DNA from: Candidatus Nomurabacteria bacterium
GTDB lineage: Bacteria > Patescibacteriota > Saccharimonadia > Saccharimonadales > Saccharimonadaceae
Length of the DNA: 64,000 bases
NCBI GenBank assembly: GCA_031255735.1
Contig: JAIRRY010000026.1
Span: 13,524-77,523 of the forward strand
Direction of reading: 5' to 3'
Shown piece by piece: positions 1 through 64,000 of this stretch. The notes under the pieces are model-generated. The model was not told the DNA's origin, searched no databases, and saw only the letters and a program-made list of their open reading frames with translations. The position numbers were made by a program, and so were the translations under genes. The first letter of the stretch is position 1; the number at the start of each line of letters is the position of its first letter.

Positions 1-65
1 CGATTGCGAAGACAGCAAGTGCGCCAGCTACACTTTACGCACCACCCTAGAGCGCGAAGACGACT

Positions 66-806
66 TTATAAAGAAGAGTCGGCATTAATAGTTGCGCCTG
101 GGCCTGATACATTATTGGGCATGTTTTTCTTGCGCACGCCTTCAACAATTTTAGTGATAGCTTTCACCTGCTCGTCTGGGTTGGCCACAAAGCTGAAATG
201 GTAAGTGGTTTCATCACCGATTGTAGAAAGACGAATCTCGCCATAATCAAGAATGTGCTCAAAAAAGTTAGACTGCGTATAGCTAATATCTTCTATCATG
301 ACCAAGTTTATAGTTTGCACCGTTTGATCGAATAGCCCACGCACAATGTGTTGTTCTACTTTTTTATTAGTTACTAGAAAATGGTTGCTAAGATACAGGT
401 TTGAGGCAATATAACCAGAAACAAAAGCCAGCGCCAACACCGCCATGACAGCTATAACTATATAACTCGTGGCGTCGTCGGCTATCGCGAGTTTTAGCAT
501 GCCATCGCCGAATAATAGAACGATTATCGACACAATAAGCGCTACAACCAGCGCCCCAACCACAAACCAGATTAAAAACAGGCCAACCACGTGGCGAGTC
601 ACTGAAATCATGATATATTCATCATCATCGAGCTTAGAGCAAGGATACTCTTTCAGCGAGCGATCATGTTTAAGTTTCACTAAGGCGACGTCAGCTTTGA
701 CCTTTTGGCCATTCTCATTTTTTACACGCGCTTTAGGATCACCATTTCTGTGATACAGTGGCTTTCCTTCTGCATCGTATGCTACGATCTGATCATCCTC
801 GTTCAT
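66..806 (-). CDS. membrane protein with C-terminal bacterial PH-like (YdbS/YdbT, bPH_2-type) domain
   Basis: 246-aa ORF. It has two adjacent hydrophobic helices (VVGLFLIWFVVGALVVALIVSIIVLLF and SYIVIAVMAVLALAFVSGYIA) followed by a soluble domain. The architecture is typical of bPH_2 proteins. The family call is from memory of that architecture. Confidence 0.5.
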   Translation of the reverse strand: MNEDDQIVAYDAEGKPLYHRNGDPKARVKNENGQKVKADVALVKLKHDRSLKEYPCSKLDDDEYIMISVTRHVVGLFLIWFVVGALVVALIVSIIVLLFGDGMLKLAIADDATSYIVIAVMAVLALAFVSGYIASNLYLSNHFLVTNKKVEQHIVRGLFDQTVQTINLVMIEDISYTQSNFFEHILDYGEIRLSTIGDETTYHFSFVANPDEQVKAITKIVEGVRKKNMPNNVSGPGATINADSSL

Positions 807-873
807 ACGCGCTCTCCCGCTTACGTTTTCGCCATTGTATCAGACAGCGCTAATCTGGTAAACCCCAAAACAG

Positions 874-1896
874 TTAAAATAAATTATCTTGCGTAGTGTG
901 ACCCAGATGTTTGAGCGCTTTGTTAGTAATCTTACGGCCGCGCGGCGTACGCTCAATAAGGCCAAGTTGCATCAGATACGGTTCGTAAAAGTCTTCAATT
1001 GTACTGGCTTCGTCGCCCGTTATAGCCGCCATCGTGTTTAGCCCAACGGCTTTAGTGCCGTAAGTGTTTATCATGCTAGCTAGCAAGTTGCGATCGCCCG
1101 CGTCAAGCCCGAGATTGTCGATCTCGAGCAGCTGCAAGGCCTCGGTTGTAATTCGCTCATCAATGGTGCCATCACCGTTTACATCAGCATAATCGCGGAC
1201 GCGCTTCAATAAACGGTTAGCAATGCGCGGCGTAAGGCGCGAACGAGTTGAGAGCAGCTTAGCCGCCATAGGCTGAATTTCACTTTCTAATATTTTTGCG
1301 GCGCGATTAATAATCTTCACGATTTCGCCCTCGTTATAAAATTCCAAGCGATGAATGTGACCAAAACGATCACGTAGCGGTGCAGCTAACGCACCCGTGC
1401 GAGTAGTAGCGCCAATTACTGTGAACTTTGGCAGATCGAGCCGCACACTACGCGCCGCTGGCCCTTTGCCAATGACAATATCAAGCTTGTAATCCTCCAT
1501 CGCTGAATACAAAACTTCCTCTACAGCACGATGCAAGCGGTGGATCTCGTCGATAAATAATATGTCGCCATCAACTAGGTTTGTTAGAATACTCGCTAAG
1601 TCGCCAGCGCGCTCAATGGCAGGGCCACTTGTAACCTTAAAACCCGTGCCCATTTCGTGCGCAATCACGCCAGCCATAGTGGTTTTACCCAAGCCTGGAG
1701 GGCCGTAAAGTAACACATGGTCAATCGGCTCACTGCGTTTTTTAGCGGCAGCAATCGCCAGCTTTAGATTGTTTTTTAGTCGCTCTTGACCAATATACTC
1801 TTTAAAACTTTGCGGCCTTAACGTAACCTCAATTTTTTGTTCTTCGTCGGAATCATGCGCGTCGATATCCACTATGCGTTCAATAGCCATACACAT
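874..1896 (-). CDS. ruvB: Holliday junction branch migration helicase RuvB
   Basis: 340-aa ORF with Walker [10 protein letters not shown], Walker [12 protein letters not shown], and C-terminal [14 protein letters not shown]. It lies directly downstream of ruvA on the same strand. Confidence 0.95.
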
Positions 1897-1987
1897 ATTA
1901 TATCATCATTAACTCTCTGCTCGGGATCGGCTTCAAGTTTCATAGTATAGCGACAGTATTCGCATCGGTCTTTAGAACATGGACCTG

Positions 1988-2548
1988 CTACTTTTTAAGT
2001 GCTAAGGTAACCCTCTGGTTAGTTGGCAGATCGCGTGGCACAGAGGCTAGAGCTTGGCTGGCGTCGTTCAGGCTATAGCCCAACGCCATAAGCGCCTCAA
2101 GTGACTCGTCGCCCTTTGCAGGTACTGTACCTGCAAAGCCAGTGTCGGGTAGACCAACCTTGTCTTTGAGATCAACAATGATGCGTTCAGCCGATTTTTT
2201 CCCAACTCCAGCCGCTTGTGAGATATAAGCCACATCGCCACTAGCAATGGCGCTGCGCACAGCCTCACTTTCACCTATGCTTAGCACCGCCATAGCAGCT
2301 TTCGGGCCAACACCCTGAACCGTGATCAATAGTTCAAAAAGACGTTTCGCCGCTAAGTTAGCAAAGCCGAACAACTCCTCGCTTTGTTCACGTATATGGT
2401 GATAGGTTTTCAGCTCAACTTCTTCGCCCACACCAATTTTCTCGTAATCATGCGCTGCTACGATAACCTCGTAACCCACACCGTGCACATCAACAACCAC
2501 GCTTGAAGCGTATTTTTCGACAACCTTACCAAAGATATGAGCAATCAT
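1988..2548 (-). CDS. ruvA: Holliday junction DNA-binding protein RuvA
   Basis: 186 aa. The N-terminus MIAHIFGKV is followed by helix-hairpin-helix motifs (ITVQGVGPKAAMAVL, ISQAAGVGKKSAERII). It is adjacent to ruvB. Confidence 0.9.
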   Translation of the reverse strand: MIAHIFGKVVEKYASSVVVDVHGVGYEVIVAAHDYEKIGVGEEVELKTYHHIREQSEELFGFANLAAKRLFELLITVQGVGPKAAMAVLSIGESEAVRSAIASGDVAYISQAAGVGKKSAERIIVDLKDKVGLPDTGFAGTVPAKGDESLEALMALGYSLNDASQALASVPRDLPTNQRVTLALKK

Positions 2549-2552
2549 TCTA

Positions 2553-4040
2553 TTAATAGTGTATCATGACGCGCGTGCCGATAGGTGCAAAGTTGTAAAT
2601 AAATTCGGCAGCTTCGTAGGTCATGTTGATACAGCCGTGGCTCATGGGCGTGCCGAAATTGTTGTGCCAGTAGGTGGCGTGAAAAGCGCGGCCGTCGGCA
2701 TCGAAATAACTAATCCACTCAACGTTTGGCACATTGTAAGGAACGCCCCCGATCACCCCTTTCATAGTTTGCACGCGGCGCTTGTGCCAAACCTTAAACT
2801 CGCCTGGCAAAGTGGGCGTAGCGGCAGTGCCAGATGAAATACGCCAGCTGGCGATGGCAGTACTACCAGTCCAGGCCGTGGCAGTTTGAGCGCTAAGGTT
2901 CACCTCTACCCAATGCTCGCCCTCGCCAGCCTTAATAGTCACACGGCTATAGCCAGTTTCCTCAACGTCGAGCTCTTTGCTCATATTCGTGCCACTTCTA
3001 ACCGCCTCAGCCAGCGCACCAGCAACCGCCGCATCATCACGAATTTTATAACCATTCTGCCCAGATGTTAACACGGCTCGTACGTTACCGCCGCTATCAA
3101 CCAAAACTTTCTCGTCGATTGGCGCACTAGCAATATAAGGCGCAACCGTGCCATTTAGAAACCGCTTAATTTCGTCGTGGTTAAAAGTTAGCTCGATTGC
3201 GCCGTCTTTGGGTGTAGCCACCACCCACCTAGCTATATCGGGCGGGTCGGCGTAATAAACTAGCCTGCCCCTGTAGGTTAAATCTAACCTTAGCCCGAGG
3301 CGAGCGTTCATAAATTCGGCAGCCTCTTCGGCAGCCTTATTAGTGATAGTCGGCAACGATTCAGCAGGAGTTAGCTTAACTTTCACCGCCCGCGGATTTT
3401 TTAGCATGCTGGTAATTGTGGCTTCCATATCGACTGGCGTAAGTTTAGTGCCAGGCTTGGCATCGGTCACATTAAAGTGGTTAGCGCCCACATCGTACTG
3501 AATACCCGCTTCTTGCACCCAAACCAGTTGGTCAACAAACGTGGTATTTAAGTATTCCTGTAGCTTCTTGTCGCTGCGAGCCACCACCAGCTCGGCTGGG
3601 TCGCGCGCTAGGTAGTTTAAAGCCGCAATTGGGTGTGTGTCTTTGTAATCCAGTATATTATTTACGGTTTTTTTAACGTCAACCGTAACACCTAGGTCTT
3701 TAGCCGTAGCCGTGGCGGTTTTATCGCCCACAGTAATTTTAGCCTTCATGGCTTTTACCATGATTTCAACGGTTTTAGTAAGTTCAGCGCGATCTTTACC
3801 CGAAACATTAGTGCCCGCCAGGCTGAAACCAGGTAAAACCTTACCGCGAAAAGCCAGATGCGTGAATACAAACAGTCCTGTTGTAATAATTACAACAGAT
3901 GCCACAACCCACAAGGCTAGTTTATGATGTTTACTAAGCCTCCCACGAGGCTTGATATCAATATCATCAAAACTATGCAAAGTATAAACGGGTGCGTAAA
4001 CGCCCGGGTTATAAACATGCTGATGAGCAGTCTTGGCCAC
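2553..4040 (-). CDS. L,D-transpeptidase (YkuD domain) with N-terminal membrane anchor
   Basis: 495 aa with one N-terminal TM helix. The C-terminal YkuD signature is FHATYWHNNFGTPMSHGCINM (catalytic His/Cys). Confidence 0.85.
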   Translation of the reverse strand: MAKTAHQHVYNPGVYAPVYTLHSFDDIDIKPRGRLSKHHKLALWVVASVVIITTGLFVFTHLAFRGKVLPGFSLAGTNVSGKDRAELTKTVEIMVKAMKAKITVGDKTATATAKDLGVTVDVKKTVNNILDYKDTHPIAALNYLARDPAELVVARSDKKLQEYLNTTFVDQLVWVQEAGIQYDVGANHFNVTDAKPGTKLTPVDMEATITSMLKNPRAVKVKLTPAESLPTITNKAAEEAAEFMNARLGLRLDLTYRGRLVYYADPPDIARWVVATPKDGAIELTFNHDEIKRFLNGTVAPYIASAPIDEKVLVDSGGNVRAVLTSGQNGYKIRDDAAVAGALAEAVRSGTNMSKELDVEETGYSRVTIKAGEGEHWVEVNLSAQTATAWTGSTAIASWRISSGTAATPTLPGEFKVWHKRRVQTMKGVIGGVPYNVPNVEWISYFDADGRAFHATYWHNNFGTPMSHGCINMTYEAAEFIYNFAPIGTRVMIHY

Positions 4041-4214
4041 ACTGAAGAACCATTCTTCTCGCGATTAGTATTTATTTTGCACTCTACTCTGATTAGTATA
4101 TCACCATACACTATAACTGGACAATAGAAAATAGCCTAAGAACTTATCCGGGTTTTTTGCGAATCTGAACCACGATGGAGAATATAAGTTAGTGATTTAT
4201 GCTATAATTTGAAC

Positions 4215-4301
4215 ATGAAGGTATATTTTGTTAGACACGGGCAAACTGATCAAAACCTTGATATGGCCGCTGGTAAGGACATGGAAGAATACGAGATATA
4301 A
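4215..4301 (+). pseudogene. N-terminal stub of a histidine phosphatase (phosphoglycerate-mutase family) gene
   Basis: ATG preceded by TGCTATAAT. The translation is MKVYFVRHGQTDQNLDMAAGKDMEEYEI followed by a stop. The RHG motif opening is typical of the family, but the ORF ends after 28 codons, exactly where composition turns AT-rich. Confidence 0.45.
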
Positions 4302-4711
4302 TCTACGATTTCACTGTGTATTTTACCCATGTAAATCGCAGCAATTAAGCCGCATTTTAAGTAAAAAATAACAAAATCATAAAAATAAACCGAATCTTGC
4401 ACTGGGTTTTAATAGAACTCTAACAATCTAAAAGACTTGAAAAACGTAACATAAACCAGGGTCGGCCTGCTTTCTTAAGTTTCAACAATTTGCAAATAGC
4501 CAAAAACCGCCATTTCTATGGAAGGCTTGCTGGCAGTAAGAGTAACTTCGGGTTATGCAACGTTGGTTTTATCTTGGCCATGCATTAGCTCAACGGTATA
4601 CTTGTAGCATTCCGGATTTTTCATATATGAAAAACTGCCCGACATAGTAAAAGCCCCCGACACACTGCATTTCTACAGGGTATCAGGGACTCGTTTTACC
4701 TACTCTTGAGC

Positions 4712-5632
4712 TTAAGATTTTTTAGCTTTCACCTCCTTTTTTACCATTTTGCTGAGGATCTCCCTTTCAGCCATGGCGATACTCCTCTTCAAGTGGAAAA
4801 CCATTTTCGCAATCTGCTCCTTCGTTGCTGGAGCAGCTTCTCCTTCGTTATCTAATAATTCAATGCCTGTTTCCGGGCTGATTGCTATATCAATATCAGA
4901 ACCACCATCAACGGTGTAACATAGAGAGACAGTCCAGTCACTGGGATTACTTTTTCCGCACCAATAGTCCACATCGGTAAACCCGCCCTCATCACCTCGT
5001 TCGGCGTCATTCCATCCGCTCGAGTGATAGGTGAGACACTCCGCACAATTACAAAAATTGGTATTAAAAATATCGGTTGCCAGAGAAACCTCGTAAGAAT
5101 TGTCAGACAGATCATACTCAATGCCTAGCCTTACTTTATCTACGTACGTGGCAGGCTCAGCTAGGGATATCCTATCGTTGCCGAAAGGATTTACTACATC
5201 CTTATACTGCGCTAGCACCTCCTGCAATTTTTTAAGATCTAGATCTACAGGAACTGCACATAAAGGCGCATTCGAGTCACGCAACGCGTGCTTGAGAAGC
5301 TTTTTGTAAATCGTATTAGTTAGACGATCAATGAATTTCTGATCATACTCGCGCTTTAGTAATGACACGAGTATGATCAACCCTTTTACGGAATGGATTT
5401 CTCCACTCCAAAAGTTATCACCGCCCTGGCCGCGTTCGCCTACTATCGCCATGGCAGCATTGTATATCCAATATGGAACCCCTTCCTGGACTACGTAATA
5501 CGTGCCAGAGTGGGTGAAAGTTACCCCTTCCACCTTAAAACAGGGCAGGGTCTTATGCCCCGGCCGATCTTTAATGCGATGAGTAAAAAGTGACCTCATC
5601 GTTATTTCGAACTCCTTAATCGAAATAGCCAT
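4712..5632 (-). CDS. hypothetical protein (island-encoded, Cys/Trp-rich C-terminal half)
   Basis: 306-aa ORF with a strong RBS (AGGAGGGAAGGAAAG before the ATG). I recognise no motif. It lies in the AT-richer island. Confidence 0.6.
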   Translation of the reverse strand: MAISIKEFEITMRSLFTHRIKDRPGHKTLPCFKVEGVTFTHSGTYYVVQEGVPYWIYNAAMAIVGERGQGGDNFWSGEIHSVKGLIILVSLLKREYDQKFIDRLTNTIYKKLLKHALRDSNAPLCAVPVDLDLKKLQEVLAQYKDVVNPFGNDRISLAEPATYVDKVRLGIEYDLSDNSYEVSLATDIFNTNFCNCAECLTYHSSGWNDAERGDEGGFTDVDYWCGKSNPSDWTVSLCYTVDGGSDIDIAISPETGIELLDNEGEAAPATKEQIAKMVFHLKRSIAMAEREILSKMVKKEVKAKKS

Positions 5633-5829
5633 CTTTCCTTCCCTCCTAAAAAATAAATAATTCTATCCCAGGCGGTTATTCGCCATAGGAATAATCAATA
5701 AAATTAATTAATACATTAATTTAATTCATTGACTATATGCTATGGCGGATTAATATATAAGAAAGTCTGTTTTTAGAGTAGGTTATTAAAGTGCAAGACA
5801 ATTAAGGCTTACTGAGTTTTTTGTGAAAA

Positions 5830-5940
5830 CAAAAAACTCCATCTAGATGGAGCAAACAATTTACACTGTTCACGCCCACCGTGATATCAAACTAATCATC
5901 TATACAGAATCTTAGTCATTGTCATATAACTTAGATTCTA
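5830..5940 (-). ncRNA. candidate small RNA / leader transcript, copy 1 of a duplicated module
   Basis: Minus-strand TTGACA (5969-5974), a 17-nt spacer, then TACTAT (5946-5951). About 100 nt follow. A perfect 16-nt palindrome CTCCATCTAGATGGAG (5837-5852) plus U6 then forms an intrinsic terminator. The core is nearly identical to 39500-39560. Confidence 0.3.
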
Positions 5941-5974
5941 TTATCATAGTAGCACACATTTTGGTAATTGTCAA

Positions 5975-6120
5975 GAGGGTGGTAATATTAGTGTTTTATA
6001 ATGAAAAATAGCAGTATTTCTAGGATATATAATTACATTAGAAAGGTTTTGGTGGGTTCTAAGTGGAGTGAAAAATGGATAAAAAAGGGTAGTATATTTT
6101 TAACGGTCTGAGCTGGTTAC
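5975..6120. repeat. left copy of an imperfect direct repeat of about 145 bp bracketing the island cassette
   Basis: It aligns by eye with 14299-14446, for example TAGTGTTTTAT, AGGATATATAATTACAT, GGTTT-GGTG and CTAAGT-GAGT-AAAAA. The right end is a decayed version of the tRNA-Pro 3'-end-like segment. Confidence 0.7.
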
Positions 6121-6349
6121 TTTAGATGTTCCATAGCAATAAGGTGTCGGAAGAGGCATGGTAAACCTAGGATAAAGAGTGAGCAAGGTGAGCAACTTTC
6201 TTAATTGTATGTTTGATGATTTTGCTAATGTTTGTGCTATAATTAGAAAGTCCAAATCTGTAAAGCCGTCGTTTTCGACACTTTACTTATTCAAACAAGA
6301 AAAGGGCACTGTACTCGAAGCTTGGTTTCAATAAGAACTTTGCAGGTTT

Positions 6350-6375
6350 GGACACCTAGAGCGGGTGTCCTTTTT
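6350..6375 (+). promoter_or_regulatory. terminator-like hairpin in the leader of the 1656-aa gene
   Basis: Stem GGACACC (6350-6356), a 7-nt loop, stem GGTGTCC (6364-6370), then TTTTT. It lies about 27 nt upstream of the ATG at 6402 and downstream of a TGCTATAAT box (6235-6243). Confidence 0.35.
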
Positions 6376-6401
6376 CTGAGGCGGCCGTTAGAAAGCAAAG
6401 T

Positions 6402-9400
6402 ATGATAGATAAAGAACCAAATATTAGCTCGTCTGAGGCGGTCGGCGAAGAGCTGCAAGATAAAGTGGATGCAACGATTATCGCGGCTACTTCGCTTAAA
6501 AAGACATTACTACCAAAGCGCAAAATCGAGGAATTCACTACGCCAGAATATGTACCAGAATACATTCCGTCGCCGAATGATAGGCACGATCAGCTCCCCA
6601 AACGAATACGAGCGACAGTCGACAAATACTTAGCTCATGTGGGCGAGAATCCACAGGAGGAAGATCATTCGGAAAACTATGAGCAAAATGTTCGTACTGC
6701 TGCAGCGCTACTTGAATTTTTCTCTGGAAAGCCCGGTAAAATTCGTCGAACTGGTAGCACATACAGAAATGAGCAATATGACAATAAAATTATTGATACG
6801 ATGATGCGAGCCATCGAGCAACAAAAACCAATAACAATTTTTGGTTTGTCTTTTTCGCCAAAATATCGTAATCCCAACTATTCTAATGGGAATCTGTTGC
6901 CGGATATGGCAAATTATCTCGCCATGTCTAATCTGCAACAGATTGCTCATGGAGCAAATGCGATTTATCCTCAAGGCGGGGTTGACTTTGTGGTTGGTTA
7001 TGAGGGTAAGATTTATCAGCAATTGGGTAAATATTCTGATGACGATGTAAGAAAAACGCTCGAAACAATCAATTTACTCAATGACCAAGCGAAGATGAAG
7101 GTAGCTAATGATGGCTCACCGAATCGCGTTCGCGTCGTCGATACAAGTGATTTAGTACACGAGTGTCTGCTTAATAATCAGTCAGAAGATTCAGAAGATT
7201 TTCGTCGCACCTTGGTCAGAAAACGTCGAGCGATACGTGAAGACTATGAAACAGGATACGAAACACTGATTTCGGAATTATCTGATGAGGGCGAAGATCG
7301 AGAGGTAGTGTTGCAGCGTATCGACAACTTGAAGCAAGATCGCATATTATCAAAAACAATTCGAGGCGCAGTTCAAGGGCTAGAGCAAGCAAAAGCGTCC
7401 CTATTGGAATCTGATGAGATGAAGGGCGAAACAGAAAGCAAGATTGATAGCAAAGTCAAAACTTTATCGACCTATGCTGAAATTGAAGCATGGAAAAACT
7501 TTTGGCTGACAACTACTTCCCCAGATATGTTTGCAGAGGGTGAGGATCCGGAACAGTATGCTACGAAAACTGCCATTGGCTATAAGGCGTTTAATGAAAT
7601 TAAGTATGAAGGCGGGAAGGGTGGTCGTGGTATTTTAGGTTTCTCTTCTAAGATTTTACCAATAACGGTAAACGGAACAAACCGAAAAATGAATTTCCAA
7701 TTAGTCCCAGAGTGGAATTATTATCCTCATCATCGTATGACAGCTAGAATAATGGATGCAAAATCGCAACGATACGCCTGGAAACCAATCAGCCAACAAG
7801 AAATGAATGATTTAAATACAGTATTTGTCCCTAGATTTATAGAGGGGTATAATTACCCATTCTATTATGAGCAACTTGTACCAGACACAGATATGTCGTC
7901 GCGAACTTCAATGGGCGCATCCGCAGAGCTACTTAAGTCTGAGGATGGCGGACGTTATATTGCTAAAACAGCCCTGTACGCAAATGGTGCCGAGCACTTA
8001 CTAAAACAAATATCAAAGATGCAAGCGATGAGGGAGGCTGGGATAGACATTATTCCAGAAATAATGGAAAGCAATATCAAAGAACACGGAATTAGGTATC
8101 TAATGCCGTATTTAGGCGATAAGGCACTAGATGGAGCAATGTTGTCAGAAAATCCATTATCTAACACCGAGGGACAGTTCCCTCAACTTCTGAATGGTCT
8201 TTATGGAAAACTATGGTCAATTGGGGAGAGAAAAACCGGCCCCACTAATTTTAGTGAATGCCACATGCGTTCGGTAGAAAAAGGTCTTCAGGCAGTAGAA
8301 CAATCTGATGACTTATGGCTGAATGACAATGAGCTTATTTTAGTGAATGGGAGACAGCAATTTAACCTGAAGATTGCTCTGGACTTATTAAAAAAATCTA
8401 ACCTGAACTTGGATAAGGTCTTTTCTGCTTCTATTATCCCTGAGTTTACTCATGGAGACCTGCATCTTGGAAACATTTTTATGGATGGCGACAATTTGCA
8501 GCTGATAGATATCAACGGTAATACTGAAAGAGATAACGTATCCATAGAGTTTGAGCTTTCGCGTTTGGTCTTAAGCTATTATCGGCAGATAATTCGTGAC
8601 GGAGAATACTCAATCGTCACTGACGAAAACGGCAATGATAATATTATTTACACCGAGAGAGGTAAAGAACTATTAGACGCACGAGAAAAGGCTCTTGAAT
8701 CTATTATGCAAAACCCCAATCTAAAAGAAGTGTTGACTGAAGAATCACTGATGAAAATTAAACTCCTTGAAGCATTAGATATCGCAAGCGTGTTCAATAA
8801 GCGTCCAGATGAACAGAAAGAAGGAACATATTTGATTGGTACGTCACTATTAAATGAGGTAATTCGTGATGGTGGGTTTGCGGATGACGCAATCTTGAAC
8901 TTAATGAGGCAAAAAATTAACGTTGACAATTATCGGGATGCTGAAGTTTACTCAAATATGGAAACTATCTTTCAGCAGTACTTGGGCGACAGATGGTCTG
9001 GCTATTCGATATCGCACATGTTTGATCAGTTTGTGCTGAGTGGGATCGCCAAAGATGGCAAGGTTGAAAGTTTTCTAACAGACAATAATATTCTGCCAGA
9101 TGAAATTAATAGAAACTATACTGGAGAAGAAAGTGCTTCGGGCGAGCGAATTATTAAGCAAGGCAATCAAGGATTATTACTGGCTTGGCAACAAATAAAC
9201 TTCCCTGAAAATGATCCAGGCAAGCTATTCCCATCCTTTGCTATTGAAGAACGTGCCATTTGGGATGCTATAAACAGTCATGAACCGTTACTTGTCGGTG
9301 ATCAACAATATTCCGTGGAAGGTATGTTGGGTTTAGGCAAAGAATCAAAAGTCTTCGCCGCCAAAACACCTGACGGAAAGTCGGTGGCAATAAAAATTGG

Positions 9401-11372
9401 GCTACAAAAACTTGATCCAGAATTTAAATATGCCGAAGATTTGAAAACGAGGTCAGGAGAGATTGCCCATCGATTCCCTGAATATCTCTCATACGATTCC
9501 GAAAAAAATATTATTGCTATGGAATTGATAGGTGGAAGCCCAGCTGAAGATGTTGTTCATTCGCTCGAAACACCTGACGAATGGGTAGATTTCGTGTCAA
9601 ATATGTCTGGCATAGTCAGTGACATCGCCACGCTAAACGAAAGAGGCATTTTTGCTGGTCAATTTAACCTTCGTAATGTCATTGTCGATGATGACGGAAA
9701 TTATCGTATAATCGATCCGTTATTTGAGGGTAGTCAAGATGTCTACGAATCAAAGCAAATTCTTCGCATAATGGGCGTACTAGTCCAGAAGATATACCAA
9801 ACAGACCCTGGCCGTTTCCCGCTGGACGTAAAGTCAGCGAATTCTGATATTGAACTCCGCAACCTGCGATATCCGGACGGCATTCTTCAAACATTATTAG
9901 AAAAAGAGATTAATATTCCAGAACCAATCAACAGTGAGCTCATCAAAACGTTTACGAAATATCTGCAAAATGGTATTGCGACTAAAACATTAGAAGATGC
10001 ATCCTCCGATTTTCGAGGTATTAGACGGTTGTGTGAAATTTATCAAAACCCCGATCGTGCGCCTAAATTTACCGGCATTCCTAGCGCACTAGCAGTAGAT
10101 CTAAATGGCACATTAGAAGAAGGTGGCATAATCAATGCCCAAACTGTGAAATCCATAAACCGTCTTTCTGGTCGTGGAATTCCTGTTGTTGTCATTTCCG
10201 GCAAGAACATAACTGGTATTGCCGAATTGCTGCAGACAAACGGCATTAGCCCCGCATCAATAGATATTATTTCTGATGAAGGTGCATATTACGTAAGTTC
10301 TGGTGAGGTCGTAAATAATATAACGATAGAAAATGTCGAAGGATTAACGGAAAATATTCGTTCCTATCTCAATAATCAAAACATCTTATCGACAGTTAGG
10401 AATAATGAACGTAGAATAAACATTCTACTTCCCCAAATCGATGAAACTGTGTTGTCTGCCATTTCGCAATATGCATTCAGTCAAAATTTAAACGTATCAT
10501 TAAATAGAGAAGTAGGACAAATTGACCTTACCGCTAAAGGGACGAATAAACAATCAGGTCTTTTGGCGGTCGCCAGTCGACACGGCATTGATCCGAACGA
10601 CATTGTTCGCGTAGGCAACGAACCAGATGGCAACGATAAAGAGATGTTATTTGACGAAGACGGCAACCGCAGAGATAACGCTTTCATGGTAACAAACTCA
10701 GCTGAAACAACGGCTATAATTGAATCTCTGACTGATACTATCGGCTATGGTGGCAAATATCGTTCTGGCGAAATGCCTACCCAGTTTGGCAGCTTTGACG
10801 ACTATGCCACAGCGACTGACTTTGAGGTTGAGCGCTTACGAACATCGGCAAAAACATCATCAAATATCTTCTATCCATATTCCGCACTAGAAAAGCGTTT
10901 TGACAAAAAAGACGAGAAAACTGTTGATTATAAATGGATACTTCGAGATTCTGAGTCGAATCCAATAGGTTTTACATCGATTAACGCAGTCGGCGGCAAT
11001 GGGTATTACAATATCAGCGGAATTTATTTAACGCCCGAAACGCGTGGGCATGGGGTGGCTTCTAAGGCAATGACTCAATTGAAGAATTTTGCTAGCAATA
11101 ATATTACTGGATTTCAAGGCTTTCGGGTCCGAATAGCTGAGGCAAACTTACCTTCTCGTATGTTGTTTGAAAGATCTGGCTTTGTACCGACAGAAGTGCT
11201 AGAAGATGACTATACGCTTATAGTCGATGGTAAAGAGCAAAGAGCAAAAACGATTGTTTATGAATATTCTCCAACTTCCCAAGTTCAAGGTATAAATCTA
11301 GCGCAGAATGACGTTTTGACTGGCGAGCAACTGAGGATAGTGTATAACGAGCAAAAAGAATTGAAAGCATAA
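6402..11372 (+). CDS. 1656-aa multidomain fusion: DIT1/PvcA-like (isonitrile synthase family) + APH-type kinase + degenerate protein kinase + HAD-IIB hydrolase + GNAT acetyltransferase
   Basis: Uninterrupted ORF with these motifs:
- aa 143-205: PITIFGLSFSPKYRNP...LLPDMANYLA...IYPQGGVDFVVGYEGKIY (PvcA/DIT1-like core).
- aa 684-705: HGDLHLGNIFMDGDNLQLIDING (APH Brenner motif).
- aa 976-1000: GLGKESKVF...VAIK.
- aa 1084-1106: FAGQFNLRNVIVDDDGNYRIIDP (catalytic HxD lost).
- aa 1231-1237: AVDLNGT, and aa 1405-1415: GNEPDGNDKEM (HAD motifs I and IV).
- aa 1545-1556: PETRGHGVASKA (GNAT motif A). Confidence 0.8.
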   Translation: MIDKEPNISSSEAVGEELQDKVDATIIAATSLKKTLLPKRKIEEFTTPEYVPEYIPSPNDRHDQLPKRIRATVDKYLAHVGENPQEEDHSENYEQNVRTAAALLEFFSGKPGKIRRTGSTYRNEQYDNKIIDTMMRAIEQQKPITIFGLSFSPKYRNPNYSNGNLLPDMANYLAMSNLQQIAHGANAIYPQGGVDFVVGYEGKIYQQLGKYSDDDVRKTLETINLLNDQAKMKVANDGSPNRVRVVDTSDLVHECLLNNQSEDSEDFRRTLVRKRRAIREDYETGYETLISELSDEGEDREVVLQRIDNLKQDRILSKTIRGAVQGLEQAKASLLESDEMKGETESKIDSKVKTLSTYAEIEAWKNFWLTTTSPDMFAEGEDPEQYATKTAIGYKAFNEIKYEGGKGGRGILGFSSKILPITVNGTNRKMNFQLVPEWNYYPHHRMTARIMDAKSQRYAWKPISQQEMNDLNTVFVPRFIEGYNYPFYYEQLVPDTDMSSRTSMGASAELLKSEDGGRYIAKTALYANGAEHLLKQISKMQAMREAGIDIIPEIMESNIKEHGIRYLMPYLGDKALDGAMLSENPLSNTEGQFPQLLNGLYGKLWSIGERKTGPTNFSECHMRSVEKGLQAVEQSDDLWLNDNELILVNGRQQFNLKIALDLLKKSNLNLDKVFSASIIPEFTHGDLHLGNIFMDGDNLQLIDINGNTERDNVSIEFELSRLVLSYYRQIIRDGEYSIVTDENGNDNIIYTERGKELLDAREKALESIMQNPNLKEVLTEESLMKIKLLEALDIASVFNKRPDEQKEGTYLIGTSLLNEVIRDGGFADDAILNLMRQKINVDNYRDAEVYSNMETIFQQYLGDRWSGYSISHMFDQFVLSGIAKDGKVESFLTDNNILPDEINRNYTGEESASGERIIKQGNQGLLLAWQQINFPENDPGKLFPSFAIEERAIWDAINSHEPLLVGDQQYSVEGMLGLGKESKVFAAKTPDGKSVAIKIGLQKLDPEFKYAEDLKTRSGEIAHRFPEYLSYDSEKNIIAMELIGGSPAEDVVHSLETPDEWVDFVSNMSGIVSDIATLNERGIFAGQFNLRNVIVDDDGNYRIIDPLFEGSQDVYESKQILRIMGVLVQKIYQTDPGRFPLDVKSANSDIELRNLRYPDGILQTLLEKEINIPEPINSELIKTFTKYLQNGIATKTLEDASSDFRGIRRLCEIYQNPDRAPKFTGIPSALAVDLNGTLEEGGIINAQTVKSINRLSGRGIPVVVISGKNITGIAELLQTNGISPASIDIISDEGAYYVSSGEVVNNITIENVEGLTENIRSYLNNQNILSTVRNNERRINILLPQIDETVLSAISQYAFSQNLNVSLNREVGQIDLTAKGTNKQSGLLAVASRHGIDPNDIVRVGNEPDGNDKEMLFDEDGNRRDNAFMVTNSAETTAIIESLTDTIGYGGKYRSGEMPTQFGSFDDYATATDFEVERLRTSAKTSSNIFYPYSALEKRFDKKDEKTVDYKWILRDSESNPIGFTSINAVGGNGYYNISGIYLTPETRGHGVASKAMTQLKNFASNNITGFQGFRVRIAEANLPSRMLFERSGFVPTEVLEDDYTLIVDGKEQRAKTIVYEYSPTSQVQGINLAQNDVLTGEQLRIVYNEQKELKA

Positions 11373-11373
11373 A

Positions 11374-13590
11374 ATGGAGTTTACTGAACTAAAAACAGCT
11401 GACCCATTCGTCGAGCAAACCTCCGAACGACCCGTTATTAGGCAAGAATTAGTGGGACCAGAAGAAGATATTGAGCGAAATCCACTACAACTCAGAGAAA
11501 TTACATTGGAGGATTACAACCACGATCTATCAAAAGAACGGGTTGAAACAGCTCAAAATATTCTGCAACAAGAAATGAGCAATACCAGATATGATTCATT
11601 CTTGCTCCTCAAGCAAGCGGCATCATATCAAGACATGCTACAAGCATCACAAAGTCCACATATTGAAGATGTGTTTAGGGGCAGCCAGGGTCTTACTTGT
11701 GTCCAGATGGCAGAACTAATGAAGGCAAGGTTTGCTGAGCATGGGCTAAAATCTCATTTTGTCTGTTTCAACACACAAGGGCAGATTAATTCCCCTGGGC
11801 ACGACTACTCTCCTATTGGTCATATCGCAAGTGCGGTTCCATTCGATGACAGTGGGCAGAAGCAGTTTCTCCTTGCTGATTTGGGTCTGGCTGTACCAAA
11901 AGTTATGACATTCCCAGAAGGCGGCTCATCGAAAGAATATCACTATGGTGATAAAAAGTGTCAAGTAATATTTACGAACACCGACGAACAAAAGCCCTAT
12001 GAAATAGTTATATCTTCTTACGATCCTAAAGCCCAAGAGTATCATATTGCTGACCGTGCTTCATTTGACCCTTTTACTGCCCTAGAGAATCCCAGCGTGG
12101 TCACGAATGATAATATGCGTACTCTCCCCGGTTTCCGCACCACAAAATATGACACTGACGGCAGGGTTCTCGCTAATATTTCCGCCGATCTAAAAAAGAG
12201 ATCCATCAAGCTTAAAATAATGGGTGATGACGGTGAGTATATCACCAAAATACTGTCTTCCAACGACGACATTAATACGCCTGAGATAACGCAGTTGTTG
12301 TCTCGCGCTTCTAATTTTTTAGGGGAAACGGAAGAAGATCTTTTGGGTGATTTGCAAGTTTTTCGTGAACATGGCGAAGAATATTATGAAACCGTTATAG
12401 CTCCTTCCGTTAAGGAACAGATCCGACAAGAACAGATACTCAGCAAAGAAAAATCAGAAGCGACAGATACAAATCTCAAACTGTTCGTCAAGGATGTTCT
12501 TTCAGATTTTGTCTCTGGTGAAATAGATTTTCATGAGCACAAATATAATGTTCGGTTCAATTTAACCGGCACTTCTGGCGAAGAAATATTAGCCACACCA
12601 CAACAGCCAATAAGGCATTCTTCTGCATATGGAGAAGTCGTTCCGACGCTAAGAATTACAGATATAGCGAAAATGTCACATGCCATAGATAGTTTTCTGG
12701 CAGCTTGTTCGCAATACCAAAATCTGCTCTGGGTAAAAAGTCGCATGAATCATAGTCCCGAGCAAATAAAGAAAAACCTCTTAACTCAAATATGGTTTAA
12801 CGCCACAGAAGCCGATTTTGCAAATCCAGAGGATTTTATTAATAGACAAGAGCGATTTGTCCGAGATGATAAATTGGATGATTATAACAGGCAACATCTT
12901 TCAGCACCGATCCCGTCTCTTGAAAATTGCCGATTATCTACTGTGAGGGCAGAGCAAAGCGGTAGCAACGAGTCCCCTTATATGTTAAATTTTGCGCTAA
13001 ACAGCGAAACTGCCACCTATAATCTTCCTAGCATTAGATATGCTACTGATGGCGACGCTGCCTATATTTTTTCCATCCAAAAACCTAAAAATATCGATCA
13101 AACCGATGAAGACCGACTTCTCGCCAAAAAGCTCAATCGCCGTTTCTTTAAACTGAACAAGGGGGTATTAGATGCGGAATCAGACGAGTTTAAGGAGTAT
13201 CAGCGACTACGCTCTGACGACGCATTGATCGGGGATGAGCCCTACCCAGAGAACATCAGTGATGTCACACCGGCTTCACTAATAAGTTTACTGTCAACAT
13301 TGGACGCCATGAAGAGTAAGGGGATTATAACTATTAAAGTCCCGTATTTCTGTCCATTACGCTATCAAGCACATGCGCGCCTCGGGCTAGAAGAGCAAGA
13401 ACGAATCCAAGACAATGTCAGTAATAAATTTCTCCGTACTTTTCGACGCTTAGCATTTCACTTTGACAGTATAAAAATGTCCAATATAGATAAATCTGGT
13501 TATACCGAAATTGACATTTATGCTCTAGATATCGGTAATTCCGATATTCTAAATGAAGTTATTTCGGCAATAAAAACACCTGAAAGTTAG
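11374..13590 (+). CDS. 738-aa protein with N-terminal arylamine N-acetyltransferase-like / transglutaminase-like Cys-His-Asp region
   Basis: The start is 2 nt after the stop of the 1656-aa gene. Candidate triad: GSQGLTC(109)VQMAELMKARFAEHGL, then PIGH(150)IASAV, then FLLAD(169)LGLAVP. This mirrors the NAT pattern (GGxC..., H, D-x-G). The C-terminal 400 aa are unrecognised. Confidence 0.65.
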   Translation: MEFTELKTADPFVEQTSERPVIRQELVGPEEDIERNPLQLREITLEDYNHDLSKERVETAQNILQQEMSNTRYDSFLLLKQAASYQDMLQASQSPHIEDVFRGSQGLTCVQMAELMKARFAEHGLKSHFVCFNTQGQINSPGHDYSPIGHIASAVPFDDSGQKQFLLADLGLAVPKVMTFPEGGSSKEYHYGDKKCQVIFTNTDEQKPYEIVISSYDPKAQEYHIADRASFDPFTALENPSVVTNDNMRTLPGFRTTKYDTDGRVLANISADLKKRSIKLKIMGDDGEYITKILSSNDDINTPEITQLLSRASNFLGETEEDLLGDLQVFREHGEEYYETVIAPSVKEQIRQEQILSKEKSEATDTNLKLFVKDVLSDFVSGEIDFHEHKYNVRFNLTGTSGEEILATPQQPIRHSSAYGEVVPTLRITDIAKMSHAIDSFLAACSQYQNLLWVKSRMNHSPEQIKKNLLTQIWFNATEADFANPEDFINRQERFVRDDKLDDYNRQHLSAPIPSLENCRLSTVRAEQSGSNESPYMLNFALNSETATYNLPSIRYATDGDAAYIFSIQKPKNIDQTDEDRLLAKKLNRRFFKLNKGVLDAESDEFKEYQRLRSDDALIGDEPYPENISDVTPASLISLLSTLDAMKSKGIITIKVPYFCPLRYQAHARLGLEEQERIQDNVSNKFLRTFRRLAFHFDSIKMSNIDKSGYTEIDIYALDIGNSDILNEVISAIKTPES

Positions 13591-13667
13591 TGCATTTTGA
13601 TAATATTCTTATATTTTTACTAATCACCAATAACAGAGGTATAGACCCGAGCATGTCTCTAAACTAC

Positions 13668-14159
13668 TCAAAAAACATTCGTCTTTAAAAACTTGAGGAA
13701 CGATAGGGATTTCAACTGTTCGTTGAAGTTTAACATTATGTTCGCTAGATAATCTATCGCCGACCCCACGGTGCCATCACTGCCACGTTCTACACTCCCA
13801 GATAACCCGCCACTAGACCCACCTCTATCTCCAAAGAAACCTGATGGAACTTTACCAACTATAATATTTGGCTTTTGAGGTTTATTTACCTCTTGAACAC
13901 CAACCATGATTACTACACAGGTCAAAGCGTCAACGATACCATCGTGTTTCTCAATTCCAAATCCTACTAGCTGAGTCAAGAGATTTTTCGTCTTGTCTCT
14001 AGGAAACAGTATCTGTCCATTCTTAATTCGGCGCGAAATCATACTCAACCTAGCTCGTTTATCTTGGTTTGGCTTGTAACACCTAACGTCTATGTAGTAA
14101 TTAGATAATGCCCATATTGAAAGGTTTGAACACTGAGAGAAGAGTGTATTAGTCAACAT
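13668..14159 (-). pseudogene. phage terminase large-subunit C-terminal fragment (prophage remnant)
   Basis: 163-aa ORF. The segment DKRARLSMISRRIKNGQILFPRD...LLTQLVGFGIEKHDGIVDALTCVV matches the conserved C-terminal nuclease tail of large terminases (...v.fP...L..el..F...HDD.vDAl). The ATPase part is absent. Confidence 0.45.
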
Positions 14160-14171
14160 ATGAGTTCATAA

Positions 14172-14285
14172 CTAACGCTTAGTGGTATTACTAGGACGTT
14201 AAACAAATTACTTGACTATTACAATAATGAGCGATTACACTTAGGATTGCAGTGTACGACACCTCAGGAGATGTTGCTAAGGTAG
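14172..14285 (+). mobile_element. C-terminal tail of an rve (DDE integrase-core) IS transposase, remnant only
   Basis: The translation LTLSGITRTLNKLLDYYNNERLHLGLQCTTPQEMLLR then a stop carries the YNxxRxHxxLxxxTPxE tail typical of rve-family transposases. No upstream catalytic part is present. Confidence 0.55.
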
Positions 14286-14298
14286 GGGGATTTGTACG

Positions 14299-14446
14299 TA
14301 GGGTGATGGTAACCTTAGTGTTTTATGATGTAGAATAGTAGTCTTTATAGGATATATAATTACATAAAAAGGTTTGGTGACTCTAAGTAGAGTAAAAACG
14401 ACTAAAAATGGCTTTACATTTTGAATGGTCGGGGTGCTTGGTTGAG
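14299..14446. repeat. right copy of the direct repeat of about 145 bp; contains a duplicated tRNA-Pro(UGG) 3' end plus terminator flank
   Basis: It aligns with 5975-6120. Positions 14418-14436 (ATTTTGAATGGTCGGGGTG) are identical to 22082-22100. That segment covers the last 11 nt of tRNA-Pro(UGG), including CCA, and the 8 nt beyond it. Looser similarity extends over 14393-14436 versus 22056-22100. Confidence 0.75.
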
Positions 14447-14469
14447 GTTTTAACCAGCCTTTAACAGAG

Positions 14470-14492
14470 CAAAAACAGCCTCAAATGGCTGT
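14470..14492 (-). terminator. intrinsic terminator after tRNA-Pro(CGG)
   Basis: The minus strand reads ACAGCC-AUUUGA-GGCUGU-UUUUG, immediately 3' of the tRNA. Confidence 0.6.
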
Positions 14493-14503
14493 CACATAAT
14501 CCA

Positions 14504-14580
14504 TGGTCGGGACTGGCGGATTTGAACCGCCGACCTCACCGTCCCGAACGGTGCGCGCTACCAAGCTGCGCCAAGCCCCG
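14504..14580 (-). tRNA. tRNA-Pro (anticodon CGG)
   Basis: The reverse complement folds as a cloverleaf. Acceptor CGGGGCU/AGUCCCG, anticodon stem CACCG/CGGUG with loop UUCGGGA, T-loop GGUUCAAAUCC, encoded CCA. Confidence 0.9.
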
Positions 14581-14594
14581 ATATTACGATTATA

Positions 14595-16220
14595 TCACTG
14601 CCCAACCAGATTGCGCCGATGCCAAGCAAGAGCGCCAAGTAGGCCGAACACCACAGCTGCTAACAAGCACCACGCCAGCGGCGCTACAGTTATATCGTTA
14701 GCCGGCGCTACTGCAAAATGGCGCATTATAGACGTGTTCATGACCCATTCGTCGAGATTTAGTAGCGGCCCAAGCCAAGACATAAAAGCCACCCAACCAA
14801 AATAAACCCAAACTACTAACCCCGCTATGCGTGGCAAAACGCCAAACATCAACACATAAGCACCTATAAATACTAATAGCAGCGGCCAATAAGATAACCC
14901 TGCTAAACCGTAGCTTAAAATGTCTACTGAAAAATCTGAGCAGAGGTTTACACAGATAGCCAGAGCGGCCCCACAAGCAACCAACATAAATGCGCCGCAC
15001 AAAGCCACAGTTGCAGTATGTAAGACCAGCCACTTGGTGCGCGTTAACTTAGTGGAGAGTAAGCTTTCAAGATGTCCGCTCGACTCTTCGCTGCGTAATC
15101 TGCCCATAGCTTGCACAACATAAGCCAGCACCATTACGGTTGCAATAGCCAACATAACGCTTAGAAAAGTAGGGATCATAGCGCCTGTTCCGCCCATTGA
15201 TTTGATTAGCAGGCGCGTAGTTTCGGTTGTTTCATAAACATGGCTCATTTGCGGCACTAGCACACCAACCGTCACGATAAGCGCCAGCGAGCCGATTAAC
15301 CAACCAATAAAAATGTTCTTTTGCAGATACCAAGTAAGGCCAACCGGCGTTCGTAGTAACCTGCTCGCCCGTGCGCGACCCTTGCGGCTAGGCAGTAAAC
15401 CCGCACCAATGTCGCGATGCATGAGTAGCACGAAAGCCAGTGGGATCACTACAAGCACGAAGGCAATCGGGATAAGTAGCGGCCACCATTCTGGAAAAGT
15501 AATGCTACGCAAGGCTTGCATCCAGCCAAACGGGCTTAGATAACTCAGCCAAGCTGGTTGCAGCAAACCATCAGCGCCAACTTTGCCCGTAAAATCACCG
15601 ATGCCGCGTGCTAGAAAAGTTGCGCCCACTAAAACCGCCATGAAACCGCTACTTGAGCGCGTTGACTGAAAAAGCTGCACCACGACAGCCGCAATAGCTG
15701 CCCACACAAAGCCGAACAACCCCATACCCAGGCCGTAGAGCCACGAGCCTTCAACAGTAATATCGGCGCACAGAGTATGCATGCCAAAACCTAATCCAAC
15801 CGCGATAAGTGCGTTAGCCAAAAACGCCACGATCAGTACCGCAATCAGGCTAGTGCCACGATGTGTGCGGCCGCTCAAAATCAACTCTTGCGCGCCCATT
15901 TCCTCATTCTGACGCGTGTGGCGCACCACCAAAAACGCGTTCATAAACGCCACAGCCAATCCCCACCATAAAAGCGTTTCGATGGTTACCAATGCACCAA
16001 AACTCGGCTCATCCAGAAAACCAGTTAATAGCAGCCCAGCAGCATTAGTTTTGAACGCCTCGTAGAGTGTAGTTAAACTCGCCGCATCGCCGTAAGTTTC
16101 TTTCAATATCGGCAGCATATAAAGCAACGTCACCACAATACTAACTATCCAGATCGGCAATTTAATACGATCGCGCCGCAATATGAGCTTAGTTAACGGC
16201 CAGATTCCAGCAAACATCAC
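14595..16220 (-). CDS. ABC-2 type exporter permease (about 12 TM)
   Basis: 541-aa highly hydrophobic ORF. It overlaps the upstream ATPase gene by 4 nt. Confidence 0.7.
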
Positions 16221-16969
16221 TCCTCCTCGTATTGACTTAAGAATATCTTTTCGAGATTAGTATGCTCATGCTTTAGTTCGGCGAGCGAATAGTCGGCCAC
16301 GGCCTTACCTTCACGGATGATAGTAACACGGTCGCACAAAGCCTCAGCCTCGCTTAAAATATGGCTGGAAAGTAGAATAGTTTTACCCTGCTCTTTGAGC
16401 GCTCGCACTTCATCTTGGAAAACCTGCTCCATAAGTGGATCGAGACCACTAGTAGGCTCATCTAAAATATAAAGTGGCACGTCGCTAGCTAACGCCGCCA
16501 CTAACGCCACTTTCTGGCGATTGCCCTTGCTGTAAGTGCGAAACTTTTTAGTTGCATCAAGCTCGAAAACCTTGAGAAGCTCTGCTCTGCGCTGTTCATT
16601 TAAGCCACCCCTTAGTTCACCCAGTAGGTCGATAATCTCGCCGCCAGTGAGGTTTGGCCAAAAGTTCACGTCGCCTGGCACGTACGCCAGCTTTTTATGT
16701 AGCTTAACAGACTTACCCCATGGGTCTTCGCCGAACAGCCTTGCTTCGCCACTCGTTTTCTTGAGTAACCCAAGTAACATGCGAATAGTGGTACTCTTAC
16801 CTGCCCCATTCGGCCCTAAAAAACCGTGTATCTCACCTGGCCCGACTACCAAGCTTAACCCGTTTAAAGCTTTTGTACTACCAAAATATTTGTGCAAGTT
16901 TCTAATCTCGATAATTGGCCTTTGTTCGTTTGGCACCACATCCTCCTTTATAAACGCTAGTGCTTTCAT
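16217..16969 (-). CDS. ABC transporter ATP-binding protein
   Basis: 250 aa with Walker [10 protein letters not shown], signature YSKGNRQKV, Walker [13 protein letters not shown] and H-loop SSHIL. Confidence 0.9.
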
Positions 16970-17049
16970 TGTAACATAGGCCGCACCAAGCCACGCATGG
17001 AGGTTACAAGATTTAGCATTACCGATATATGATAAAATAGCAAGAAGTC

Positions 17050-19041
17050 ATGCCACACCTAATTAAAAAATCATCCGGCCGCATTGTCCATCCGTGGGCA
17101 CGGCAGAATTTAGTGATTCTAGCAGTTTGCTTGCTGGTCATTTCCGCCATGTCAATTAGTTATGCTGTACTTGGCACAACAATTAATATTGGTGGCCAAG
17201 CTTCAATTAAACAAACTGAACCAATCCGCATCACTGCCGTTCAACCATCCAGCTCGCAGCCTGCTTGCGCTTCTGCAACTTATCCCCCAACTTGGAGTGA
17301 TACAGCCTTCCAAGTAGACGGCGCGCTAACTGCTTTAGATTGTAAATTAATTTTTGACTTAAAAATCAAAAACGAAACTAACGACATGGTTTATATAAAA
17401 CAGATCTTGGAAGATTCTTTTAATAACTCTGCCAACATGCAATACTCTTTTTCATTCACACTTAATACGCCCAGTTCAGTCATAGCCGCTCAAAGCGAAC
17501 AGCAATTTTCATTAACTTTGAGCTATAAACCAAGTTTGTCGTCACTACCAGCGCTGACTAGCTTTATGGCCAGTTTTCGTTTAGTGATTGACGTTGTTAC
17601 GCCACCAATTTTAGTGGTCAACAATAGCGCACGCAATTTCGAAATTTTTCGCGGCGAAACTAGCTTCACGCCGGCTAATCTTACTAGTCGTTTATCAGCA
17701 TTAGACGATATAGAGGGTAATATTACAAACCAAATCACCAGAACTTGTAGAAAAGGTAACGTCAATATTGCTTGCCCTTCATCATGGTTAGATTGGGATG
17801 CTGGCAATTACACTATCACGTACAATGTTAGTAATTTATTTGGACTAGCAGCAACTCCAGTTACTATGCACATTGAAAACTGGCAGTTTATCAAAATTGC
17901 TAGTGGCCAATATCACGGCATTGCGCTAGGTTCTAATGGTTCTGTTTGGACGTGGGGGTATAATAACCGTGGTCAACGCGGGATTGGTGTGAACGGTCTT
18001 GCCAATACTATCAACAGCGGATCTCCTTCGCTAATTAGTAAAAATGAGTTTGGTGACCAACGCATTATCGACATCGCCGGCGCTCATAATACATCGTGTG
18101 CTGTGGCGGCCAATGGCCGAGCTTATTGTTGGGGTAGCGATGACGGAGGTGCACTTGGTAACGGTGGTAGTAATGGCGATACTAACTCACCATCGGCTGT
18201 CGCAATGCCAAGTGGCATAACTTTCAAGCAAATCTCTGGTTCACATGGCACAAGCTCGGATGCTACATTTGGTGCGCTAGGCTCGGATGGTAACGTTTAT
18301 ACATGGGGAACTGGTTCTAGCTATCGATTAGGCACCGGTAGCACTAATAATGCAACTACTCCGACCCGAATCACCTCAAGTGGCGATATCGTGCAAGTTT
18401 CGCAAGGTAATATAGGAGGCAGCGCCGTAACTGTGTCAGGTGAGGTTTACGTTTGGGGAGCAAATGGGCAAGGCCAGCTAGCGCGTGGCAATATCACAGC
18501 GTCCAACGCCACCACCAGCAAACCTAGTCTGGTCAGCGGCCTGTCTGGCGTTAAACAAGTGAGCTACGGCGGTTATGGTGGTAGTGGCTTTATTGTTTCT
18601 TGCAAAACCGATGGCACAGCCTACGCTTGGGGTTGGGCATGGGGCGTGAGGGGCAATATCCCATCTACTGAAGTATCAAAACCATTACAAATTGCAGGAC
18701 TGAGTGGTGTTCGCTTTGTGACGGCTGGCGTGGATTACGCTCATTATGTGGTGGGCAACGATGTTTGGAGCGTTGGGTATTCTAACTACGGCGAAACTTT
18801 CACTGGCACAGCCACTCGCATCACTCCTATAAAATCTACTTTAAACAACGTCACCGGTAATGTTGGCACAACAAGTGGCGGATGGGATAATGCCTACATA
18901 CTAAACGCTACTGGTACTATGGTCTACTCCATCGGTTATAATAATGGTAATGATCGCGAACTCGGTAGCTCAATAACATCTACAATATCAACCGGCGCAG
19001 TTGTGCCGTGGACACCGACCATTACAATGTTGGAATGGTAA
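17050..19041 (+). CDS. secreted chimeric protein: TasA-like N-terminal module + Ig-like domain + RCC1-repeat beta-propeller
   Basis: 663 aa. The N-terminal anchor/signal region AVLGTTINIGGQASIKQ parallels AALGANLLVNGTASIQS of ORF 21342-21905. Multiple RCC1-type repeats are present (GQYHGIALGSNGSVWTWGYNNRGQRG, AGAHNTSCAVAANGRAYCWGSDDGGALG, VYVWGANGQGQL). Confidence 0.75.
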   Translation: MPHLIKKSSGRIVHPWARQNLVILAVCLLVISAMSISYAVLGTTINIGGQASIKQTEPIRITAVQPSSSQPACASATYPPTWSDTAFQVDGALTALDCKLIFDLKIKNETNDMVYIKQILEDSFNNSANMQYSFSFTLNTPSSVIAAQSEQQFSLTLSYKPSLSSLPALTSFMASFRLVIDVVTPPILVVNNSARNFEIFRGETSFTPANLTSRLSALDDIEGNITNQITRTCRKGNVNIACPSSWLDWDAGNYTITYNVSNLFGLAATPVTMHIENWQFIKIASGQYHGIALGSNGSVWTWGYNNRGQRGIGVNGLANTINSGSPSLISKNEFGDQRIIDIAGAHNTSCAVAANGRAYCWGSDDGGALGNGGSNGDTNSPSAVAMPSGITFKQISGSHGTSSDATFGALGSDGNVYTWGTGSSYRLGTGSTNNATTPTRITSSGDIVQVSQGNIGGSAVTVSGEVYVWGANGQGQLARGNITASNATTSKPSLVSGLSGVKQVSYGGYGGSGFIVSCKTDGTAYAWGWAWGVRGNIPSTEVSKPLQIAGLSGVRFVTAGVDYAHYVVGNDVWSVGYSNYGETFTGTATRITPIKSTLNNVTGNVGTTSGGWDNAYILNATGTMVYSIGYNNGNDRELGSSITSTISTGAVVPWTPTITMLEW

Positions 19042-19085
19042 GAGTGCGTATTACCTTTTTTATCAGACAATTACTCTTTCCCTGC

Positions 19086-20165
19086 CTACTTTTTGCCTTT
19101 TTGCTGCAAAGATTTCGCCGACAACACATAAGCATAAACCATACCCTGATCTTCAATAGCGAAAACGCTGCGATCGTCGCCAATCCTAAGATGCAAAATT
19201 GGTTGCTGTATAGTATCACGTGCGTCTAATAATTCATTAAAGTCAGTAACTTCAATCAGCTTGTCACGCGATGTTTGTGGCATGTGCTCAACGTTAACTA
19301 TTATCTGATTATACTCATGTAAAATGTGGCCTAATGTCTTCTCATAAGTGGTTCGCTTGGCCTTACGTCGAACAAGTATGGTGATAGATAGCGCCAGCAC
19401 GATTAGAAATACTAAGCCGCTAACACCAGCAGCAATCACAAATAGCAAGTTTTTAGACAGGTCGCGGACTTTTTCCTCAATAGTGCCATCACGATTCAAT
19501 TGATCAGATTCAACCATGATATTAATAGTTCGCTCCGACAACGGAATTTTCAGAGCAACAGCTTGCCTAGTTTCAATCGGTTGAGAAAAGCCGTCATAGG
19601 TTGCTCGCACTTTGACATTTAAAACCACATCAACACTGGCTTCAATCGTTAGCCCATAATCTGAGCGAAAGGCGTTTACTAAATTATTATATTTGCCATA
19701 GTCAACATCAATATTTTCGTGAATACTAAAGCCCCGACCAGATTGGTTCTGAATAGTTCGGCTAGGCTTCAAAACCTCTTCATCTTCGTACAGAATTTTC
19801 TTAGAATCGTTCGGTTCTGTGGCAAGCAGTTTCGCTACTATATCGTAAGTATATTCATACTCTACAGAGTCATCAGCTTGGAAACTATAATTCAATTCGG
19901 CTTTTAAACTATCAATTAGGGATGCAACGTATTGTTTTTTCGAAGGTTGGCACGACTCGGTAAAATAGCTATTTGGCTTTAAACAGACTTGGTAATCAAT
20001 ATTGCCGCTCTCGTGATAAGCAAGCGTACGCGCATCAACATTTAATACCAAAACTGCGAAAGAATAAGCAAAGACAGCAACAGAGACTGCCAATATAATC
20101 ACCCTGGAAACGAAATGACCATCTTTGTTGCTTTCTTTAGTATGTGCTTGTGCTAGGCTTTTCAT
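19086..20165 (-). CDS. 2-TM membrane protein of the SipW operon (possibly DUF5305-like)
   Basis: The ORF track gives 19086-20219. I prefer the ATG at 20165 (MKSLAQ...), which overlaps the upstream TGA by 1 nt and suggests translational coupling. One TM lies near the N-terminus, followed by an extracytoplasmic domain of about 220 aa, a second TM and a cytoplasmic tail. The DUF5305 assignment is from memory of that architecture and its frequent SipW neighbourhood. Confidence 0.55.
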   Translation of the reverse strand: MKSLAQAHTKESNKDGHFVSRVIILAVSVAVFAYSFAVLVLNVDARTLAYHESGNIDYQVCLKPNSYFTESCQPSKKQYVASLIDSLKAELNYSFQADDSVEYEYTYDIVAKLLATEPNDSKKILYEDEEVLKPSRTIQNQSGRGFSIHENIDVDYGKYNNLVNAFRSDYGLTIEASVDVVLNVKVRATYDGFSQPIETRQAVALKIPLSERTINIMVESDQLNRDGTIEEKVRDLSKNLLFVIAAGVSGLVFLIVLALSITILVRRKAKRTTYEKTLGHILHEYNQIIVNVEHMPQTSRDKLIEVTDFNELLDARDTIQQPILHLRIGDDRSVFAIEDQGMVYAYVLSAKSLQQKGKK

Positions 20166-21316
20166 CACAACGCCCTGTCCAGCCAAATAGTTGGCCAACC
20201 AATCAAAGGAATCTTCCACCGAACGACGCCGACCAAATCGTCCTCACGCACTACCCATGCGTCGTTGGCACTGTTATTATCGCCTTTAGTCTGGATTTGC
20301 AAACCGCTAACGCTATTTTTTGTCTCGACTAAACGATGTGTAACTATTTTACCATCATGCCGAAAAGCGACTACCGAACCAAGCTGGATATCTCGTGCCG
20401 CGCCGTAAGTTTTGTCAATAATCACTACATCACCAGTGTTGATTCCGGGTCGCATTGAATCAGAACCGATCGCCATCGCCCAATAACGAAAAACGCCCGA
20501 TACCAATACGACCACTACTACTAATCCGACCATAATAGGCGCCGTAGCCAGAATTTGGCCTGAGCGCTTGTGGCGCCCAGGAATAGGTCGCTTAGTGACA
20601 AAGAATTCATTAAAACGCATAAGTAATAATGTAGGTAGCAAAATAGCCAATATTGAATAAATAAACGGGCCTAGGTCTGGAATTATCGGCGCTACAATCG
20701 GATAAATCGCCATGATCAGCGCGTAAGTTACGGCTGGGCGCCAATCAGATTTATATGACACGAAAGTTAGCATGACGTTCATTGCAATACCACCGAGCAC
20801 CAAACGTCCAACCATTTCGAATATCTCCAGTGGCGCGCCAAGACGGTAAGTTTGTAAACCAACTAAGATAGTAAGTACGCTAAACGCTAGCATCACACCA
20901 ACTAACGTCATTTTATGATTGCCGATTCGTTTTACTAGGGCATAACGCCACAACTCTGTCAGTAACGTCACGCCCGCAACTGGCAATACATTATAGACAA
21001 TCATCAACGGTTCTAAGCTATAGCCATTCCGTAAAAATCCTGTAATCAACCCTAACAGATAAATGAGCACCATATAAAGCAAGATGTAGACTACCACTAT
21101 TTGCGTAGCCTGACCACCGTCAACGCTTCGCCGCAAACGAAACCCAACCACCAACCAAGTTACTACCAAGCAGGCTGCTAGAAATCCTAAATACCACAAG
21201 CTCGATGGGTGAAATACTTTATACACAAAAGTGCAAATCGTAACTACAAACAACGCTAACAGCAGCAACAGTGTTACCTTCACCAAGTTAACTTTTGACG
21301 TGCCACCCTTACTCAC
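20165..21316 (-). CDS. polytopic membrane domain fused to SipW/Sec11-type (S26B) signal peptidase I
   Basis: 383 aa. The N-terminal 250 aa or so contain about 7-8 predicted TM helices. The C-terminus carries the ER/archaeal-type motifs GSDSMRPGINTGDVVII (Ser), KIVTHRLVE (His) and TKGDNNSANDAW. Confidence 0.8.
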   Translation of the reverse strand: MSKGGTSKVNLVKVTLLLLLALFVVTICTFVYKVFHPSSLWYLGFLAACLVVTWLVVGFRLRRSVDGGQATQIVVVYILLYMVLIYLLGLITGFLRNGYSLEPLMIVYNVLPVAGVTLLTELWRYALVKRIGNHKMTLVGVMLAFSVLTILVGLQTYRLGAPLEIFEMVGRLVLGGIAMNVMLTFVSYKSDWRPAVTYALIMAIYPIVAPIIPDLGPFIYSILAILLPTLLLMRFNEFFVTKRPIPGRHKRSGQILATAPIMVGLVVVVVLVSGVFRYWAMAIGSDSMRPGINTGDVVIIDKTYGAARDIQLGSVVAFRHDGKIVTHRLVETKNSVSGLQIQTKGDNNSANDAWVVREDDLVGVVRWKIPLIGWPTIWLDRAL

Positions 21317-21341
21317 GGTGCTTAGTTTTCCCCGTATTCAA

Positions 21342-21905
21342 TTATTGATTGGCTTGCTCATAAGGCACAGCAATACTATAAGTCAAATTATTGATGCCGC
21401 TCGACACCGTTTGTCCTGTATATGTGAAAACCAACTTATAGCCTTTACTGCTGGCCGCCGACAATATATCTCCCTGAGCCGGCGCGCTATTATCATCGTA
21501 AGTTAACGTAGTCGTTATATTATTACTGGATAAGTTATTGATAGTTGGAGCAATTACACCCAATTTAGCGTTCAAAGAGCCTGTGTTAGTTGCCGTGAAG
21601 GTGCAGCTTACAGTATCGCCCCCGGTCTTAAATGACGGCGATATAGTAATCGTATCATTTGCTGAGCTAGATTGACTTACCACTGGTGTTGAGACCGTTG
21701 CCTCACCAGTAGCCGTGCAGGCTGGTGCCGGACTAGTAGTTTCCCAGTGCACCGACCAAGAGGCCGACTGAATACTTGCCGTACCATTAACCAGTAGATT
21801 CGCGCCTAATGCTGCGAACGCTACGCCTAAGCTCAAAACACCGACCACTAAAGAAGCGATCGCGATCATGCGCGTTTTTTTATGATGCTGATTAACTTTA
21901 ACCAT
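21342..21905 (-). CDS. TasA/camelysin-like secreted protein with SipW-type signal peptide
   Basis: 187 aa. The N-terminus is KKTRMIAIASLVVGVLSLGVAFAALGANLLVNGTA. The mature part is Thr/Ser-rich beta-type sequence with FTATNTGSLNAKL. It is the first gene of the SipW operon. Confidence 0.55.
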   Translation of the reverse strand: MVKVNQHHKKTRMIAIASLVVGVLSLGVAFAALGANLLVNGTASIQSASWSVHWETTSPAPACTATGEATVSTPVVSQSSSANDTITISPSFKTGGDTVSCTFTATNTGSLNAKLGVIAPTINNLSSNNITTTLTYDDNSAPAQGDILSAASSKGYKLVFTYTGQTVSSGINNLTYSIAVPYEQANQ

Positions 21906-22054
21906 GTGATTTACTCCATGTTTACTGTTAGTATTATAAAGTAATCATAACATGATGATAAGCATATTGGCAAAGCTTATTTAAAGTTATAATTTTATTG
22001 AAGCAGCTTATTTCCAGCGTTAACACCTTATTTTTCAAGATCGCGCCCAACATA

Positions 22055-22078
22055 ATAAAAACGACCCTAAAAGGTCGT
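22055..22078 (-). terminator. intrinsic terminator after tRNA-Pro(UGG)
   Basis: The minus strand reads ACGACC-UUUUAG-GGUCGU-UUUUAUU, starting 11 nt after the CCA end. Confidence 0.65.
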
Positions 22079-22089
22079 TGTATTTTGAA

Positions 22090-22167
22090 TGGTCGGGGTG
22101 AGAGGACTTGAACCTCCGGCCTCTGCGTCCCAAACGCAGCGCGCTAATCCAACTGCGCCACACCCCG
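22090..22167 (-). tRNA. tRNA-Pro (anticodon UGG)
   Basis: Reverse complement CGGGGUG...CUGCG-UUUGGGA-CGCAG...GGUUCAAGUCC...CACCCCGACCA. The cloverleaf is regular. Confidence 0.9.
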
Positions 22168-22275
22168 AAATGGTGTCTCGGCTCGGAGTTTAGTATATCA
22201 AAAAGGAACACTAAACACAACGGAGCTAACCGACTGATTACATATTAGCATAAGTTAATTAAAAAGTCAATAGTT

Positions 22276-22352
22276 TGGTCGGGGCAGCGAGATTTGAACT
22301 CACGACCTCACGGCCCCCAGCCGTGCGCGCTACCAGGCTGCGCCATGCCCCG
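22276..22352 (-). tRNA. tRNA-Pro (anticodon GGG)
   Basis: Reverse complement CGGGGCA...CACGG-CUGGGGG-CCGUG...GUUCAAAUCUC...UGCCCCGACCA. Confidence 0.9.
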
Positions 22353-22363
22353 CAAATACGCTT

Positions 22364-22402
22364 CGCTCGTTGAGACAAACCTACGGTTTGTCTCAACGAG
22401 CG
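22364..22402. promoter_or_regulatory. perfect 17-bp inverted repeat, part of a module repeated at 51216-51310
   Basis: CGCTCGTTGAGACAAAC-CTACG-GTTTGTCTCAACGAGCG. It is followed by GCTCTTTTCCCTT and TGTTATAAT (22451-22459), upstream of ORF 22500. Confidence 0.5.
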
Positions 22403-22499
22403 AGCAACTGGTAAAGCCAGTTCGTCCGTCTGCTCTTTTCCCTTCTGGGCTGTTATAATTAATTCTATCGAATTAATGTAACATTGGGTCGCCTCGGTC

Positions 22500-24026
22500 A
22501 TGAGAATAAAATTCTCGTGGCTCTCATCTCGCCAATGTTATAATCATAACATGTTTAAAGACTTTATTAGAAATCACCTGTTTATGTTTAGTATAATTGG
22601 CGCAGTCGTAGCGGCATCTTTACTGTGCCTGTGGCTGGCTACTGGCCAACAACTTTGGTTCGATGAATCGTACTCGGTGGTGATAGCCAAAAAATCACTA
22701 GGTGACATCATCAGCCTTACTGCCGTAGACGCTCATCCACCGTTTTTTTACACCTTGCTGCATTTTTGGGGCGCGTTGGTCGGCTGGAACGAGCTGGGGC
22801 TACGCGCACTAAGCGTTATTTTTTACGCCGCATCAATTGGCCTAATACTGCTACTAATTAGCAAGCTTTTTTCCAAAAAAACTGCTATCTATTCTGCGCC
22901 CGTTCTAGCCCTTGCGCCGTTTATTATGCGTTACGGCTTTGAAGTGCGCATGTATAGCCTAGCCTCGCTGATAGTTGTAGGTTCGGCTTTCGCGCTTTAC
23001 TACGCCATGAAAACTAACAAAAACCGCTACTGGATCATCTACGGACTACTGGTAGCACTTGGTGTCTGGACGCTGTATATGACATTTATCGTATTCTTGG
23101 CGCAGCTTATCATTCTAGTTATGCACACGCTCAAAAAGCGCGGTAAATGGTTTAAGCAAAAGTGGGTCCTCGCCTACTTTGGGGCAGTTTTACTTTACTT
23201 GCCGTGGATACCGAATGCTCTGCACCAGATGAGCGGCGGGGCGCTGAGCGGCGCTAACGTTACGTTTGGCTTCAGCCAATTACTTAATGTATTTTCGTTC
23301 GGCCTGATATATGAACCCAGCAACCAGTGCGATGTTATCTATTGGATTTTGCTAGCTTCAATACTGCTGGCAACCGCTGTGCTAATAAGAAATGTGCTTA
23401 GGAAAAAGAATACCGACGCCAAAAACTTGTGGTTTTTGATGCTACACTTTGCGCTACCGCTCGCCATCTTCATGATCATCGCTTCACCGATTTTCGGTTG
23501 GAAAATTTACCTTGAACGCTACTTGGCGCAATTTATCATTTTCGGTTATGCCAGCCTGGCCGTAGTTTTTGCGTCGAACATTTTTGCCAACAAAAAGCCA
23601 ATTTACAGCGCTTATTTTGCGGTGCTAATTGTACTGTTAATTGGCGTAGCCAACCTATCCCAAACTGGCAATTTTAACTACCAGCGAATGGATAAACCTG
23701 CCAACCACGACATTGCTAATATCGTGAGTAAATATTGCAAACAGTCGATTGTGGTAGACGACCTTTATTTTTATATTGAGCTTGCGCCGTACATGAGCAG
23801 CGATTGCAACTACTACTTTTCGTCGCCTGGCGAAGTTGATTTTGTGGGTGGCTATGCGCCGCTGCATGCTTCCAACAGACGCATCGCAAAACCAAGTGAG
23901 ATTAACACAAAGCAATTAGTTGTAGTAGATGTAAAACCTAAGGCCAATTTTAAACCGAGCGCGGCATACAAGAAAATCTCCGAAAAAGAGATGACTTGGC
24001 GCAGGTTTACTGTTTATTCTCGCTGA
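22500..24026 (+). CDS. GT39/ArnT-like (PMT_2-type) membrane glycosyltransferase
   Basis: 508 aa, polytopic. The first-loop motif is WFDESYSVVIAKK...DAHPPFFY, typical of the dolichyl/undecaprenyl-phosphate-sugar transferase family. The start is uncertain, and the ATG at 22551 is an alternative. Confidence 0.7.
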   Translation: MRIKFSWLSSRQCYNHNMFKDFIRNHLFMFSIIGAVVAASLLCLWLATGQQLWFDESYSVVIAKKSLGDIISLTAVDAHPPFFYTLLHFWGALVGWNELGLRALSVIFYAASIGLILLLISKLFSKKTAIYSAPVLALAPFIMRYGFEVRMYSLASLIVVGSAFALYYAMKTNKNRYWIIYGLLVALGVWTLYMTFIVFLAQLIILVMHTLKKRGKWFKQKWVLAYFGAVLLYLPWIPNALHQMSGGALSGANVTFGFSQLLNVFSFGLIYEPSNQCDVIYWILLASILLATAVLIRNVLRKKNTDAKNLWFLMLHFALPLAIFMIIASPIFGWKIYLERYLAQFIIFGYASLAVVFASNIFANKKPIYSAYFAVLIVLLIGVANLSQTGNFNYQRMDKPANHDIANIVSKYCKQSIVVDDLYFYIELAPYMSSDCNYYFSSPGEVDFVGGYAPLHASNRRIAKPSEINTKQLVVVDVKPKANFKPSAAYKKISEKEMTWRRFTVYSR

Positions 24027-26454
24027 GTTTGGCAATGTCTTTGGCGCTCAAAGCCCTGCTGACATCTTCTTCCGTAATGGTTATTGTACTACCACCCGCC
24101 GCCTCGCCCGACAACACTTTTTTAGCCACTTGGTTCTCTACCACGCGTTGCACCACGCGGCGCATCGGGCGAGCGCCCAAGCGTGGGTCGTAACCCGCTT
24201 CAACCAATAGTTCCTTCGCGCCTGCGTCTACCACAACTTTAATTTTCTGGTGCGCCAAAGTTTTATTCACGCCTGCCACGATAAGATCAGCAACTTGTAA
24301 TAATTCTTCTTTGCCTAGCGGCTTAAACAGTACGATTTCGTCGAAACGGTTGAGAAATTCGGGACGGAATTGCATAGAGTCTATCAGCTCGTTTATAAAT
24401 TCGTCTTCGAACTTGTCGATGTCTAGCCCGCGATTAATATATTCGCGAATTCTGTCTGCCCCTGCGTTGCTAGTAGCAATCACGATGCAGTCTTTAAAGT
24501 TAACCTCGCGGTTTTTTGCATCGCGCAAAACGCCTTCGTCAAGCACTTGCAAAAGCGCAGTAAGCACATTGGGGTGAGCCTTTTCAATTTCATCCAACAA
24601 GACCACGCTGAACGGATGCTTCATCACCTGCGCCGTTAAGCTGGTTGGATTATCAGCGCCATCGGCTGTTAAATTGGCTACGTCTTCATTCGTAACATAC
24701 TGGTTAAGATCGACTCGCACTAAGTTTTCTTCGCCATTAAAATAAACCGCCGCCAGCGACTTGGCCAGCTCGGTTTTACCCACGCCAGTTGGCCCTAGGA
24801 ATAAGAATGTACCGATAGGCTTGTCTTGGTTGCGAACACCCGTACGAGCGCGGCGCAAAGCGTCACTCACCACTTCAACGGCGTGCACCTGGTTTATCAT
24901 GCGCTTATGGATTAGGTCTTCGAGATTTAGCAACTTTTCTCTTTCGTCGTCTGCCTTGGCCACACCAACTTTCACACCCATGGTGCTTTCAATGGCTTTT
25001 TCAATCGAAACAGCTGTAACAAAACCTTCTTCGGCGTGAGTGGCCGCCATTTCCAACAGCTTAATAGCCCGGCCAGGCATTACTAGGTCGTAAACATAAC
25101 GATCAGCTAGACGATAAGCTTCTTTCAATGCCTGATACATATAAGTTACACCGTATTGGCGTTCAAACAGTAGTACAGAATCTTCCATAGCAGCCATCGT
25201 TTCTACCCTGTCGGACTGTTGAATATTAATGCGGTTCATAGCGTGCACAATGCCTGGGTTTTGCTGCCCAATTTGTAGCAGGCGCTGCTCATCGAGCGTC
25301 AGCACCATGCGCACCTGCCCTGCCTCTAAAATAGGCAGAAGCAGGTTGGTTAAATTAACTGCGCCAATGCCATCTTCAAAAAATAGATGCGCGTTGTCTA
25401 AACACAAAATAACGTTTTTTGCGCTATAAGCTTCAACTAAAACTCGGTTCACTAGGGATTCCACTTCACCACGACCAGGCGCTACCGCGATAATCGACGA
25501 TGCGTCTAGCAAGAAAACTTGACGATATTTTAGATTACCTGGGATATGGCTTGTACCATCTATAATCCTCTCTGCAAAAGCCTGTACCACCGTAGTTTTA
25601 CCAACACCAGCGTTGCCCACCAAAGCCACATTTTGCCGCCCGCCGCTGCTAAAAGCTTCCACCATTTGATCAACCACACGCTCGTGTGTTGGTATGTCGG
25701 CCGTCATGCGGCGACCATAACCAATCGAGTATGATAAATTACGCCCCATGCGATTGAGCAGCGGCGTAAAACCAAAAGACCAGTCGCGCGCTATGCCGCC
25801 CGTACGTATCGGGTTTTTCGCGCCAGTTGCCAAAATATAGATGTGATCAAACCACTTCACACCATCCATCATGTCGTCCATATCAAGCTGCAGATGCGCC
25901 AGAAGCTCCTTGTGTTGTGGCAAAGTTTGCAAAATGGCTAAAGCCAGCACGCCACCAGATATAACTTGCACCCCTAACTTATCACGCACCTTAATAGCGT
26001 TTTGCCAGACTTCGTCGGTGTGCTCGTGCGAATCGGCAGCGATTTCTTGCAAAAAACGCGTGCCCATGCCAAAGCGCCGAGCCAAAAACCGCCCAGACGA
26101 CACCCGCCCCACAGCGAGCGCAATATCTTTCGGTGCGGGATTACGTGGCAGAAAACCCAACACACTACTGCTTATAAGCTCATCAATATGTGTAGAGTCT
26201 GGATGCGCCACATCCAGCCGATACAACTCGCGGTGATACCATACCAAAATGACAACTGGTGCAGCCGCCAGCCCAATCGCCAGCCAACCCAGCGATAAGC
26301 CAATATATAGAAGCAGCAACCCAGCTAGCAGCAAGGCTATCGTGGTGAGAATTAACAAAATACGCGCAAGCTTATCAATGCGCGCCGCAAAACGCGCCTT
26401 AACGGCTCTGGCGCTATGATAGTGAAATTCTAAAACGGCCACTTCGGCACCCAC
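24007..26454 (-). CDS. membrane-anchored ClpA/B/C-type double-ring AAA+ ATPase
   Basis: 815 aa. Two N-terminal TM helices are followed by D1 Walker A GNAGVGKTT with Walker B ILCLDNAH (Glu replaced by Asn). D2 has Walker A GPTGVGKTE, Walker B VVLLDEIEKAH and the small-domain motif GARPMRRVVQ. Confidence 0.85.
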   Translation of the reverse strand: MGAEVAVLEFHYHSARAVKARFAARIDKLARILLILTTIALLLAGLLLLYIGLSLGWLAIGLAAAPVVILVWYHRELYRLDVAHPDSTHIDELISSSVLGFLPRNPAPKDIALAVGRVSSGRFLARRFGMGTRFLQEIAADSHEHTDEVWQNAIKVRDKLGVQVISGGVLALAILQTLPQHKELLAHLQLDMDDMMDGVKWFDHIYILATGAKNPIRTGGIARDWSFGFTPLLNRMGRNLSYSIGYGRRMTADIPTHERVVDQMVEAFSSGGRQNVALVGNAGVGKTTVVQAFAERIIDGTSHIPGNLKYRQVFLLDASSIIAVAPGRGEVESLVNRVLVEAYSAKNVILCLDNAHLFFEDGIGAVNLTNLLLPILEAGQVRMVLTLDEQRLLQIGQQNPGIVHAMNRINIQQSDRVETMAAMEDSVLLFERQYGVTYMYQALKEAYRLADRYVYDLVMPGRAIKLLEMAATHAEEGFVTAVSIEKAIESTMGVKVGVAKADDEREKLLNLEDLIHKRMINQVHAVEVVSDALRRARTGVRNQDKPIGTFLFLGPTGVGKTELAKSLAAVYFNGEENLVRVDLNQYVTNEDVANLTADGADNPTSLTAQVMKHPFSVVLLDEIEKAHPNVLTALLQVLDEGVLRDAKNREVNFKDCIVIATSNAGADRIREYINRGLDIDKFEDEFINELIDSMQFRPEFLNRFDEIVLFKPLGKEELLQVADLIVAGVNKTLAHQKIKVVVDAGAKELLVEAGYDPRLGARPMRRVVQRVVENQVAKKVLSGEAAGGSTITITEEDVSRALSAKDIAKLSENKQ

Positions 26455-26849
26455 CCTATAATAAACATGATAATACCCAACACTGGCAGCAACGGTAGTA
26501 ACAGATACCCCACCGTAGTAAGCAAGCTACCCACGAATTGAGCCACCAGCACCACGATGCCAACTAGCAGCACTAAAGTGCGCATGAAAGCTCCGATAAT
26601 GCGCGACAACAGCTTATCGAAGAACATCTTAATCTGAATGTCTAGCGGCGCTTGCACGGCAGTAGTGGCGTCAATCTGGCGAAACGGTGCAAACAAGGTT
26701 TTTAACAACAGCCCAATCGAGAAAAAGTCCATGCTAGCGCCCATGGTGCGCATTAAATAAATAGCCTCTTTCTTCAAACCATCTGTATACCACCAAGAAA
26801 ACAAGCTCATTAAAAGCATATACTTATTGTAGCGCATTTTATCGGCCAA
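26430..26849 (-). CDS. small membrane protein (hypothetical), overlaps the Clp-like gene start
   Basis: 139 aa with about 3-4 hydrophobic segments. A 25-nt overlap with the downstream Clp-like ORF suggests co-translation. Confidence 0.5.
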   Translation of the reverse strand: MADKMRYNKYMLLMSLFSWWYTDGLKKEAIYLMRTMGASMDFFSIGLLLKTLFAPFRQIDATTAVQAPLDIQIKMFFDKLLSRIIGAFMRTLVLLVGIVVLVAQFVGSLLTTVGYLLLPLLPVLGIIMFIIGWVPKWPF

Positions 26850-26874
26850 GTCACTTTTGCGCTATACTAGAAGC

Positions 26875-28119
26875 ATGACAAGGAAATCTTCGATTGCGAT
26901 CGGTAAATTCGTCCGCAAAGTGGCTAGGCTACGCGGCGGCGGCTCAGCTCTGCCCGGCCTAGTTATCGAGAAGATCGACCGCAGTTTCGTGCGCGACTGC
27001 CTAGGCCAATTACCAAAAGGCGTCGTAGTGATTAGCGGCACTAACGGCAAAACCACTACTACAAAAATCGTTACCGAGCTACTAGAAAGCCAAGGGCTTA
27101 AGGTTTTTACCAACAATACTGGCAGTAATTTTATGCGTGGCGTGGTTGCTGCTTTGTTAGAAAACATCAACTTACGCGGTGAGCTTAAAGCCGACATAGC
27201 TGTGCTTGAGCTCGACGAAGCCCATGCCGTAAAATTCGTACAGGCCGTGCAACCCAAGTACTCACTACTACTCAACGTAATGCGCGACCAGCTAGATCGT
27301 TTTGGTGAAATTGACCACACAGCTCAGCTGCTCAGCAAAGTTGCCGACGCCACAACTGAAACGGTGGTTATTAACCGCGAAGACAAGCGCCTGGCTGGCC
27401 TAAGCACCGCGGCACGCCAAGTTTACTTCGGGCTAGGCAAAGAGTTAATTAGCGAATTTCCCGAAGACGACGAACTACTGAGCCGCAGTACTAAAAAGCA
27501 GCCTTCAAGCCTAAGTGCAGACGTAGTATTGTCGTCGATAGACGATAACGTAGCTGAATTTTTGGTTGATGGCAAAAGATATAGCACGCCACTCGCACTG
27601 AAGGGCAGCTATAATATTTTTAATTCGGCAGCCGCACTGGCGCTCGTTAGGCAGGTGCTGCCAAGTGCTATGGTTCAGGCGTTGGTTGACGGACTGGCTA
27701 GCATAGAATCAGCTTTTGGGCGCGGCGAATCGCTCACCGTTAACGGCCAACTGCTCGAATTATTCCTAGTTAAAAACCCTAGCGGCTTCCAGCTGGCGCT
27801 CAACTCGTTCGCGGCTGGCGAGCACGACACCATGATAGCCATCAACGACAATTACGCCGACGGTCGCGATATGAGCTGGCTATGGAATGTTAGCTTTATA
27901 GGCCTAAAATCAGTTCAGATGGTAAGCGGCGTGCGTGCCGCCGACATGGCCCTAAGACTCAAATACGACTGTGTGGAACTTGTTAAAGTTATAGAGCCAA
28001 ACTTATCTGTTGCAACCCATGATTTTTGTACAAATTCTACGCGTCCGAAACGCATTTTTGCCACCTACACCGCCATGCTGGAAATACGCAAAATCCTGAA
28101 AGGCCGCAAGATACTATGA
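26875..28119 (+). CDS. murT: lipid II isoglutaminyl synthase subunit MurT (Mur ligase family)
   Basis: P-loop ISGTNGKTTTTKIV, and C-terminal DUF1727-like DGRDMSWLWNVSF. The ATGA overlap with gatD is typical. The ORF track starts at a TTG at 26857. I prefer the ATG at 26875. Confidence 0.8.
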   Translation: MTRKSSIAIGKFVRKVARLRGGGSALPGLVIEKIDRSFVRDCLGQLPKGVVVISGTNGKTTTTKIVTELLESQGLKVFTNNTGSNFMRGVVAALLENINLRGELKADIAVLELDEAHAVKFVQAVQPKYSLLLNVMRDQLDRFGEIDHTAQLLSKVADATTETVVINREDKRLAGLSTAARQVYFGLGKELISEFPEDDELLSRSTKKQPSSLSADVVLSSIDDNVAEFLVDGKRYSTPLALKGSYNIFNSAAALALVRQVLPSAMVQALVDGLASIESAFGRGESLTVNGQLLELFLVKNPSGFQLALNSFAAGEHDTMIAINDNYADGRDMSWLWNVSFIGLKSVQMVSGVRAADMALRLKYDCVELVKVIEPNLSVATHDFCTNSTRPKRIFATYTAMLEIRKILKGRKIL

Positions 28120-28832
28120 AAGAACTAACCATCCTACACCTATACCCCCACGAAATGAACTTGTACGGCGACCACGGCAACGTGTTAACTCTTAAGCGGC
28201 GCTGTGAGTGGCGCGGCATTAAAGCAAATATCGTGGCTTATGAACCTGGCGACAAGCTCCCAAAAAATATCGACATCATATTCGGCGGCGGCGGCCAAGA
28301 CTCTGGCCAAAGCGTCATTCAAGATAGTTTGCACCAACTAGCGCCTACACTAAAAAGTCTGGTTAGCGCTGGCACACCCGCCTTGGTCATCTGCGGGCTT
28401 TACCAATTGTTCGGCAAGTTCTTCAAAACTTTTGACGGTGAAACTATTCCTGGCATCGGCATATTAAACGTAGAAACTATTGGCGGTGCTGAGCGGCTAA
28501 TCGGCAACATCGTGTGCGAAAGCGAAGAATTCGGCGAAATTGTAGGCTACGAGAACCATAGCGGGCAAACTTTCCTGAGTAAAGGCGTTCAGCCCTTAGC
28601 GCGCGTAGTGCGTGGTGCAGGCAATAATGGCCAAGATGGTTTTGAAGGCGCTAGACTGAACAACCTGATTGGGTCATACTTGCACGGGCCAATCCTGCCT
28701 AAAAACCCGCGGCTGGCCGACTTTTTGATTAGTAAAGCTTTGGAAAATAAATATGGTGATGGCGCACTTGAGCCGCTTAGCGACGCAGCCGAAAATCTAG
28801 CACACCAATCTTCAGCCAGTAGGCCAAGATAA
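28116..28832 (+). CDS. gatD: glutamine amidotransferase GatD (CobQ/CobB type), partner of MurT
   Basis: MKELTILHLYPHEMNLYGDHGNVLTLKRR, catalytic Cys context LVICGLYQLFG, and His context YLHGPILPKNP. The start is chosen at the ATG overlapping the murT stop. Confidence 0.8.
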   Translation: MKELTILHLYPHEMNLYGDHGNVLTLKRRCEWRGIKANIVAYEPGDKLPKNIDIIFGGGGQDSGQSVIQDSLHQLAPTLKSLVSAGTPALVICGLYQLFGKFFKTFDGETIPGIGILNVETIGGAERLIGNIVCESEEFGEIVGYENHSGQTFLSKGVQPLARVVRGAGNNGQDGFEGARLNNLIGSYLHGPILPKNPRLADFLISKALENKYGDGALEPLSDAAENLAHQSSASRPR

Positions 28833-28854
28833 TCTGCGCGCCTTGGCGCAACTT

Positions 28855-29874
28855 CTAAGCTTCTTCTAAGGGGTCAAAAAACACCGATATAATGGCACAC
28901 ACAATGCCGCCAATTGGGAAAACCGGCCACATCCAACCCCATGTAGCGAAAAATAGGCCGCTGCCGACATAAACCGCCGTTGCGGTCAACATAGTGATCG
29001 CGCACAACTTACCAACTAGGTCAGTTTTTCTTTTTTGTTCACCAGTTAATTTCGCTAGCTTCTCGGCTACTTCCGCCTCAGCGATGCTGCTTTTTTGTAT
29101 GCCACCGTATATAAACAGGTAAATAGCCAGACTCAACACGATGAATAGCCCCATAACAGGCAGCGTTGAATACATCGGCACCATTTTCAGACCGTAAGCC
29201 ATGATCAGGCTCACAATGCCGACAAGCACCAAGCAAACGCCGACTGCAATTTGCAGTGGGAAGTCGCGGTTAATTTTGGTTTTAAGCTCTGCTGGCACTA
29301 ATCGGTCTTCCTGGTTCGTACCTTTTCTGATGGTTCCGTATTGAATACCCAATATTATATAGAATGGTACTGCCAAGATTACCGACACGAATAACACCGC
29401 TGTACCCATCAGCACGGCAGTATCGTCGTACTCGGCTTTGGCTAACTTACTAGTTGTGCACTCGCCTATTTCTTTCTGGCCACTGTGTTCTGCTTCGCAC
29501 TGCGCAACTATCTCATACTTAGTTTTGATCAGCGGTGATTCGTTAATGCAGAACATCATGCTAGCCAGGCCTAATAAAATGATGCTGGTTGCAAAAGCTA
29601 TGCCGCGCGCAAAAGTTTTTCTGAATCTATGATACTCTCGCTGCTTTGGCGACTCATCAGTTCGGCCTGTCTTAATATCAATATTTACATTAGTTAGTTC
29701 ATTTACACTAACACCAAAAATCTTAGCTAGCTCTATCAAGTTCGCCATTTTGGGAATATCGATGTCGTTCTCCCAGCGTGCTATTGAGCTACGCGTTACG
29801 CCCATCTTTTCGGCCAGTTGCTCTTGAGTTAACCCAAGCCTTGTGCGCAACCTACCAATATTTTTTCCAAGCAT
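28855..29874 (-). CDS. XRE-family HTH regulator fused to a multi-TM membrane domain
   Basis: N-terminal HTH_3 (LGLTQEQLAEKMGVTRSSIARWENDIDIPKMANLIELAKIFGVSVNEL) followed by about 6 hydrophobic helices. Confidence 0.8.
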   Translation of the reverse strand: MLGKNIGRLRTRLGLTQEQLAEKMGVTRSSIARWENDIDIPKMANLIELAKIFGVSVNELTNVNIDIKTGRTDESPKQREYHRFRKTFARGIAFATSIILLGLASMMFCINESPLIKTKYEIVAQCEAEHSGQKEIGECTTSKLAKAEYDDTAVLMGTAVLFVSVILAVPFYIILGIQYGTIRKGTNQEDRLVPAELKTKINRDFPLQIAVGVCLVLVGIVSLIMAYGLKMVPMYSTLPVMGLFIVLSLAIYLFIYGGIQKSSIAEAEVAEKLAKLTGEQKRKTDLVGKLCAITMLTATAVYVGSGLFFATWGWMWPVFPIGGIVCAIISVFFDPLEEA

Positions 29875-29988
29875 CTTTTTCTCCTTGCTGATTAGTTATC
29901 GCTCAGTTCCTTATGTAAGAACCTTACAACTATATTATGCCCTATGCAAACCATTATACATATAGCATCACAAACCAACTCGCTACAT

Positions 29989-30041
29989 ATGTATCGTTTC
30001 GCGAACATTTTAAGATAAGCTGATGTATCGTTTCGCGAACA
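29989..30041. promoter_or_regulatory. two identical 19-bp direct repeats (candidate operator) upstream of the XRE regulator
   Basis: ATGTATCGTTTCGCGAACA occurs at 29989-30007 and 30023-30041. Each copy contains the palindrome TTCGCGAA. The centre-to-centre distance is 34 bp. Confidence 0.55.
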
Positions 30042-30050
30042 GCTGTAGTT

Positions 30051-30530
30051 TTATAATGCCCTATTCATTAAGTTATGTGTGATAGCAGTGGCCAGAGCGT
30101 CGGCTGCATCGTCTGGCTTCGGGATAGCCTTTAAGCCCAGGTGTAACTTCACCATTTCTTGAACCTGCTTCTTATCGGCGCGGCCATAGCCCGTTAACGT
30201 TTGTTTAATCTGCAAAGGTGTATATTCAAAAATTGGCAACTCGGCTTGTGCCGCTACCAACATAGCCACTCCGCGAGCGTGTGACACACTGATGGCTGTA
30301 GTGATATTCTGCGCAAAAAATAGTTTTTCAATCGACACTATATCGGGTGAGGTTTCCGCGATAACCTCTTTTAACCCATCATATATTTCTACTAGCCTTT
30401 CATGTAGAGGAGTGTGGGCTGGCGTGCGCACCACTCCAGCTGTCACAATTTTAGCTTTCTTACCTTCTGTAAACTCTACCACGCCAAAGCCTAAAATGCC
30501 CGTGCCTGGGTCTATACCAAGCACTTTCAT
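30051..30530 (-). CDS. ruvC: crossover junction endodeoxyribonuclease RuvC
   Basis: 159 aa, N-terminal MKVLGIDPGTGILGFGVVE, C-terminal acidic residues (DDAADALATAITH). Confidence 0.9.
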   Translation of the reverse strand: MKVLGIDPGTGILGFGVVEFTEGKKAKIVTAGVVRTPAHTPLHERLVEIYDGLKEVIAETSPDIVSIEKLFFAQNITTAISVSHARGVAMLVAAQAELPIFEYTPLQIKQTLTGYGRADKKQVQEMVKLHLGLKAIPKPDDAADALATAITHNLMNRAL

Positions 30531-31183
30531 CTACGCGCCTTTCTGAGTAGCTCCACACGGCGGCCGCACACCAACAAGCTATCGCCGTCGCGGAGTTTAA
30601 TAACCTTCTTGCCGGCTTTTGTAATTTCACGAACAGCTTGCTTGGCGTACGGGCCGAACCAATCCGTGCCATAGTGCGGCACAATGTATTCGCGGATGAT
30701 GCCTAGGCCGTCCATGATAGGCCAAGTATCGTAGCTCTTAGGTGTTTCGGTCGGGTCGTCATCGGGATTAATATAATACTGTAAATCTTTGCACATAATT
30801 ACCGCCCCCGCCGAACCGCCGCCATAAACGTACTTATCAGCTTTTAGGTCAGCCTCTAAAATACCGTCGAAGCCGCTTTGCTTAAAAGCGCGGCGCAGGA
30901 TAAATGTATTGCCTCCTGCTGCGTAAATTAAACTTGGATTAGCCGTTTTGATAAACTTTTTTAGTTTACCCTTACGGTCGAAGAACTTGCGAAGGTCTAG
31001 TTCGTGATATTTAAAACCAGCTTTAACCCAGCGCACACGGCTTTTTAGGCTCTTCCAAGTGCGTACTAAACTGTTTTTGCGATCACTGGCATTTAAAATA
31101 ACCAGTACATTTTTATTATCGCCAACTAGTTGGTGTAGCTCACTCAAGTGCCCACCCCACATCGATTCTAGAAACAATCTCAT
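30527..31183 (-). CDS. peptidase S51 (dipeptidase E-like)
   Basis: AAGGNTFILRRAF and GGGSAGAVIM (nucleophile Ser context). It overlaps ruvC by 4 nt. Confidence 0.7.
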   Translation of the reverse strand: MRLFLESMWGGHLSELHQLVGDNKNVLVILNASDRKNSLVRTWKSLKSRVRWVKAGFKYHELDLRKFFDRKGKLKKFIKTANPSLIYAAGGNTFILRRAFKQSGFDGILEADLKADKYVYGGGSAGAVIMCKDLQYYINPDDDPTETPKSYDTWPIMDGLGIIREYIVPHYGTDWFGPYAKQAVREITKAGKKVIKLRDGDSLLVCGRRVELLRKARR

Positions 31184-31205
31184 GGCTATATTATATTACT
31201 TATGG

Positions 31206-32798
31206 CTACTTCTTACCAGTGATGTGCAATATCTTTTTAGTTATGCCAACTATCTCGTGATGAAATTCAAAACCCACGTAACCTAGCCCTGCTAGCACTA
31301 CGCCGCCAAAAGCTAGCCAGCCCACAAAACTGGCTGGGTTGCTCTGCTGGCTTGATTTAACACCGTAGCCTGCGCCGTCGTTCACCCTGATTTTACGGCA
31401 ACGATTAGTTTCGGGGTTACGCTCGTAGCCAGCTTGACACGGCTTAAGCTCCGAACTTTCGGCAGCAATTTTCTTGCACCTGTTAGTTTCAGGATTACGA
31501 TAATAACCATCAGCACACGGCGAATAGGCGGCCGCTAAACTCGCTAAGCTTTTACAGCGGTTAGTTTCCGGGTTGCGATACTTACCTTCGCCGCATTCTG
31601 CCAGCACAGTCGCAGATTCAACCACTACTTTGCGACAATAACCAGTTTCGGCGCGATACCAACCTGCAGCGCATGGCTTGTACTGCTCGTATTCGTTATC
31701 TACGCCTGGCGTTGGCTTAAAAGTTTGCCGCCAATCGCTACCACCAAACCAGGCCCACGACGTGTCGACCGCTAGATCTTTGTAAGTTTGTGCGTCGCGC
31801 AGGTTGCCGTTGGCGCCATAAATATACACCGTACTTGATGTGGTTTTATGCCAACTCAGCCCAAGGTCGGCGGCGTAGAAATGAATAATTTCGCCGCTGC
31901 TTAGCACTATATCGTCAAACACATATTCGCTGTTATTGTCGCTGGTTGCCAACTTGCAACCAGTAATATCCAGCTCACTCTCAGTCGTGTTGATAACTTC
32001 AATAAATTTTTCGCTTAAGTTAGCGCCAATCTCGTTTATTCTCAGCCCGATACATTGGTTGTAATCGTCGTCGCTCGGACACTTTATGCCTAGCCCTGGA
32101 GTGGTATATTCGTAATTTTTAAAGTCATTAGTGTTGCTACCCGTATTGGTAATAGCGCCGGGCACAGTTTCGCAGCGCTGCACCGACTTACCTTTCAAGC
32201 TAGCGGCGCTAAGTGGCGCGTTAACCTGGGTAGATATTGAACCATAACCCAAGGCGTCGACCGTTTCACCGCTATCGTCTACTATCCTGATATACCCTTG
32301 GGTAGCATTAGTTTGAATAACGTTAATTTGGAAGTCATCATCTTCAGCGCCGCCAAAAACTACATATTCGTGCGGGGCAAATTTTAGGTTTAAACTAGCC
32401 ATTAACCGCTCGGCGCCAAAGCCTTTGTCGTTCGACACCACATATTGCAACTGCCAGTTTTCTACTTCTAGGTAATCGTCTGAATTGTTGTAAACTTCAA
32501 CAAAATAACCTGGTTCTACGCCATCTCTACCCGAAAGTTGAAACTCGCTAATAAGCAGTCGGTTCAGATTTTCTACGTCTAGCTCATGGTCGCCAGTTTC
32601 TACCTCAAGCTCTTCAACTTCTAACGTATCGCTTTCGAGCTCTGGACTAGTTAACTCAAAGCCTGAAGCTTCTAAAGATTCTGCACCTTCAATAGCCACT
32701 TCTGGCTCAACTATCGATTCATCAATTGCCTGCACCGGCAAGCCGGCCAACAGAACCGTGAAACCCAACAACACTAGGCCAACGCGCACCCTGCACAT
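31206..32798 (-). CDS. secreted protein with two lamin-tail-like domains, four Cys-rich YRNPETNRC repeats and a C-terminal TM anchor
   Basis: Signal peptide present. LISEFQLSGRD...FVEVYNNSD and LRINEIGANLSEKFIEVINTTE resemble LTD starts. The repeats are C-x3-G-(Y/W)YR-x-PETN(R/Y)C(K/R)K. Confidence 0.65.
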   Translation of the reverse strand: MCRVRVGLVLLGFTVLLAGLPVQAIDESIVEPEVAIEGAESLEASGFELTSPELESDTLEVEELEVETGDHELDVENLNRLLISEFQLSGRDGVEPGYFVEVYNNSDDYLEVENWQLQYVVSNDKGFGAERLMASLNLKFAPHEYVVFGGAEDDDFQINVIQTNATQGYIRIVDDSGETVDALGYGSISTQVNAPLSAASLKGKSVQRCETVPGAITNTGSNTNDFKNYEYTTPGLGIKCPSDDDYNQCIGLRINEIGANLSEKFIEVINTTESELDITGCKLATSDNNSEYVFDDIVLSSGEIIHFYAADLGLSWHKTTSSTVYIYGANGNLRDAQTYKDLAVDTSWAWFGGSDWRQTFKPTPGVDNEYEQYKPCAAGWYRAETGYCRKVVVESATVLAECGEGKYRNPETNRCKSLASLAAAYSPCADGYYRNPETNRCKKIAAESSELKPCQAGYERNPETNRCRKIRVNDGAGYGVKSSQQSNPASFVGWLAFGGVVLAGLGYVGFEFHHEIVGITKKILHITGKK

Positions 32799-32933
32799 AA
32801 CCAGCCTCCTAATTTAAACTAACTCAATTTTATCGTAAAAGTTAATTAAAACACAAGCACTTTTTGGTAACTATTTAGTAGCTGCTTGAAGTTATGCCTA
32901 CGTGGTACCAACATATCATATGGGGTTGCTACT

Positions 32934-35000
32934 TTATTTCCAATTACTATTCACTGGTGTAATATTAGTGCCATAGTAGGTTTGGCGATCACTGTTAGGC
33001 GTGCCTATACTAGATAGCGGCGTATCGTCTTCAAATGTGGGTTCAACAGAGTTATCAGTTTTGGTACCGTAGAACATTCGATAGAACGAATTACTAACCT
33101 CATAGACCGGGGTGGTGCTCTGTTTAATAGTTTTAATCCAGTTAGGAAAGATGGTTTGGCCATTCAGCACCAAATTAGTGTTATCACCATGAGTACTATT
33201 TAGAAAGTGGCTTAAGTTAGTGACGCTTTCGTTATCCTTGAACCAGTCTTTAAGTGGAATGAGATTTATAGGCTGAGTTAAACCTGTGTTACTAGAGTGG
33301 GTATTATAAAGGAAACCGCCTAAGTTAGTAACGCTTTCATTATTCTTAAGCCAATCTTCAAGGGGTGTAAGATCTATAGGCCTAGTTAAACCTGTGTTAC
33401 TAGAGTGAGTGCCGTAAAGAAAGCCGTCTAAGTTATTAATGCTTTCGTTGTCTTTGAACCAATTTTTGAATGGGGTGAGATCTATAGGCTGAGCTAGGTT
33501 AGAGTTGCCACTATGAACGCTACCCAGAAAATTACTCAAACTTATGATGCTTTGGTTGCTAGTGAACCAATCTTTTAGCGGAGTGAAATCTATGGGCCGA
33601 GCTAGGCCGGAATCACCACCATGGAGGCTAACCAAAAAGTGACCTAAGTTAGTAATATTTTCGTTGCCACTAAACCAATCTTTGAATGGGGTGAGATCTA
33701 TAGGCTGAGTTAAACCTGTGTTACCAAAGTGGGTGCCAACCAGAAAATAACTTAGGTTAGTGATAGTGCTGGGTAGCACATAATTACCCAGAAAGGTGGC
33801 TGGAGCAGTAAGATTTATACAATCACGAAATATGTCTGAAAACATAAGCGAAGCATTAGTAGTAGATTCGGAAGTTTTAGGAGCAAAAGCCAAAGTGGTT
33901 AATGGGGCATCTATAGAAATCAGTTTGGCCCTATTAACAGCAGCGTTAGCAACACCAACAACGACACTTGGGTGCCCAAAAGCATTACCCCAACCTGGCA
34001 AAGAAGCGCCTTCGTGAGCAGTGATTTTAATTTGATGTTGGCCGTTAGTAAGGTTAGTTAAAGCTATGCCATCAGCATTAGGAAGGGTAATGCCGCTCGT
34101 TCCCTTACAGTTTCCATCAACACAAGGGCCTGATAGTGTTGCGGCGTTGCTAGCTGTTACTGGTTGGTTATCAACTTCTACATCCCAATCATAAACGTGG
34201 TTCATGTTAGCTACTCGCCCACTGGTTGGAATATTATAGTTGCCATCCGTAGTATTGATAGTAAAGAGGATTTGCTCGTTGCGGTAGTCATATTGAACCT
34301 GATAAACCAACTCTACAGTGTAATCACCAATTGGAGTTTCGCTATTTATAACAAGACTAATAGGTAAAGCTAGCGCGTTTGTACCAGTAGTGGCGCCAGA
34401 GTTAGTATAGATGTCTTGGGCAGTTGAGGTTAGTGAAACCTCGTTAACTACTAATTTTATATGCTGGCCAAAGATAGGGTTAGGGTTATTTAACCAAGAG
34501 GCCAAATAATAAGGAAGAGCTAAGTCGTTTTTAGTGTTTAGGCTAGCACCTAGGGAAGCCGTAATATTGGTGCCGGAAGCGCCCGATTGATTCTTGTCTA
34601 TGGTAACGTTTATAGTGCTGTTATTTACCGTTACACAGATAGGCTCTGTGCAGGTATCATCAGCAAAAATATTTGTAGACACCAAAAAAGCTGGAGTGAA
34701 GATTAGGGCAGCTATACCACCACGAACTAACCTACTAACAGTTGGCGGTGGCGAAAAGCGCCCAAGTTTCAAAGCCATAGGTAGGCGTTTACAACTTAGC
34801 TTTCGGATAAGCCACGGAGTAAATTTAAAAGCTACCAGCAGAGAGATAGCAAGTAATATAGCAGCTAGTATAATGCTAGTGATATTGCCAGTTAGCCAGT
34901 TGGTAGCGTCTGGTATCAGATTACCAGTATTAGGTGAACCCGGAATTTGTGATTCTACAACCTTGATATTGACGTTTTGAGTAGCTTGTTCAAATGGCAT
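32934..35000 (-). CDS. surface protein with 36-aa tandem repeats (LRR/BspA-like)
   Basis: 688 aa with an N-terminal TM. There are five and a half repeats of NLxxFLxxxHxxNxGLxxPIDLTPxKDWFxxNESxT. Confidence 0.7.
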   Translation of the reverse strand: MPFEQATQNVNIKVVESQIPGSPNTGNLIPDATNWLTGNITSIILAAILLAISLLVAFKFTPWLIRKLSCKRLPMALKLGRFSPPPTVSRLVRGGIAALIFTPAFLVSTNIFADDTCTEPICVTVNNSTINVTIDKNQSGASGTNITASLGASLNTKNDLALPYYLASWLNNPNPIFGQHIKLVVNEVSLTSTAQDIYTNSGATTGTNALALPISLVINSETPIGDYTVELVYQVQYDYRNEQILFTINTTDGNYNIPTSGRVANMNHVYDWDVEVDNQPVTASNAATLSGPCVDGNCKGTSGITLPNADGIALTNLTNGQHQIKITAHEGASLPGWGNAFGHPSVVVGVANAAVNRAKLISIDAPLTTLAFAPKTSESTTNASLMFSDIFRDCINLTAPATFLGNYVLPSTITNLSYFLVGTHFGNTGLTQPIDLTPFKDWFSGNENITNLGHFLVSLHGGDSGLARPIDFTPLKDWFTSNQSIISLSNFLGSVHSGNSNLAQPIDLTPFKNWFKDNESINNLDGFLYGTHSSNTGLTRPIDLTPLEDWLKNNESVTNLGGFLYNTHSSNTGLTQPINLIPLKDWFKDNESVTNLSHFLNSTHGDNTNLVLNGQTIFPNWIKTIKQSTTPVYEVSNSFYRMFYGTKTDNSVEPTFEDDTPLSSIGTPNSDRQTYYGTNITPVNSNWK
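33170..33770. repeat. 108-bp in-frame tandem repeat array (about 5.5 units) inside ORF 32934-35000
   Basis: TATAGG recurs at 33267 and 33375 and continues with the same period through about 33700. The units are diverged but alignable. Confidence 0.85.
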
Positions 35001-35186
35001 GCTAGGCGTAGCCCTCCTTTTTCCTCGCTATGATATATAATGATATGTTAGTTTCTTATTACGCACTCTACTAACACTAAGTATACCCTACTCATATTGA
35101 GGGTGTAATAGAAAGGTGTGAAAAACCTGTTTAGTTGGTAAATGTGAAAGGGTGTGACGAATTGCCCACCTCATTTATAAAGTCGT

Positions 35187-35897
35187 TTAGTCTAGTTTCG
35201 CATTAGTGTGTACATTAGTTACGTCGTCTAGATCGTCGAGCGCGTCTAAAATCTTCAAAATCTTGTTTTTGGTTTCTTCATTTGCAACTTCAACTTCGCT
35301 ATTCGGTACATATTGTAGCTCGGCGTCTTTAACTTTTAAACCAGCATCGAGCATTTTTTTGCGTACGGGCATAAGTTCTTTGTCGATGGTGTAAACAATC
35401 GTGTCGCTACCCTCTTCTACTGCGTCTTCGGCGCCAGCGTCTAGAATGGCAAGGAGCGTATCTTCGCCGCCACCTTCAACGGTTACCACGCCCTTACGAG
35501 TAAACTGAAACATCACGCTGCCAGGGTCGGCAATGCGACCGCCATTTTTAGTAAGCGCCGTGCGAACCGCGGGCATAGTGCGGTTTTTATTATCGGTAGC
35601 AGTTTCTACAATAATACCAACGCCACCAGGGCCGTAGGCTTCATATATATCTTCAGTGAGCGTAGCAGCATTCTTATCGGCCACGCGAGCGATAGCGCGT
35701 TCAATATTGGCATTCGGCATATTAGCCTGACGCGCTTTTTCAATGATCATAGCCAAAGTTGGGTTCATAGTAGGGTCGATGCCACTACGCGCAGCGATGG
35801 CAATTTGGTTACCAATTTTAGTAAAAACTGCGCCACGTTTAGCATCGGTAACAGCTTTTTGACGTTTGATGGTTGACCATTTGCTATGTCCAGACAT
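35187..35897 (-). CDS. YebC/PmpR family DNA-binding regulator
   Basis: MSGHSKWSTIKRQKAVTDAKRGAVFTKIGNQI is the family-defining N-terminus. Length 236 aa. Confidence 0.9.
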   Translation of the reverse strand: MSGHSKWSTIKRQKAVTDAKRGAVFTKIGNQIAIAARSGIDPTMNPTLAMIIEKARQANMPNANIERAIARVADKNAATLTEDIYEAYGPGGVGIIVETATDNKNRTMPAVRTALTKNGGRIADPGSVMFQFTRKGVVTVEGGGEDTLLAILDAGAEDAVEEGSDTIVYTIDKELMPVRKKMLDAGLKVKDAELQYVPNSEVEVANEETKNKILKILDALDDLDDVTNVHTNAKLD

Positions 35898-36000
35898 AGT
35901 AAAACCCTTTCTCTATTGACTTTTTATGGCGTTTATGCTAACATAACAGCATGCCTTAAGCGGCCGCTTAGTTTAGTGTTGCCGTAAAATAAAAACAATG

Positions 36001-36077
36001 TGGTGGGGCTAGTAAGACTTGAACTTACGGCCTCACGAATGTGAATCGTGCGCTCTAGCCAACTGAGCTATAACCCC
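36001..36077 (-). tRNA. tRNA-Val (anticodon CAC)
   Basis: Reverse complement GGGGUUAUAGCUCAGUUGG...CACGA-UUCACAU-UCGUG...GUUCAAGUC...UAGCCCCACCA. Confidence 0.9.
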
Positions 36078-36109
36078 GCGCTCACATCGCCGCTACCATC
36101 TTACCACAA

Positions 36110-36127
36110 TTACAGATACCGCGTCGA
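36110..36127. repeat. 18-bp direct repeat, left copy (displaced copy of the dinB 3' end)
   Basis: TTACAGATACCGCGTCGA is identical to 37128-37145. Confidence 0.9.
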
Positions 36128-36160
36128 GTTATAAACAGATCCGCTTATGCTTGATAATTA

Positions 36161-36169
36161 CCCCCCCCC
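36161..36169. repeat. C9 homopolymer tract
   Basis: Nine consecutive C residues lie just downstream of a TGATAAT box (36152-36158) and upstream of the ATG at 36235. Confidence 0.9.
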
Positions 36170-36234
36170 GTGAGAAGATTCTAGGGTCAGATATCGGTAT
36201 CGTATTTTTACATCGAAAGGAAGGTGGAATACTT

Positions 36235-37038
36235 ATGTCAAATATCCTAAGCCCTAAAGACCGCATCGTGGTAGCCCTTGACTACAAGGACCCCAACGAT
36301 GCCAAAGCAGTTATTGACCAACTTACAGCTGGAACTTTCTTCAAGATCGGCATGCAACTCCTATTCGACGTCGACCCCGTGACTGGTGTAAGCCAAGGCT
36401 TCGCACTGGCGCACTACGCTAAAGCCCGGGGGTCTAAGTTGTTCATCGACGTTAAATTCGGGAAAGACACGCCGGAAACTATCAGAGGCGCAGCGTACAA
36501 TCTCTGCAAAATTGCAGACTTCATCACTGTACATGCGCGCTCAGGAGTTGACTACCTGAAGAACGTTCAGGAAGGCATTGCGTCGTATGCCGCAGACAAC
36601 CCTGACATGCCAGTTCCCACAGTTCTTGTTGTCGTCATCTTGACGTCGGAGACTGAGGAGAGCCTGCACAGTCAAGGCTACACTGGAACATACGATGAGA
36701 TTTTCGACGGTTTCTTCCGTATTGCCATTGAAGCCGGCCTGAGCAACTTCATCTCGCCAGCTAACCAGATTGCCAAGATTCGAACAAAGCTGGACAAACT
36801 TGGCAAAGACGGCGTGATCATCTCGCCGGGCATGAAATTGACAGGCGGGAAGGCTAATATCGGCCAGGTGAGCACCGGCACATTCAGGGGTGCAATCGCC
36901 GCTGGAGCCGACTATGCCGTAGCTGGTAGTGGCATAAAACCAGAGAGATCTGGGCTACCATCGTTCCAAGACGGCCTAGACGCGGCTGTAGAAGAAGTTA
37001 GGCAAGGCTTAGCAGACCTAGGAGGTGACAAGCGGTGA
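36235..37038 (+). CDS. orotidine-5'-phosphate decarboxylase family protein (divergent PyrF/KGPDC-like)
   Basis: Motifs IVVALDYKD, FKIGMQLLF, FIDVKFGKDTPETI (D-x-K-x-x-D), ITVHA, IISPGMK and AAGADYAVAGSGI. RBS GAAAGGAAGGTGG lies before the ATG at 36235. The track ORF starts at a TTG at 36151. Confidence 0.65.
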   Translation: MSNILSPKDRIVVALDYKDPNDAKAVIDQLTAGTFFKIGMQLLFDVDPVTGVSQGFALAHYAKARGSKLFIDVKFGKDTPETIRGAAYNLCKIADFITVHARSGVDYLKNVQEGIASYAADNPDMPVPTVLVVVILTSETEESLHSQGYTGTYDEIFDGFFRIAIEAGLSNFISPANQIAKIRTKLDKLGKDGVIISPGMKLTGGKANIGQVSTGTFRGAIAAGADYAVAGSGIKPERSGLPSFQDGLDAAVEEVRQGLADLGGDKR

Positions 37039-37097
37039 GTCGACCTCCACCCTAACCATTCTACGGTATAGATACCAGAATGTCCAACGCACCTTGC

Positions 37098-37129
37098 GCG
37101 GGCCCCTTTACGGGGCCCGCTTGCTTTTT
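37098..37129 (+). terminator. intrinsic terminator at the end of the inserted cassette
   Basis: GCGGGCCCC-TTTAC-GGGGCCCGC followed by TTGCTTTTT. Confidence 0.7.
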
Positions 37130-37145
37130 ACAGATACCGCGTCGA
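37128..37145. repeat. 18-bp direct repeat, right copy (encodes the last residues and stop of dinB)
   Basis: TTACAGATACCGCGTCGA. The reverse complement encodes STRYL followed by the stop. Confidence 0.9.
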
Positions 37146-38399
37146 ACCGAAGGGTATTTTGGCCTTCACTCGCACATTAGTTTGCAAAGTTTCAGCCGAG
37201 TGGATGGTGCGTGCGCCAAAACGTAAGTTAATATCGTCAACCGCCGACGTGACTAATTGCTCACGTGCCAATTTATCGCCAAATAGGCTAAGTTGCTCGT
37301 CGGCCGGCTGGCAAATACCATAACAGGTTACGCCAATTTCGCGAATATCACCTGGTGCGTTTGCAAATAGCTGCTTGGCAATATGCCAAATTGTTTGGGT
37401 AGTATAAAACGGTAGCGAAGCCATGTGACAGCGGTGCCAGTAACCGTTACAGTGAGTTTTGGCGTAGACATACACGCCACGTGCCTGCCTGTTCTTCAGC
37501 CGTAATTTCGTACCAACTTCTTCGGCTAAATGGAGTAACCGCTGTAGAACCTGTGTGTAGGTTAGGTGCCTACTTTCCAAAACATATTGCCGCCCAACTG
37601 ATTTAATGTCGCTTTCGTAATCGTCTACTTCCCAGCCACGAAGACGTTTGAACCATTGCGTTCCACAAACACTTCTAAACACTACTTTACGCAGCGCCTC
37701 TTCGCTAGCTTCCAGAAATTGCAAAGGCGTAAAAATACCAACTGCATTTAACTTAGCAGCGTTAGCCGCTGCGATGCCCGTAAGATCGGTGAGCTTTAGC
37801 GACGCATAAACCTCGCGTAAATTGGCAGGTGTAATTTCGTCCATCCCATCGGGCTTATGCAGCCCAGCCGCAATTTTAGCCAAAAAGCGATTGGTGCTGA
37901 TGCCCACGTTGCAACGCATCCAACAACCAATTTCATCTTTCAACCGACGCTTAATTTCATGGCCAACTTCCCGCAAACTTTTTGCAGGTACCGTACCTGC
38001 AAAAGAGGGCGCGTGGCTGAAGTCTATAATACCTTCGTCGATACTTTTCATCGTCACTTTGGCCGAATAATCGTTCATTATGTTTAATAACTTGTTGTAA
38101 ACGTAGCGATATTTACTCGGCTCGGCTTCAATAAAAATCAGTTCGGGGCAAACCACCAAGGCTTCCAACCGCCGCATTCCAACCTTCACGCCGCGCTCCT
38201 TAGCTTCGTAGCTAGCGGTGATAATTGCCGAGTTTTTGCCAGCTCGATTGCTAATAGCTACTGGCCTGCCGCGTAGCATCGGCCGCGCTTGTTGCTCACA
38301 GGTGGCGAAGCAGCTATTTAAATCTATATGCATGATAAGCGGAGTTGACGCGTTAAATTCGCCTGGCGAACTTTTCGCAGGCTTACTCATAGCGGTCAC
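37128..38399 (-). CDS. dinB: Y-family DNA polymerase (DinB/Pol IV-like)
   Basis: IMHIDLNSCFATCEQ (first catalytic Asp), KSIDEGIIDFS (DE pair) and an HhH-like LTGIAAANAAKLNAVGI. Length 423 aa. Confidence 0.85.
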   Translation of the reverse strand: MTAMSKPAKSSPGEFNASTPLIMHIDLNSCFATCEQQARPMLRGRPVAISNRAGKNSAIITASYEAKERGVKVGMRRLEALVVCPELIFIEAEPSKYRYVYNKLLNIMNDYSAKVTMKSIDEGIIDFSHAPSFAGTVPAKSLREVGHEIKRRLKDEIGCWMRCNVGISTNRFLAKIAAGLHKPDGMDEITPANLREVYASLKLTDLTGIAAANAAKLNAVGIFTPLQFLEASEEALRKVVFRSVCGTQWFKRLRGWEVDDYESDIKSVGRQYVLESRHLTYTQVLQRLLHLAEEVGTKLRLKNRQARGVYVYAKTHCNGYWHRCHMASLPFYTTQTIWHIAKQLFANAPGDIREIGVTCYGICQPADEQLSLFGDKLAREQLVTSAVDDINLRFGARTIHSAETLQTNVRVKAKIPFGSTRYL

Positions 38400-38649
38400 C
38401 CTCGGCCGTTAAGCGCCACACCAACGTTTCGCTATCAAATTCCAGGCGATAATCGGCCGTGCCGTCTGTTACGTCAAAAATATGTCGTGTTTTCAAACCA
38501 TCGTTTTTAGGATGCACTAAACCGACCTCGGTTATAGTCACTTCTCGCCCACTTTTCCGCTTGAATTTAAGTGGCCTGCACGAATGTGCGCCGATTTCAA
38601 AAATCGCCAACACCACCACGCGCTCATCTAGTCTTTCATATTCCATCAA
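38383..38649 (-). CDS. hypothetical 88-aa protein overlapping the dinB start
   Basis: The ORF overlaps dinB by 17 nt. No motif is recognised. Confidence 0.45.
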   Translation of the reverse strand: MMEYERLDERVVVLAIFEIGAHSCRPLKFKRKSGREVTITEVGLVHPKNDGLKTRHIFDVTDGTADYRLEFDSETLVWRLTAEGDRYE

Positions 38650-38817
38650 AAATCTCCAAAGTTAAATTAGAGAAACGCTTTTTGATGTGTCGTCGGTGTT
38701 TTTAGCCCGTTTCTTAGCCAAAAACCTAGGCGACAATTACAGAATCAATGCCAGTGACCGAAGTGTGACAAGATACAACCATTATATCACAACGAATATG
38801 GTATAATACGCTTACGC

Positions 38818-38894
38818 GGCACCGTAGCTCAGTTGGTTAGAGCGCAGGACTCATAAGCCTGAGGTCACAAGTTCGATCCTTGTCGGTGCTACCA
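38818..38894 (+). tRNA. tRNA with CAU anticodon (elongator Met-like)
   Basis: GGCACCGUAGCUCAGUUGGUUAGAGC...loop CUCAUAA...GGUCACAAGUUCGAUCC...CGGUGCUACCA, preceded by GTATAAT. The body resembles elongator tRNA-Met. Confidence 0.85.
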
Positions 38895-39125
38895 AATTAG
38901 AATTTTTGGCGGATTTATCCGTCGATTTATTTGCTTACAGATAAGATTCTATTGTTTCGATGGTTCCGTATCCGATTTTAAAATTATAAAGAATTCTATT
39001 AGAAACAGAAACTGTTGTATTATCTTTAAACGTGGGTAGATGCGCAGTTATGGGAGTGTTCCATGTCTTTTATAAAATTCTTAGCTTTCTATATGGCTTC
39101 ATCAAATATGCGAGTTAATTTAGGC

Positions 39126-39176
39126 AAAACCCCCAACCTTATCCACACTAGTTGTGTGGGGCTGGGGGTCTTTTTT
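39126..39176. terminator. bidirectional hairpin terminator
   Basis: AAAA-CCCCCAACC...CCACAC-TAGTT-GTGTGG...GGCTGGGGG-TCTTTTTT. Confidence 0.55.
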
Positions 39177-39181
39177 GCAAG

Positions 39182-39298
39182 CTAGACTTTGTACTTCTTC
39201 GCAGCCGCCTTACGGAAGGCGGCCGCGAGGGCCGTTCTTTTTTTGTTGGCAGCGATTGCGACCAACAATTTTTTGTCGTAGTTGTTATTGTTTTTCAT
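39182..39298 (-). CDS. 38-aa basic small protein (hypothetical)
   Basis: It falls below the ORF-track length cutoff. AAGGAGAAAAAA precedes the ATG. The translation is MKNNNNYDKKLLVAIAANKKRTALAAAFRKAAAKKYKV. A terminator hairpin lies directly downstream. Confidence 0.4.
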   Translation of the reverse strand: MKNNNNYDKKLLVAIAANKKRTALAAAFRKAAAKKYKV

Positions 39299-39499
39299 TT
39301 TTTTCTCCTTCTAATGCCGACTTGGGGGATTTTCCTCACGCCGGCTTTTGAATACTGTCCTTATGGACAGCGTTGAACATACCGACGATGTGCTCAACGC
39401 TGCCCATAATTGACATTGTACAGAGAAAAAACGATACTAATCTCTTGCTTGCTTATTAATGTGCAAAGACAACTAAGCTTGTATGAGTTTTTTCTTAAG

Positions 39500-39620
39500 A
39501 AAAAACTCCATCTAGATGGAGTAAACAATTTATACTGTTCACGCCCACCGTGATTTCAAACTTTTATACTAATTGCCTTAGGTTCTAGAATCTGTGTTAC
39601 TATAGTGCAACTTTGATTCT
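39500..39620 (-). ncRNA. candidate small RNA / leader transcript, copy 2 of the duplicated module
   Basis: Minus-strand TTGACA (39650-39655), a 17-nt spacer, then TACAAT (39627-39632). About 110 nt follow, then CTCCATCTAGATGGAG (39506-39521) plus U6. The 3' 60 nt or so differ from copy 1 at only three positions. Confidence 0.3.
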
Positions 39621-39790
39621 AAGCCTATTGTATCAAACTTTATTGTTTTTGTCAATAGTTTTTTCATATTATTTACAATTTAGGTACTTTGGGTTGTTGC
39701 TGTAACAGGGGTGATCGTATCTATATATTCCCTTTGACACTCTTATACATCTTATGCTATAACTAAAGGGGGTAGACATAAAATACAAAA

Positions 39791-40498
39791 ATGGACGCGT
39801 TACTTAATTTCAGCATCGTAACCTTGGCGGCACTCATCCACGCCAGTTTTCAGTTAAGCGTAGGCTGCCTGATTTTGCTATTTCACCACAGTTTCGCCAC
39901 CGCAAAAACCCGCGCCCGCAACCGCGAGTTCGTAGGTAGCTATATATCGGGAGCAGGGCTAACTATATTTCTAGTACTTTCTGCCACTTGCTACTGGCTA
40001 GTAGAGAGTTTCGGCTGGGAAGCCCCAAGCTTACTACTGTCGATTGAAGCTGGCCTGCTATTCGTACTCGGCATTATCTTGGTATTCTTTTATTACCGCG
40101 GCAGTAAACATACCGAGCTTTACTTACCGCGCGGCCTGGCTAAGTTTTTAACCGAGAGAATCAAAAAAACTAGCAATAATCACGAGGCTTTCATTTTCGG
40201 CGTGTCAAGCGTGTTGGGTGAATTACCCTTCGTGATCGTCGTAGCATTAGTTGGCGCTAGTGGCATAGTGGCCTTACCAGAAGACCTACGGCCACTAACT
40301 GTATTACTCTACGTATTAATATCAATCTTACCGCTAATCATTATCAGTGTGTCGCTTGGTAATTCTCACACCGTAGGCAGTATCCAAAAATGGCGCGTGC
40401 GCAACAAAACCTTCTTAAAAATTATGGCTGGCTTAGGTGCATTAGTGTTAGGCGCTTATCTGATAGTATTTAAATTGGTGCCTTTGATTGGAATGTGA
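39791..40498 (+). CDS. 6-TM membrane protein (hypothetical)
   Basis: 235 aa, hydrophobic, with Cys residues inside predicted TM1 and TM3. It overlaps the next ORF by 11 nt. Confidence 0.55.
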   Translation: MDALLNFSIVTLAALIHASFQLSVGCLILLFHHSFATAKTRARNREFVGSYISGAGLTIFLVLSATCYWLVESFGWEAPSLLLSIEAGLLFVLGIILVFFYYRGSKHTELYLPRGLAKFLTERIKKTSNNHEAFIFGVSSVLGELPFVIVVALVGASGIVALPEDLRPLTVLLYVLISILPLIIISVSLGNSHTVGSIQKWRVRNKTFLKIMAGLGALVLGAYLIVFKLVPLIGM

Positions 40499-40775
40499 TA
40501 TGGGCCGAACCATAGTTCATCACAACCACAAAAAGCGCGATTTGTTCAAACCTGAACGGCTATTAAACAGCCTGGTTACGTGTGCTTTGGCCAACCGCTG
40601 GCCAGAAGGAAAAGCTAGCGACACCATGACTCACGTGGTGCGCGACGTTGAAAAGTGGCTAGAAAAACGCGCTCTGGTAACCAGTAAGGACATTCGGCGC
40701 GTAGCAGCAAAAAGCTTGGAACGGTTCGACAAAGACTTAGCAGAATCTTATGCTATGGGAGATAAGATAATTTAA
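40488..40775 (+). CDS. stand-alone ATP-cone domain protein
   Basis: The pattern KKRDLFKPERLLNSLVTC...VTSKDIRRVAAKSLERFDKDLAESY fits the ATP-cone consensus (KRdG..e.F...Kl..sl...; t.eeI...v...L......a..Y). Confidence 0.55.
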   Translation: MECDMGRTIVHHNHKKRDLFKPERLLNSLVTCALANRWPEGKASDTMTHVVRDVEKWLEKRALVTSKDIRRVAAKSLERFDKDLAESYAMGDKII

Positions 40776-40783
40776 GGGGATAT

Positions 40784-42154
40784 ATGGTAAAACTAAAGCA
40801 CAATTTTGACCTAATAGTAATTGGTAGTGGCGCGGGCGGCTCAACTGCAGCTGTAGCGGCGCGAAGTGCCGGCATGAAAGTGGCCATCATTGAAGCTGAA
40901 ACATTCGGTGGTTCAGCACCAAACCACAATGATATTCCGCTCGGCGCACTCATTCAAACCGCTCACCTCTACAACGCAGCTCGTCGCGGGTCACGCTTTG
41001 GCATAAGCTCTACCACCTTGCGCTATAACTACCCGGCTATTGCGCATTTTAAAGATATAGTAGTTAGGCGCGGTGGCGGTGGTGGAAACCGCAAGTTTTA
41101 TGATAACCTGGGCATCCAAACTTTACACGGCTTGGCGCACTTTTTAAGCCCTAATGAAATATCTGTTGGCAATAAGCGCTTTAGCGCTAAGTACTTTTTG
41201 ATTGCTACTGGTGCGCGACTTAAGAAACCCGATATTAAAAACTTGGAAAATATTAAACACCTAACTACCAAAGATGTTATTAGTACCACTCGCCTGCCTC
41301 GCAGCCTGTTCGTAGTTGGCGGCGGCCGTACAGGTGTAGAACTAGCGCAATTTTTTGCTATGCTGGGCACTAAAGTTTTGATCGCTGAGAAATCTGCGCG
41401 CCTGGTGCCAACTGAAGACGAAGAAGTTGGCGCAGCACTGAGCAAAGTTTTCAACGACAGTTACGGTATTAAAGTTCTTACCAAAACTAAGGTTGTGGCC
41501 ACAGCTAATGGCTCGGGTGTCAAAAAAGTTACTTTCATGCGTGGTAGTGAAGAAAAAACCATTGCTATTGATGAGGTTTTAATCGCAACCGAGCGCGAGC
41601 CCAACACCGACCTAGGGCTAGAAAACGCTGGTGTAAAGTACAACGCGCACGGTGTACAAGTTAACGAATATCTGCAAACCAGCATGAAAAATATTTACGC
41701 CGTGGGCGATGTGATAAATCCGCATCACTCCACCAGCAAAGCTATGGCGCAGGGCACTTGGGTGGTTGACAACATGCCGCGCCGCGTTAAACAGCCCGTG
41801 CCCACCACTAGTGTGCCAAATATTACACTAACCTATCCGCAAGTTGCCTCGGTTGGCCTAACTGAAGACGATTGTTTGAAGCGCGACCTCAAAATACGTA
41901 AATCTATCGCGCCGCTTAGCGTGATAGCGCGCAGCAACGTATCAGACTTCCGCGATGGTTTTGTAAAAATTATCACTAGCGACCACGGAAAAATCTTAGG
42001 CGGCGTGATTGTTGCGCCAGAAGCCAGCTCAATGATAAGCGAGCTAACTATTGCTGTGAACCACGACCTACTAGCCAGCGACCTAGCCGATCTGCCACAT
42101 GCCTTCATGAGCTGGAGCGAAGCCATAAAAGTAGCAGCTAAGAAAATTGGTTAG
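40784..42154 (+). CDS. class I pyridine nucleotide-disulfide oxidoreductase homolog lacking the redox-active Cys pair
   Basis: FAD motif DLIVIGSGAGGSTAA and NAD motif FVVGGGRTGVELAQ. C-terminal HAFMSWSE corresponds to the His-Glu dyad. Where GGTCxNxGCxPSK is expected, the sequence reads GGSAPNHNDIPLG. Confidence 0.8.
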   Translation: MVKLKHNFDLIVIGSGAGGSTAAVAARSAGMKVAIIEAETFGGSAPNHNDIPLGALIQTAHLYNAARRGSRFGISSTTLRYNYPAIAHFKDIVVRRGGGGGNRKFYDNLGIQTLHGLAHFLSPNEISVGNKRFSAKYFLIATGARLKKPDIKNLENIKHLTTKDVISTTRLPRSLFVVGGGRTGVELAQFFAMLGTKVLIAEKSARLVPTEDEEVGAALSKVFNDSYGIKVLTKTKVVATANGSGVKKVTFMRGSEEKTIAIDEVLIATEREPNTDLGLENAGVKYNAHGVQVNEYLQTSMKNIYAVGDVINPHHSTSKAMAQGTWVVDNMPRRVKQPVPTTSVPNITLTYPQVASVGLTEDDCLKRDLKIRKSIAPLSVIARSNVSDFRDGFVKIITSDHGKILGGVIVAPEASSMISELTIAVNHDLLASDLADLPHAFMSWSEAIKVAAKKIG

Positions 42155-42173
42155 GTTTAGCCAACCTCAAGCT

Positions 42174-42200
42174 AAAAGGCCCGCTATCAACGGGCCTTTT
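42174..42200. terminator. bidirectional terminator between convergent genes
   Basis: AAAA-GGCCCG-CTATCAA-CGGGCC-TTTT. Confidence 0.7.
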
Positions 42201-42206
42201 AGTATC

Positions 42207-43094
42207 TCAGATCTTAACCGTAAAGTACTCAGCATCAATGTTCTGCTGAAACCATTGGAGCAGCGGCACTGCCACTTCACGCATCTGCGGGTGCGCCGCT
42301 TGCGGCGTACGTAGCTTGAGAAATTCTTTCCAACCGACCAGCGAAGACGTCATAAAAATGCGCGCCTTAGTGGACTGCGGCAGAACCGTGCGAGCCTCCT
42401 GCGCCTTGCTGCCAAGCTGGATCAATTTCATATAAGCTTTTTCAGCAAACTCTATGGCCTCTTGCCATACAGCATACTCAGCTTCGCGACCTGGCTCCAG
42501 ATAGAAAAACGGTTCAATCACAGTAATCTGCGTACCCTCTTTCTCACTGGAGTAATTGCAGTAACGCGTGGATTCTTGACTAAACGAATTGCCTGGCCAT
42601 TTGCCGCGATTACGCACAATCTCATGTGTCACACCGCGATCAACAATGAAATCCACTGTCACTAATCGGTGCAGGTCATTCAGCGCTGGCACAAAATAGC
42701 TCACGCCAAGCGGCTCGATTGGCTGATCATTAACTATGAGTTTAAATAACGCATAGGACTCATCATGAATAACGCGTAAATTCGTATAAACTCGATTCTC
42801 CTCAACAACTGAGAAACGACTCCTTCTGACAAAGTCCATTTGCACTGTAGGTTGATCATTTAATTCCAGATAGACCGGCCCATGTTCCAACACTGAACCG
42901 TGCCCTAGTTTTGCCTTTTCCGCCACAAATCGCGGCGCTGAGTTCACCGTGATTTTGCCAACCGAATTGTAACAAACTCGCGCTGGAAACTCCGCGCGTC
43001 TGGCCGCCTGACCGTTAGTCTGTTTGTCATATTGGTCGTAAACCGTAAAACTGCCCTTAATTGCATCCATAAATATCATCTCCTGAGATCTCAA
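42207..43094 (-). CDS. thyX: FAD-dependent thymidylate synthase ThyX
   Basis: The ThyX motif region is THEIVRNRGKWPGNSFSQESTRY (RHR-type motif with SQxSxRY). FLKLRTPQAAHPQMREVA is typical of the C-terminal part. Confidence 0.75.
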   Translation of the reverse strand: MRSQEMIFMDAIKGSFTVYDQYDKQTNGQAARRAEFPARVCYNSVGKITVNSAPRFVAEKAKLGHGSVLEHGPVYLELNDQPTVQMDFVRRSRFSVVEENRVYTNLRVIHDESYALFKLIVNDQPIEPLGVSYFVPALNDLHRLVTVDFIVDRGVTHEIVRNRGKWPGNSFSQESTRYCNYSSEKEGTQITVIEPFFYLEPGREAEYAVWQEAIEFAEKAYMKLIQLGSKAQEARTVLPQSTKARIFMTSSLVGWKEFLKLRTPQAAHPQMREVAVPLLQWFQQNIDAEYFTVKI

Positions 43095-43214
43095 AGTACC
43101 ACCAAGTGACCCAATAATTCTGTCCTCGTTGGCCTAAGGGCTATTAAACACCCACCTCGCGGATTTGTAAACCATATGCAAAATAAAAACTGCTCTAAGC
43201 GAGCAATCCTATCT

Positions 43215-43291
43215 TGGTTGCGGGGGGTGGATTTGAACCACCGACCTTTTGGTTATGAGCCAAACGAGCTACCAGACTGCTCTACCCCGCG
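43215..43291 (-). tRNA. tRNA with CAU anticodon, initiator-like acceptor end
   Basis: Reverse complement CGCGGGGUAGAGCAG...UUUGG-CUCAUAA-CCAAA...GGUUCAAAUCC...CCCCGCAACCA. The C1/A72 mismatch is as in bacterial tRNA-fMet, but the anticodon stem lacks the three G-C pairs. Confidence 0.8.
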
Positions 43292-43357
43292 ACAAACTGA
43301 GCGGACATGCCGCACATCACTGTCATTTTACCACCCCATACCCAAAAACGCAAGGTG

Positions 43358-43810
43358 TTAGCCGTCCATCTTATTTTTGTTAGCACCAAACAAGAAATTC
43401 ATCCACTGCACAAAGTTACTTTGGGTGTCCTCTTCGCCGCTACTCTCCGCTACCACTTCAGTTTTGTATTTGTCACGCGCTTCGGCGCTATTGGGCGCTA
43501 GTGCCAACAACTTCTCGCCTGGCAACGCCAGCCCTAATTTTTCGCGAGCCGCAAGCTCTTGATATTCTTTAGTCTTGTGAAAATTACGCTCATACCTCAT
43601 GGTGGCCGTTTGCAATTCTAACACCAACTGTTGGCGACGTTTATCGTCTACTCTTTTTTGCAATTCATAATTTCTATCCATGGTGGTAATGGCCGACCAT
43701 ACCCAATTTACACAGATCACCGCCGCAATTAGCAGCACTACGTTATTCATGTTGAAAAAATCGTGTTTTAAAACGTATTTTAGTTGGCGGAGTTTTGTTT
43801 TCAAGCCCAT
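43358..43810 (-). CDS. FtsB/DivIC-type septum formation initiator
   Basis: 150 aa with one TM and a coiled coil. The motif EYQELAAREKLGLALPGEKLL is typical of DivIC/FtsB. Confidence 0.6.
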   Translation of the reverse strand: MGLKTKLRQLKYVLKHDFFNMNNVVLLIAAVICVNWVWSAITTMDRNYELQKRVDDKRRQQLVLELQTATMRYERNFHKTKEYQELAAREKLGLALPGEKLLALAPNSAEARDKYKTEVVAESSGEEDTQSNFVQWMNFLFGANKNKMDG

Positions 43811-43854
43811 CGTACTTTAGATTATACCATTTTTCGGGTATAATTAGCTGCGCA

Positions 43855-43930
43855 GGGGGATTAGCTCAGTGGTTAGAGCAGTCGGCTCATAACCGATTGG
43901 TCGCTGGTTCAAATCCAGCATCCCCCACCA
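43855..43930 (+). tRNA. tRNA with CAU anticodon (Met or lysidine-modified Ile2)
   Basis: GGGGGAUUAGCUCAGUGGUUAGAGC...GUCGG-CUCAUAA-CCGAU...GGUUCAAAUCC...AUCCCCCACCA, preceded by GGTATAAT. Identity cannot be settled from sequence alone. Confidence 0.85.
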
Positions 43931-43966
43931 GTCTAGTTAACACTTAAGTACAAAGAAACGCCCGCA

Positions 43967-44422
43967 TCAAGCGGACGTTTTTGTTACGATGTCTTCAAAG
44001 ACCTCTTTGGTTATGGTTTTTTCACCTTCAATCTCATTGAACTTTGTGTCATCGTTCTCACTTAGTAAACGTTCAAGATCGTAGATACCTCCGAACTGAT
44101 CATGATATCTTGGTGAAAAAGCCTGATAAAGCTCTTTGAAATAGTAGGACTTTTCCCTACACCTCAGTCTTTCGATTAAAACCTTGATACCTTTATAATC
44201 GAAGAACCTCTGATGGCTACATGAAAAAGGGACTCTTGGTTTGAAAATCGAATAGTAACTTTTTTTAGAAGATACGCATGGATGACAAGCCGAAAAAAAC
44301 CTCAGATTGCTGACAAGTATGAGCCAAATATCAACGTAAAGAAAACTAATCAATAACGCCACTTTCATAGCTGTCAATAAAAACACCTTCTTTCTTTTAA
44401 TAGTGTAAACCTTATATAACAC
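43967..44422 (-). CDS. hypothetical protein in a small AT-rich patch next to a tRNA
   Basis: 151-aa ORF with an N-terminal TM and no recognisable motif. Local composition is clearly AT-richer than the flanks. Confidence 0.35.
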   Translation of the reverse strand: MLYKVYTIKRKKVFLLTAMKVALLISFLYVDIWLILVSNLRFFSACHPCVSSKKSYYSIFKPRVPFSCSHQRFFDYKGIKVLIERLRCREKSYYFKELYQAFSPRYHDQFGGIYDLERLLSENDDTKFNEIEGEKTITKEVFEDIVTKTSA

Positions 44423-44558
44423 TTCAATTATAACATACTTTTCTTCAAAAGTCTATGTACTACACTATCTTACTTGCCAATGTCAATTTCTAACTCTTTA
44501 AACCAACGTATGGAAGTACCTTCAATTATCCATAGTTGTTTGGCTATTATAGTATTAC

Positions 44559-45482
44559 CTAGGTTATTAGTAAGGTTATCATAATTGGCAATGTTATCAC
44601 ACTCATAACGGTACTGATCGCTACTAGCTCGCTTGACTCCACGGCATCGCCACCGTATTTTTCGGCGAATAGCCCCAAGCTGGTGGCGGTGGGCAACGCC
44701 TGCAATAACACTAGCACGGCTCGCACTTCAGCTGGCACGCCAAGTACAAGCAGCACAAAGTAAGTAATAGTTGGCCCGAGTAGCAGCTGTAAAGCCGCCA
44801 CGATAAACAACTTCCAGCGACGAAACAGCTTTTTAAACTGCGCACGGCTCAACATATACCCAATACAAACCAGGCTAAGCGGCGTCATCAACGCACCTAA
44901 ATAGCTGATACTGGTGTTAACAAAATCAGGTAATTTTAGCGAAAACACGAAGAACACTGTGCCGAGCAGCACCGCTATGATACATGGGTTGAGCGCTACG
45001 TCTTTAATCAGCTGCTTGGTAATTTTGCGCTCGAACAAGTACACGCCGTAGCTAAACAACACCAAGTTAAAGATGAGAATGAAGCCGCAATATGTTAGTA
45101 ACGCGCTTTGCCCAAAAGCGGCCATCACCAACGGGTAGCCCAAAAAACTGGCATTATTAAAGATGAAAGCGAACTGCCCTTCGTAGCTCATGCCGCGCTT
45201 AAAAATCTTCTTGTTGAATATGATTCTAGACAACACTAACATGGCAGCTAGTACCACTACGCCACCGCCCAACCCGAGTAGAAATTCGCCTAGGCGGGCA
45301 TGATCGAATTCTTGCGGAAAAGCCGCAAAAATCGCGCACGGCCAAGCCACCGTCAACAGCAAGTTAATCAGGTGACGGTTAGTCTCGGCAGTTATGAATT
45401 TAACGCGGCCGAGCAAAAAGCCTAACAGAATAATCAGGCTGATGGTAGCCAAATTGGAATAGAAAATGCCGAGATCTATCAT
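44559..45482 (-). CDS. AEC (auxin efflux carrier) family permease
   Basis: 307 aa with about 10 TM. The N-terminus ...LIILLGFLLGRVKFITAETNRHLINLLLTVAWPCAIF is typical of the Mem_trans family. Confidence 0.65.
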   Translation of the reverse strand: MIDLGIFYSNLATISLIILLGFLLGRVKFITAETNRHLINLLLTVAWPCAIFAAFPQEFDHARLGEFLLGLGGGVVVLAAMLVLSRIIFNKKIFKRGMSYEGQFAFIFNNASFLGYPLVMAAFGQSALLTYCGFILIFNLVLFSYGVYLFERKITKQLIKDVALNPCIIAVLLGTVFFVFSLKLPDFVNTSISYLGALMTPLSLVCIGYMLSRAQFKKLFRRWKLFIVAALQLLLGPTITYFVLLVLGVPAEVRAVLVLLQALPTATSLGLFAEKYGGDAVESSELVAISTVMSVITLPIMITLLIT

Positions 45483-45580
45483 TGTGTCTTTATAATATCG
45501 TACTTATCGTAGTCTTCGCCAGTCATTTTTTTGAAGGCTTCTCGGTAGGAAATGTTATGCGCGTCAACCAAGAAGTCGAG

Positions 45581-46588
45581 CTACTTTTCCTGGGCGGCAG
45601 TCATCCAGTAAACCTTCTCGGCTGGCGCTTCAGAGGTTGACTCCGTTGATTCTGGCTCTGGTGGTAGCTCTGGTAATATTGCTGACTCTGGTTCCATTTC
45701 GTCTAGGCCTGAGAGAAGTTCTGCGTCCTCGGCATCTATGTTTGGATCTTCTAGGGCGGTGCCTGGATCGTAGGGAACGCCATCGCGCGCGGCATCTTCA
45801 AGCCGCTGTAAGGCCTGCTCGCGGCGCTCCTCGGGACTATTTACAAACCGTTCTTGGTCTTTATCGCGCGCGGCAGCAGCTTTTTCCAAAGCTTCGTGCG
45901 AAAAGTGAGCGCTAGTGCCAACTCGGCCGTAGCGGCGGTGCCTTTTATGCCTGTGCATTTCAAGCAAATCGGCGAAAGTGAAATCAGTATTGAGGTCATT
46001 AATAGCGGCTTCTAGGTCTTCCTGGAAAACGGTGTCGTAGCGTACGTCTTTAAACATCTCAAAAACCAAACCTTCCCTAGCCTTCGGGTTGCGATCGGTC
46101 TTTTTAAGCGCCATCAGGCTGGGCTGACCCTTACGATATTTATAAAGACCAGAGGCAATGGCTTTCCGGACGGCGGCGTTCTTGTATTTGATACGCCTGA
46201 GTAGATCTTTCTGCTCCTCTACGCCATACCAGTCATGAGTGTCTACTCGCACTTTAGCCCTTTCGGCAGCCCTAGCGTCAAGTAGTATATCAGCCAGAGC
46301 TTGCTCCTGCTCGCTGAGTTCCTTACGCTCGGGCGTTTGGCTGTCAGCTTCAGCAGAATTAGTTAGCTCCAAGGCGGTGGCCGTAGCCTGCGCTAGGCTA
46401 ATTGCTGCCTCGGACGACACCTCCAGAGCAGGCGCAGCTTCGGGTGCTGGGCTAGTATTTTCAGGTGTTAGTATTAGTGAAGCCTTTGAAGATTCTTGGT
46501 TGAAACGCATGAATCCCTGACCATGTTCATCATAGTATATCTGTGGCTCTTTTGAGTCCATATTTTCATTGTAGCACAGATTAGCCAA
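45581..46588 (-). CDS. hypothetical acidic protein
   Basis: 335-aa ORF rich in Glu/Ala/Pro at both ends. No motif is recognised. Confidence 0.5.
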   Translation of the reverse strand: MANLCYNENMDSKEPQIYYDEHGQGFMRFNQESSKASLILTPENTSPAPEAAPALEVSSEAAISLAQATATALELTNSAEADSQTPERKELSEQEQALADILLDARAAERAKVRVDTHDWYGVEEQKDLLRRIKYKNAAVRKAIASGLYKYRKGQPSLMALKKTDRNPKAREGLVFEMFKDVRYDTVFQEDLEAAINDLNTDFTFADLLEMHRHKRHRRYGRVGTSAHFSHEALEKAAAARDKDQERFVNSPEERREQALQRLEDAARDGVPYDPGTALEDPNIDAEDAELLSGLDEMEPESAILPELPPEPESTESTSEAPAEKVYWMTAAQEK

Positions 46589-46716
46589 AAAGTCAAGTTT
46601 AGGCGCAAGTTAAGAAGAAAAGAATCCGCCCGAACTCCACATACGAGCAGATTCTATTTAGCACCTGTTTGTTTTATATTTCAAGTTTAATACATAAAAG
46701 CTTATGTTGCAACCAC

Positions 46717-46750
46717 AAAACCCACCAGATCTTGCGACCTGGTGGGTTTT
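46717..46750 (-). terminator. hairpin terminator after the 68-aa gene (bidirectional shape)
   Basis: AAAA-CCCACCAG-loop-CTGGTGGG-TTTT. Confidence 0.65.
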
Positions 46751-46766
46751 AAAATCTGAATTTAGA

Positions 46767-46973
46767 CTATTTTTTGCGCGAAACGGTCAAGAAACCGTTA
46801 CGTGGGTTTTCGTTAACCTCGCGGTCTGCTGGCAGATCGGTTGGAACGCCCTTTTTATTCTTCTCTACCTTAGCGAAGAAGTAAATTGTTTGTGGTTTGC
46901 CGCCACGCAAAGTTACATCTTGCTTATGCAGGTAATATTTTACACCTTTTGAGTTGGTATGACTGTAAGCCAT
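46767..46973 (-). CDS. small conserved hypothetical protein (68 aa)
   Basis: MAYSHTNSKGVKYYLHKQDVTLRGGKPQTIYFFAKV. RBS AAGGAGGAAAACA precedes the ATG, and a terminator lies directly downstream. Confidence 0.6.
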   Translation of the reverse strand: MAYSHTNSKGVKYYLHKQDVTLRGGKPQTIYFFAKVEKNKKGVPTDLPADREVNENPRNGFLTVSRKK

Positions 46974-47027
46974 TGTTTTCCTCCTTAATACCTTACCCTA
47001 CTAGAGTACCGCCTCTGTTAACAGATG

Positions 47028-47726
47028 TCAATGTTTTTTAGCACTTTTACGATATTTAAGAAGTATAACCCTTAAAGTAATATAGATAATCAGTTTTATT
47101 AACAACAGTATAGTGAGAACTACGCAAGCTAGCATCGCGAAACCTACGAAGTCTGGGGCCCAGATGGGCGAAGCGTAACTACGGTGGTAAAGCGCGGTGC
47201 TGGGCAGCTCAACCGTAAGTGGTGTTTCTGTCGCAGCATTAAAGTTAGCCAATTCGCGAGCGAAACAGTCAAAATATGGCTGCGAATAGCCCCAACCGTA
47301 CCTTTTGGCTAATGGATCGCAGATGTCGGCCACTTGTTTATAAACATTACCATTAGGATTGGTAGCGCCCACCTCAGCGGCTTTATCTAACACCGCTTGA
47401 GCATCGCGCCTATAACTTTCCTCCAGATAAAATGGCCCTGATCCAAAATACATCTTAGTACCCGTACCATCTTGGTCAATCCGCAACGTGACATGAGAAA
47501 AAACGTATTTTTTAAGCTCGAGTAAGCGTTGGTCAAGCTGGTTCTTATTACCGTTCCTATCGGCAGCCAGTACGGCTTCAAGGCGGCTGGTCATAGCAAT
47601 GTTATTGAGGCGCAACAGCGTAGCCGTTACAAACAACATTAAAATGAGCAGTAACAAGAGTTGCCAAGTTTTAACTTTGCGTAAAATCCTTAGTTCGCGC
47701 TTAATTTTTGCTTTACTCACGCCCAT
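47028..47726 (-). CDS. hypothetical protein with N- and C-terminal TM helices
   Basis: 232-aa ORF with no recognised motif. Confidence 0.5.
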   Translation of the reverse strand: MGVSKAKIKRELRILRKVKTWQLLLLLILMLFVTATLLRLNNIAMTSRLEAVLAADRNGNKNQLDQRLLELKKYVFSHVTLRIDQDGTGTKMYFGSGPFYLEESYRRDAQAVLDKAAEVGATNPNGNVYKQVADICDPLAKRYGWGYSQPYFDCFARELANFNAATETPLTVELPSTALYHRSYASPIWAPDFVGFAMLACVVLTILLLIKLIIYITLRVILLKYRKSAKKH

Positions 47727-47768
47727 CCTTATCTGTAAAAATTATAGCATAACTGGTACAATACCTCT

Positions 47769-48995
47769 ATGAATATCTATTTTTCAGGCATCAACGGTAC
47801 GGGCATTGGCCCTTTGGCGCTGCTGGCGGCCGACGCTGGGTTTAAAGTATTTGGTTCAGATCTTAACCGTGGCGCGATTTACGACGACATCGTGGCCAGT
47901 GGTGCTGAGTTCAGAATCGGTAAGCAAGATGAGCAGTTTTTGCAACACGTACATAATACACACGGCGTTGATTGGCTTGTTTATACTTCCGCGCTGCCCG
48001 ACAGCCACCCAGAACTAACGCTAGCTGAGAAATTAGGTATCAAAACTACTAAGCGCGACGATTTAATGAACTATATTATCGAGGAAAAAGGATTGAAACT
48101 TATAGCTGTGGCGGGCACGCACGGAAAAACGACCACTACCGCCATGTTAGTTTGGGTTTTTAAACAGCTCGGCTTACCGCTTAGTTATGTGGTAGGTACT
48201 ACACTGCCATTCGCGAGCAGTGGGCACTTCAATCAAGGTGCTAAATATATCGCTTACGAGTGCGACGAATACGACCGTAACTTCCTGAAATTTAACCCTG
48301 AGCTAGCGCTGATTACCACCGTTTCGTACGATCATATCGATATCTACCCTACCGAAGCTAACTACAAACAAGCATTTAAGCAATTTGAGGCGCAAAGTAG
48401 CAAAGTGATTCAAAGTGCCAAACTTAGCATGAACTCTAGCCTCAACCTACCCGGTAGCCACAACCGCGAAAACGCGAATCTCGTGCTTGCTGCCCTTAAG
48501 CAACTAAACGTCTTGCAGGTACCGTACCTGCAAAAAGCTGTCGATATTTTAAACAAATTCCCTGGTAGTAACCGCCGTTTCGAGCGGCTAATGGATGGTT
48601 TATATACCGACTACGCTCATCACCCAGACGAGGTAGCCGCTACCGTACAGATGGCACTTGAAGTTAGTGATAAAGTAGCCGTCATCTACCAGCCACACCA
48701 AAACACTCGCCAACATCAAGTGCGAGAGGGTTATAAAAACGCTTTTAACGGTGTTAATAAACTATTTTGGTTACCCACTTATCTTGCGCGGGAAGATCCT
48801 AGCCTGCCCGTCATATCGCCCGCCGAGTTTATAGCAGAGCTTAGCAATAAAAGCATTGCCAGGCCAGCCGATATAAACGATGAGCTACTGGCGAACATCA
48901 AACAGCTGATCAACAACGGATACTTAGTACTACTTATGGCGGCAGGCCCAGCCGACAATTGGCTACGCGGCCATTTAGCTGGGCTCAAAAACTAA
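47769..48995 (+). CDS. murC: Mur ligase family protein (MurC/Mpl-like)
   Basis: N-terminal Rossmann motif IYFSGINGTGIGPLALLAADAGFKVFGSD and P-loop AVAGTHGKTTTTAML. At 408 aa it is short for MurC. Confidence 0.65.
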   Translation: MNIYFSGINGTGIGPLALLAADAGFKVFGSDLNRGAIYDDIVASGAEFRIGKQDEQFLQHVHNTHGVDWLVYTSALPDSHPELTLAEKLGIKTTKRDDLMNYIIEEKGLKLIAVAGTHGKTTTTAMLVWVFKQLGLPLSYVVGTTLPFASSGHFNQGAKYIAYECDEYDRNFLKFNPELALITTVSYDHIDIYPTEANYKQAFKQFEAQSSKVIQSAKLSMNSSLNLPGSHNRENANLVLAALKQLNVLQVPYLQKAVDILNKFPGSNRRFERLMDGLYTDYAHHPDEVAATVQMALEVSDKVAVIYQPHQNTRQHQVREGYKNAFNGVNKLFWLPTYLAREDPSLPVISPAEFIAELSNKSIARPADINDELLANIKQLINNGYLVLLMAAGPADNWLRGHLAGLKN

Positions 48996-49354
48996 TCAGC
49001 AATATTGAAAGCTTCGTTACTTAAAGCCTCAGACCTAAAGGCGTCAACACTTTTAATTTTACTTGCACGGGAATCGTACATCGACTCAAAATTTTTAAGT
49101 GTTTTGTCATTAATCGGCCCTGTGCTATCAAACTCATCTGCCCGTACAACTTCAGACTTATCACGAGCGTTCTCATAACCTGGGCGGCTAAGGTCGAGTT
49201 GCGCTGTGCCACTCGCACGGTAAAGTAAAATCGAAATACTCAATAGAACCATCGTAACAGTTAGCGTTACTACCACCAGCAAGACTAGATTATTGTAGCT
49301 GCTTATTTTTTCAGCTACACGGTTTATGATTCGCCTACTGCTCGGCATCACCAC
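48992..49354 (-). CDS. hypothetical membrane-anchored protein
   Basis: 120 aa with one TM. It overlaps the neighbouring ORFs at both ends. Confidence 0.45.
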   Translation of the reverse strand: MVMPSSRRIINRVAEKISSYNNLVLLVVVTLTVTMVLLSISILLYRASGTAQLDLSRPGYENARDKSEVVRADEFDSTGPINDKTLKNFESMYDSRASKIKSVDAFRSEALSNEAFNIAD

Positions 49355-49886
49355 CTTTCAGTACACTATTTAGTTCAGCGCGATAGCGGTCGATTAGTTC
49401 ATTAAGCCGCGTATAGTTAAGCCTCAAAGCACCACGCAAGTTACGGGCCGATTCTAGTTGCCTGTAAAAACTTTCCGGATTTTCGTTGCAGTTAGCTTTC
49501 CGCAAATCGTCGATTTTTTGATCGTAGCTAATGTAATTTTTCCTGAAATAGCCCAAATTGCGATCAAATTCGGCAGCGATTGTGGGCAGTTCGCCTGAAT
49601 CGATGCGGTTGGTGGCTAAGCGCGCGTTCATCGTGTCCATCAGCTTCGTTAAAATACTCTCGTAATTTTGCCCTAGCGTCACGCGAATCGAAGCATCGCT
49701 GGTTTGTAACTGCTTAATTCGCGATTTCATACTGTCACAACTTTGCACGATCGAATCGCGACGACTATCGCTCATATCTTCAGCTGAAGTTTGCACAGCG
49801 AACAGGCACGCCGTAGCCACCACAGCAACACTCACAAAAAGTGCTGCTCGCGCCCAACCTGCTACCTTCTGCCTAACCATATACAT
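49335..49886 (-). CDS. hypothetical secreted protein
   Basis: 183 aa with a signal-peptide-like N-terminus and helical heptad-like sequence. Confidence 0.5.
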   Translation of the reverse strand: MYMVRQKVAGWARAALFVSVAVVATACLFAVQTSAEDMSDSRRDSIVQSCDSMKSRIKQLQTSDASIRVTLGQNYESILTKLMDTMNARLATNRIDSGELPTIAAEFDRNLGYFRKNYISYDQKIDDLRKANCNENPESFYRQLESARNLRGALRLNYTRLNELIDRYRAELNSVLKGGDAEQ

Positions 49887-49887
49887 A

Positions 49888-51198
49888 TTACGGCGTTAGC
49901 CTCTTGATGTCACGCGGGAAAAGCGTGGCTTCTTTGATATTAGCTAGCCCTAAAATCTTCTCAGTCAAGCGTTCCAGCCCCATGCCAAAACCGCCGTGAA
50001 CGGGCATGCCATATTTAAAGGCCATTAGGTAATACTTAAAACCTGGGTCTTCAGGATCGCCGCCAGCTAGCGTTTTAAGCTGCTCGACCAATACGTCGTA
50101 ACGGTTTTCGCGCATACTGATAGTGGCAATTTCTAAGCCACGGAATAGTAGGTCGGCGCGCTCGGCTAGTTTCGGATTTTCGGCATTTTTACGGTGATAA
50201 AACTTCATGCTATCCGCTGGCCAATCCACCACAAACACTGCTTCGCTGCCTAGATTTTTCTTGGCGTAGTCACACACCCAGCGCTCTTCGTCGGGCGTTA
50301 GGTCTTTCTCATCGGTGATAGGCTCTTTGGTTGCCTTGGTGTATTTTTCGTGAATTTCAGCCATGCTCATACGCGGAATTTCAGTTGATAATTTAGCTTT
50401 ACTAGCATTCCAGCGCTTTAGCTCGGTTTCGTACTGACTCCAAGTATCATCTACTACGCGGTGTAAAAGCCCGCCCACTGTGCCCAGTAAGTCATCGAAA
50501 GTGATAAATCCCATTTCAGCGTCAATGGTCATAAACTCCGTCATGTGACGCGGAGTCGCGCTTGGCTCTGCGCGGTAAGTTTTACCAATTTCATACACCC
50601 GCTCAAAAACTCCCACCATTTCCTGCTTGTAGAATTGTGCGCTCTGCGCCAAAGTGGCGGTTTTACCAAAATAATCCATCTTGAAAACCTCGGCACCGCC
50701 TTCTGTCGGCTCTGAAAGCAGTTTTGGCGTGCTCATTTCGGTAAATTCGTTATCGCGGAAGTACTCACGGGCGCTACGCATAATAGCCGCTTGCACCTTA
50801 AAAATAGTTTGCTCTTGCAGGTTGCGCAAACCAATTACACGGTTATCAAATAACGTATCTAAGTTTTCTGATTTATGATCAAGTGGCTTGTCGATTTCAA
50901 TAGGCGGCTCGTCGGTTACGGGCACTAGCACGTTCACTTTCACATCATGCAGTTCTACGCCACCTGGCGCACGCTCATCTGCTACTACAGCACCCGTAAG
51001 TTCAACTACTGTGCCAATCTGTAGACCACGAAGTTTTTCCAACTCATATTTATCTTCGGCCAAGCTTTGAGCAATGCCGCTACGGTCGCGTATGGTTAGA
51101 AAGTTTAGGCCGCCCAACAAGCGTTTTTTGTGTAGCCAGCCCTGAATGGTCGCGGTGCTACCCACACTTTTTGGCAAATCTCTAATAAGTGTTCTCAT
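49888..51198 (-). CDS. class IIb aminoacyl-tRNA synthetase (archaeal-type AspRS or AsnRS)
   Basis: 436 aa with an N-terminal OB fold (TIQGWLHKKRLLGGLNFLTIRDRSG), motif 2 FRAEPSATPRHMTEFMTIDAEM and motif 3 GGFGMGLERL. Asp versus Asn specificity is not resolvable by eye. Confidence 0.85.
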   Translation of the reverse strand: MRTLIRDLPKSVGSTATIQGWLHKKRLLGGLNFLTIRDRSGIAQSLAEDKYELEKLRGLQIGTVVELTGAVVADERAPGGVELHDVKVNVLVPVTDEPPIEIDKPLDHKSENLDTLFDNRVIGLRNLQEQTIFKVQAAIMRSAREYFRDNEFTEMSTPKLLSEPTEGGAEVFKMDYFGKTATLAQSAQFYKQEMVGVFERVYEIGKTYRAEPSATPRHMTEFMTIDAEMGFITFDDLLGTVGGLLHRVVDDTWSQYETELKRWNASKAKLSTEIPRMSMAEIHEKYTKATKEPITDEKDLTPDEERWVCDYAKKNLGSEAVFVVDWPADSMKFYHRKNAENPKLAERADLLFRGLEIATISMRENRYDVLVEQLKTLAGGDPEDPGFKYYLMAFKYGMPVHGGFGMGLERLTEKILGLANIKEATLFPRDIKRLTP

Positions 51199-51280
51199 TC
51201 ATATCTCCTTAAGTTATATTGTACCACTCTTAAAGGGAAAAGAGCAGCCCGAGCATCTGGTTCTACTAGCGCACGGCTCG

Positions 51281-51307
51281 TTGAGAAAAACCGTAGGTTC
51301 GTCTCAA
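51281..51307. repeat. decayed inverted copy of the 22364-22402 hairpin module
   Basis: TTGAGAAAAACC-GTA-GGTTCGTCTCAA. The flanking AAGGGAAAAGAGCAG (51233-51247) is the reverse complement of CTGCTCTTTTCCCTT near 22430. On the minus strand, TGGTACAAT follows upstream of the synthetase gene. Confidence 0.5.
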
Positions 51308-51321
51308 AAGTGTCATCATTT

Positions 51322-52317
51322 TCATACATCAACACCGCCCCGAGGGCGATTATTCGGTTGACGGTTCGCTACGGCTTTTGCGTCGTCATCGGCGTCAAAA
51401 TCGTCACGAAGATCACGGCCAAGCAGCGACTCCATAAGATCACGTAAAGTTAGAATACCCATGGTTTCGCGTTCTTTGTTTATCACCACGAACAGGTTTT
51501 GCTTGGTACGCGCAAAAGCACTCAAGGCGTACTCCAAACTGTGATCTTCGCGGATGTAATAAACCTTTTTTCGCATGGCCTGCTCAGCAGTTAGCGAATT
51601 TTTAATATCGGTGTTCATCAAGTTACGAATCTGCAAAACGCCTACGATATGATTTTTGTCTTTTTTTATAACTGGAAATGTGCCAAAAGTAGTTTGGTGC
51701 AAGCGATCAAGCACCAACGGCCCTAGAACTTCCTTAGCTTCTATGAATTTTACCTTTTCAGCTGGAACCATGGTGTCGTGTACTACCTTATTACTAAACT
51801 GCAAGGCGCTCAGCATAATGGTTTTTTCGCTTTCACTTACAATATCTTCGCCGATCGCCTCAATCTGGTTACGCAGTTCTTCCTTCGACGAAGTTTTTTT
51901 GAAAGTTTCTTCGCTCAGGTCTTCAAAAAAGTTGAAAACAGGCGCTAAGTTTTTTACAAGTTTTAGCAGCGCAGGCTCGATTTTATCATAAAGTTTAGTT
52001 ATCAGCCGCTGGAAAGTTTTAATTTTGCCAATTGGCCCTAAGCAGACCGCTACCAAACCACCAATAAACAACGCCGTAACTATTCCATACAGGTTGATAG
52101 CCACACCAATAAATACTAGTGCCAGAATCAACATAATCAAGCGTTTAAAGAACAGTACACTGGGTAGTAAACGCTCACGCTCTAGTACCTTTTTCGCCGC
52201 TTTATCACCACTACTAGCTCTTCTATCTAGCTCAAACAAGCTCATACTACTACGCGCAGGGCGAACATATCTCAGTAAAACCACTAGCAAAAATAGAGTA
52301 ACCAATAAAACTACCAT
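51322..52317 (-). CDS. CBS-pair membrane protein (CNNM/CorC-like, DUF21-type N-terminus)
   Basis: 331 aa with N-terminal TM helices. Tandem CBS motifs follow (VHDTMVPAEKVKFI...FPVIKKDKNHIVGVLQIRNL and AMRKKVYYIRED...LFVVINKERETMGILTLRDLM). Confidence 0.7.
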   Translation of the reverse strand: MVVLLVTLFLLVVLLRYVRPARSSMSLFELDRRASSGDKAAKKVLERERLLPSVLFFKRLIMLILALVFIGVAINLYGIVTALFIGGLVAVCLGPIGKIKTFQRLITKLYDKIEPALLKLVKNLAPVFNFFEDLSEETFKKTSSKEELRNQIEAIGEDIVSESEKTIMLSALQFSNKVVHDTMVPAEKVKFIEAKEVLGPLVLDRLHQTTFGTFPVIKKDKNHIVGVLQIRNLMNTDIKNSLTAEQAMRKKVYYIREDHSLEYALSAFARTKQNLFVVINKERETMGILTLRDLMESLLGRDLRDDFDADDDAKAVANRQPNNRPRGGVDV

Positions 52318-52363
52318 ATTTATAGTATACAGTATTATGTTAGAATAGATAAAAAGGAGTTAT

Positions 52364-53062
52364 ATGGGAAAAGGTACTTGGATTGCTCTTGGGATTATTG
52401 TCGTGACGTTTATTGGGCTGTTTAGTTGGTCGATTATGAGCAACACAAAAGTGGATGTTTCAGATATTAAAAGCGATCGGGTTTTGCCTGCTAGCGAGTC
52501 GAATGGTGATATCGCCGATCACTATCTTGGCAACAAGGATGCTAAGATAGTAGTTATTGAATACGGCGACTACCAATGTTATGGCTGTTCGCAACTTTCG
52601 CCACGCCTTAACACACTCATGGAAAATTATAAAGACAACGTAGCGCTAGTTTATCGCAATTTCGTGATCGACGGCCACCAAAATAGCCGCTTTGCTATTG
52701 CTTGCGCCGAAGCGGCTGGCTTTCAGGGTAAATATTGGGAAATGCACGACATCATCTTCAAGCAGCAAGCCAGCTGGACAGACGCGTCCATTGAGCAACG
52801 TTTGGGTATTTTTACTGACCTCGCAAAAACCATCGGCTTAAATGTTGATCAGTTCAAGAAAGACATCGAATCGCCGCGCATCAATAAAAAGATTGAAACC
52901 GATATAGCACTAGCCAAAAAGGAGAAAATTGCTGGCACGCCTAGCCTATTTGTGAACGGCAAGTTAGTAAGCAGCGACATTTGGGGCACAGATTCAAAGT
53001 TCAAGGAATATCTAAACGCCGAGTTGAAGAAACTTGGCCTAGAAGTGCCTAAAGAAAAGTAA
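52364..53062 (+). CDS. DsbA-family thiol:disulfide oxidoreductase, membrane-anchored
   Basis: N-terminal TM, active site YGDYQCYGCSQL (CxxC), and cis-Pro loop GTPSLFVNGK. Confidence 0.8.
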   Translation: MGKGTWIALGIIVVTFIGLFSWSIMSNTKVDVSDIKSDRVLPASESNGDIADHYLGNKDAKIVVIEYGDYQCYGCSQLSPRLNTLMENYKDNVALVYRNFVIDGHQNSRFAIACAEAAGFQGKYWEMHDIIFKQQASWTDASIEQRLGIFTDLAKTIGLNVDQFKKDIESPRINKKIETDIALAKKEKIAGTPSLFVNGKLVSSDIWGTDSKFKEYLNAELKKLGLEVPKEK

Positions 53063-53089
53063 GCATTCCAACCCAATGGCTGGTAAAGG

Positions 53090-54256
53090 CTATAGTTTTA
53101 TCATCTTACTTCTTTTTGCTGCTTTTTTTGACATAAACGCTAAACCGCTCACCAAGGCTACTGCAAAACTAGCTCCGCCAGTTACGATACCTGGCTCCAA
53201 GCGCGCCAAACCCGTATCTGGCACTCCTACTACTGGAGGGTTTTCCTTAGATTCATAACCACCTAGCGCTAAGCAACGAACAGATTGACCAAGGCTACGA
53301 ACCCCACCGGAGGTACTAAAATCGTCTGCTCTAATCGCCACTCCAGAAGCAAAACCAGCACGCGCCAATGAAGACCAATAGTCACTGCGGTAACCTTGCA
53401 AGTCGAAACTACTATGCCACCAACCCGACAATATACCTCTAAATGGCCCCGTTACTTGCCAATTGGCATAAAATCTACCGTCTGTGCTAGGCGAAGAAGC
53501 ATCTGGATCATTCATTTTAGCGTTAAGCCAAGCAAATTCTCCACTTGAGCTGCCAGTGGGTAATCTCCACCCCCTAGGACAAATACTGTTAGGTGCTACA
53601 TTATTATTGGTGCCATCGCCCGGCATGGTAGTGGTAGTTTCACCAGCTGTAACGGCACTCCAGTTATAAAGATAACCGTAGTTGGTTGCGCCCACTCCAG
53701 TATCACCCAATACAGGACCGTAAACACCTGGTATGTCATTACTTCTAGCGCCAGTGGTTTGTTTAGCTGGAATATTGAAATTGGCGATGGTATTAAGGTC
53801 GGTATCGGCAGCACTAGCATTGTAGTTATCTATCTTGAGATTGTCTATCATCCAACAGTTATTATCTGGCATTTTGCGAATATCGTATGTTTGGTTGTTT
53901 CTGGTGTCAATAAGGGTTAGTGTGCTTGCAGGATCGGGGTTAGTTTTATCGTAAGCAGGCATACTCGTACAGTACTTCTGCGTCATTTCCTGCATAGTAA
54001 TGGGTTTTGTTGGCGCTAGCGGAGTTATACCTGTACTGATGGCTCCCACCACCTGCCCACCTGTAGCTGAACTAGTACTAGGATTAACATCACTGATCAC
54101 GATAGCCTCAGCGCGGTTAATCGTAAAACTGGTTATAAAAGTACTAATTGTATAAGCCAACACCACGAGCGCGGCGGCCGCTATGAAAGCTTTTCGCCAA
54201 TTTCCAGTTAATGATAAGGTTTTATAAAAGTTGGTTCTAGTTTTAGGTATAAACAT
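53090..54256 (-). CDS. surface protein with Fibrobacter-type (FISUMP) domain and PxTG sorting-signal-like C-terminus
   Basis: IDTRNNQTYDIRKMPDNNCWMIDNL, GYLYNWSAV and ICPRGWRLPTGSSSGEF. The C-terminal VPDTG is followed by a hydrophobic stretch and a basic tail (KKAAKRSK). Confidence 0.7.
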   Translation of the reverse strand: MFIPKTRTNFYKTLSLTGNWRKAFIAAAALVVLAYTISTFITSFTINRAEAIVISDVNPSTSSATGGQVVGAISTGITPLAPTKPITMQEMTQKYCTSMPAYDKTNPDPASTLTLIDTRNNQTYDIRKMPDNNCWMIDNLKIDNYNASAADTDLNTIANFNIPAKQTTGARSNDIPGVYGPVLGDTGVGATNYGYLYNWSAVTAGETTTTMPGDGTNNNVAPNSICPRGWRLPTGSSSGEFAWLNAKMNDPDASSPSTDGRFYANWQVTGPFRGILSGWWHSSFDLQGYRSDYWSSLARAGFASGVAIRADDFSTSGGVRSLGQSVRCLALGGYESKENPPVVGVPDTGLARLEPGIVTGGASFAVALVSGLAFMSKKAAKRSKMIKL

Positions 54257-54394
54257 AAAGAGAATATCACTTTCTCTCTCGCTTAGGTTAATTTATATCC
54301 CGTATTTTTACTCTATATCTTAGTTACTATTTAAACCTAAGGCACTCTATGATACTATCATACAGAGCCTTTCAAAACGTGTCAAGAAATGCTA

Positions 54395-54434
54395 TAAAAA
54401 AGAACCCCTCGGTGCCTTGAGGGGGTTCTTTTTA
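54395..54434 (-). terminator. hairpin terminator (bidirectional shape)
   Basis: AAAAAA-GAACCCCTC-loop-GAGGGGGTTC-TTTTT. Confidence 0.65.
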
Positions 54435-54799
54435 GATTTAATGTCAGCAAAAGTAAAGCAATACCAATGCGGACAGTTGATTACTGTTCGATATACAGTT
54501 GCCATTCGGCAGGCACCACGTCAACTTCAATCTTTTTACTCCTCGAAGGAGCAAAATTGACTGTAATTGGCATGTTCTCCTTTTTGGTTTGGTAACTCCT
54601 TACCAAACACATTTAAAACACACTCCTTGCCGTTCGACCTTCATCATTTAAATTTGACAAAGAGCGATATTAATTATATCAAAACATGTGGCAACAGTCA
54701 AGAGTCTGCGCTGCGTTTAAGCGCTAGTACTTACATACTATACCACTTATACACCTTATGCAAGGCTTTTTTCATAAAAACTTTATTCTGTTGTACTTT

Positions 54800-55315
54800 T
54801 TACAACTCTAAGCCAGTTCCACGCTCATCTTTTGGTAGGCTATATTTGCGTGCGTATATCAAGTAAAGAGAAGTTCCAACACCTGCAACTGCAATTCCGC
54901 CCGCTATATCTAGCGGCGAGTGCACCAGTGCCATAAGCCGCCCTGCCGACACCGAGCAAGCAAGAAGCAGCATCACAACACCCCACTTCTTGTAGCGAGT
55001 CATAAATAGCACCATAAAGGCCGCCGAAAAGGCCAGCAACGTGTGATCTGACGGGAACGGTGAATCATCGGAATGATCAACCAAAGCGGTTTTACCCTGC
55101 TGCTCGTACGGCCGCGAAGTTTCAATTGGCACGAAGTGCAAAGCCTGCCCGATCACAAACGCCACCATGAACGCCGCGCCCACAAAAGCTATTTTCGTAA
55201 TTCGCTGCTTGCTACCTTCAGTTTTGATAAGTTCTAATAAAAACAGTCCGCCAGATACCAGAACCATCACAAAAACCATGTATTCTGCTAAAAACTTGAT
55301 GATCGCTTCCGTCAT
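54800..55315 (-). CDS. PAP2-family lipid phosphatase
   Basis: FPSDHT and SAGRLMALVHSPLDIAGG (PAP2 motifs C2 and C3). Length 171 aa with about 5 TM. Confidence 0.75.
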   Translation of the reverse strand: MTEAIIKFLAEYMVFVMVLVSGGLFLLELIKTEGSKQRITKIAFVGAAFMVAFVIGQALHFVPIETSRPYEQQGKTALVDHSDDSPFPSDHTLLAFSAAFMVLFMTRYKKWGVVMLLLACSVSAGRLMALVHSPLDIAGGIAVAGVGTSLYLIYARKYSLPKDERGTGLEL

Positions 55316-56403
55316 CGCTTAAACAGCCCTGAGTGGCGCTTACCGTCGTAAAGCGTGGTTGGGATCATTTTTACTCTCACCTGTTCTTCCGCCACTTTCT
55401 TGTTATTCTTGATTACGCTGGCCACCTGACTCGATGCGGCCAGATCTTTAATTTCAACCACATCGGCGTCCGAGTAGCCAAATTCCAAGAGCCAACTGGC
55501 TAAAGTTTCTTCTACTTTCGCGCTGTCGTAGGTTTCGTCGCTGTTAAACACATCTTGCCAGTTCTGGTCTTTGTCGTTGTAGCCCGTGAAGATTTTCTCC
55601 ATGATGAGCCAGCTAGTTGGATGAGCTTGACCCTTCAGCGGCTTGTAGTGAGCAGCCACTATGTAACGCGCCACCACGCCAGAGTTTTTGAAGCGATAGC
55701 CGTTGTTGTTGCCTGGGATGGTATATGGCAGAAGCGCCACATTATACCTATCGAAAAATCCGCTCGTTTTTTGGGCGATAAATGAACTGCGACACACAAA
55801 ACAGCCTGGATCGAAAATTTCTAGCGCCACAGGTTTATTGGCATCATACTTGTTATAATAATCGGCCGTTTCAGGCACATAGTCTTTAGCCTCCCAATGC
55901 TGAATGCGGGCTGGGATATCGCTAGCTAGCGTGCCCCATTCGGTGAACCACGCGCCAATACCCGCCCAGAAACCCTTAGTGCTATCATCTTCAACTGCGC
56001 AGAATTCGCTTTCACCAAGCACACAACCCGATGGATTCGACACGTTGCACGTGCCATAAACATACAACGATAAACCACTTTTTACGGCCGTGAGCAAACT
56101 CCACACCGTAACCAACACGATCAATACGGCTACTACCTCAATAGTAATACTAAGTGGCTTAACCCATTTTGGCCTACGCACAATCACTTTTTTGAGTATG
56201 CTGTTTTTAATTTCGTCTTTGAAGGTAGACTCGCACTTTTGCAAAGTGGCGCGTTTGCCTACACAGTACCAAGATTTTTTGAACATTTTGAAATAAGGCG
56301 CGACCAATTTAGCGACTTTCTTGTTGTATCTACCAATAACCGAAAGCGCCAAAACGGGCACTGAAACGATGGCCAAAATTATAAATGCAGCAATACAAAC
56401 CAT
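55312..56403 (-). CDS. membrane-anchored thioredoxin-fold (DsbA-like) protein with extra Cys pairs
   Basis: Two TM helices, CxxC site FDPGCFVCRSSF, and cis-Pro loop MIPTTLYDGKRHSG. Additional Cys clusters are present (WYCVGKRATLQKC, GTCNVSNPSGCVLGESEFC). Confidence 0.6.
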   Translation of the reverse strand: MVCIAAFIILAIVSVPVLALSVIGRYNKKVAKLVAPYFKMFKKSWYCVGKRATLQKCESTFKDEIKNSILKKVIVRRPKWVKPLSITIEVVAVLIVLVTVWSLLTAVKSGLSLYVYGTCNVSNPSGCVLGESEFCAVEDDSTKGFWAGIGAWFTEWGTLASDIPARIQHWEAKDYVPETADYYNKYDANKPVALEIFDPGCFVCRSSFIAQKTSGFFDRYNVALLPYTIPGNNNGYRFKNSGVVARYIVAAHYKPLKGQAHPTSWLIMEKIFTGYNDKDQNWQDVFNSDETYDSAKVEETLASWLLEFGYSDADVVEIKDLAASSQVASVIKNNKKVAEEQVRVKMIPTTLYDGKRHSGLFKR

Positions 56404-57566
56404 TAGTTGAACGTCCTCTCTAGTACTCGCTCGGCTTTTTCGATGTCGGCGTCAGTATTGTGGTGGCCCAGCGAGAACCTAAGCAACGGCGGATAGTGCA
56501 TGGCGTGATTTAGATAGTGGTGGCAGCAGAAATAGCCGCTGCGTGCCATAATACCTTCCGTGCTAAGGCCTTCGGCCAGTAAGTGAGCGTCAATCTTGTC
56601 GTGGTAGAATGCCATAGTAGTACTAGGAGCTTCAGTGGTTAAGTGCACACCTGGCTGGCTTTTTAGGAAACTATGCAGGCGCTCTGATAGTTCATACACG
56701 CGACTTTTCTTTTCAGCTTTTTCTAGCCAATCAATCGCCTCGCCTAACGCTATAATTTCACCCCAAGCCTGCAAACCAGGCTCAAAAATGGTGTAAATAT
56801 GTTGCGGCGAATTGGCTGAGAGCACATACTCGCTCTCGGTTACGTCGTCCACCATACCGCCACCGATAAAAGTGATATTGATGCGCTCAAGCAGGCTTTT
56901 GCAAACCACCATCACGCCTAAACTTGCAGAGTACATCTTGTGCGCCGAGAAACAGATCGCATCAGCCTCAAGTTTTTCAAGATTTTTATGATAGTGCGCC
57001 ATGCTTTGTGCGGCGTCGATAACGATGATACCGCCAGCTTTGTGTACGGCTTTAACAACTGCGTGCGCGTTACCGAGCGCGCGGCCGTCAATGTTTGAAT
57101 TGGTATTAACCACCACTAGCGCGTGATCGAAATCGGCGTTTGCGAGATTGATCGATCCATCGGGCTCACGTTCTAACACTACGCGAGGCATGCCGTGCCT
57201 ACGCGCAAAAGCAATGGTACTGAGAAACGGCGAATTGTGCTCAATATCTGTGGTTACCACTTGCTTAATACCCGCGGGGTCGAGTTGGTTTAAAATCAAG
57301 TTTATGCCATATGTTGTGTTAAGCGTAAAACTGGTGAAATAGTCGCGCGGTGAAAGCTTTAAAAATTTTAAAACCTTATCGCGAGTATCTTCAACGGCGG
57401 TATCAACTTTTTTTCCCCAAGCATATTTAACACGTTCCCCGCAACTATTATATTCACGGTAATATTCGTTTAAGGCTTTAATGACTGGTTCGGGGCGCAA
57501 AGTTTGACATGCGCAGTCTAGATAAACTTCGTCGTCACCTAAGTAGCCAAAACTGTCTGAACGCAT
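56403..57566 (-). CDS. class V aminotransferase-fold PLP enzyme (cysteine desulfurase-like)
   Basis: YLDCACQTLRPEPV, PLP-Lys context FSAHKMY, and C-terminal RSGYFCCHH (candidate catalytic Cys). Confidence 0.7.
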   Translation of the reverse strand: MRSDSFGYLGDDEVYLDCACQTLRPEPVIKALNEYYREYNSCGERVKYAWGKKVDTAVEDTRDKVLKFLKLSPRDYFTSFTLNTTYGINLILNQLDPAGIKQVVTTDIEHNSPFLSTIAFARRHGMPRVVLEREPDGSINLANADFDHALVVVNTNSNIDGRALGNAHAVVKAVHKAGGIIVIDAAQSMAHYHKNLEKLEADAICFSAHKMYSASLGVMVVCKSLLERINITFIGGGMVDDVTESEYVLSANSPQHIYTIFEPGLQAWGEIIALGEAIDWLEKAEKKSRVYELSERLHSFLKSQPGVHLTTEAPSTTMAFYHDKIDAHLLAEGLSTEGIMARSGYFCCHHYLNHAMHYPPLLRFSLGHHNTDADIEKAERVLERTFN

Positions 57567-57645
57567 AGTAAACTCACCTCCTTTATCGCGTTTCTAGTAT
57601 ATCAGTTTTAACTTTGAGATATAAGAGCTTTTGCTAAGAAGCGCG

Positions 57646-60219
57646 TTACGACCTAAGCTTTTTGACAAGTTTAGAAATTGCAGCTGTGACGATAAGTGCC
57701 AAAACCGCAGCGATTCCAGCAAACACTGCTGGTGAATCTCGTACTATGCTGGTGATCTTCCCCAGTCCAGTATTGGGCGTGAGCGGCGTAGTTGAGCCAG
57801 GCCCCCCTGAGCCAACTGATGCACTGGGGCAAAATTCACAAGTTGAACTTGGTTGAGCGTTAAGAGTTTGTGTGGTCAATACGGGGGCACCGCGCACATC
57901 CGTCCAGCTCGATATTAAGCTTTGACCTAACGCTACTAATGCTTGTTGCGTCGCAGGGTCGGTGCTAAGCGCCGATAGGTCTGTCGTCACCATTTGTGAA
58001 ACTAGCCCAAGCCCACCGCTAAGATTACCAAACAAGCTGTTCGACGAGCCGTGAACCGCCACGTGATTGGCTGGATCACTATAACCAGTTTGTAAAGCAG
58101 TGCTACTCGGCACCAACGGAAAATCAGTATTACTTGTGACAGCAAAATTATTAGCTACTGTATAACCGCGTAATGTGTGGCTTACACCAGCACTATCTTG
58201 CACCGTATACCCATTAAGGAAATTTTTATTAAACCCAATGCAACCATTTGAGCTAAGCCCATAATACTCGCTGTATGCAGTAGGAGCATCGCACACGGTT
58301 TTACTCAGAGCCGCCTCAAGGCTGTGCATACTCTGATTTACCTCTGCGCCAGAACCACCAACTAAACCAAATAACTTGCCGATAGCAATTGTAGTATAAC
58401 CAGAAGATGGCGAATACCTACTAAAACTTATCGAGCTATCTTGACTAGTATACGTGGCCTCCCAACTGCGAGTATAATATCCTTCGGTTTGATAGTTTTG
58501 GCTATTATAATTAGGCGTCGACTTCTTTAACTCCCATAAGTTCGTATCCCAGGTTTTGCCTAGGTAACTAGAGGCGCTCAGGTCGTTGTTATAAGTTATA
58601 TCATCACCGCTTTTCCCGTTAACGCGGATCTTGCCCGCATAATAAGTGTTAACAGCCGTATCGTATAAATAACCAGCAATGCCACCAATACCAGTTCGCG
58701 CATAGTCAAAACCAGTATCCAAGTAGCGCATTTCCACGCTGTTAGCAACGCCAAAATCGGTTGGCAAAGCGTACTCATAAGTTACGCTATCAATCATTTT
58801 GATATCGATGTCCGACGATGAATAAGAATTAAGGATGCAAGCCGCGATACCGCGGATATCGTCGCTACGCCCAACCAAACCGCCTATATATAAGTAACCG
58901 TAGGCCGAGGTTGTGCCAAACTCATTTATGAATATCCCGTCCAGGCCACTGATATTTTTGACAGCGTCAACGGCCTTCCCTATATCATCGGTTATTTTTG
59001 TAGCATCAAGGTCGATCTTAGTGCTACTAAAACCGTTCATAATAGCACTGTGATAATTGTCGCCCACTAGACCTCCGATATTGATGCCCAGTTCCATACT
59101 AGCATACTGACGATACGAATAGCCCGACGAGCCTATATAACAGTTGGGCCAAGCACCTTGTTGAGGTGCGCAGCCAAGATGTCCAGTAGGAATATTGCCT
59201 GGATTGACCCGCGGCTCTATTGCAATATGCCCGCCTGCCGAGTGAGCGGAAATTAGATAATTAAAACCCGACAGATAACCTACTAATCCGCCCACCGATA
59301 ACGTTGCAGGGTCGAACTTAATATCAATATTAGGATCACTTACTGAGTTGCCTATGATCATTGAATATCTGGCTGTGCCAATTAACGAGCCAATAATCTC
59401 AATGCGGCGTGTGTTCAGCCAATATGCATTGTTTTTGTAAGCTGGGTCATTACATGATTGTCCAATTGCTACTGAACTGTAGCCAGCAGACATCAAACCC
59501 ACCATAGAACTGCAGATATCAGTTTGCTTGTCGATGATAATTTCTGGTGCAACTAGCTTGAAGTTTGTTACTTGAGCTTTATAAACCTCGCCAAACAAAC
59601 CAACAGCTGCGCCGTTTGTGAAGCCACCCTTATATTCACATTTTTCTAGATAATCTGTGTCACCAGGTTGAATTGAGCCATCACCACAGCCCGCATCGTA
59701 AGCTTCGTTGAATACTAACTTGTTAGCTTCGGTATATGTATTGTAGATTTTCATGCCTTTAATAGCCACGTGGTTGCCGTCAATGTGCGCTGCAACGTCG
59801 TCTAAAAATACCGATCCATTTTCGCTACCGTATAGATTAACTGGTGTCCAATAATGCGCGCTGAGGTCAATTTCGTTCAAAGTTTGGAAACAGTCTGGCC
59901 CAAGTTTAATATATTTGCCCGCTAGCGAGCCATCGCTACCGATCATATTCAGATAAGCTAGCTCAGCGGCACTGGTTATAACATAAGGGTGATCTTTGTC
60001 GCTACCAGGTTTCACTGGATATTTACTATAGCGCGGTAAGTTGGTATTCAACCATTTACCGTCGGCATGGTCGACCCAATTGCCAGAAGTTTTGGCCGCA
60101 GATGTGCTGGTGCGCGGTGCGCTAAACACCAATCCGCAGAAGGTCATTACTGCTATTGCCAACAATACGCGTGTTACATTAAAAAACCTGGTGACTTTTT
60201 TGAAGGCTAGTGATTTCAT
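57646..60219 (-). CDS. large surface protein with GLUG-type repeats and PxTG sorting-signal-like C-terminus
   Basis: 857 aa with a signal peptide. GGLVG-type motifs recur (SVGGLVGYLSG, NIGGLVGDNYH, YIGGLVGRSDD, GIGGIAGYLYD). The C-terminal LTPNTG is followed by a hydrophobic helix and KLVKKLRS. Confidence 0.65.
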   Translation of the reverse strand: MKSLAFKKVTRFFNVTRVLLAIAVMTFCGLVFSAPRTSTSAAKTSGNWVDHADGKWLNTNLPRYSKYPVKPGSDKDHPYVITSAAELAYLNMIGSDGSLAGKYIKLGPDCFQTLNEIDLSAHYWTPVNLYGSENGSVFLDDVAAHIDGNHVAIKGMKIYNTYTEANKLVFNEAYDAGCGDGSIQPGDTDYLEKCEYKGGFTNGAAVGLFGEVYKAQVTNFKLVAPEIIIDKQTDICSSMVGLMSAGYSSVAIGQSCNDPAYKNNAYWLNTRRIEIIGSLIGTARYSMIIGNSVSDPNIDIKFDPATLSVGGLVGYLSGFNYLISAHSAGGHIAIEPRVNPGNIPTGHLGCAPQQGAWPNCYIGSSGYSYRQYASMELGINIGGLVGDNYHSAIMNGFSSTKIDLDATKITDDIGKAVDAVKNISGLDGIFINEFGTTSAYGYLYIGGLVGRSDDIRGIAACILNSYSSSDIDIKMIDSVTYEYALPTDFGVANSVEMRYLDTGFDYARTGIGGIAGYLYDTAVNTYYAGKIRVNGKSGDDITYNNDLSASSYLGKTWDTNLWELKKSTPNYNSQNYQTEGYYTRSWEATYTSQDSSISFSRYSPSSGYTTIAIGKLFGLVGGSGAEVNQSMHSLEAALSKTVCDAPTAYSEYYGLSSNGCIGFNKNFLNGYTVQDSAGVSHTLRGYTVANNFAVTSNTDFPLVPSSTALQTGYSDPANHVAVHGSSNSLFGNLSGGLGLVSQMVTTDLSALSTDPATQQALVALGQSLISSWTDVRGAPVLTTQTLNAQPSSTCEFCPSASVGSGGPGSTTPLTPNTGLGKITSIVRDSPAVFAGIAAVLALIVTAAISKLVKKLRS

Positions 60220-60312
60220 TCGTCGTTAAAACGACCTTTCTCTCTCGCGCGGTTGTATTTTTTCAATCTCTACCAGATTATATTATCTAACCATATTTAC
60301 AAAGTCAACGCG

Positions 60313-62316
60313 TTATGTTTTGGTAACAAACTGCGCTTTATATAACCCGGCATAAAACCCATCGGCTGCCAAGAGTTCCTGGTGGCTCCCTTGTTCAACG
60401 ATACCTCCGTTGTTCATAACAAGTATTAAGTCGGCGTTTTTGATGGTACTCAGGCGGTGCGCAATCACGAAACTAGTGCGCCCTTTTGTTAATTTTTCCA
60501 TAGCATTTTGAATAAGTACTTCAGTGCGAGTGTCAACCGAACTTGTCGCTTCGTCGAGAATTAGCATTGGCGCGTCGGCTAGCATGGCGCGCGCGATAGT
60601 TAGCAACTGCTTTTCACCAACGCTAATATTTTCGCTATCTTCTTCAATTCGCGTGTCATAAGACTTTGGCAAAGCTTGCACAAAATGATCAACGTGAGCA
60701 GCCTCAGCAGCTTTCTTGACGTCGTTACGACTAGCCTTTAAATCGCCGTATGTTAGATTTTCTTTAATTGTGCCGCTAAATAACCACGTATCTTGTAGAA
60801 CCATGCCGAATTTATCACGCACGTCGGAACGTTCCATATCGCGCGTATTAATCCCGTCAATCGTAATCTCGCCACTGTCTGGATCGTAAAAACGCATCAG
60901 CAGATTTACAATCGTAGTTTTACCCGCACCAGTTGGCCCAACAATGGCCACTTTATGCCCAGGCTTAATGCGCGCCGAGAAGTTTTTGATGATCGGCTGG
61001 CCTGGCTCGTAGCCAAAATGCACGTTCTTAAATTCTACCTCGCCTTTCACAATGCTAAGCTTAGTAGCATCCTGCCTGTCGGGCACTTCTTCAGTTTCTT
61101 CAAGAAATTCAAACACTCTCTCTGCAGCCGCCACGGTGGATTGCAACAGATTAGTAATCTGCCCCACCTGCACAATCGGCTGGTTAAATTGGCTAACGTA
61201 TTGTATAAAAGCCTGTATATCACCAATGCTAAGACGCCCGTTCAGGGCTAGCCAGCCGCCCGCCACGGCCGTCGCTACGTAACCCAAGTTACTAATAAAG
61301 TGCATCACTGGCATCATTAAGCCGCTCATAAACTGCGACTTCCAAGTGCTTTCGTAAAGCTTGCTGTTTACCGCGTCAAAATGCTTCTCGGCCTCAGCTT
61401 CGCCCGAGAAGGCTTTAACAATAGTTTGGCCAGCATAGTTCTCTTCAATGTGACCATTTAGCGTGCCAATACGATTTTGTACGTTTTTAAAGTGCTTCTG
61501 CGATTTTTTAGTTATGAAGCCTACAAAACCAAAACTCAGCGGTAGCACCAGTAGCGCAATGATAGTGAGCTGCCAGCTGATAGTTAGCATCATAACCAGA
61601 ATTCCAAACAGCATAATCACAGCCGAAATAGCCTGCCCGAACACCTGGTTAAGCGACTGTCCTACCGTATCGACATCGTTGGTCACACGACTCAGTACAT
61701 CGCCGTACTGGTGGCGGTCAAAATAACTAATCGGCATGCGATTAATCTTAGCGCTTAGATCTTTTCGCATCTTATAAACTATGTTTTGCGTTATGCTAGT
61801 GCCGACCCAGCCGCTTACATAATAGGCTAGTGCGCTAACTAAATAAAGCGCAACGAGCAGCAACGCGATTTGCCCTAGTACCTCGTAATGGAACCTGGGT
61901 TTCTCACTAAGATCAAGGTTCTCAACGAGCTCTTTCTGGGCTTCGGGAACTTCGCTAAACTTGCCCGTGTCGCCCATCTGCTGAGCAAGTTCCTTAACAG
62001 TCGTACCTTTCGGCAATTTCACATCTTTAGGCAACTTTTCGTGCACAGCATCATAAACTTTTGCCGAAATGTAATCGTCAACAATTTGATTTGTCATATT
62101 TCCCAAAATCTTTGGGCTAACAATGTCAAACACAGTAGCGGTAATTGTTAACGCCACCATCACAGCGATAGCACCCAGATTCGGCTTAAGCAGGCCAAGT
62201 AACTTACCTAGTGACTTTTTAAAATGCTTTGGCTTCTCGGCCGTCATCATCACGGGCCCGCCATGGTTTACTGAACCATTTCTTTTGTGCGACTCGTTCT
62301 TCGGCTTGTCCGTCAC
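60313..62316 (-). CDS. ABC exporter, fused TMD-NBD (MdlB/type I exporter half-transporter)
   Basis: Walker A GPTGAGKTT, signature VGEKQLLTIARA, Walker B MLILDEATSSVD and H-loop IAHRL. It overlaps the partner gene by 4 nt. Confidence 0.9.
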   Translation of the reverse strand: MTDKPKNESHKRNGSVNHGGPVMMTAEKPKHFKKSLGKLLGLLKPNLGAIAVMVALTITATVFDIVSPKILGNMTNQIVDDYISAKVYDAVHEKLPKDVKLPKGTTVKELAQQMGDTGKFSEVPEAQKELVENLDLSEKPRFHYEVLGQIALLLVALYLVSALAYYVSGWVGTSITQNIVYKMRKDLSAKINRMPISYFDRHQYGDVLSRVTNDVDTVGQSLNQVFGQAISAVIMLFGILVMMLTISWQLTIIALLVLPLSFGFVGFITKKSQKHFKNVQNRIGTLNGHIEENYAGQTIVKAFSGEAEAEKHFDAVNSKLYESTWKSQFMSGLMMPVMHFISNLGYVATAVAGGWLALNGRLSIGDIQAFIQYVSQFNQPIVQVGQITNLLQSTVAAAERVFEFLEETEEVPDRQDATKLSIVKGEVEFKNVHFGYEPGQPIIKNFSARIKPGHKVAIVGPTGAGKTTIVNLLMRFYDPDSGEITIDGINTRDMERSDVRDKFGMVLQDTWLFSGTIKENLTYGDLKASRNDVKKAAEAAHVDHFVQALPKSYDTRIEEDSENISVGEKQLLTIARAMLADAPMLILDEATSSVDTRTEVLIQNAMEKLTKGRTSFVIAHRLSTIKNADLILVMNNGGIVEQGSHQELLAADGFYAGLYKAQFVTKT

Positions 62317-64000
62317 TCAGCACCTTCCATTTCGACTCTCATTTCATCTTCACTAAGCTGCGATTCAGCAATTTCGCGATAAACTTTACAACTTTTTAAC
62401 AAGCTTTGATGATCGCCAATACCCGCAACCTTACCTTTGTCTAGCACTACAATCTGTTCAGCGTGTTTGATAGTGCCCACGCGCTGCGCCACAATCAGCA
62501 CCGCGGCTTTCTTGGTAACTGGCTTTAAGGCCTCGCGAAGCGCTAGGTAGGTTTTAAAATCTAGCGCGCTAAAACTATCGTCGAAAATATAAACTTCGGG
62601 ATCTTTGGCCACGGCGCGAGCAATGCTAAGCCGTTGTTTTTGCCCGCCGCTCACATTGCTGCCACCCTGCGCAATATGTGCATTAAATTTACCCTCCATT
62701 TTTTCCACAAAATCGTAAGCCTGAGCAATCTTTGCCGCACGTTTTACTTGCTGCTCGCCCGCTTCGTTAGCGCCAAAAGCGACATTGCTTTCAACCGTAC
62801 CACTAAACAGCACGCCCTTCTGCGGAACATAGCCAATCTTACTCATCAAATCCGCCTGATCGTAATCACGAACGTTAACTTCGTCTACCAAAACGCTACC
62901 TTTAGTAGCGTCGTAAAAACGCGGCACTAAATTAACTAATGTCGATTTACCCGAACTAGTCGAGCCGATAAAAGCCGTAGTTTCACCAGGCTTGGCCGTA
63001 AAACTAATATTTTTCAACACGGGCTCATCAGCGCCTTCATAAGCAAACGACACATTCTTGAATTCCACTGTGCCGCGCATGCTATTTTTTGCTTTTTTGG
63101 GCTTTTTCGCAGGCTTAATACTGAGTGGCGTGTCGACAACTTCAGTAATACGCTTCCAACTCACCACCGCACGCGGCACCATAATAAACGCTATCGTAAG
63201 AAACATAAAGCTCATCATTACCTGCATGGCATATTGCATAAAGGCCATCATGTTACCAATTTCAATCGCACCACTGTCTATGAACCCAGCGCCGACCCAG
63301 ATTACCAGCAGCATAGTGAAATTTAAAATTAGCTGCACGAACGGGAACATCACTACCATCACACGGTTAATGAATAAGTTAACGCGAGTCAACTCTTTGT
63401 TGGCAGCATCAAACTTTTTCTCTTCGTGACGCTCATTATTAAAAGCGCGCACCACACGTAAACCAGTTAGGTTCTCACGCGTCACTAAGTTCAGTTTATC
63501 AATTAGCTTTTGCAGAATCTTAAACCTGGGCAACGCCAAAGCAAACACTGTAGCTATAACTACCAGCAAGGCCGCCACAGCCAACATGATAATCCAGCTC
63601 ATGCCAGGCGCGGTGCTCAGGGCTCGCACGATTGCGCCCACACCCATGATCGGCGCCTGACAACTCATACGTAAAACCATGGTTGTAACCATCTGCAATT
63701 GTGTCACGTCGTTTGTGGTGCGCGTAATTAGGCTGGAAGTTGAGAATTTATCAATCTAGCTAATCGAAAAGCTCATTACTGTCTTGAACACATCTTCACG
63801 CAGCCTAAGCGCTAAGTGTGCACCAATACGTGCCGCCAAAAAACCTGCGAGTAGCATGCCAGCACCGCCAACTAATGTGACCACCAACATTGATAAACCT
63901 TGCCGAATAATGAAATCTTGGTCGCCGCCCACAATGCCCTGATTAACAATTTGGCTCATCATGTCGGGCAGTTCTAAACTGCTCCACACCTGTAAGCCTA
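62313..64000 (-). pseudogene. ABC exporter half-transporter (MdlA-like) interrupted by one in-frame TAG; continues beyond the window
   Basis: NBD motifs GSTSSGKST, SGGQKQRLSIARA and VYIFDDSFSALD. The two track ORFs 63756-63989 and 62313-63707 are in the same frame. A single TAG at 63756-63758 separates them (...VMSFSIS-TAG-IDKFSTSSLITRTTNDVTQLQ...). Confidence 0.7.

Follow-up and report, generated by a model that had tools for sequence, protein, structure and literature searches.

A composite island with two or more stacked modules at the 3' side of tRNA-Pro(CGG) in a Saccharibacteria-like genome

Ultra-small CPR bacteria are thought to be streamlined and to carry few mobile elements. Because few such elements are expected in streamlined genomes, gene gain in these organisms is poorly understood. 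We wanted to know how about 10 kb of unusual DNA came to lie beside a tRNA gene in a Saccharibacteria-like genome of 652 kb. The locus is part of the window, by which we mean the whole analysed stretch of 64,000 nucleotides on contig C17. A previous sequence-only reading had described it as an old, immobilised acquisition between a truncated histidine-phosphatase gene and tRNA-Pro(CGG).

Extent, composition and the empty site

Sliding-window profiles of GC and tetranucleotide usage, as proposed in that reading, distinguish the island from its flanks and place it at the extreme of the genome. The view of an AT-richer island of about 10 kb is thereby borne out. The GC content over positions 4215-14446 is 0.404 against a genome mean of 0.460, and a 10-kb window on the island (0.405) is the lowest of 404 windows genome-wide (mean 0.460, standard deviation 0.017). 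By tetranucleotide distance, the 5-kb windows on the island take ranks 1-6 of 522 (0.37 versus 0.164 +/- 0.035), and these ranks are unchanged after correction for base composition. The edges of the island are marked by the following features:

4095-4124, minus strand: promoter-like site of the L,D-transpeptidase gene (TTGTCC-18-TATACT with TG)
4209-4301, plus strand: stub of 28-30 codons resembling the N-terminus of an RHG-type histidine phosphatase, behind a TGCTATAAT box
14437-14503, minus strand: native trailer of tRNA-Pro(CGG), with a terminator at 14493-14474 on the minus strand
14504-14580, minus strand: intact tRNA-Pro(CGG) gene (ARAGORN; Rfam, 59.8 bits), with the island on its 3' side

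In the congener G001, which is the one informative relative compared and a distant one (about 70% nucleotide identity in the flanks), the genes for an ABC permease, tRNA-Pro(CGG) and an L,D-transpeptidase form one contiguous run, the transpeptidase gene lying ~70 bp from the tRNA. The same distance in the present genome is about 10.4 kb. Both outer flanks of the island are syntenic with a single contiguous stretch of G001, the tRNA-Pro(CGG) genes are 96.4% identical over an 84-nt alignment, and homology to G001 picks up again at position 14498. The G001 equivalent of the L,D-transpeptidase promoter sits in the 70 bp between that gene and tRNA-Pro; its counterpart at 4095-4124 is native flank and sets the left limit of the inserted DNA. 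The refined bounds of the island are 4125-14436 (10,312 bp). For a genome of 0.65 Mb, the locus represents a clean gain of 10 kb at a tRNA gene.

The right edge is, as had been claimed, the tRNA-Pro(CGG) gene with its own terminator, and 67 nt separate the end of the island from the 3' end of this gene. The left edge calls for a different view. The 30-codon ORF said to be the start of a truncated histidine-phosphatase gene does exist, but its identity is weak, as its match to PF00300 (E = 0.013, 15.7 bits) stays under the cut-off of 21.7 bits. No remainder of a phosphatase gene was found downstream of the stub, and no PF00300 gene was found in this genome. Nor does G001 carry a phosphatase gene at the orthologous tRNA-Pro site, where the earlier reading had proposed to look for an intact copy abutting the tRNA. 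Since the stub lies within DNA that is missing from G001 and the G001 site contains no phosphatase, replacement of the rest of a resident gene by foreign DNA is not the simplest reading and finds no support at this site. For the outer left boundary, the best resemblance to a tRNA end (4446-4466, 20 nt) is weak, with a z-score of 3.1, and some shuffles score higher.

Comparison with one, distant relative means that the direction of the change, insertion or loss, rests on composition and on the debris described below. Conceivably, the 10 kb could be ancestral to the genus and have been deleted in G001, the odd composition being due to the unusual proteins encoded. One congener was compared, and it differs by further indels in the vicinity, with an additional 2.8 kb or so (three ORFs) at the ruvA-ruvB homologues. 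However, the tetranucleotide deviation survives correction for base composition, phage and IS debris is present at a tRNA-adjacent site, and the cassette of the island is also found in unrelated hosts, among them a non-CPR metagenome-assembled genome (MAG), and in unrelated contexts. We therefore regard an ancestral origin as very unlikely. The empty site in the congener, the extreme composition and the phage and IS debris together uphold the earlier view that the island was acquired.

Modules, repeats and cargo

Inside the island, the following features were identified:

4583-4662: 80-nt module with the palindrome TTTTTCATATATGAAAAA (18 nt), located downstream of o306
4712-5632, minus strand: o306, orphan 306-aa protein, cargo of the distal module
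5629-5979, minus strand: dispersed repeat R, the shared promoter/RBS region of the orphan gene, with a double hairpin and a strong promoter
5980-6108: D1, distal repeat copy, its right end a degenerate tRNA-Pro(UGG)-type 3' end
6231-6370, plus strand: part of the o1656 leader, with a putative promoter at 6231-6248 (TGCTATAAT; repeat D5) and, at 6350-6370, a terminator-like hairpin
6402-11372, plus strand: o1656, five-domain fusion enzyme (Pfam, NCBIfam, profile against PDB)
11374-13590, plus strand: o738, translationally coupled partner of o1656 (alignment, model, Foldseek)
13668-14159, minus strand: 163-aa ORF, C-terminal stub of a terminase large subunit (homology only over nt 13890-14129)
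14172-14285, plus strand: 37-aa C-terminal remnant of an rve-type transposase (phrog_956)
14307-14436: D2, tRNA-proximal repeat copy, ending in a copy of the tRNA-Pro(UGG) 3' end

The region 4125-14436 is an acquired, composite island of at least two modules. The repeats that had been noticed in its non-coding stretches are present, and a proximal segment of 8.2 kb (about 6109-14436) is bracketed by the 129-nt direct repeats D1 and D2, which are spaced 8,327 nt apart from start to start. D1 and D2 are 83% identical over 69 nt and 79.8% identical over 129 nt, and their Smith-Waterman score is 118 compared to 18.9 +/- 2.6 for shuffles (z = 37.6). The last 19 nt of D2 (14418-14436) are an exact copy of positions 22082-22100, made up of 11 nt of the tRNA-Pro(UGG) 3' end and 8 nt of trailer. 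Accordingly, the clear tRNA-end copy is internal to the island and derived from tRNA-Pro(UGG), a gene 7.6 kb away, and not from the adjacent tRNA-Pro(CGG); the two tRNA ends have only 8 nt in common. A third copy of D is located on contig C26, 22 nt from tRNA-Gln.

The distal module extends from somewhere within 4125-4583 to about 6.1 kb (~6125); it opens with D1 and also contains R and o306. Its cargo, o306, has no match in Pfam, NCBIfam, PHROG or PADLOC; five homologues with 32-40% identity were found, one of them from a 27%-GC genome. The structural model of o306 is confident (pLDDT 80.7) and has no significant match in the PDB. A second copy of the 80-nt module is present at C12:14947-15024 (88.8% identity), downstream of a different orphan gene. 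The double hairpin of R holds the palindrome CTCCATCTAGATGGAG, of which there are 12 exact copies in the genome, and BLAST placed copies of R on 11 contigs, many at contig ends. A promoter (5974-5946) and a terminator (5853-5836) were predicted in R, and a transcript running from one to the other would be an sRNA-like unit of some 100-150 nt; no Rfam family matched R.

This abundance of R raises the question of whether contig C17 was mis-joined through the multicopy R, or through D1 and D2. R does break many contigs of the assembly, yet C17 passes through one copy. The outer junctions lie in unique sequence and, since one unbroken piece of G001 is syntenic with both outer flanks, a chimera would need two compensating mis-joins. 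D1 and D2 should not confuse an assembler, being only about 80-83% alike, and the layout of repeat, cassette and repeat was independently assembled in several other samples. We consider an artefact extremely improbable.

The proximal segment also holds debris. The terminase fragment reported earlier was confirmed: the 163-aa ORF matches TIGR01630 (1e-5) and phrog_38 (3e-6), and its residues 11-90 correspond to residues 394-476, the C-terminal end, of a 482-aa TerL (45% identity, E of 6e-20), whose gene is followed by a portal gene on its 37-kb viral contig. The transposase tail is a weaker case. It matches PHROG transposase families (E of 5e-4 for phrog_956, and of 3e-3) and aligns over 32 aa with sequence at locus L018 (50% identity), but this support is weak. 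No other ORF of the island has a PHROG match. The sequence-only reading was correct in finding no integrase or recombinase in the window: Phage_integrase (PF00589) has no match on contig C17, rve (PF00665) has none anywhere in the genome, and a crude regular-expression search for serine recombinases gave nothing credible. The two tyrosine recombinases of this genome are on other contigs, one of them Xer-like and the other phage-type; the latter, accompanied by an Xis-like ORF, is the only phage-type integrase in the genome and lies at the end of contig C9. A composite transposon would have IS copies at both ends, and here there is one 37-aa transposase tail in a genome without an rve gene.

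The island had also been singled out as the place to seek novel cargo, with three large ORFs of no housekeeping identity. This was justified, as the 1656-aa and 738-aa proteins have 6 and 3 relatives, respectively, among 5.8 billion proteins. o1656 comprises an isonitrile-synthase-like (DIT1_PvcA) domain, an APH-type kinase domain, a RIO/Bud32-like kinase-like domain without the catalytic Asp, a HAD-IIB domain and a GNAT domain. Its profile matched the isonitrile synthase 9dh4 (1e-5), the kinase 9x4g (3.5e-6), the HAD protein 1wr8 (2e-5) and SpeG (1e-3) in the PDB. As compared with isonitrile synthases (PvcA/IsnA; PDB 9dh4, 3e59), the N-terminal domain is a family match above the cut-off (PF05141, 32.8 bits for a gathering score of 26.4), but it covers profile positions 3-157 of 273 (about 55%) and is fused to two kinase-like domains, HAD and GNAT. 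A full-text literature search found no description of such a fusion. The six homologues of o1656 share 43-52% identity, and the motifs are invariant.

For the N-terminal half of o738, an arylamine N-acetyltransferase (NAT)/amide-synthase fold is predicted. Foldseek related the model to 8k51, 8osz (GdmF) and 2vfb (E about 1e-5, TM about 0.56); the sequence profile alone was not significant for NAT (E of 0.33). Cys109, His150 and Asp169 are invariant in 5 aligned sequences and form a candidate NAT triad, so that this half may resemble NAT-fold amide synthases such as GdmF in both respects. The C-terminal domain is an unannotated family, and each half also occurs as a stand-alone protein (731 representatives overall). 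Judged by sequence, both cassette genes are intact with conserved motifs. Judging by folds and motifs, the most likely role of the cassette is to synthesise or alter a small molecule that bears an amine, by way of an isonitrile-synthase-like step, phosphorylation and dephosphorylation, and N-acylation.

The GC3 values of o1656 and o738 are the 6th and 11th lowest among 382 ORFs; that of o306 is ordinary. The age of the island is uncertain, since D1 and D2 are only 80-83% alike and yet the GC3 of the cassette has not drifted toward that of the host and both genes have kept their motifs. Of the proposed old, immobilised acquisition, the acquisition itself holds, and the island, with no recombinase inside, is immobilised in cis. 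A single event does not hold: at least two modules are stacked, and the two-gene cassette recurs between repeats in other genomes.

The cassette elsewhere and the origin of the island

The pair of o1656 and o738 is repeat-bracketed in three other contexts, one of them directly at tRNA-Val. There, in a yak Saccharibacteria MAG (L019), 71-nt repeats that end in 7 nt of tRNA-Val enclose 8.3 kb, with the tRNA adjacent. The brackets are 67-nt repeats (98.5% identity) at L006, L007 and L024, 61-nt repeats (88.5%) at L025 and 80-nt repeats (91%) at L012; at L018, the large gene alone lies between copies of a tRNA-Ser trailer. No tRNA was found near the pairs of the L006 group and L012 within sequence reaching about 4 kb to 10 kb, depending on the locus. 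The bracketing repeats are completely different from one genome to the next; tRNA trailer or intergenic sequence makes up most of their length, and the tRNA itself contributes only 7-11 nt. Neighbours outside the brackets differ among loci; inside are the cassette and at most one small unannotated ORF, with no phage gene and, in the brackets examined, no recombinase. The hosts include a non-CPR MAG, and the contexts are unrelated. Cassette GC is 0.41-0.43 in hosts of 0.35-0.46, and lower at L009 (0.34 in a host of 0.30).

We consider it fairly probable that the island arose on the 3' side of tRNA-Pro(CGG) by stepwise accretion of recombinase-less modules that were moved in trans, followed by decay. 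Site-specific recombination would have placed each module at the 3' end of a tRNA, with a recombinase that came from a helper phage or element or that has since been lost. The C9 integrase and Xis-like pair could be such a source, and is a candidate only. Later arrivals would displace earlier modules away from the tRNA, which would make the distal module the older one. The long direct repeats may combine a short tRNA-end core with the homologous ends of related stacked elements, and phage body and IS may then have been lost by deletion, leaving the cargo fixed. Since D2 carries a piece of tRNA-Pro(UGG) although its neighbour is tRNA-Pro(CGG), this scheme needs one step more: use of a secondary site, or relocation from the UGG gene.

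The repeats also fit homologous recombination, being mostly trailer or intergenic sequence with 7-11 nt of tRNA, which is unusual for integrase att sites. The modules might thus have been moved without a site-specific recombinase, the direct repeats being the homology used: DNA arriving by natural transformation, or as a looped-out circle, would recombine with repeated intergenic elements (R or D, tRNA trailers) or with tRNA genes, which are conserved. With lengths of 60-130 nt, the repeats are roughly evenly conserved, genome-specific and built of local terminator or promoter sequence. At least 12 copies of R could serve as portable homology, L012 shows small genes in a row with repeated intergenic modules between them, and the brackets are free of recombinases. 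Moreover, natural competence and the integration of DNA through homologous recombination are features of Saccharibacteria (PMC10633639). This mechanism does not explain, however, why repeat ends match the last 7-11 nt of a tRNA in the window and at L019, nor why a tRNA-Pro(UGG) end lies beside tRNA-Pro(CGG) when the ends share so little, and the first insertion would need another mechanism to duplicate the homology. We hold it to be possible, but not probable.

Alternatively, the island could be one decayed temperate prophage at tRNA-Pro, with the cassette as a moron, D1 and D2 as attR and attL, and the rest removed by IS and deletions. Morons are typically located at prophage ends, the interval from the cassette to D2 contains the TerL stub and the transposase tail, and 37-kb viral contigs carry relatives of the stub. 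Nevertheless, the last 80 or so terminase residues are the sole phage gene remnant, where several phage genes would mark a prophage. The brackets at other loci are devoid of phage genes, no cassette relatives were found among 2.9 million viral contigs, and o306 and R lie outside the D1-D2 bracket and need a separate event. A single prophage is therefore unlikely.

Relation to known systems

Like classical tRNA-associated genomic islands, the region is located 3' of a tRNA gene, is atypical in composition, holds accessory cargo with phage and IS remnants, and is missing from the corresponding site in a related genome. It differs from them in having no integrase and outer boundaries without a clear duplicated tRNA 3' end, and its internal repeats of 129 nt are mostly trailer and copy the end of the other proline tRNA.

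CIMEs of Streptococcus thermophilus are integrase-less, att-flanked modules in tandem accretion, and their mobility is presumed to be provided in trans by a related autonomous element. D1 and D2, as direct repeats flanking a unit without recombination genes, and the stacking of modules at one chromosomal site are features in common with CIMEs. Here, by contrast, no autonomous partner for these sites was identified, the repeats are not conserved between genomes, and the host is an ultra-small CPR bacterium. Integron cassette arrays likewise consist of small self-contained units with repeated recombination-site-like modules between them and no recombinase inside the units. Their attC sites have a conserved imperfect inverted-repeat structure; R has palindromes, but no attC-like organisation was evident in the repeats here. 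Further, the combination of IntI, attI and Pc that defines an integron was not found; no IntI or attI lies by the array, the tyrosine recombinases are on other contigs, and the units have their own promoters and are dispersed at several tRNAs. The hyperplastic regions of T4-like phages contain promoter-early stem-loop (PeSL) modules. As with R, a promoter and hairpin are repeated beside unrelated orphan genes and may be portable homology for gene shuffling, but PeSL is a phage system, whereas R resides in a bacterial chromosome, often by tRNA genes, and may encode a small RNA. The ssrA-specific islands of Dehalococcoides, which target the tmRNA gene, contribute, according to McMurdie et al. 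2011 (PMC3146451), a major part of the diversity between strains; 15 of 31 are without an integration module and about half keep a syntenic one. The loci examined here are anchored at several tRNAs, and none was found to contain an integration module.

More speculatively, and in our opinion rather doubtfully, the 8-kb unit of o1656 and o738 may be a self-contained, horizontally mobile cassette for the biosynthesis or modification of a small molecule, and one cargo of an undescribed recombinase-less gene-capture system that has R as part of its machinery. In gut Saccharibacteria and neighbouring bacteria, units would be docked behind tRNA genes by an enzyme encoded elsewhere; the docking repeats would be a tRNA-end core with conserved element ends, and R would be more than intergenic filler. 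If docking is indeed site-specific and in trans, it would be a gene-capture route for these organisms of which the literature searched holds no description. The cargo is a rare enzyme pair that is repeat-bracketed also in other animal-gut bacteria. The five-domain enzyme and its NAT-type partner could make or modify a metabolite of the epibiont-host relationship, and genetically tractable Saccharibacteria are now available (PMC10633639).

Composition, limits and empty site of the island

The window corresponds to positions 13524-77523 of contig C17. The small genome, together with the closest named carrier of the cargo described below (a Candidatus Saccharibacteria MAG), suggests that the source is an ultra-small CPR/Saccharibacteria-like bacterium. 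GC content is about 0.40 across 4-14.5 kb of the window, compared to about 0.48-0.51 in the flanks. When the source assembly (652 kb in 29 contigs, 86.6% complete, genome GC 0.460) was scanned, the 10-kb island window had the lowest GC of the 404 windows genome-wide (0.405; mean 0.460, sd 0.017). In addition, the 5-kb island windows occupied ranks 1-6 of 522 in tetranucleotide distance (0.37 versus 0.164 ± 0.035), and they kept these ranks after normalisation for base composition. These findings confirm the AT-richer island of distinct composition that had been proposed in the sequence-only reading. Nevertheless, the island is not uniform, since the GC3 values of its two large genes (0.363 and 0.367) were the 6th and 11th lowest among 382 ORFs, while that of the 306-aa gene o306 (0.461) was ordinary for the genome. 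The flanks encode housekeeping functions: ruvB, ruvA and an L,D-transpeptidase gene lie to the left of the island, and ABC transporter genes follow to its right. The tRNA was the sole Rfam match at E≤1 over 3500-15000, and the island proteins had no paralogues elsewhere in the assembly. The regions that rank next in atypical k-mer usage, located at 9-15 kb and 29-33 kb of contig C23 and at 0-9 kb of contig C6, adjoin genes for tRNA-Arg(TCT), tRNA-Lys(CTT) and tRNA-Thr(GGT), which suggests that they represent further tRNA-anchored islands.

In the congener G001, a permease homologue (52% amino acid identity), tRNA-Pro(CGG) and an L,D-transpeptidase homologue (61%) are contiguous, with approximately 70 bp between the 3' end of the tRNA and the start of the transpeptidase gene. 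DNA synteny with G001 was found on either side of the island (window positions 2037-3539 and 14498-14581). It follows from this contiguity and synteny that the window holds some 10.4 kb on the 3' side of the tRNA that are absent from G001, the one informative relative on which the comparison is based. The island limits of 4125-14436 were placed according to the promoter-like site of the transpeptidase gene (4124-4095) and the native trailer of the tRNA. The DNA was thus gained at the 3' side of tRNA-Pro(CGG) or, less likely, lost in G001. An ancestral island that was lost in G001 is in fact very improbable, because it would leave the composition, the phage and insertion sequence (IS) debris and the scattered distribution of the cassette described below all unaccounted for. 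Mis-assembly is unlikely as well, considering that both flanks are syntenic, that the outer junctions are unique and that an identical layout was found in independent assemblies.

The sequence-only reading had interpreted the island as an old, immobilised acquisition that truncated a resident histidine-phosphatase gene, and it had proposed looking for relatives in which an intact phosphatase gene abuts tRNA-Pro. The gain of DNA is supported by the empty site in G001. Truncation of a resident gene is not, since the 30-codon stub lies within the DNA that is absent from G001, and the site in this single relative lacks any phosphatase gene. The stub itself matched His_Phos_1 weakly and below the cut-off (E 0.013), no PF00300 gene was found anywhere in the assembly, and a search of 4228-4663 did not reveal the rest of a phosphatase gene. 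As for a tRNA scar at the left boundary, the best match to the 3' end of tRNA-Pro(CGG) (4446-4466, z = 3.1) was not significant, and a scan with 20-mers from every tRNA end gave no match even with as many as 4 mismatches tolerated. Opposite window positions 1891-2037, G001 carries approximately 2.8 kb of extra DNA with three ORFs (C1 of G001, 8404-11240). This extra DNA lies in the stretch that presumably contains the ruvA and ruvB homologues of G001.

A repeat-bounded cassette

The island comprises the following features, listed leftward from the tRNA.

Features of the island
14504-14580, minus strand: tRNA-Pro(CGG), with its own terminator at 14493-14474
14437-14503: native tRNA trailer
14307-14436: direct repeat D2, whose tip carries a copy of the tRNA-Pro(UGG) end
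Between D2 and the next ORF: rve-type transposase tail of 37 aa
Next: terminase-stub ORF
Next: o738 and o1656, the two-gene cassette, intact and convergently oriented
Next: leader of o1656, 290 nt
5980-6108: direct repeat D1, homologous to D2 (approximately 80-83% identity)
5629-5979: rest of the dispersed repeat R
Next: o306, minus strand
Beyond o306: 80-nt palindromic module, with a second copy downstream of another orphan gene on contig C12
Last: phosphatase-like stub

The relatedness of D1 and D2 is supported by a Smith-Waterman score of 118 compared to 18.9 ± 2.6 in shuffles, and their alignment extends into the degenerate counterpart of the tRNA-end fragment in D1. The last 19 nt of D2 (14418-14436) are an exact copy of 22082-22100, where 11 nt belong to the 3' end of tRNA-Pro(UGG) and 8 nt to its trailer, and the similarity to this region extends over 47 nt, including the terminator. 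The ends of tRNA-Pro(UGG) and tRNA-Pro(CGG) share only TGGTCGGG. The UGG end may have come to lie beside the CGG gene through an event at a secondary site, or it may have moved there from the UGG gene. This gene lies 7.6 kb from the copy, and the DNA between the two 19-nt copies contains tRNA-Pro(CGG), the ABC transporter genes and a fibre operon. On contig C26, 22 nt separate a third D copy from the tRNA-Gln 3' end.

The island once contained phage and IS genes. Indeed, residues 11-90 of the terminase-stub ORF correspond to amino acids 394-476 of the 482 of a phage terminase large subunit, and the rve tail lies next to it. No homologue of the terminase-stub ORF was found among the small ORFs of the other loci with cassette genes, and a crude regex for serine recombinases gave no credible match.

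The cassette genes were also found elsewhere, in most cases between direct repeats.

Repeats that bracket the cassette genes (length and identity; spacing; nearby tRNA)
Window: 129 nt, approximately 80-83%; 8.2 kb apart; tRNA-Pro(CGG) 67 nt from D2
L019, a yak Saccharibacteria MAG: 71 nt, 80%, ending in 7 nt of tRNA-Val(CAC); 8.3 kb; tRNA-Val adjacent
L006, L007 and L024: 67 nt, 98.5%; 8.0 kb apart, enclosing just the two genes; no tRNA in the examined DNA
L025: 61 nt, 88.5%; 8.0 kb apart; no tRNA in the examined DNA
L012 and L013: 80 nt, 91%; 8.3 kb apart; no tRNA in the examined DNA
L018, a MAG with non-CPR-like genes: copies of the tRNA-Ser(TGA) trailer around the large gene alone; island after tRNA-Gln and tRNA-Ser

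The cassette is therefore a discrete repeat-bounded unit in several genomes, three times at tRNAs, and one 8-kb cargo is found at different tRNAs in different genomes. The bracketing repeats are unrelated in sequence between genomes, the neighbours beyond them differ, and none of the brackets contains a recombinase. There is no recombinase in cis with the cassette. Cassette GC is 0.41-0.43 in hosts of 0.35-0.46, the exception being locus L009 (0.34 in a host of 0.30). There the gene pair is present on a contig that begins approximately 530 nt upstream, and a bracketing repeat was not found; at L010, the large gene stands alone, without a repeat, among ordinary housekeeping-type genes. The cassette was not found in 2.9 million viral contigs. 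In L019, a frameshift at 4400-4800 splits the o1656 homologue, reflecting a pseudogene or a sequencing error, while the window copy is intact. A tRNA-Val-like core within D (GTTTTGGTGGG) was considered by comparison with the L019 repeats, but the alignment showed no convincing homology. In L012, positions 5300-18600 hold a row of small genes, with Csx3-like, HD, AAA_33 and PIN genes nearby, split by repeated intergenic modules of 80-400 nt. The two-gene cassette is one unit of this row, which resembles a cassette array, here in a different bacterium.

Routes of acquisition

The locus resembles a classical tRNA-associated genomic island, except that it lacks an integrase and that no significant outer tRNA repeat was found. 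It comes closest to tandem accretion involving integrase-less, att-flanked elements, and to the Dehalococcoides ssrA islands, 15 of which (out of 31) have no integration module (PMC3146451). A literature search for tRNA islands in Saccharibacteria found no paper. As an island it is nothing unusual; what merits attention is the cassette, which is bracketed by repeats and free of a recombinase, together with the enzymes it encodes.

We propose that a recombinase acted in trans and docked the units at the 3' ends of tRNA genes. As related units stacked up, the long repeats would have arisen, in which a short core from the tRNA end is joined to homologous ends of the elements, and the phage body would have been removed by later deletions. 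Within the assembly, the one candidate for such a trans-acting enzyme is the 375-aa tyrosine integrase on contig C9, the sole phage-type one, as the other tyrosine recombinase is Xer-like. This gene and an adjacent Xis-like ORF of 102 aa occupy 43238-44660, the latter ending approximately 200 bp from the contig end (44660 of 44859).

The main mechanistic rival is homologous recombination after natural transformation, with the R and D modules and tRNA genes serving as portable homology. Natural competence is known in Saccharibacteria (PMC10633639), and the long, genome-specific repeats fit this route. It accounts less well for the fact that repeat ends coincide with tRNA termini, and we regard it as possible though rather unlikely. 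Descent from a single decayed prophage with moron cargo would account for the terminase stub. However, it explains neither the phage-free brackets elsewhere nor the distal module with o306 and R, and it is distinctly improbable. Docking in trans is the reading we prefer.

Repeat R and the cargo genes

R belongs to a dispersed family with BLAST copies on 11 contigs (window 5629-5979 and 39453-39562; C4, C5, C6, C12, C13, C14, C20, C25, C26 and C28), many of them exactly at contig ends. Its palindrome CTCCATCTAGATGGAG occurs exactly 12 times in the assembly, and copies adjoin tRNA-Gln, tRNA-Leu and tRNA-Arg. The minus strand carries a strong, near-consensus promoter (TTGACA-17-TACTAT, with TG), followed some 100 nt on by a terminator. 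A 5' hairpin is common to the putative transcripts, and the module has a double-hairpin terminator. At no fewer than four loci, a common promoter and RBS segment beyond the terminator drives an orphan gene, which differs from one locus to the next. There was no Rfam family match. Judged from these signals, R is a candidate sRNA family (transcript of approximately 100-150 nt) or portable promoter/terminator.

The 290-nt leader of o1656 contains a TGCTATAAT box and a hairpin. At 6231-6401, it shows an extended -10 box. Just 30 nt before the start codon, there is a GC-rich hairpin with a T run after it (6350-6370). This arrangement may provide attenuator or riboswitch-like control. The leader had no Rfam match and is not conserved in the other cassette loci, where neither R nor the leader showed DNA similarity outside the coding regions.

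Models matching o1656 were DIT1_PvcA (32.8 bits), APH, RIO/Bud32, HAD-IIB and GNAT. Likewise, a profile of six homologues matched isonitrile synthases, Rio-type kinases, Cof-type phosphatases and SpeG in the PDB. The APH-type motifs HGDLHxGN and IDxNG and the GNAT motif R-G-x-G-V-A are invariant; the RIO-like domain has GQFNLRN at the expected position of the catalytic Asp, and HAD motif I reads DLNGT. A full-text literature search found no paper describing such an enzyme fusion. The start of o738 lies one nucleotide past the o1656 stop codon, the two genes being translationally coupled. The N-terminal half of o738 adopts an arylamine N-acetyltransferase/amide synthase fold (Foldseek E ~1e-5, TM ~0.56) with invariant Cys109, His150 and Asp169. 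Each half is also a stand-alone, unannotated family, and a single-protein scan of genome contigs with o738 gave no match. The pair is rare, with 6 homologues of o1656 and 3 of o738 among 5.8 billion proteins.

On the basis of these folds, o1656 and o738 probably build or modify an amine-bearing small molecule. A role in defence is less likely. It is suggested by the sole PADLOC match on the island, a marginal one to the kinase PD-T4-6 (E 0.0034), and by defence-type neighbours in L012 and L018, the L018 island also carrying a type III restriction-modification pair and a radical-SAM gene. For o306, the structure model is confident and without a known fold: there was no match in the PDB, and one marginal match in BFVD to an uncharacterised jumbo-phage protein. 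It has five distant homologues, one of which comes from a genome of 27% GC.

What the first reader, a model, noticed from the sequence alone, without database searches (positions are those of the whole stretch)
6402..11372. 1656-aa fusion protein: isonitrile-synthase-like + kinase + pseudokinase + HAD + GNAT, a candidate undescribed biosynthetic or modification megaenzyme
One uninterrupted ORF strings together five enzyme-like modules that I have not seen combined.

**Modules seen in the sequence**
1. nt about 6774-7781: PITIFGLSFSPKYRNP / LLPDMANYLAMSNL / IYPQGGVDFVVGYEGKIY and later ILPITVNGTNRKMNFQLVPEWNYYPHH. These follow the pattern I remember for the DIT1/PvcA family (FPxKSxN ... LPDxxE ... 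YxPGxxxxIxSDGxVF ... RLSIH...PWH). That family converts an amino group to an isonitrile or N-formyl group. The region is split by a charged coiled-coil-like insert (aa about 265-360).
2. nt about 7914-8801: an aminoglycoside/choline-kinase fold with an intact HGDLHLGN...IDING.
3. nt about 9294-9791: a protein-kinase-like domain with a Gly loop and VAIK. The catalytic loop reads FAGQFNLRN, so the HxD His and Asp are missing. It is probably a pseudokinase or a binding module.
4. nt about 10083-10736: a HAD-IIB (Cof/SPP-like) domain. Motif I is DLNGT, with Asn at the Asp+2 position.
5. nt about 10899-11276: a GNAT domain with RGHGVA.

**Interpretation**
Phosphorylation, dephosphorylation, N-acetylation and amine-to-isonitrile chemistry on one polypeptide suggests assembly-line-like tailoring of an amino-bearing small molecule. 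The product could be an antibiotic-like or signalling compound, or a detoxification route. Finding this in a genome type generally considered poor in secondary metabolism is unexpected. It is the main cargo of the repeat-bracketed cassette.
Basis: partly seen in the sequence, partly recalled or inferred. Interest (0 to 1): 0.88.

Follow-up and report, generated by a model that had tools for sequence, protein, structure and literature searches.

The report
Five-domain PvcA-kinase-HAD-GNAT enzyme in CPR bacteria
A real, conserved 1656-residue protein of ultra-small (CPR) bacteria joins a divergent isonitrile-synthase-like domain to two kinase-like domains, a phosphatase-like domain and an acetyltransferase. 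No survey read here describes this arrangement, and its chemistry and product are unknown.

Summary
The ORF (6402-11372, +) is intact, and NCBI calls the same 1656-aa protein in a Candidatus Nomurabacteria MAG.

- **PvcA/DIT1-like domain:** Pfam scores above its cut-off. A fold search returns only isonitrile synthases as significant hits.
- **First kinase:** APH-type, with an intact catalytic loop.
- **Second kinase:** RIO/Bud32-like. Its HxD is replaced by A-G-Q.
- **HAD-IIB domain:** reads D-L-N-G-T.
- **GNAT:** standard.

The ORF is not a misassembly. About nine independent lineages carry the same collinear protein at 43-52% identity. More distant proteins, including giant Omnitrophota proteins, keep the order PvcA-APH-(RIO)-HAD.

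In most lineages a 720-785-aa orphan protein follows immediately. It may have an arylamine-N-acetyltransferase-like Cys-His-Asp domain.

The pair lies in a low-GC island beside tRNA-Pro. The island holds a terminase fragment and is bracketed by an imperfect 129-nt repeat.

Evidence for an isonitrile natural product is weak:
- No Fe/2OG dioxygenase partner is present.
- The PvcA-like domain belongs to a rare divergent subfamily.
- Two domains lack general acid/base residues.

Verdict: a new architecture built from known domains, function untested.

The parts
5980..6108 (+). Left copy of an imperfect direct repeat that brackets the cassette. It holds a TATAAT-rich core.
   Evidence: 129 nt, 80% identical to 14307-14430. 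The 18-mer TAGGATATATAATTACAT occurs exactly twice in the window, against 0.1 expected.
6350..6378 (+). Terminator-like hairpin plus T-run in the 5' leader, about 25 nt upstream of the ATG.
   Evidence: Its function is untested.
6402..11372 (+). Megaenzyme gene, 1656 aa.
6687..7886 (+). DIT1/PvcA-like (isonitrile-synthase fold) domain, aa 96-495. It ends in the subfamily motif YPFYYEQL.
7188..7481 (+). Helical insert within the PvcA-like domain, aa ~263-360.
   Evidence: absent in P0007 and P0008; predicted as helices, with pLDDT of 84-91 through most of it.
7887..8981 (+). APH/ELK-type kinase domain, aa 496-860, with intact HGDLHxGN and IDING.
9297..10076 (+). RIO/Bud32-like kinase-fold domain, aa 966-1225. 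The catalytic loop reads AGQFNLRN, so His and Asp are replaced.
10077..10736 (+). HAD-IIB-like domain, aa 1226-1445. Motif I is DLNGT and motif IV is GNEPxGND.
10872..11276 (+). GNAT acyltransferase domain, aa 1491-1625, with R-G-H-G-V-A.
11374..13590 (+). Conserved partner gene, 738 aa, an orphan family. It starts 2 nt after the megaenzyme stop.
11656..12273 (+). Possible arylamine-N-acetyltransferase-like region of the partner, with invariant C109, H150 and D169.
   Evidence: for the invariant residues; the model has pLDDT 43, yet the top Foldseek hits are NATs (E 7e-4). Tentative.
13668..14159 (-). Fragment of a phage terminase large subunit (C-terminal part), inside the bracketed segment.
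   Evidence: phrog_38, E 3.4e-6, profile positions 636-708 of 760.
14307..14430 (+). Right copy of the bracketing repeat.
14504..14580 (-). tRNA-Pro(CGG), immediately outside the right repeat.

Best explanation
**What it is (shown)**
- A genuine, conserved multi-enzyme of Patescibacteria (CPR).
- It is co-transcribed with an orphan partner protein.
- It sits in a horizontally acquired, decayed mobile island next to tRNA-Pro.

**How it most likely works (inferred)**
- It is a soluble cytoplasmic enzyme that modifies the amino group of a small molecule, either an amino acid or an amino-sugar-like compound.
- The PvcA/DIT1-type domain would condense that amine with a keto-sugar phosphate. Canonical isonitrile synthases do this with Trp or Tyr and ribulose-5-phosphate. 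The result would be an N-C1 product (isonitrile or N-formyl) or a ketimine adduct.
- The APH-type kinase is the domain most constantly fused to this PvcA subfamily, and it has a complete catalytic loop. It would supply or consume a phosphorylated hydroxyl on the sugar co-substrate or on the product.
- The GNAT would carry out acyl-CoA-dependent N-acylation. The partner's Cys-His-Asp domain may do the same.
- The RIO-like domain keeps its Lys, Asn and Asp but has lost the catalytic His and Asp.
- The HAD-like domain keeps its nucleophilic Asp but has Asn at Asp+2.
- These two domains are more likely nucleotide- or phospho-ligand-binding modules, or slow or atypical phosphotransfer modules, than a standard kinase and phosphatase.
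For: **Real and conserved**
- Collinear full-length homologues at 43-52% identity occur in about nine independent assemblies.
- All catalytic-type motifs are invariant in the family.

**Functional coupling**
- The same domain order is found in P0015 (PvcA-APH-RIO-HAD-GNAT).
- Omnitrophota proteins of 2322-3598 aa have PvcA-APH-RIO-HAD followed by DUF4116 repeats and a diphthamide-synthase-like domain.
- The proteins P0012 and P0022 have PvcA-APH only.

**PvcA fold**
- Supported.
- Ribulose-5-phosphate plus an amino acid as substrates of canonical enzymes: PMC5947517.

**Degenerate loops are conserved, not decaying**
- (A/Y)GQFNLRN and D-x-N-x-T also occur in the distant relatives P0015, P0024 and P0037.

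**Operon partner**
- It lies directly downstream in most lineages, with stop and start overlapping or at most 18 nt apart.

**Soluble**
- No TM-like segment was found, and the N-terminus is hydrophilic.

**Island**
- GC is 0.40-0.415 against 0.44-0.50 in most of the window.
- A 129-nt repeat brackets the pair.
- A terminase fragment lies inside and tRNA-Pro lies beside it.
- Flanking genes differ in every homologous locus.
Against: - No substrate, product or activity has been tested.
- The subfamily alters several positions that are conserved in canonical enzymes: FPxKS becomes FSPKx, PDxAE becomes PDMAN, and (S)DGxxF becomes GYEGxxY. The chemistry may therefore differ.
- I could not find the paper behind 9dh4, so I do not know which residues are catalytic.
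- The APH assignment is below Pfam's cut-off for this protein. PDB profile hits are weak and mixed between protein and small-molecule kinases, so a protein substrate is not excluded.
- The NAT-like reading of the partner rests on a model with pLDDT 43 and on no sequence-profile hit.
- Two lineages lack an intact partner.
Confidence: 0.4

Rival explanations
1. Host-directed effector or toxin. The protein is delivered by an episymbiont into its host cell. There its kinase-fold, HAD-fold and acetyltransferase domains modify host proteins or metabolites, and the partner acts as a chaperone, immunity protein or co-effector.
For: - The protein is found only in host-dependent ultra-small lineages: Nomurabacteria, Saccharibacteria and other CPR, with relatives in Omnitrophota.
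- It lies in a variable, low-GC island with a phage remnant.
- Flanking genes differ in every locus, and neighbours include an IS66 fragment, PIN and ADP-ribosylglycohydrolase genes.
- The second domain resembles protein kinases.
- Pseudokinase folds with atypical chemistry exist among bacterial effectors (general knowledge, not tested here).
Against: - There is no signal peptide, TM segment or recognisable secretion or translocation domain.
- The PvcA fold and the APH-type loop are known from small-molecule enzymes.
- Stand-alone relatives occur in free-living Bacillota.
Confidence: 0.2
2. Cell-envelope or amino-sugar salvage and modification enzyme. The kinase, HAD-like domain and GNAT process scavenged amino sugars or wall precursors. 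This would resemble anomeric sugar kinases of the APH family working with HAD sugar-phosphate phosphatases. The PvcA-like domain would make an N-formyl or N-modified amino acid for the wall, as Dit1 does for the yeast spore wall.
For: - Stand-alone members of the same PvcA subfamily sit immediately downstream of an LCP (LytR-CpsA-Psr) cell-wall gene in two Bacillota contexts.
- Dit1 makes a spore-wall precursor (PMC7345447).
- CPR bacteria depend on scavenging (general knowledge).
- HAD-IIB hits are to sugar-phosphate or phosphoglycolate phosphatases.
Against: - There is no specific similarity to NahK, AmgK, MupP or GNA1-type enzymes.
- Asn at the HAD Asp+2 position argues against an efficient phosphatase.
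- The island location and patchy distribution fit an accessory function, not a core envelope function.
Confidence: 0.15
3. Canonical isonitrile natural-product synthase. The N-domain makes a Tyr- or Trp-derived isonitrile, and the other domains tailor it into an antibiotic, metal-binding or signalling compound.
For: - Pfam and fold membership in DIT1_PvcA.
- K154, N157, P167-D168, G202 and H444 align with positions conserved in canonical enzymes.
- Fused multi-domain ICS enzymes exist in fungi (PMC5974471).
Against: - No Fe/2OG dioxygenase, P450 or NRPS-like partner is listed among the called genes of the five homologues' loci looked up.
- The subfamily is very divergent: canonical ICS match its profile only at E of about 1e-5 to 1e-3.
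- Several conserved motif positions are changed.
- Dit1 shows that the family is not uniformly isonitrile-forming.
Confidence: 0.12
4. Anti-phage or conflict system: a two-gene, NTP-dependent module in a defence island.
For: - Neighbours in L007 include Csx3, HD, PIN and AAA_33 genes.
- There is a weak TCAD9 (conflict-system kinase-like domain) hit, E 0.017 here and 1.3e-5 in P0039.
- There is a weak PD-T4-6 hit.
- Distribution is patchy.
Against: - PADLOC gives no significant match: the best hit is E 0.0034 at 14.5 bits, and the partner gets none.
- No nuclease, effector-pore or NAD-depleting domain is present.
- There are no relatives in phage or viral collections.
Confidence: 0.05
5. Artefact: a chimeric misassembly or a run of separate genes read as one ORF.
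For: One homologue (L013, Saccharibacteria) is split into two ORFs.
Against: - The L013 split is a single frameshift with overlapping query coordinates.
- All other lineages, from different samples and assemblers, have one collinear ORF of 1656-1699 aa.
Confidence: 0.01

Closest known systems
Bacterial isonitrile synthases PvcA / IsnA / PIsnA (Pfam PF05141; PDB 3e59, 9dh4)
   Same: - The fold matches over essentially the whole target.
- The N-terminal half is similar in sequence, including PI-F, F-x-P-K-x-x-N, PDMA and Y-P-G.
- A His aligns with the family's C-terminal His.
   Different: - A helical insert of about 100 aa is present.
- Positions differ: S after K is lost, the E of PDxAE is N, and (S)DGxxF is GYEGxxY.
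- There is no dioxygenase partner.
- The domain is fused to four further domains.
- Identity is only about 15% in the structural alignment.
Yeast Dit1 (N-formyl-tyrosine for the spore wall)
   Same: - It belongs to the same Pfam family.
- It shows that a family member need not make a free isonitrile (PMC7345447).
- It has an envelope-related role, as the LCP neighbourhood suggests for stand-alone subfamily members.
   Different: - It is single-domain and eukaryotic.
- It works with the P450 Dit2 (general knowledge).
- No closer sequence relationship was shown here.
Fused ICS enzymes: ICS-dioxygenase (IsnAB, XanB) and fungal ICS-NRPS (CrmA)
   Same: The ICS domain sits at the start of a multi-domain enzyme (PMC5974471).
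   Different: - The partner domains here are two kinase folds, a HAD and a GNAT.
- None of these appears among the architectures listed in that survey.
Bifunctional AAC(6')-Ie/APH(2'')-Ia aminoglycoside-modifying enzyme (from general knowledge)
   Same: A GNAT and an APH-type kinase on one polypeptide, acting on an amino-bearing small molecule.
   Different: - The domain order is the opposite.
- It has no PvcA, RIO or HAD domains.
- No resistance-family model matched here.
RIO/Bud32 atypical kinases
   Same: - The best PDB sequence hit is to a Bud32-like chain.
- The Gly-loop, VAIK Lys, catalytic-loop Asn and metal-binding Asp are all retained.
   Different: - The catalytic His and Asp are replaced by A-G-Q, and this replacement is conserved across distant relatives.
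- It is not linked to KEOPS or the ribosome.
Omnitrophota giant proteins annotated 'diphthine--ammonia ligase' (P0024, P0077, P0080, P0081)
   Same: They have the same PvcA-APH-RIO-HAD order and the same degenerate GQFNLRN and DxN motifs.
   Different: - They have no GNAT.
- They carry long extra N- and C-terminal regions with DUF4116 repeats and a Diphthami_syn_2 domain.
- They are much larger, up to 3598 aa.

Membership tests
DIT1_PvcA / isonitrile synthase (PF05141) | Profile match at or above Pfam's gathering score | tested here: met
   32.8 bits against 26.4, but only profile positions 3-157 of 273.
DIT1_PvcA / isonitrile synthase (PF05141) | Whole-domain PvcA fold | tested here: met
   the model has pLDDT 70. 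The top 8 PDB hits are all PIsnA or PvcA (E 9e-10 to 6e-7) and the alignments span about 413-428 columns. hhalign to the PF05141 protein P0007 covers both halves.
DIT1_PvcA / isonitrile synthase (PF05141) | Conservation of the family's signature positions | tested here: inconclusive
   K, N, PD, Y-P-G, G and the C-terminal His are kept. The S after K, the E of PDxAE and the (S)D before G are changed. The catalytic roles of these residues are not known to me.
DIT1_PvcA / isonitrile synthase (PF05141) | Pairing with an Fe/2OG dioxygenase (IsnB/PvcB type), as in known bacterial isonitrile pathways | tested here: not met
   no PF02668 among the called genes of L001-L009. None is fused to the protein either.
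DIT1_PvcA / isonitrile synthase (PF05141) | Isonitrile (or N-formyl) formation from an amino acid plus ribulose-5-phosphate | not testable with these tools
   Needs biochemistry.
APH / ELK small-molecule kinases (PF01636) | Profile match at or above the gathering score | tested here: not met
   18.2 bits against 23.2. The homologous domain of P0039 passes at 30.1 and matches this family's domain profile at E 6e-72.
APH / ELK small-molecule kinases (PF01636) | Catalytic loop HxDxxxxN plus a downstream metal-binding Asp | tested here: met
   H684, D686, N691 and D703 are invariant, also in distant relatives.
RIO/Bud32 kinases (PF01163) | Profile match at or above the gathering score | tested here: not met
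   21.8 bits against 22, a marginal miss. A PDB Bud32-like chain matches at E 3.5e-6.
RIO/Bud32 kinases (PF01163) | Catalytic loop H-x-D | tested here: not met
   HGDLTTSN aligns with AGQFNLRN. The replacement is conserved in P0015 and P0024.
RIO/Bud32 kinases (PF01163) | ATP-binding Lys, catalytic-loop Asn and metal-binding Asp | tested here: met
   K998, N1092 and D1105 are invariant.
HAD-IIB hydrolases (PF08282) | Profile match at or above the gathering score | tested here: met
   42.3 bits against 20.9. The NCBIfam HAD-SF-IIB model scores 32.8, below its cut-off of 41.8.
HAD-IIB hydrolases (PF08282) | Motif I D-x-D-x-T (nucleophile plus general acid/base at Asp+2) | tested here: not met
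   D1233 is present and position +2 is N1235. DxN is conserved in all relatives with the PvcA-kinase-HAD order. P0039, whose PvcA part has decayed, has DVDHT.
HAD-IIB hydrolases (PF08282) | Motifs II-IV (Ser/Thr, Lys, acidic pair) | tested here: inconclusive
   S1266, K1383 and D1412 are present. The first acid of motif IV is N1406.
GNAT acetyltransferases (PF00583 / PF13302) | Profile match at or above the gathering score, and the acyl-CoA-binding R/Q-x-x-G-x-G/A motif | tested here: met
   36.0 bits against 20.7, and 38.7 against 25.4. G1549 and G1551 are invariant. R1548 is seen in the window protein.
Arylamine N-acetyltransferase (partner protein, PF00797) | Profile match | tested here: not met
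   no Pfam or PDB sequence hit.
Arylamine N-acetyltransferase (partner protein, PF00797) | Cys-His-Asp triad on a papain-like fold | tested here: inconclusive
   C109, H150 and D169 are invariant in 7 sequences. Cys109 starts a predicted helix, and His150 and Asp169 lie on successive strands. The top Foldseek hits are NATs, E 7e-4, but the model has pLDDT 43 and TM is about 0.25.

The most novel reading that the evidence does not exclude
Ultra-small host-dependent bacteria (Patescibacteria, and Omnitrophota with a related giant protein) carry a self-contained, mobile megaenzyme. It is a fourth, undescribed isocyanide-synthase architecture. It would make an isonitrile or N-formyl amino-acid-derived compound, or process amine-ketose-phosphate adducts, for interaction with the host. 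The conserved 'dead' RIO-like and HAD-like domains would have been repurposed for new phosphoryl or nucleotidyl chemistry.
Probability: 0.15. Interest if true: 0.8.

Novelty: new variant of a known kind. Interest (0 to 1): 0.58.

Why it matters
- CPR bacteria are thought to have almost no specialised metabolism. A conserved, horizontally mobile enzyme that couples isonitrile-synthase-type C-N chemistry to ATP-dependent and acyl-CoA-dependent steps would be a rare example.
- It could point to a molecule used in the symbiont-host relationship.
- The family also offers two naturally 'degenerate' catalytic domains, a RIO-like domain without HxD and a HAD with DxN. Both are conserved across phyla, so they are probably functional in some non-standard way.
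- For isonitrile enzymology, the finding defines a rare divergent PF05141 subfamily (YPFYY motif, GYEG in place of SDG). This subfamily has cultivable stand-alone members in Bacillaceae that could be studied directly.

Tried and rejected
**Searches that found nothing useful**
- A PADLOC scan of the gene pair and three other ORFs of the region gave nothing significant.
- Phage records and IMG/VR contigs hold no relatives.
- Plasmid records gave only stand-alone PvcA-like genes in Bacillaceae replicons.
- The partner protein has no Pfam, NCBIfam, PHROG or PDB sequence hit.
- It has only three homologue clusters in 5.8 billion proteins.
- No partner-like domain is fused into any relative.

**Analyses that fell short**
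The model was poor, with pLDDT 43, so I treat its fold-search result as a lead only.
- An APH-domain profile against the PDB was meant to identify a specific kinase subfamily. It gave only weak, mixed hits, the best at E 0.003, so no substrate class can be assigned.
- Literature searches for the PIsnA (9dh4) paper and for the catalytic residues of isonitrile synthases found nothing. The catalytic competence of the N-domain could therefore not be judged residue by residue.
- No paper in the held library links PF05141 with CPR or Omnitrophota.

**Readings I rejected**
- Misassembly, because independent assemblies agree.
- A natural split in L013, because it is a frameshift.
Full report
**1. The observation**

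The window carries an uninterrupted ORF at 6402..11372 (+), 1656 aa long. The public protein collection holds the identical sequence on an 84.8-kb contig. NCBI names it 'MAG: GNAT family N-acetyltransferase [Candidatus Nomurabacteria bacterium]'. Flanking genes such as ruvA, ruvB, an L,D-transpeptidase, an ABC ATPase and seven tRNAs show a cellular bacterial chromosome.

| Module | Residues | Profile evidence | Other evidence |
|---|---|---|---|
| PvcA/DIT1-like | 96-495 | DIT1_PvcA 32.8 bits vs gathering 26.4 | fold search, section 2 |
| APH-type kinase | 496-860 | APH 18.2 vs 23.2 (below cut-off) | invariant motifs, section 3 |
| RIO/Bud32-like | 966-1135 | RIO1 21.8 vs 22 (marginal) | Bud32-like PDB chain, E 3.5e-6 |
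| HAD-IIB-like | 1226-1445 | Hydrolase_3 42.3 vs 20.9 | NCBIfam and PDB hits |
| GNAT | 1491-1625 | Acetyltransf_3 38.7 vs 25.4; Acetyltransf_1 36.0 vs 20.7 | R-G-H-G-V-A motif |

**2. The N-terminal domain**

Pfam and PDB sequence profiles match only the first half of the PvcA family. The second half was recovered in two ways.

- A profile of the N-domain found a stand-alone 371-aa PF05141 protein, P0007, from a Bacillota-like contig. It aligns over both halves, down to a shared C-terminal Y-P-F-Y-Y motif (hhalign probability 99.5%).
- An AlphaFold model of aa 60-500 (8-sequence alignment, pLDDT 70) returned only isonitrile synthases as significant PDB neighbours. These were PIsnA 9dh4 and 9dhm and PvcA 3e59, at E 9e-10 to 6e-7, with nearly the whole target aligned. 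The next hit was at E 0.04.

The segment at aa ~263-360 is a confidently predicted helical insert. It is absent from the stand-alone relatives and from canonical enzymes.

The domain belongs to a rare, divergent subfamily.

- Only 60 of 1.84 billion representative proteins match its profile at E<=1e-3. The presumed canonical enzymes (300-400 aa, weakest hits) match only at E of about 1e-5 to 1e-3.
- Compared with those weak-hit proteins, taken here as canonical, the subfamily keeps the Lys and Asn of F-x-x-K-x-x-N. It also keeps P-D, Y-P-G, a Gly and the C-terminal His.
- It changes the Ser after the Lys, the Glu of PDxAE (to Asn), and (S)DGxxF (to GYEGxxY).

I could not find the paper that describes 9dh4. 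I therefore cannot say which of these residues are catalytic.

**3. The other domains**

- **First kinase fold.** HGDLHxGN (684-691) and IDING (702-706) are invariant, also in distant relatives. The domain has the long insert between the N-lobe and the catalytic loop that is typical of APH/ELK kinases. PDB profile hits are weak and mixed: protein kinases, lanthipeptide-synthetase kinases, maltokinase and fructosamine/ribulosamine kinases. No substrate class can be named.
- **Second kinase fold.** It aligns best with a Bud32-like chain, whose HGDLTTSN pairs with AGQFNLRN here. The catalytic His and Asp are gone. The Gly-loop, the VAIK Lys (K998), N1092 and D1105 are invariant.
- **HAD domain.** It aligns with the archaeal phosphoglycolate phosphatase 1wr8. 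DIDGT there pairs with DLNGT here, and GDGEND pairs with GNEPNEND.
- **Both changes are conserved.** (A/Y)GQFNLRN and D-x-N-x-T recur in P0015, in P0037 and in the Omnitrophota protein P0024. This looks like selection for an altered function, not decay. P0039 has lost most of its PvcA-like domain, and it has a canonical DVDHT.
- **GNAT.** It is ordinary. Its nearest solved relatives are SpeG-type enzymes, at E of about 1e-3.
- **Location in the cell.** The megaenzyme has no TM-like segment and a hydrophilic N-terminus; the partner also has no TM-like segment.

**4. It is a family, not an accident**

Five further clusters of 1670-1699 aa align collinearly with the window protein at 43-52% identity. 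Scans of genome and metagenome collections added:

- a Saccharibacteria MAG from yak duodenum;
- an unclassified MAG;
- a Trout Bog lake contig;
- several others.

The one 'split' copy, L013, is a single frameshift.

Domain profiles built from the family show the same order in more distant proteins.

| Protein(s) | Size | Domain order |
|---|---|---|
| P0015 | 1783 aa | PvcA-APH-RIO-HAD-GNAT |
| Omnitrophota 'diphthine--ammonia ligase' proteins | 2322-3598 aa | PvcA-APH-RIO-HAD, then DUF4116 repeats and Diphthami_syn_2 |
| P0012, P0022 | 846-863 aa | PvcA-APH only |
| P0037 | partial | (PvcA)-kinase-HAD-GNAT |

The constant core is therefore the PvcA-like domain plus the APH-like kinase. A 2018 survey of isocyanide-synthase architectures lists only three kinds: single-domain, ICS-dioxygenase and fungal ICS-NRPS (PMC5974471). 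No paper in the held library links PF05141 to CPR or Omnitrophota.

**5. The partner gene**

The next ORF (11374..13590, 738 aa) starts 2 nt after the megaenzyme stop. A homologue at 33-41% identity lies directly downstream in the window, L001, L002-4, L007-8, L009, L013, L016, L017 and L019. Often its start overlaps the megaenzyme stop. L005/6 keep only a 60-aa remnant, and L012/L018 have none.

The partner has no Pfam, NCBIfam, PHROG or PDB sequence match, and only three clusters of homologues.

From the alignment I noticed an invariant Cys109...His150...Asp169. The spacing recalled arylamine N-acetyltransferases, which was a lead from memory. The only structure prediction allowed used 3 sequences and was poor (pLDDT 43). 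It still put Cys109 at the start of a helix, and His150 and Asp169 on successive strands. Its top Foldseek hits were arylamine N-acetyltransferases, at E 7e-4 to 8e-3. I regard this as tentative.

**6. Genomic setting**

- The region 4-14 kb has GC 0.40-0.415, against 0.44-0.50 in most of the window.
- An imperfect 129-nt direct repeat (5980-6108 and 14307-14430, 80% identity) brackets the leader, the two genes and a 163-aa ORF.
- That ORF is a C-terminal fragment of a phage terminase large subunit.
- tRNA-Pro(CGG) lies just outside the right repeat.
- A truncated 'VYFVRHGQT' ORF at 4217-4303 looks like a gene remnant.
- Flanking genes differ in every homologous locus and include an IS66 fragment, Csx3, PIN and ADP-ribosylglycohydrolase genes.

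The pair therefore behaves as accessory, horizontally moved cargo of a decayed integrated element. No relatives were found in phage or viral collections.

**7. What it most likely does**

*Shown.* The protein is a conserved soluble multi-domain protein with three catalytically plausible domains (PvcA-like, APH-like, GNAT) and two conserved atypical ones. It forms an operon with an orphan partner.

*Inferred.* Canonical PF05141 enzymes join the alpha-amino group of Trp or Tyr to C2 of ribulose-5-phosphate (PMC5947517). I therefore favour a small-molecule route with these steps:

- the N-domain condenses an amine with a keto-sugar phosphate;
- the fused kinase handles a phosphorylated hydroxyl of the co-substrate or the product;
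- the GNAT, and perhaps the partner, N-acylate;
- the RIO-like and HAD-like domains bind a nucleotide or phospho-ligand, or perform slow or atypical phosphotransfer.

The case against a classical isonitrile natural product rests on three points.

- There is no dioxygenase partner.
- The motifs are divergent.
- Stand-alone subfamily members lie next to an LCP cell-wall gene in Bacillota. This recalls Dit1's spore-wall role and its probable N-formyl product (PMC7345447).

Rival explanations are an exported effector acting on host macromolecules, an envelope or amino-sugar salvage enzyme, a defence module and an artefact. The last is excluded.

**8. Verdict**

This is a new architecture built from known domain families. 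It is restricted, as far as found, to ultra-small host-dependent bacteria, and its function is untested. Interest is moderate to high. It is worth biochemical follow-up, but nothing yet shows unusual chemistry.

Noticed in passing
window 13668-14159 (-): A 163-aa ORF is a C-terminal fragment of a phage terminase large subunit (phrog_38, E 3.4e-6). It lies between the partner gene and tRNA-Pro, so it is probably a prophage remnant.
   Followed up: partly
window 5980-6108 and 14307-14430: An imperfect 129-nt direct repeat (80% identity) with an exact 18-mer, TAGGATATATAATTACAT. Part of the right copy (14393-14436) also resembles 22056-22100, next to tRNA-Pro(TGG). It could be att-like scars or duplicated promoter or intergenic sequence. 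It was not found in the homologous loci held (L001-L013).
   Followed up: partly
window 6350-6378 (+): A terminator-like hairpin (8 bp, 5 GC pairs) plus a T-run sits about 25 nt upstream of the megaenzyme start codon, at the end of a leader of about 300 nt. It may be an attenuator or riboswitch-like control. Rfam found nothing at gathering threshold.
   Followed up: no
window 4217-4303 (+): A short ORF, MKVYFVRHGQTDQNLD..., looks like the truncated N-terminus of a histidine-phosphatase (PGAM-type) gene. It would be a gene remnant at the left edge of the low-GC region. This was identified by eye only.
   Followed up: no
L013 4465-4507: The Saccharibacteria (yak duodenum) homologue carries a frameshift near aa 750-763, which splits it into ORFs of 791 and 843 aa. 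It is either a sequencing error or a pseudogene.
   Followed up: partly
L010 8987-11116; L014 7887-9942: Stand-alone members of the same divergent PvcA subfamily in Bacillota, including Pontibacillus sp. ALD_SL1, lie immediately downstream of an LCP (LytR-CpsA-Psr) cell-wall gene. The neighbourhood is partly shared (Asp23, an AI-2E/YtvI-type transporter, aspartate kinase). These organisms offer a cultivable route to the subfamily's function.
   Followed up: partly
P0024, P0077, P0080, P0081 (Omnitrophota MAG proteins): Giant proteins of 2322-3598 aa are annotated 'diphthine--ammonia ligase'. They combine the PvcA-APH-RIO-HAD block with nine DUF4116 repeats and a Diphthami_syn_2 domain.
   Followed up: partly
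window 17050-19041 (+): A 663-aa RCC1-repeat (beta-propeller) protein is encoded in this CPR genome, near a DUF5305 protein and an S24/S26-like peptidase.
   Followed up: no
window 14504-14580, 22090-22167, 22276-22352, 38818-38894, 43215-43291, 43855-43930: There are three tRNA-Pro genes covering all three anticodons (CGG, TGG, GGG) and three tRNA-Met(CAT) genes within 30 kb.
   Followed up: no

Follow-up and report, generated by a model that had tools for sequence, protein, structure and literature searches.

INTRODUCTION

The closest described counterparts of the locus reported here are the abpX loci, which encode a type I signal peptidase (SPase I) with ten transmembrane (TM) helices, a DUF5305 protein, and major, minor and tip subunits, and which have been described in Thermoproteota, Bacillota and Chloroflexota (bioRxiv 10.64898/2026.01.04.697558). 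The same preprint, of January 2026, ties the assembly of AbpX to a strand that is aromatic at position 2 and acidic at position 4, an Asp+Glu content of ~15% and a pI of ~4, and likens the SPase I-DUF5305 pairing to the eukaryotic signal peptidase complex (bioRxiv 10.64898/2026.01.04.697558). Like the present locus, the haloarchaeal Tat-fimbriae (tafi) system encodes an S26 peptidase and a DUF5305 protein (TafG) together with its subunits, the donor-strand proteins TafA/C/E (PMC11821415; PMC12337348). It is the only system of this kind in which the requirement for the peptidase has been demonstrated genetically: deletion of TafD in Haloarcula abolishes both TafA processing and the fibres, and the peptidase acts specifically on the fibre subunit (PMC11821415).

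The tapA-sipW-tasA locus of Bacillus subtilis resembles the present one in that an ER-type Ser-His signal peptidase adjoins a secreted beta-sandwich protein, a fibre protein in Bacillus and a putative one here. To our knowledge, the Bacillus locus consists of tapA, sipW, and tasA only, and has no DUF5305 gene. In the TasA fibre (PDB 8AUR), subunits are joined by donor-strand exchange, and SipW is a small protein of about 190 aa (the NCBIfam model has 189 positions).

Here we describe a locus from a termite-gut CPR (Saccharibacteria-like) bacterium, which we consider likely to be an abpX-type (TasA-superfamily) surface-fibre locus. CPR bacteria and Saccharibacteria live attached to host cells by means that are partly known, type IV pili being among those described. 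The Pam pilins of Ca. Mycosynbacter amalyticus (PamA/PamB), described in 2026, are two-domain proteins of 39-55 kDa with membrane-anchored PapD/FimC-like chaperones (PMC13278184). Pam pili are similar to the fibre proposed below, in being thin, donor-strand-type filaments of Saccharimonadia with a proposed role in host contact; however, neither a signal peptidase nor DUF5305 nor TasA is mentioned in the Pam paper, and Pam is a separate system (PMC13278184). We found no report of an AbpX/TasA-type fibre locus in CPR bacteria in the literature searched. A reading of the DNA made from sequence alone (hereafter, the sequence-only reading) had supposed that an equivalent system was undescribed. That agrees with our search as far as CPR bacteria are concerned, but the same locus design had already been outlined, in 2025-2026, in archaea and in bacteria of other groups.

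RESULTS

Organization of the locus

The window (the whole 64,000-nucleotide stretch of DNA that was analysed) contains the following features, listed by position and strand.

17050 to 19041, (+): gene D, convergent RCC1 gene encoding a 663-aa secreted protein, putative minor or adhesin subunit (SYA↓VLGTTINIGGQASI, beta-sandwich, RCC1)
19086 to 20165, (-): gene C, 359 aa from the ATG at 20165, DUF5305 protein (PF17231), putative accessory subunit of the peptidase (DUF5305 role from the literature)
20165 to 21316, (-): gene B, 383-aa dedicated signal peptidase with a polytopic N-terminal region and an ER/archaeal-type S26 catalytic domain
21342 to 21905, (-): gene A, 187-aa AbpX-like (TasA-superfamily) putative major fibre subunit
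21771 to 21812, (-): predicted donor strand of A (residues 32-45, ALGANLLVNGTASI), its even positions hydrophobic
21813 to 21905, (-): signal peptide of A, residues 1-31, with a conserved QHHKKTR n-region, a hydrophobic core and G-V-A-F-A
21933 to 21973, (-): two overlapping sigma-70-like promoter matches 5' of gene A, TTATCA-17-TATAAT and TTGCCA-18-TATGAT

Genes A, B, and C had been described in the sequence-only reading as co-oriented and tightly packed, with a stop/start overlap at 20165. The open reading frames confirm this arrangement: A and B are 25 nt apart, and the TGA stop codon of B shares one base with the ATG of C (TGATG). The ATG of gene A is preceded by GGAG, 8 nt before it, and each of the promoter matches agrees with the consensus at 10/12 positions, which is a measure of consensus match only. 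No RNA evidence for the locus was found: the termite-gut runs listed are all labelled as DNA, and only one of them contains its sequence. A terminator scan gave no convincing candidate between the convergent genes C and D, and the locus holds no TapA-like gene and no anchor protein with an LPXTG or SLH signature. An alternative GTG start of gene C, at 20219, would give a protein of 377 aa.

Gene A encodes a relative of AbpX

The predicted mature form of A comprises 156 aa, with a pI of 4.45, 30% Ser+Thr and 5% Asp+Glu. The protein has two conserved cysteines (C63 and C101), contains both motifs that were originally quoted for it (LSLGVAFAALGANLLVNGTA and FTATNTGSLNAKL), and represents a family of about 1750 representatives. 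When a 108-sequence alignment of this family was compared with AbpX using hhalign, the match extended over 161 columns and reached 96.9% (E 1.3e-10); restricted to the mature region, it gave 95% (E 4e-8), as did the core without the strand (E 3e-8). The AbpX profile used here is shallow, as the homologue search returned only 5 close Pyrodictium sequences, and ten column-shuffled controls scored at most 0.3% against it, with E-values of 0.2 or higher. A smaller, 17-sequence alignment of A gave 74.7% (E 2.6e-5). In a profile search of 177,635 PDB sequences with the A family, the AbpX entries 9rhp and 9sj2 took ranks 2 and 3, with borderline HMMER E-values of 0.036 and 0.085, while the shallow 17-sequence alignment returned only potassium-channel helices, matching the signal peptide. 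Based on these profile comparisons, we conclude that A is homologous to AbpX, a TasA-superfamily clade, over both strand and core. The Pyrodictium abyssi protein (PDB 9RHP/9SJ2) is also of similar mature size (~150-165 aa), although the positions of the cysteine pair differ between the two proteins.

In the monomer model of A, the body is a confidently predicted beta-sandwich and residues 31-44 are unstructured (pLDDT below 50). In Foldseek, the full-length monomer had no match with an E-value of 0.001 or below. Generic Ig-like sandwiches (GAE domains, FimG) headed the list, the best 50 entries of which did not include AbpX.

The product of gene A had been likened to TasA/camelysin, and our results uphold this in the broad sense of the TasA superfamily, but HMMs, hhalign, and Foldseek all speak against membership in the TasA/camelysin (Peptidase_M73) family. 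We therefore consider a genuine Bacillus-type TasA/SipW/TapA system, with A an orthologue of TasA or camelysin, extremely improbable. The signal peptides are indeed similarly worded, and a PGD...N-x-G-S-L motif common to TasA and A aligns with TasA residues 52-82. Weak cross-matches also occur within the A family, where 3/108 members match Pfam Peptidase_M73, 2/108 match NCBIfam TasA, and 1/108 touches TIGR04089 (E 0.0049). However, A itself matched neither PF12389 (Peptidase_M73, Pfam) nor NF046066 (BioflmMtrxTasA, NCBIfam) at E up to 1, and at the same threshold neither A nor D matched the SipW-signal models of the NCBIfam library, including TIGR04089, so the SipW-cognate signal peptide once proposed for A finds no support in these models. 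Alignment of A with B. subtilis TasA by hhalign reached 37.5% at full length and 6% for the mature protein, over 30-31 columns that are confined to the shared motif. The check for a TasA-like fold was likewise negative, in that the TasA fibre structure 8aur_A ranked 47th for A in Foldseek (E 0.26, TM 0.30); the demonstrable relative is AbpX. Furthermore, mature TasA has 234 aa, as opposed to the 156 aa of mature A, the TasA locus has TapA while this one does not, and B scores only 60.9 bits against the SipW equivalog model NF046067, which has a cut-off of 190.

Cleavage site and predicted donor strand

Cleavage of A is likely to occur after A31 (AFA31↓A32), a position that aligns with the site at which AbpX is cleaved, TYA↓QWSETL. 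The G-[FY]-A that precedes the predicted site recurs across the family subunits compared, and both observations make cleavage after NGTA43 less likely. The mature N-terminus of AbpX that was used experimentally, YA↓QWSETLSLSATIS, aligns with FA↓ALGANLLVNGTASI of A, with the strand of A in register with AbpX W2-I12; in both proteins, an alternating strand follows [FY]-A, which in A is the predicted cleavage point. No other segment of the family is as well conserved as residues 32-45 (mean column conservation of 0.63, versus 0.30-0.39 for most of the body), which we infer to act as a donor strand.

The assembly signature of AbpX is nevertheless missing from A, which has Leu2 and Ala4 (Ala/Thr4 in strands of this type) instead of the aromatic-2 and acidic-4 residues of the calcium-responsive signature, and which is rich in Ser/Thr, with 5% Asp+Glu compared to ~15% in AbpX. 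Of 149 family members, 117 have Leu at position 2; at position 4, 79 have Thr and 9 have Glu. Some relatives do keep the signature (AYSETL), for example L005, which reads FA↓AYSETLKINGT at the cleavage site. Given the difference in the strand, calcium-triggered assembly as in AbpX is unlikely for A.

Gene B encodes an ER/archaeal-type signal peptidase

B scored 82.6 bits against TIGR02228 (archaeal/ER-type SPase I, cut-off 51.85), but 26.7 bits against TIGR02227 (bacterial LepB-type), which is below the cut-off of 47. The catalytic motifs GSDSMRP, THRLV, and TKGDNN lie on S287, H327, D346, and D352, residues that are invariant in 24 homologues, and the best Foldseek matches are human SEC11A/C (E 7e-5). 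B is accordingly an S26B (ER/archaeal-type) peptidase, with a Ser-His(-Asp) catalytic set in place of Ser-Lys, and not of the LepB type, just as had been read from its motifs. SEC11A/C, the catalytic subunit of the eukaryotic signal peptidase complex (PDB 7P2P/7P2Q) and the best structural match to the catalytic domain, has the Ser-His-Asp chemistry in common with B. Unlike that complex, B has extra membrane helices fused to the enzyme, and no similarity to the SPCS1-3 subunits was found. B would work like SipW, but it is not a SipW orthologue, and SipW has no counterpart of its polytopic domain.

The peptidase domain occupies only the last ~130 residues of B, after the polytopic region, which the sequence-only reading had not noted, in a model with nine helices in all, compared to the ten TM helices reported at abpX loci. 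TafD, in contrast, has 4 TM helices and an N-terminal peptidase domain. Within the polytopic region, E121-x-x-R124, N109, and P112 are invariant in the 24 homologues; this domain belongs to no Pfam family and had no solved-structure match among the best 50 Foldseek matches. Full-length B aligned with the archaeal AbpX-linked peptidase at 99.4% in hhalign, a match carried by the catalytic domain, whereas the polytopic domain alone gave no significant match (E 0.097). We also found no support for a CPBP / CAAX-protease-like (PF02517) identity of the N-domain: 0/24 homologues matched at E up to 1, no CPBP structure was among the best 50 Foldseek matches, and of the CPBP motifs (EExxxR, FxxxH, and HxxxN) only E121-x-x-R124 has an invariant counterpart, with no invariant His in residues 1-250.

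Genes C and D

The product of gene C is a DUF5305 protein, scoring 56 bits against PF17231, which has a cut-off of 29. Its two hydrophobic segments (residues 22-40 and 241-259) give it a short N-terminus, TM1, an outside domain of ~200 aa, TM2, and a cytoplasmic tail of ~100 aa, in agreement with the two-TM DUF5305 protein that the sequence-only reading had envisaged.

D starts with a signal peptide and strand of the A type (SYA↓VLGTTINIGGQASI), with predicted cleavage at A39↓V40. Residues 24-171 match the A family profile (E 1.5e-6) as an AbpX-like beta-sandwich module and, on this evidence, the N-terminus of D is homologous to AbpX as well. BLASTP of A versus D gave no match, and the A-D relationship is visible only with the family profile. 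An RCC1 beta-propeller follows at ~277-640 (RCC1/WD40_RLD above cut-off); such a head domain is unlike those at abpX-type loci. The kinship between the N-terminal module of D and A was absent from the sequence-only reading. Neither A nor D has a twin-arginine motif, in contrast to the tafi subunits, which use Tat signals and are likened to A by description, not by sequence.

Conservation of the gene order

An A-type gene lies immediately 5' of B in every locus in which that flank is present, i.e., 3 independent metagenome/genome loci and 10/12 GTDB loci, the remaining two (L015 and L017) starting at or near the peptidase gene. These loci come from contig searches and one pattern-limited scan of GTDB genomes, a basis that cannot give prevalence. 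A DUF5305 gene follows B in L001, L003, and L005 (in L005 with 29.3 bits, against the cut-off of 29). Larger proteins with the A module are found in L001, L003, L010, and L016, located 3' of C in the last three, and L001 has a convergent RCC1 gene of the D type. In L019, the gene following that of an archaeal AbpX homologue encodes a 380-aa S26 protein. The operon is thus syntenic in relatives wherever the flank suffices to show it, and the A-B-C order is kept over about 27-68% peptidase identity and in two phyla. Saccharibacteria and Bacilli are intermingled in the peptidase tree, a pattern that points to exchange between the two.

We considered the possibility that B is a general (housekeeping) type I signal peptidase, whose position beside A, C, and D has no functional meaning. 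The reduced genomes of CPR bacteria speak for this explanation, but we judge it very unlikely. The gene order persists across the divergence noted above, B combines the ER/archaeal type with a polytopic domain, which is the type reported specifically at abpX loci, and the Haloarcula locus peptidase offers a precedent for specificity. The earlier view of B as a dedicated ER/archaeal-type signal peptidase adjoining its probable substrate and a DUF5305 partner is, in contrast, borne out by TIGR02228, PF17231, and synteny.

Fibre subunit or display module

Many surface proteins with several domains, 170-1168 aa long, begin with the A-type module and continue with C-terminal parts such as LRR_5/BspA, DUF6273, DUF11, Listeria-Bacteroides repeats, and dockerin. 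This would fit a general display domain, and it raises the question of whether A and D are surface proteins that do not polymerise, their common module being an export/display stalk, B and C only a processing or release peptidase dedicated to this protein class, and A an abundant coat or matrix protein. In keeping with such a scheme, Foldseek found only a generic Ig-like sandwich, and the strand of A lacks the aromatic and calcium-linked residues of AbpX. However, conservation in the family peaks in the 14-residue alternating strand directly after the cleavage site, as is typical for donor strands but unexpected for a mere stalk. Homology to AbpX spans strand and core, and wherever the flank is present the peptidase gene is accompanied by a minimal subunit gene, as at fibre loci. 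We consequently regard the stalk explanation as unlikely, and think it most likely that the product of the cassette is a thin surface fibre, of the kind formed by TasA and AbpX.

DISCUSSION

The locus has the main components of an abpX locus, namely a subunit gene adjoined by a many-TM SPase I of ~380 aa, a DUF5305 accessory gene, and a larger protein with the subunit module, comparable to the reported minor and tip subunits. It differs from abpX-type loci in its host, a CPR/Saccharibacteria lineage, and in having no SLH or LPXTG anchor and no regulator.

We infer that the processing of A and D depends upon B and C, and envisage the following sequence of events. The Sec pathway would export A and D, each of which has a long signal peptide peculiar to the family, and the membrane peptidase B would cut after G-[FY]-A in each, with C probably acting alongside B as an accessory subunit. 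The cut would release the N-terminal alternating-hydrophobic strand, which could then enter the beta-sandwich of a neighbouring subunit (donor-strand complementation), such that A would polymerise into a thin fibre without chaperone or usher. Since D has a strand and sandwich of the A type, it would be built into the fibre and show its RCC1 propeller as a binding head.

A more elaborate version, which we put forward as a quite improbable conjecture, is that B and C, the former with its fused polytopic domain and the latter with its two TM helices, go beyond mere processing and form a membrane-embedded assembly platform. This complex would recognise the QHHKKTR/G-[FY]-A signal peptide, which is unusually conserved, and couple cleavage directly to strand insertion into the previous subunit, as a chaperone- and usher-free polymerase. 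The product would be a Ser/Thr-rich, calcium-independent fibre, possibly O-glycosylated, with the RCC1 propeller gripping the host of the epibiotic CPR cell.

If the fibre reading is correct, the TasA/AbpX matrix-fibre design reaches ultra-small bacteria, and constitutes a second donor-strand fibre system, unrelated to Pam, whose swappable heads (RCC1 here) would make it a candidate host-recognition device. The locus also provides a natural variant free of the calcium signature, for asking what triggers AbpX-type polymerisation, and a biochemically unstudied pair in the polytopic-domain signal peptidase and its DUF5305 partner.

Organization of the putative fibre locus

A sequence-only reading of this stretch had proposed a SipW/TasA-like operon at 19086-21905. 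Three tightly packed minus-strand genes do lie there, the stop codon of the second and the start codon of the third overlap by one base (GTGATGAAA), and every sequence motif quoted in that reading was found. What it lacked is that the peptidase domain makes up only the C-terminal third of protein B, and that a convergent gene, D, is part of the same system.

21905..21342, minus strand: gene A, putative small subunit, 187 aa
21316..20165, minus strand: gene B, S26 signal peptidase, 383 aa
20567-21316, minus strand: polytopic N-domain of B
20165 (ATG) to 19086, minus strand: gene C, DUF5305 protein, 359 aa
17050-19041, plus strand, convergent to C: gene D, RCC1 protein, 663 aa

Genes A and B are separated by 25 nt, and promoter-like hexamers and a GGAG lie upstream of A. 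An alternative GTG start of C at 20219 would give a protein of 377 aa.

The signal peptidase and its DUF5305 neighbour

B cleared the cut-off of TIGR02228, which is NCBIfam's archaeal/ER-type signal peptidase I family (82.6 bits vs 51.85), and stayed below that of the bacterial LepB-type model (26.7 vs 47), which agrees with its proposed S26B type. Membership of the SipW subfamily was not borne out, as B scored 60.9 bits against a cut-off of 190 for the narrow Bacillus SipW equivalog. S287 (GSxSMxP), H327-R328, D346 (GDxN), and D352 are invariant among 24 homologues, down to 27% identity; the predicted catalytic set is Ser-His-Asp, not Ser-Lys. An AlphaFold model (pLDDT 83.5) has nine membrane helices followed by a beta-rich catalytic domain, and its best matches among solved structures were human SEC11A and SEC11C (E 7e-5 to 9e-5), followed by the streptococcal pilus-associated SipA. 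The N-terminal ~250 residues matched no Pfam family and had no relative among solved structures in the PDB. Since Y86, G89, N109, P112, E121-x-x-R124, and P228 are invariant there, this domain is under selection.

Protein C matched DUF5305 (56 bits, cut-off 29), with an outside domain of ~200 residues between two hydrophobic segments, plus a cytoplasmic tail, in line with its earlier description as a two-TM DUF5305-type protein with a large outside domain.

The small subunit is related to AbpX

Protein A matched nothing in Pfam or NCBIfam, including the Peptidase_M73/TasA and SipW-signal models that the sequence-only reading would have led one to expect. With E 0.001 as the threshold, an exhaustive HMMER search recovered 1750 cluster representatives, and the match was always N-terminal, in proteins of 170-1168 aa. 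The longer ones carry C-terminal adhesin-type domains, e.g. BspA-type LRR, DUF6273, DUF11, and Listeria-Bacteroides repeats. In the model of the monomer (pLDDT 77), a helical signal peptide and unstructured residues 31-44 precede a beta-sandwich. No Foldseek hit reached E 0.001; the 50 matches listed were of the generic Ig-like sandwich kind, with the TasA fibre 8AUR at rank 47, so that structural similarity to TasA proper came close to being absent.

Support for a different relationship came from AbpX, the fibre protein of the archaeon Pyrodictium abyssi, whose profile we built from the sequence in the supplement of 10.64898/2026.01.04.697558 and its database homologues. In hhalign, a 17-sequence alignment of A scored 74.7% against this profile, and a 108-sequence A-family alignment scored 96.9% (E 1.3e-10, 161 columns). 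The score was 95.0% after removal of the signal peptide and 95.1% after removal of both signal peptide and strand, with ten column-shuffled AbpX controls at <=0.3%. Across the PDB, the A-family profile placed the AbpX entries 9RHP and 9SJ2 at ranks 2 and 3, with borderline E-values. Against Bacillus subtilis TasA (whose mature part, residues 28-261, was checked and is identical to 8AUR), a 30-column PGD...N-x-G-S-L motif alone aligned, at 6-37% (hhalign). Given the AbpX profile homology and the motif-limited TasA match, we place A, by sequence, with the AbpX-like proteins within the TasA superfamily and outside the TasA/camelysin family. The earlier claim of a TasA-like substrate holds at the level of the superfamily and fails at that of the family; that A is a true TasA orthologue is scarcely credible.

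The mature N-terminus of AbpX is TYA↓QWSETLSLSATIS, onto which A aligns as VAFA↓ALGANLLVNGTASI. The subunits of relatives that were compared also have G-[FY]-A (D has S-Y-A, with Ser replacing Gly), and some relatives read FA↓AYSETLKINGT, nearly the AbpX wording. The 14 residues past the predicted site follow an alternating pattern in which the even positions are hydrophobic. No other part of the family is as well conserved: mean column conservation is 0.63 here, 0.57 in the PGD...N-x-G motif, and 0.30-0.39 in most of the body. On account of the AbpX alignment, the recurrent G-[FY]-A, and the conserved alternating strand, we infer that the cut falls after A31 and not after NGTA43.

Protein A of the window also differs from AbpX. 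Strand position 2 is aromatic in AbpX and Leu in A (as in 117 of 149 A-family members), position 4 is acidic in AbpX and Ala in A, Asp+Glu amount to 15% and 5%, respectively, and Ser+Thr to 20% and 30%. In these features A departs from the calcium-responsive signature stressed in 10.64898/2026.01.04.697558.

At the other end of the signal peptide, the n-region QHHKKTR (residues 6-12, window 21870-21890) is invariant or nearly so in 17 close homologues, with Q6, H7, H8, T11, and R12 conserved. Such conservation is unusual for an n-region and points to specific recognition at the cytoplasmic face.

Gene D and synteny in relatives

Among the 246 ORFs of the window, the A-family profile matched D at residues 24-171 (E 1.5e-6), a region comprising signal peptide, strand (SYA↓VLGTTINIGGQASI), and sandwich; the remainder of D is an RCC1 propeller.

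The operon proved syntenic in relatives. An A-type gene lies directly upstream of the peptidase gene at every locus with that flank (L001, L003, L005, and 10 of 12 GTDB loci); L015 and L017, which start at or near the peptidase gene, are uninformative on this point. A DUF5305 gene follows the peptidase gene in L001, L003, and L005, and larger module-bearing proteins are encoded downstream in L001, L003, L010, and L016, in L001 by the same convergent RCC1 gene. With this synteny and the ER/archaeal type of B, we hold it very improbable that B is a housekeeping peptidase. L007, the nearest relative for which there is a genome record, has an A-type gene on either side of its peptidase gene (2968-3555 and 5827-6387; 195 and 186 aa), versus a single gene of this kind in the window.

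Next to the archaeal AbpX homologue of L019 is a gene for a 380-aa S26 protein, which scored 99.4% against the B family over its full length (hhalign). Its membrane domain alone gave E 0.097, which is not significant, and we therefore credit the two membrane domains with a common architecture only, not homology. Within that non-significant alignment, E-M-V-R of the archaeal protein stands opposite E121-x-x-R124 of B.

Uncultured Bacilli contributed some of the loci, and Saccharibacteria or 'Nomurabacteria'-labelled MAGs the others. Both phyla are interleaved in the peptidase tree, where one clade with 100/99 support unites three Saccharibacteria with one Bacillales MAG, a pattern that points to inter-phylum transfer, or to binning errors. 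The window DNA was present in one termite-gut metagenome run.

Proposed assembly and precedents

This type of fibre locus is already outlined in the literature (PMC11821415; 10.64898/2026.01.04.697558), which narrows the earlier statement that such a system was undescribed in an ultra-small bacterium; for CPR bacteria, the literature searched gave no report of TasA or AbpX-type fibres. The January 2026 preprint on AbpX reported abpX loci from Thermoproteota, Bacillota, and Chloroflexota, with an SPase I of 'ten transmembrane helices', a DUF5305 accessory, AbpX-like minor subunits, and tip proteins (10.64898/2026.01.04.697558). DUF5305 also appears in the work on haloarchaeal tafi fimbriae, which reported deletion of the peptidase TafD (PMC11821415). 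The CPR 'Pam' pilus is distinct and chaperone-assisted, and its paper mentions neither signal peptidase nor DUF5305 (PMC13278184). The window locus is a variant in three respects: its strand is non-acidic, its subunit is rich in Ser and Thr, and its head is of the RCC1 type.

Beyond what was observed (which genes are present, the type of the peptidase, the homology, and the synteny), we favour a model by analogy with AbpX (cryo-EM), tafi (TafD deletion), and TasA, from which cleavage, dependence on B and C, polymerization of A, and the position of D are inferred. A and D would be exported by Sec and cleaved after G-[FY]-A by B, with C as accessory. Cleavage would expose the alternating strand, A would form a thin fibre by donor-strand complementation, and D would join it through the same module, displaying its RCC1 propeller. 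An unlikely though not negligible alternative, considering the adhesin-type domains on longer family members and the homology to a fibre protein, is that the A-type module displays such domains and does not polymerize.

Surroundings of the locus

22500-24026, plus strand: PMT_2-family polytopic protein, 508 aa (56.4 bits vs 26.1)
14405-14436 and 22069-22100: 32-nt direct repeat, 84% identical, tRNA-Pro(UGG) 3' end and 20 nt beyond
14595-16969, minus strand: ABC ATPase (250 aa) and multi-TM permease (541 aa), adjoining gene D
13668-14159, minus strand: 163-aa ORF, a short way beyond the left repeat

The PMT_2 gene, of the GT-C fold protein mannosyl/glycosyltransferase type, lies just past two tRNA-Pro genes upstream of A. 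Because Ser and Thr make up 30% of A, its product could be a candidate glycosylation partner. In L003, a GT2 gene and a gene for an unassigned 484-aa protein precede the subunit genes.

The repeats bracket 7.66 kb with tRNA-Pro(CGG), the ABC transporter pair, and the entire fibre locus. No integrase was seen inside this segment; the att-like arrangement is compatible with acquisition as an island. An ABC_tran and 12TM_1 pair lies near the fibre cassette of L003 and an FtsX-type permease near that of L005; ABC transporter genes may accompany fibre loci regularly, or their proximity may be coincidental. The 163-aa ORF, whose C-terminal GIVDALTCVV we take to resemble the C-terminus of a phage terminase large subunit, may be a mobile-element remnant.
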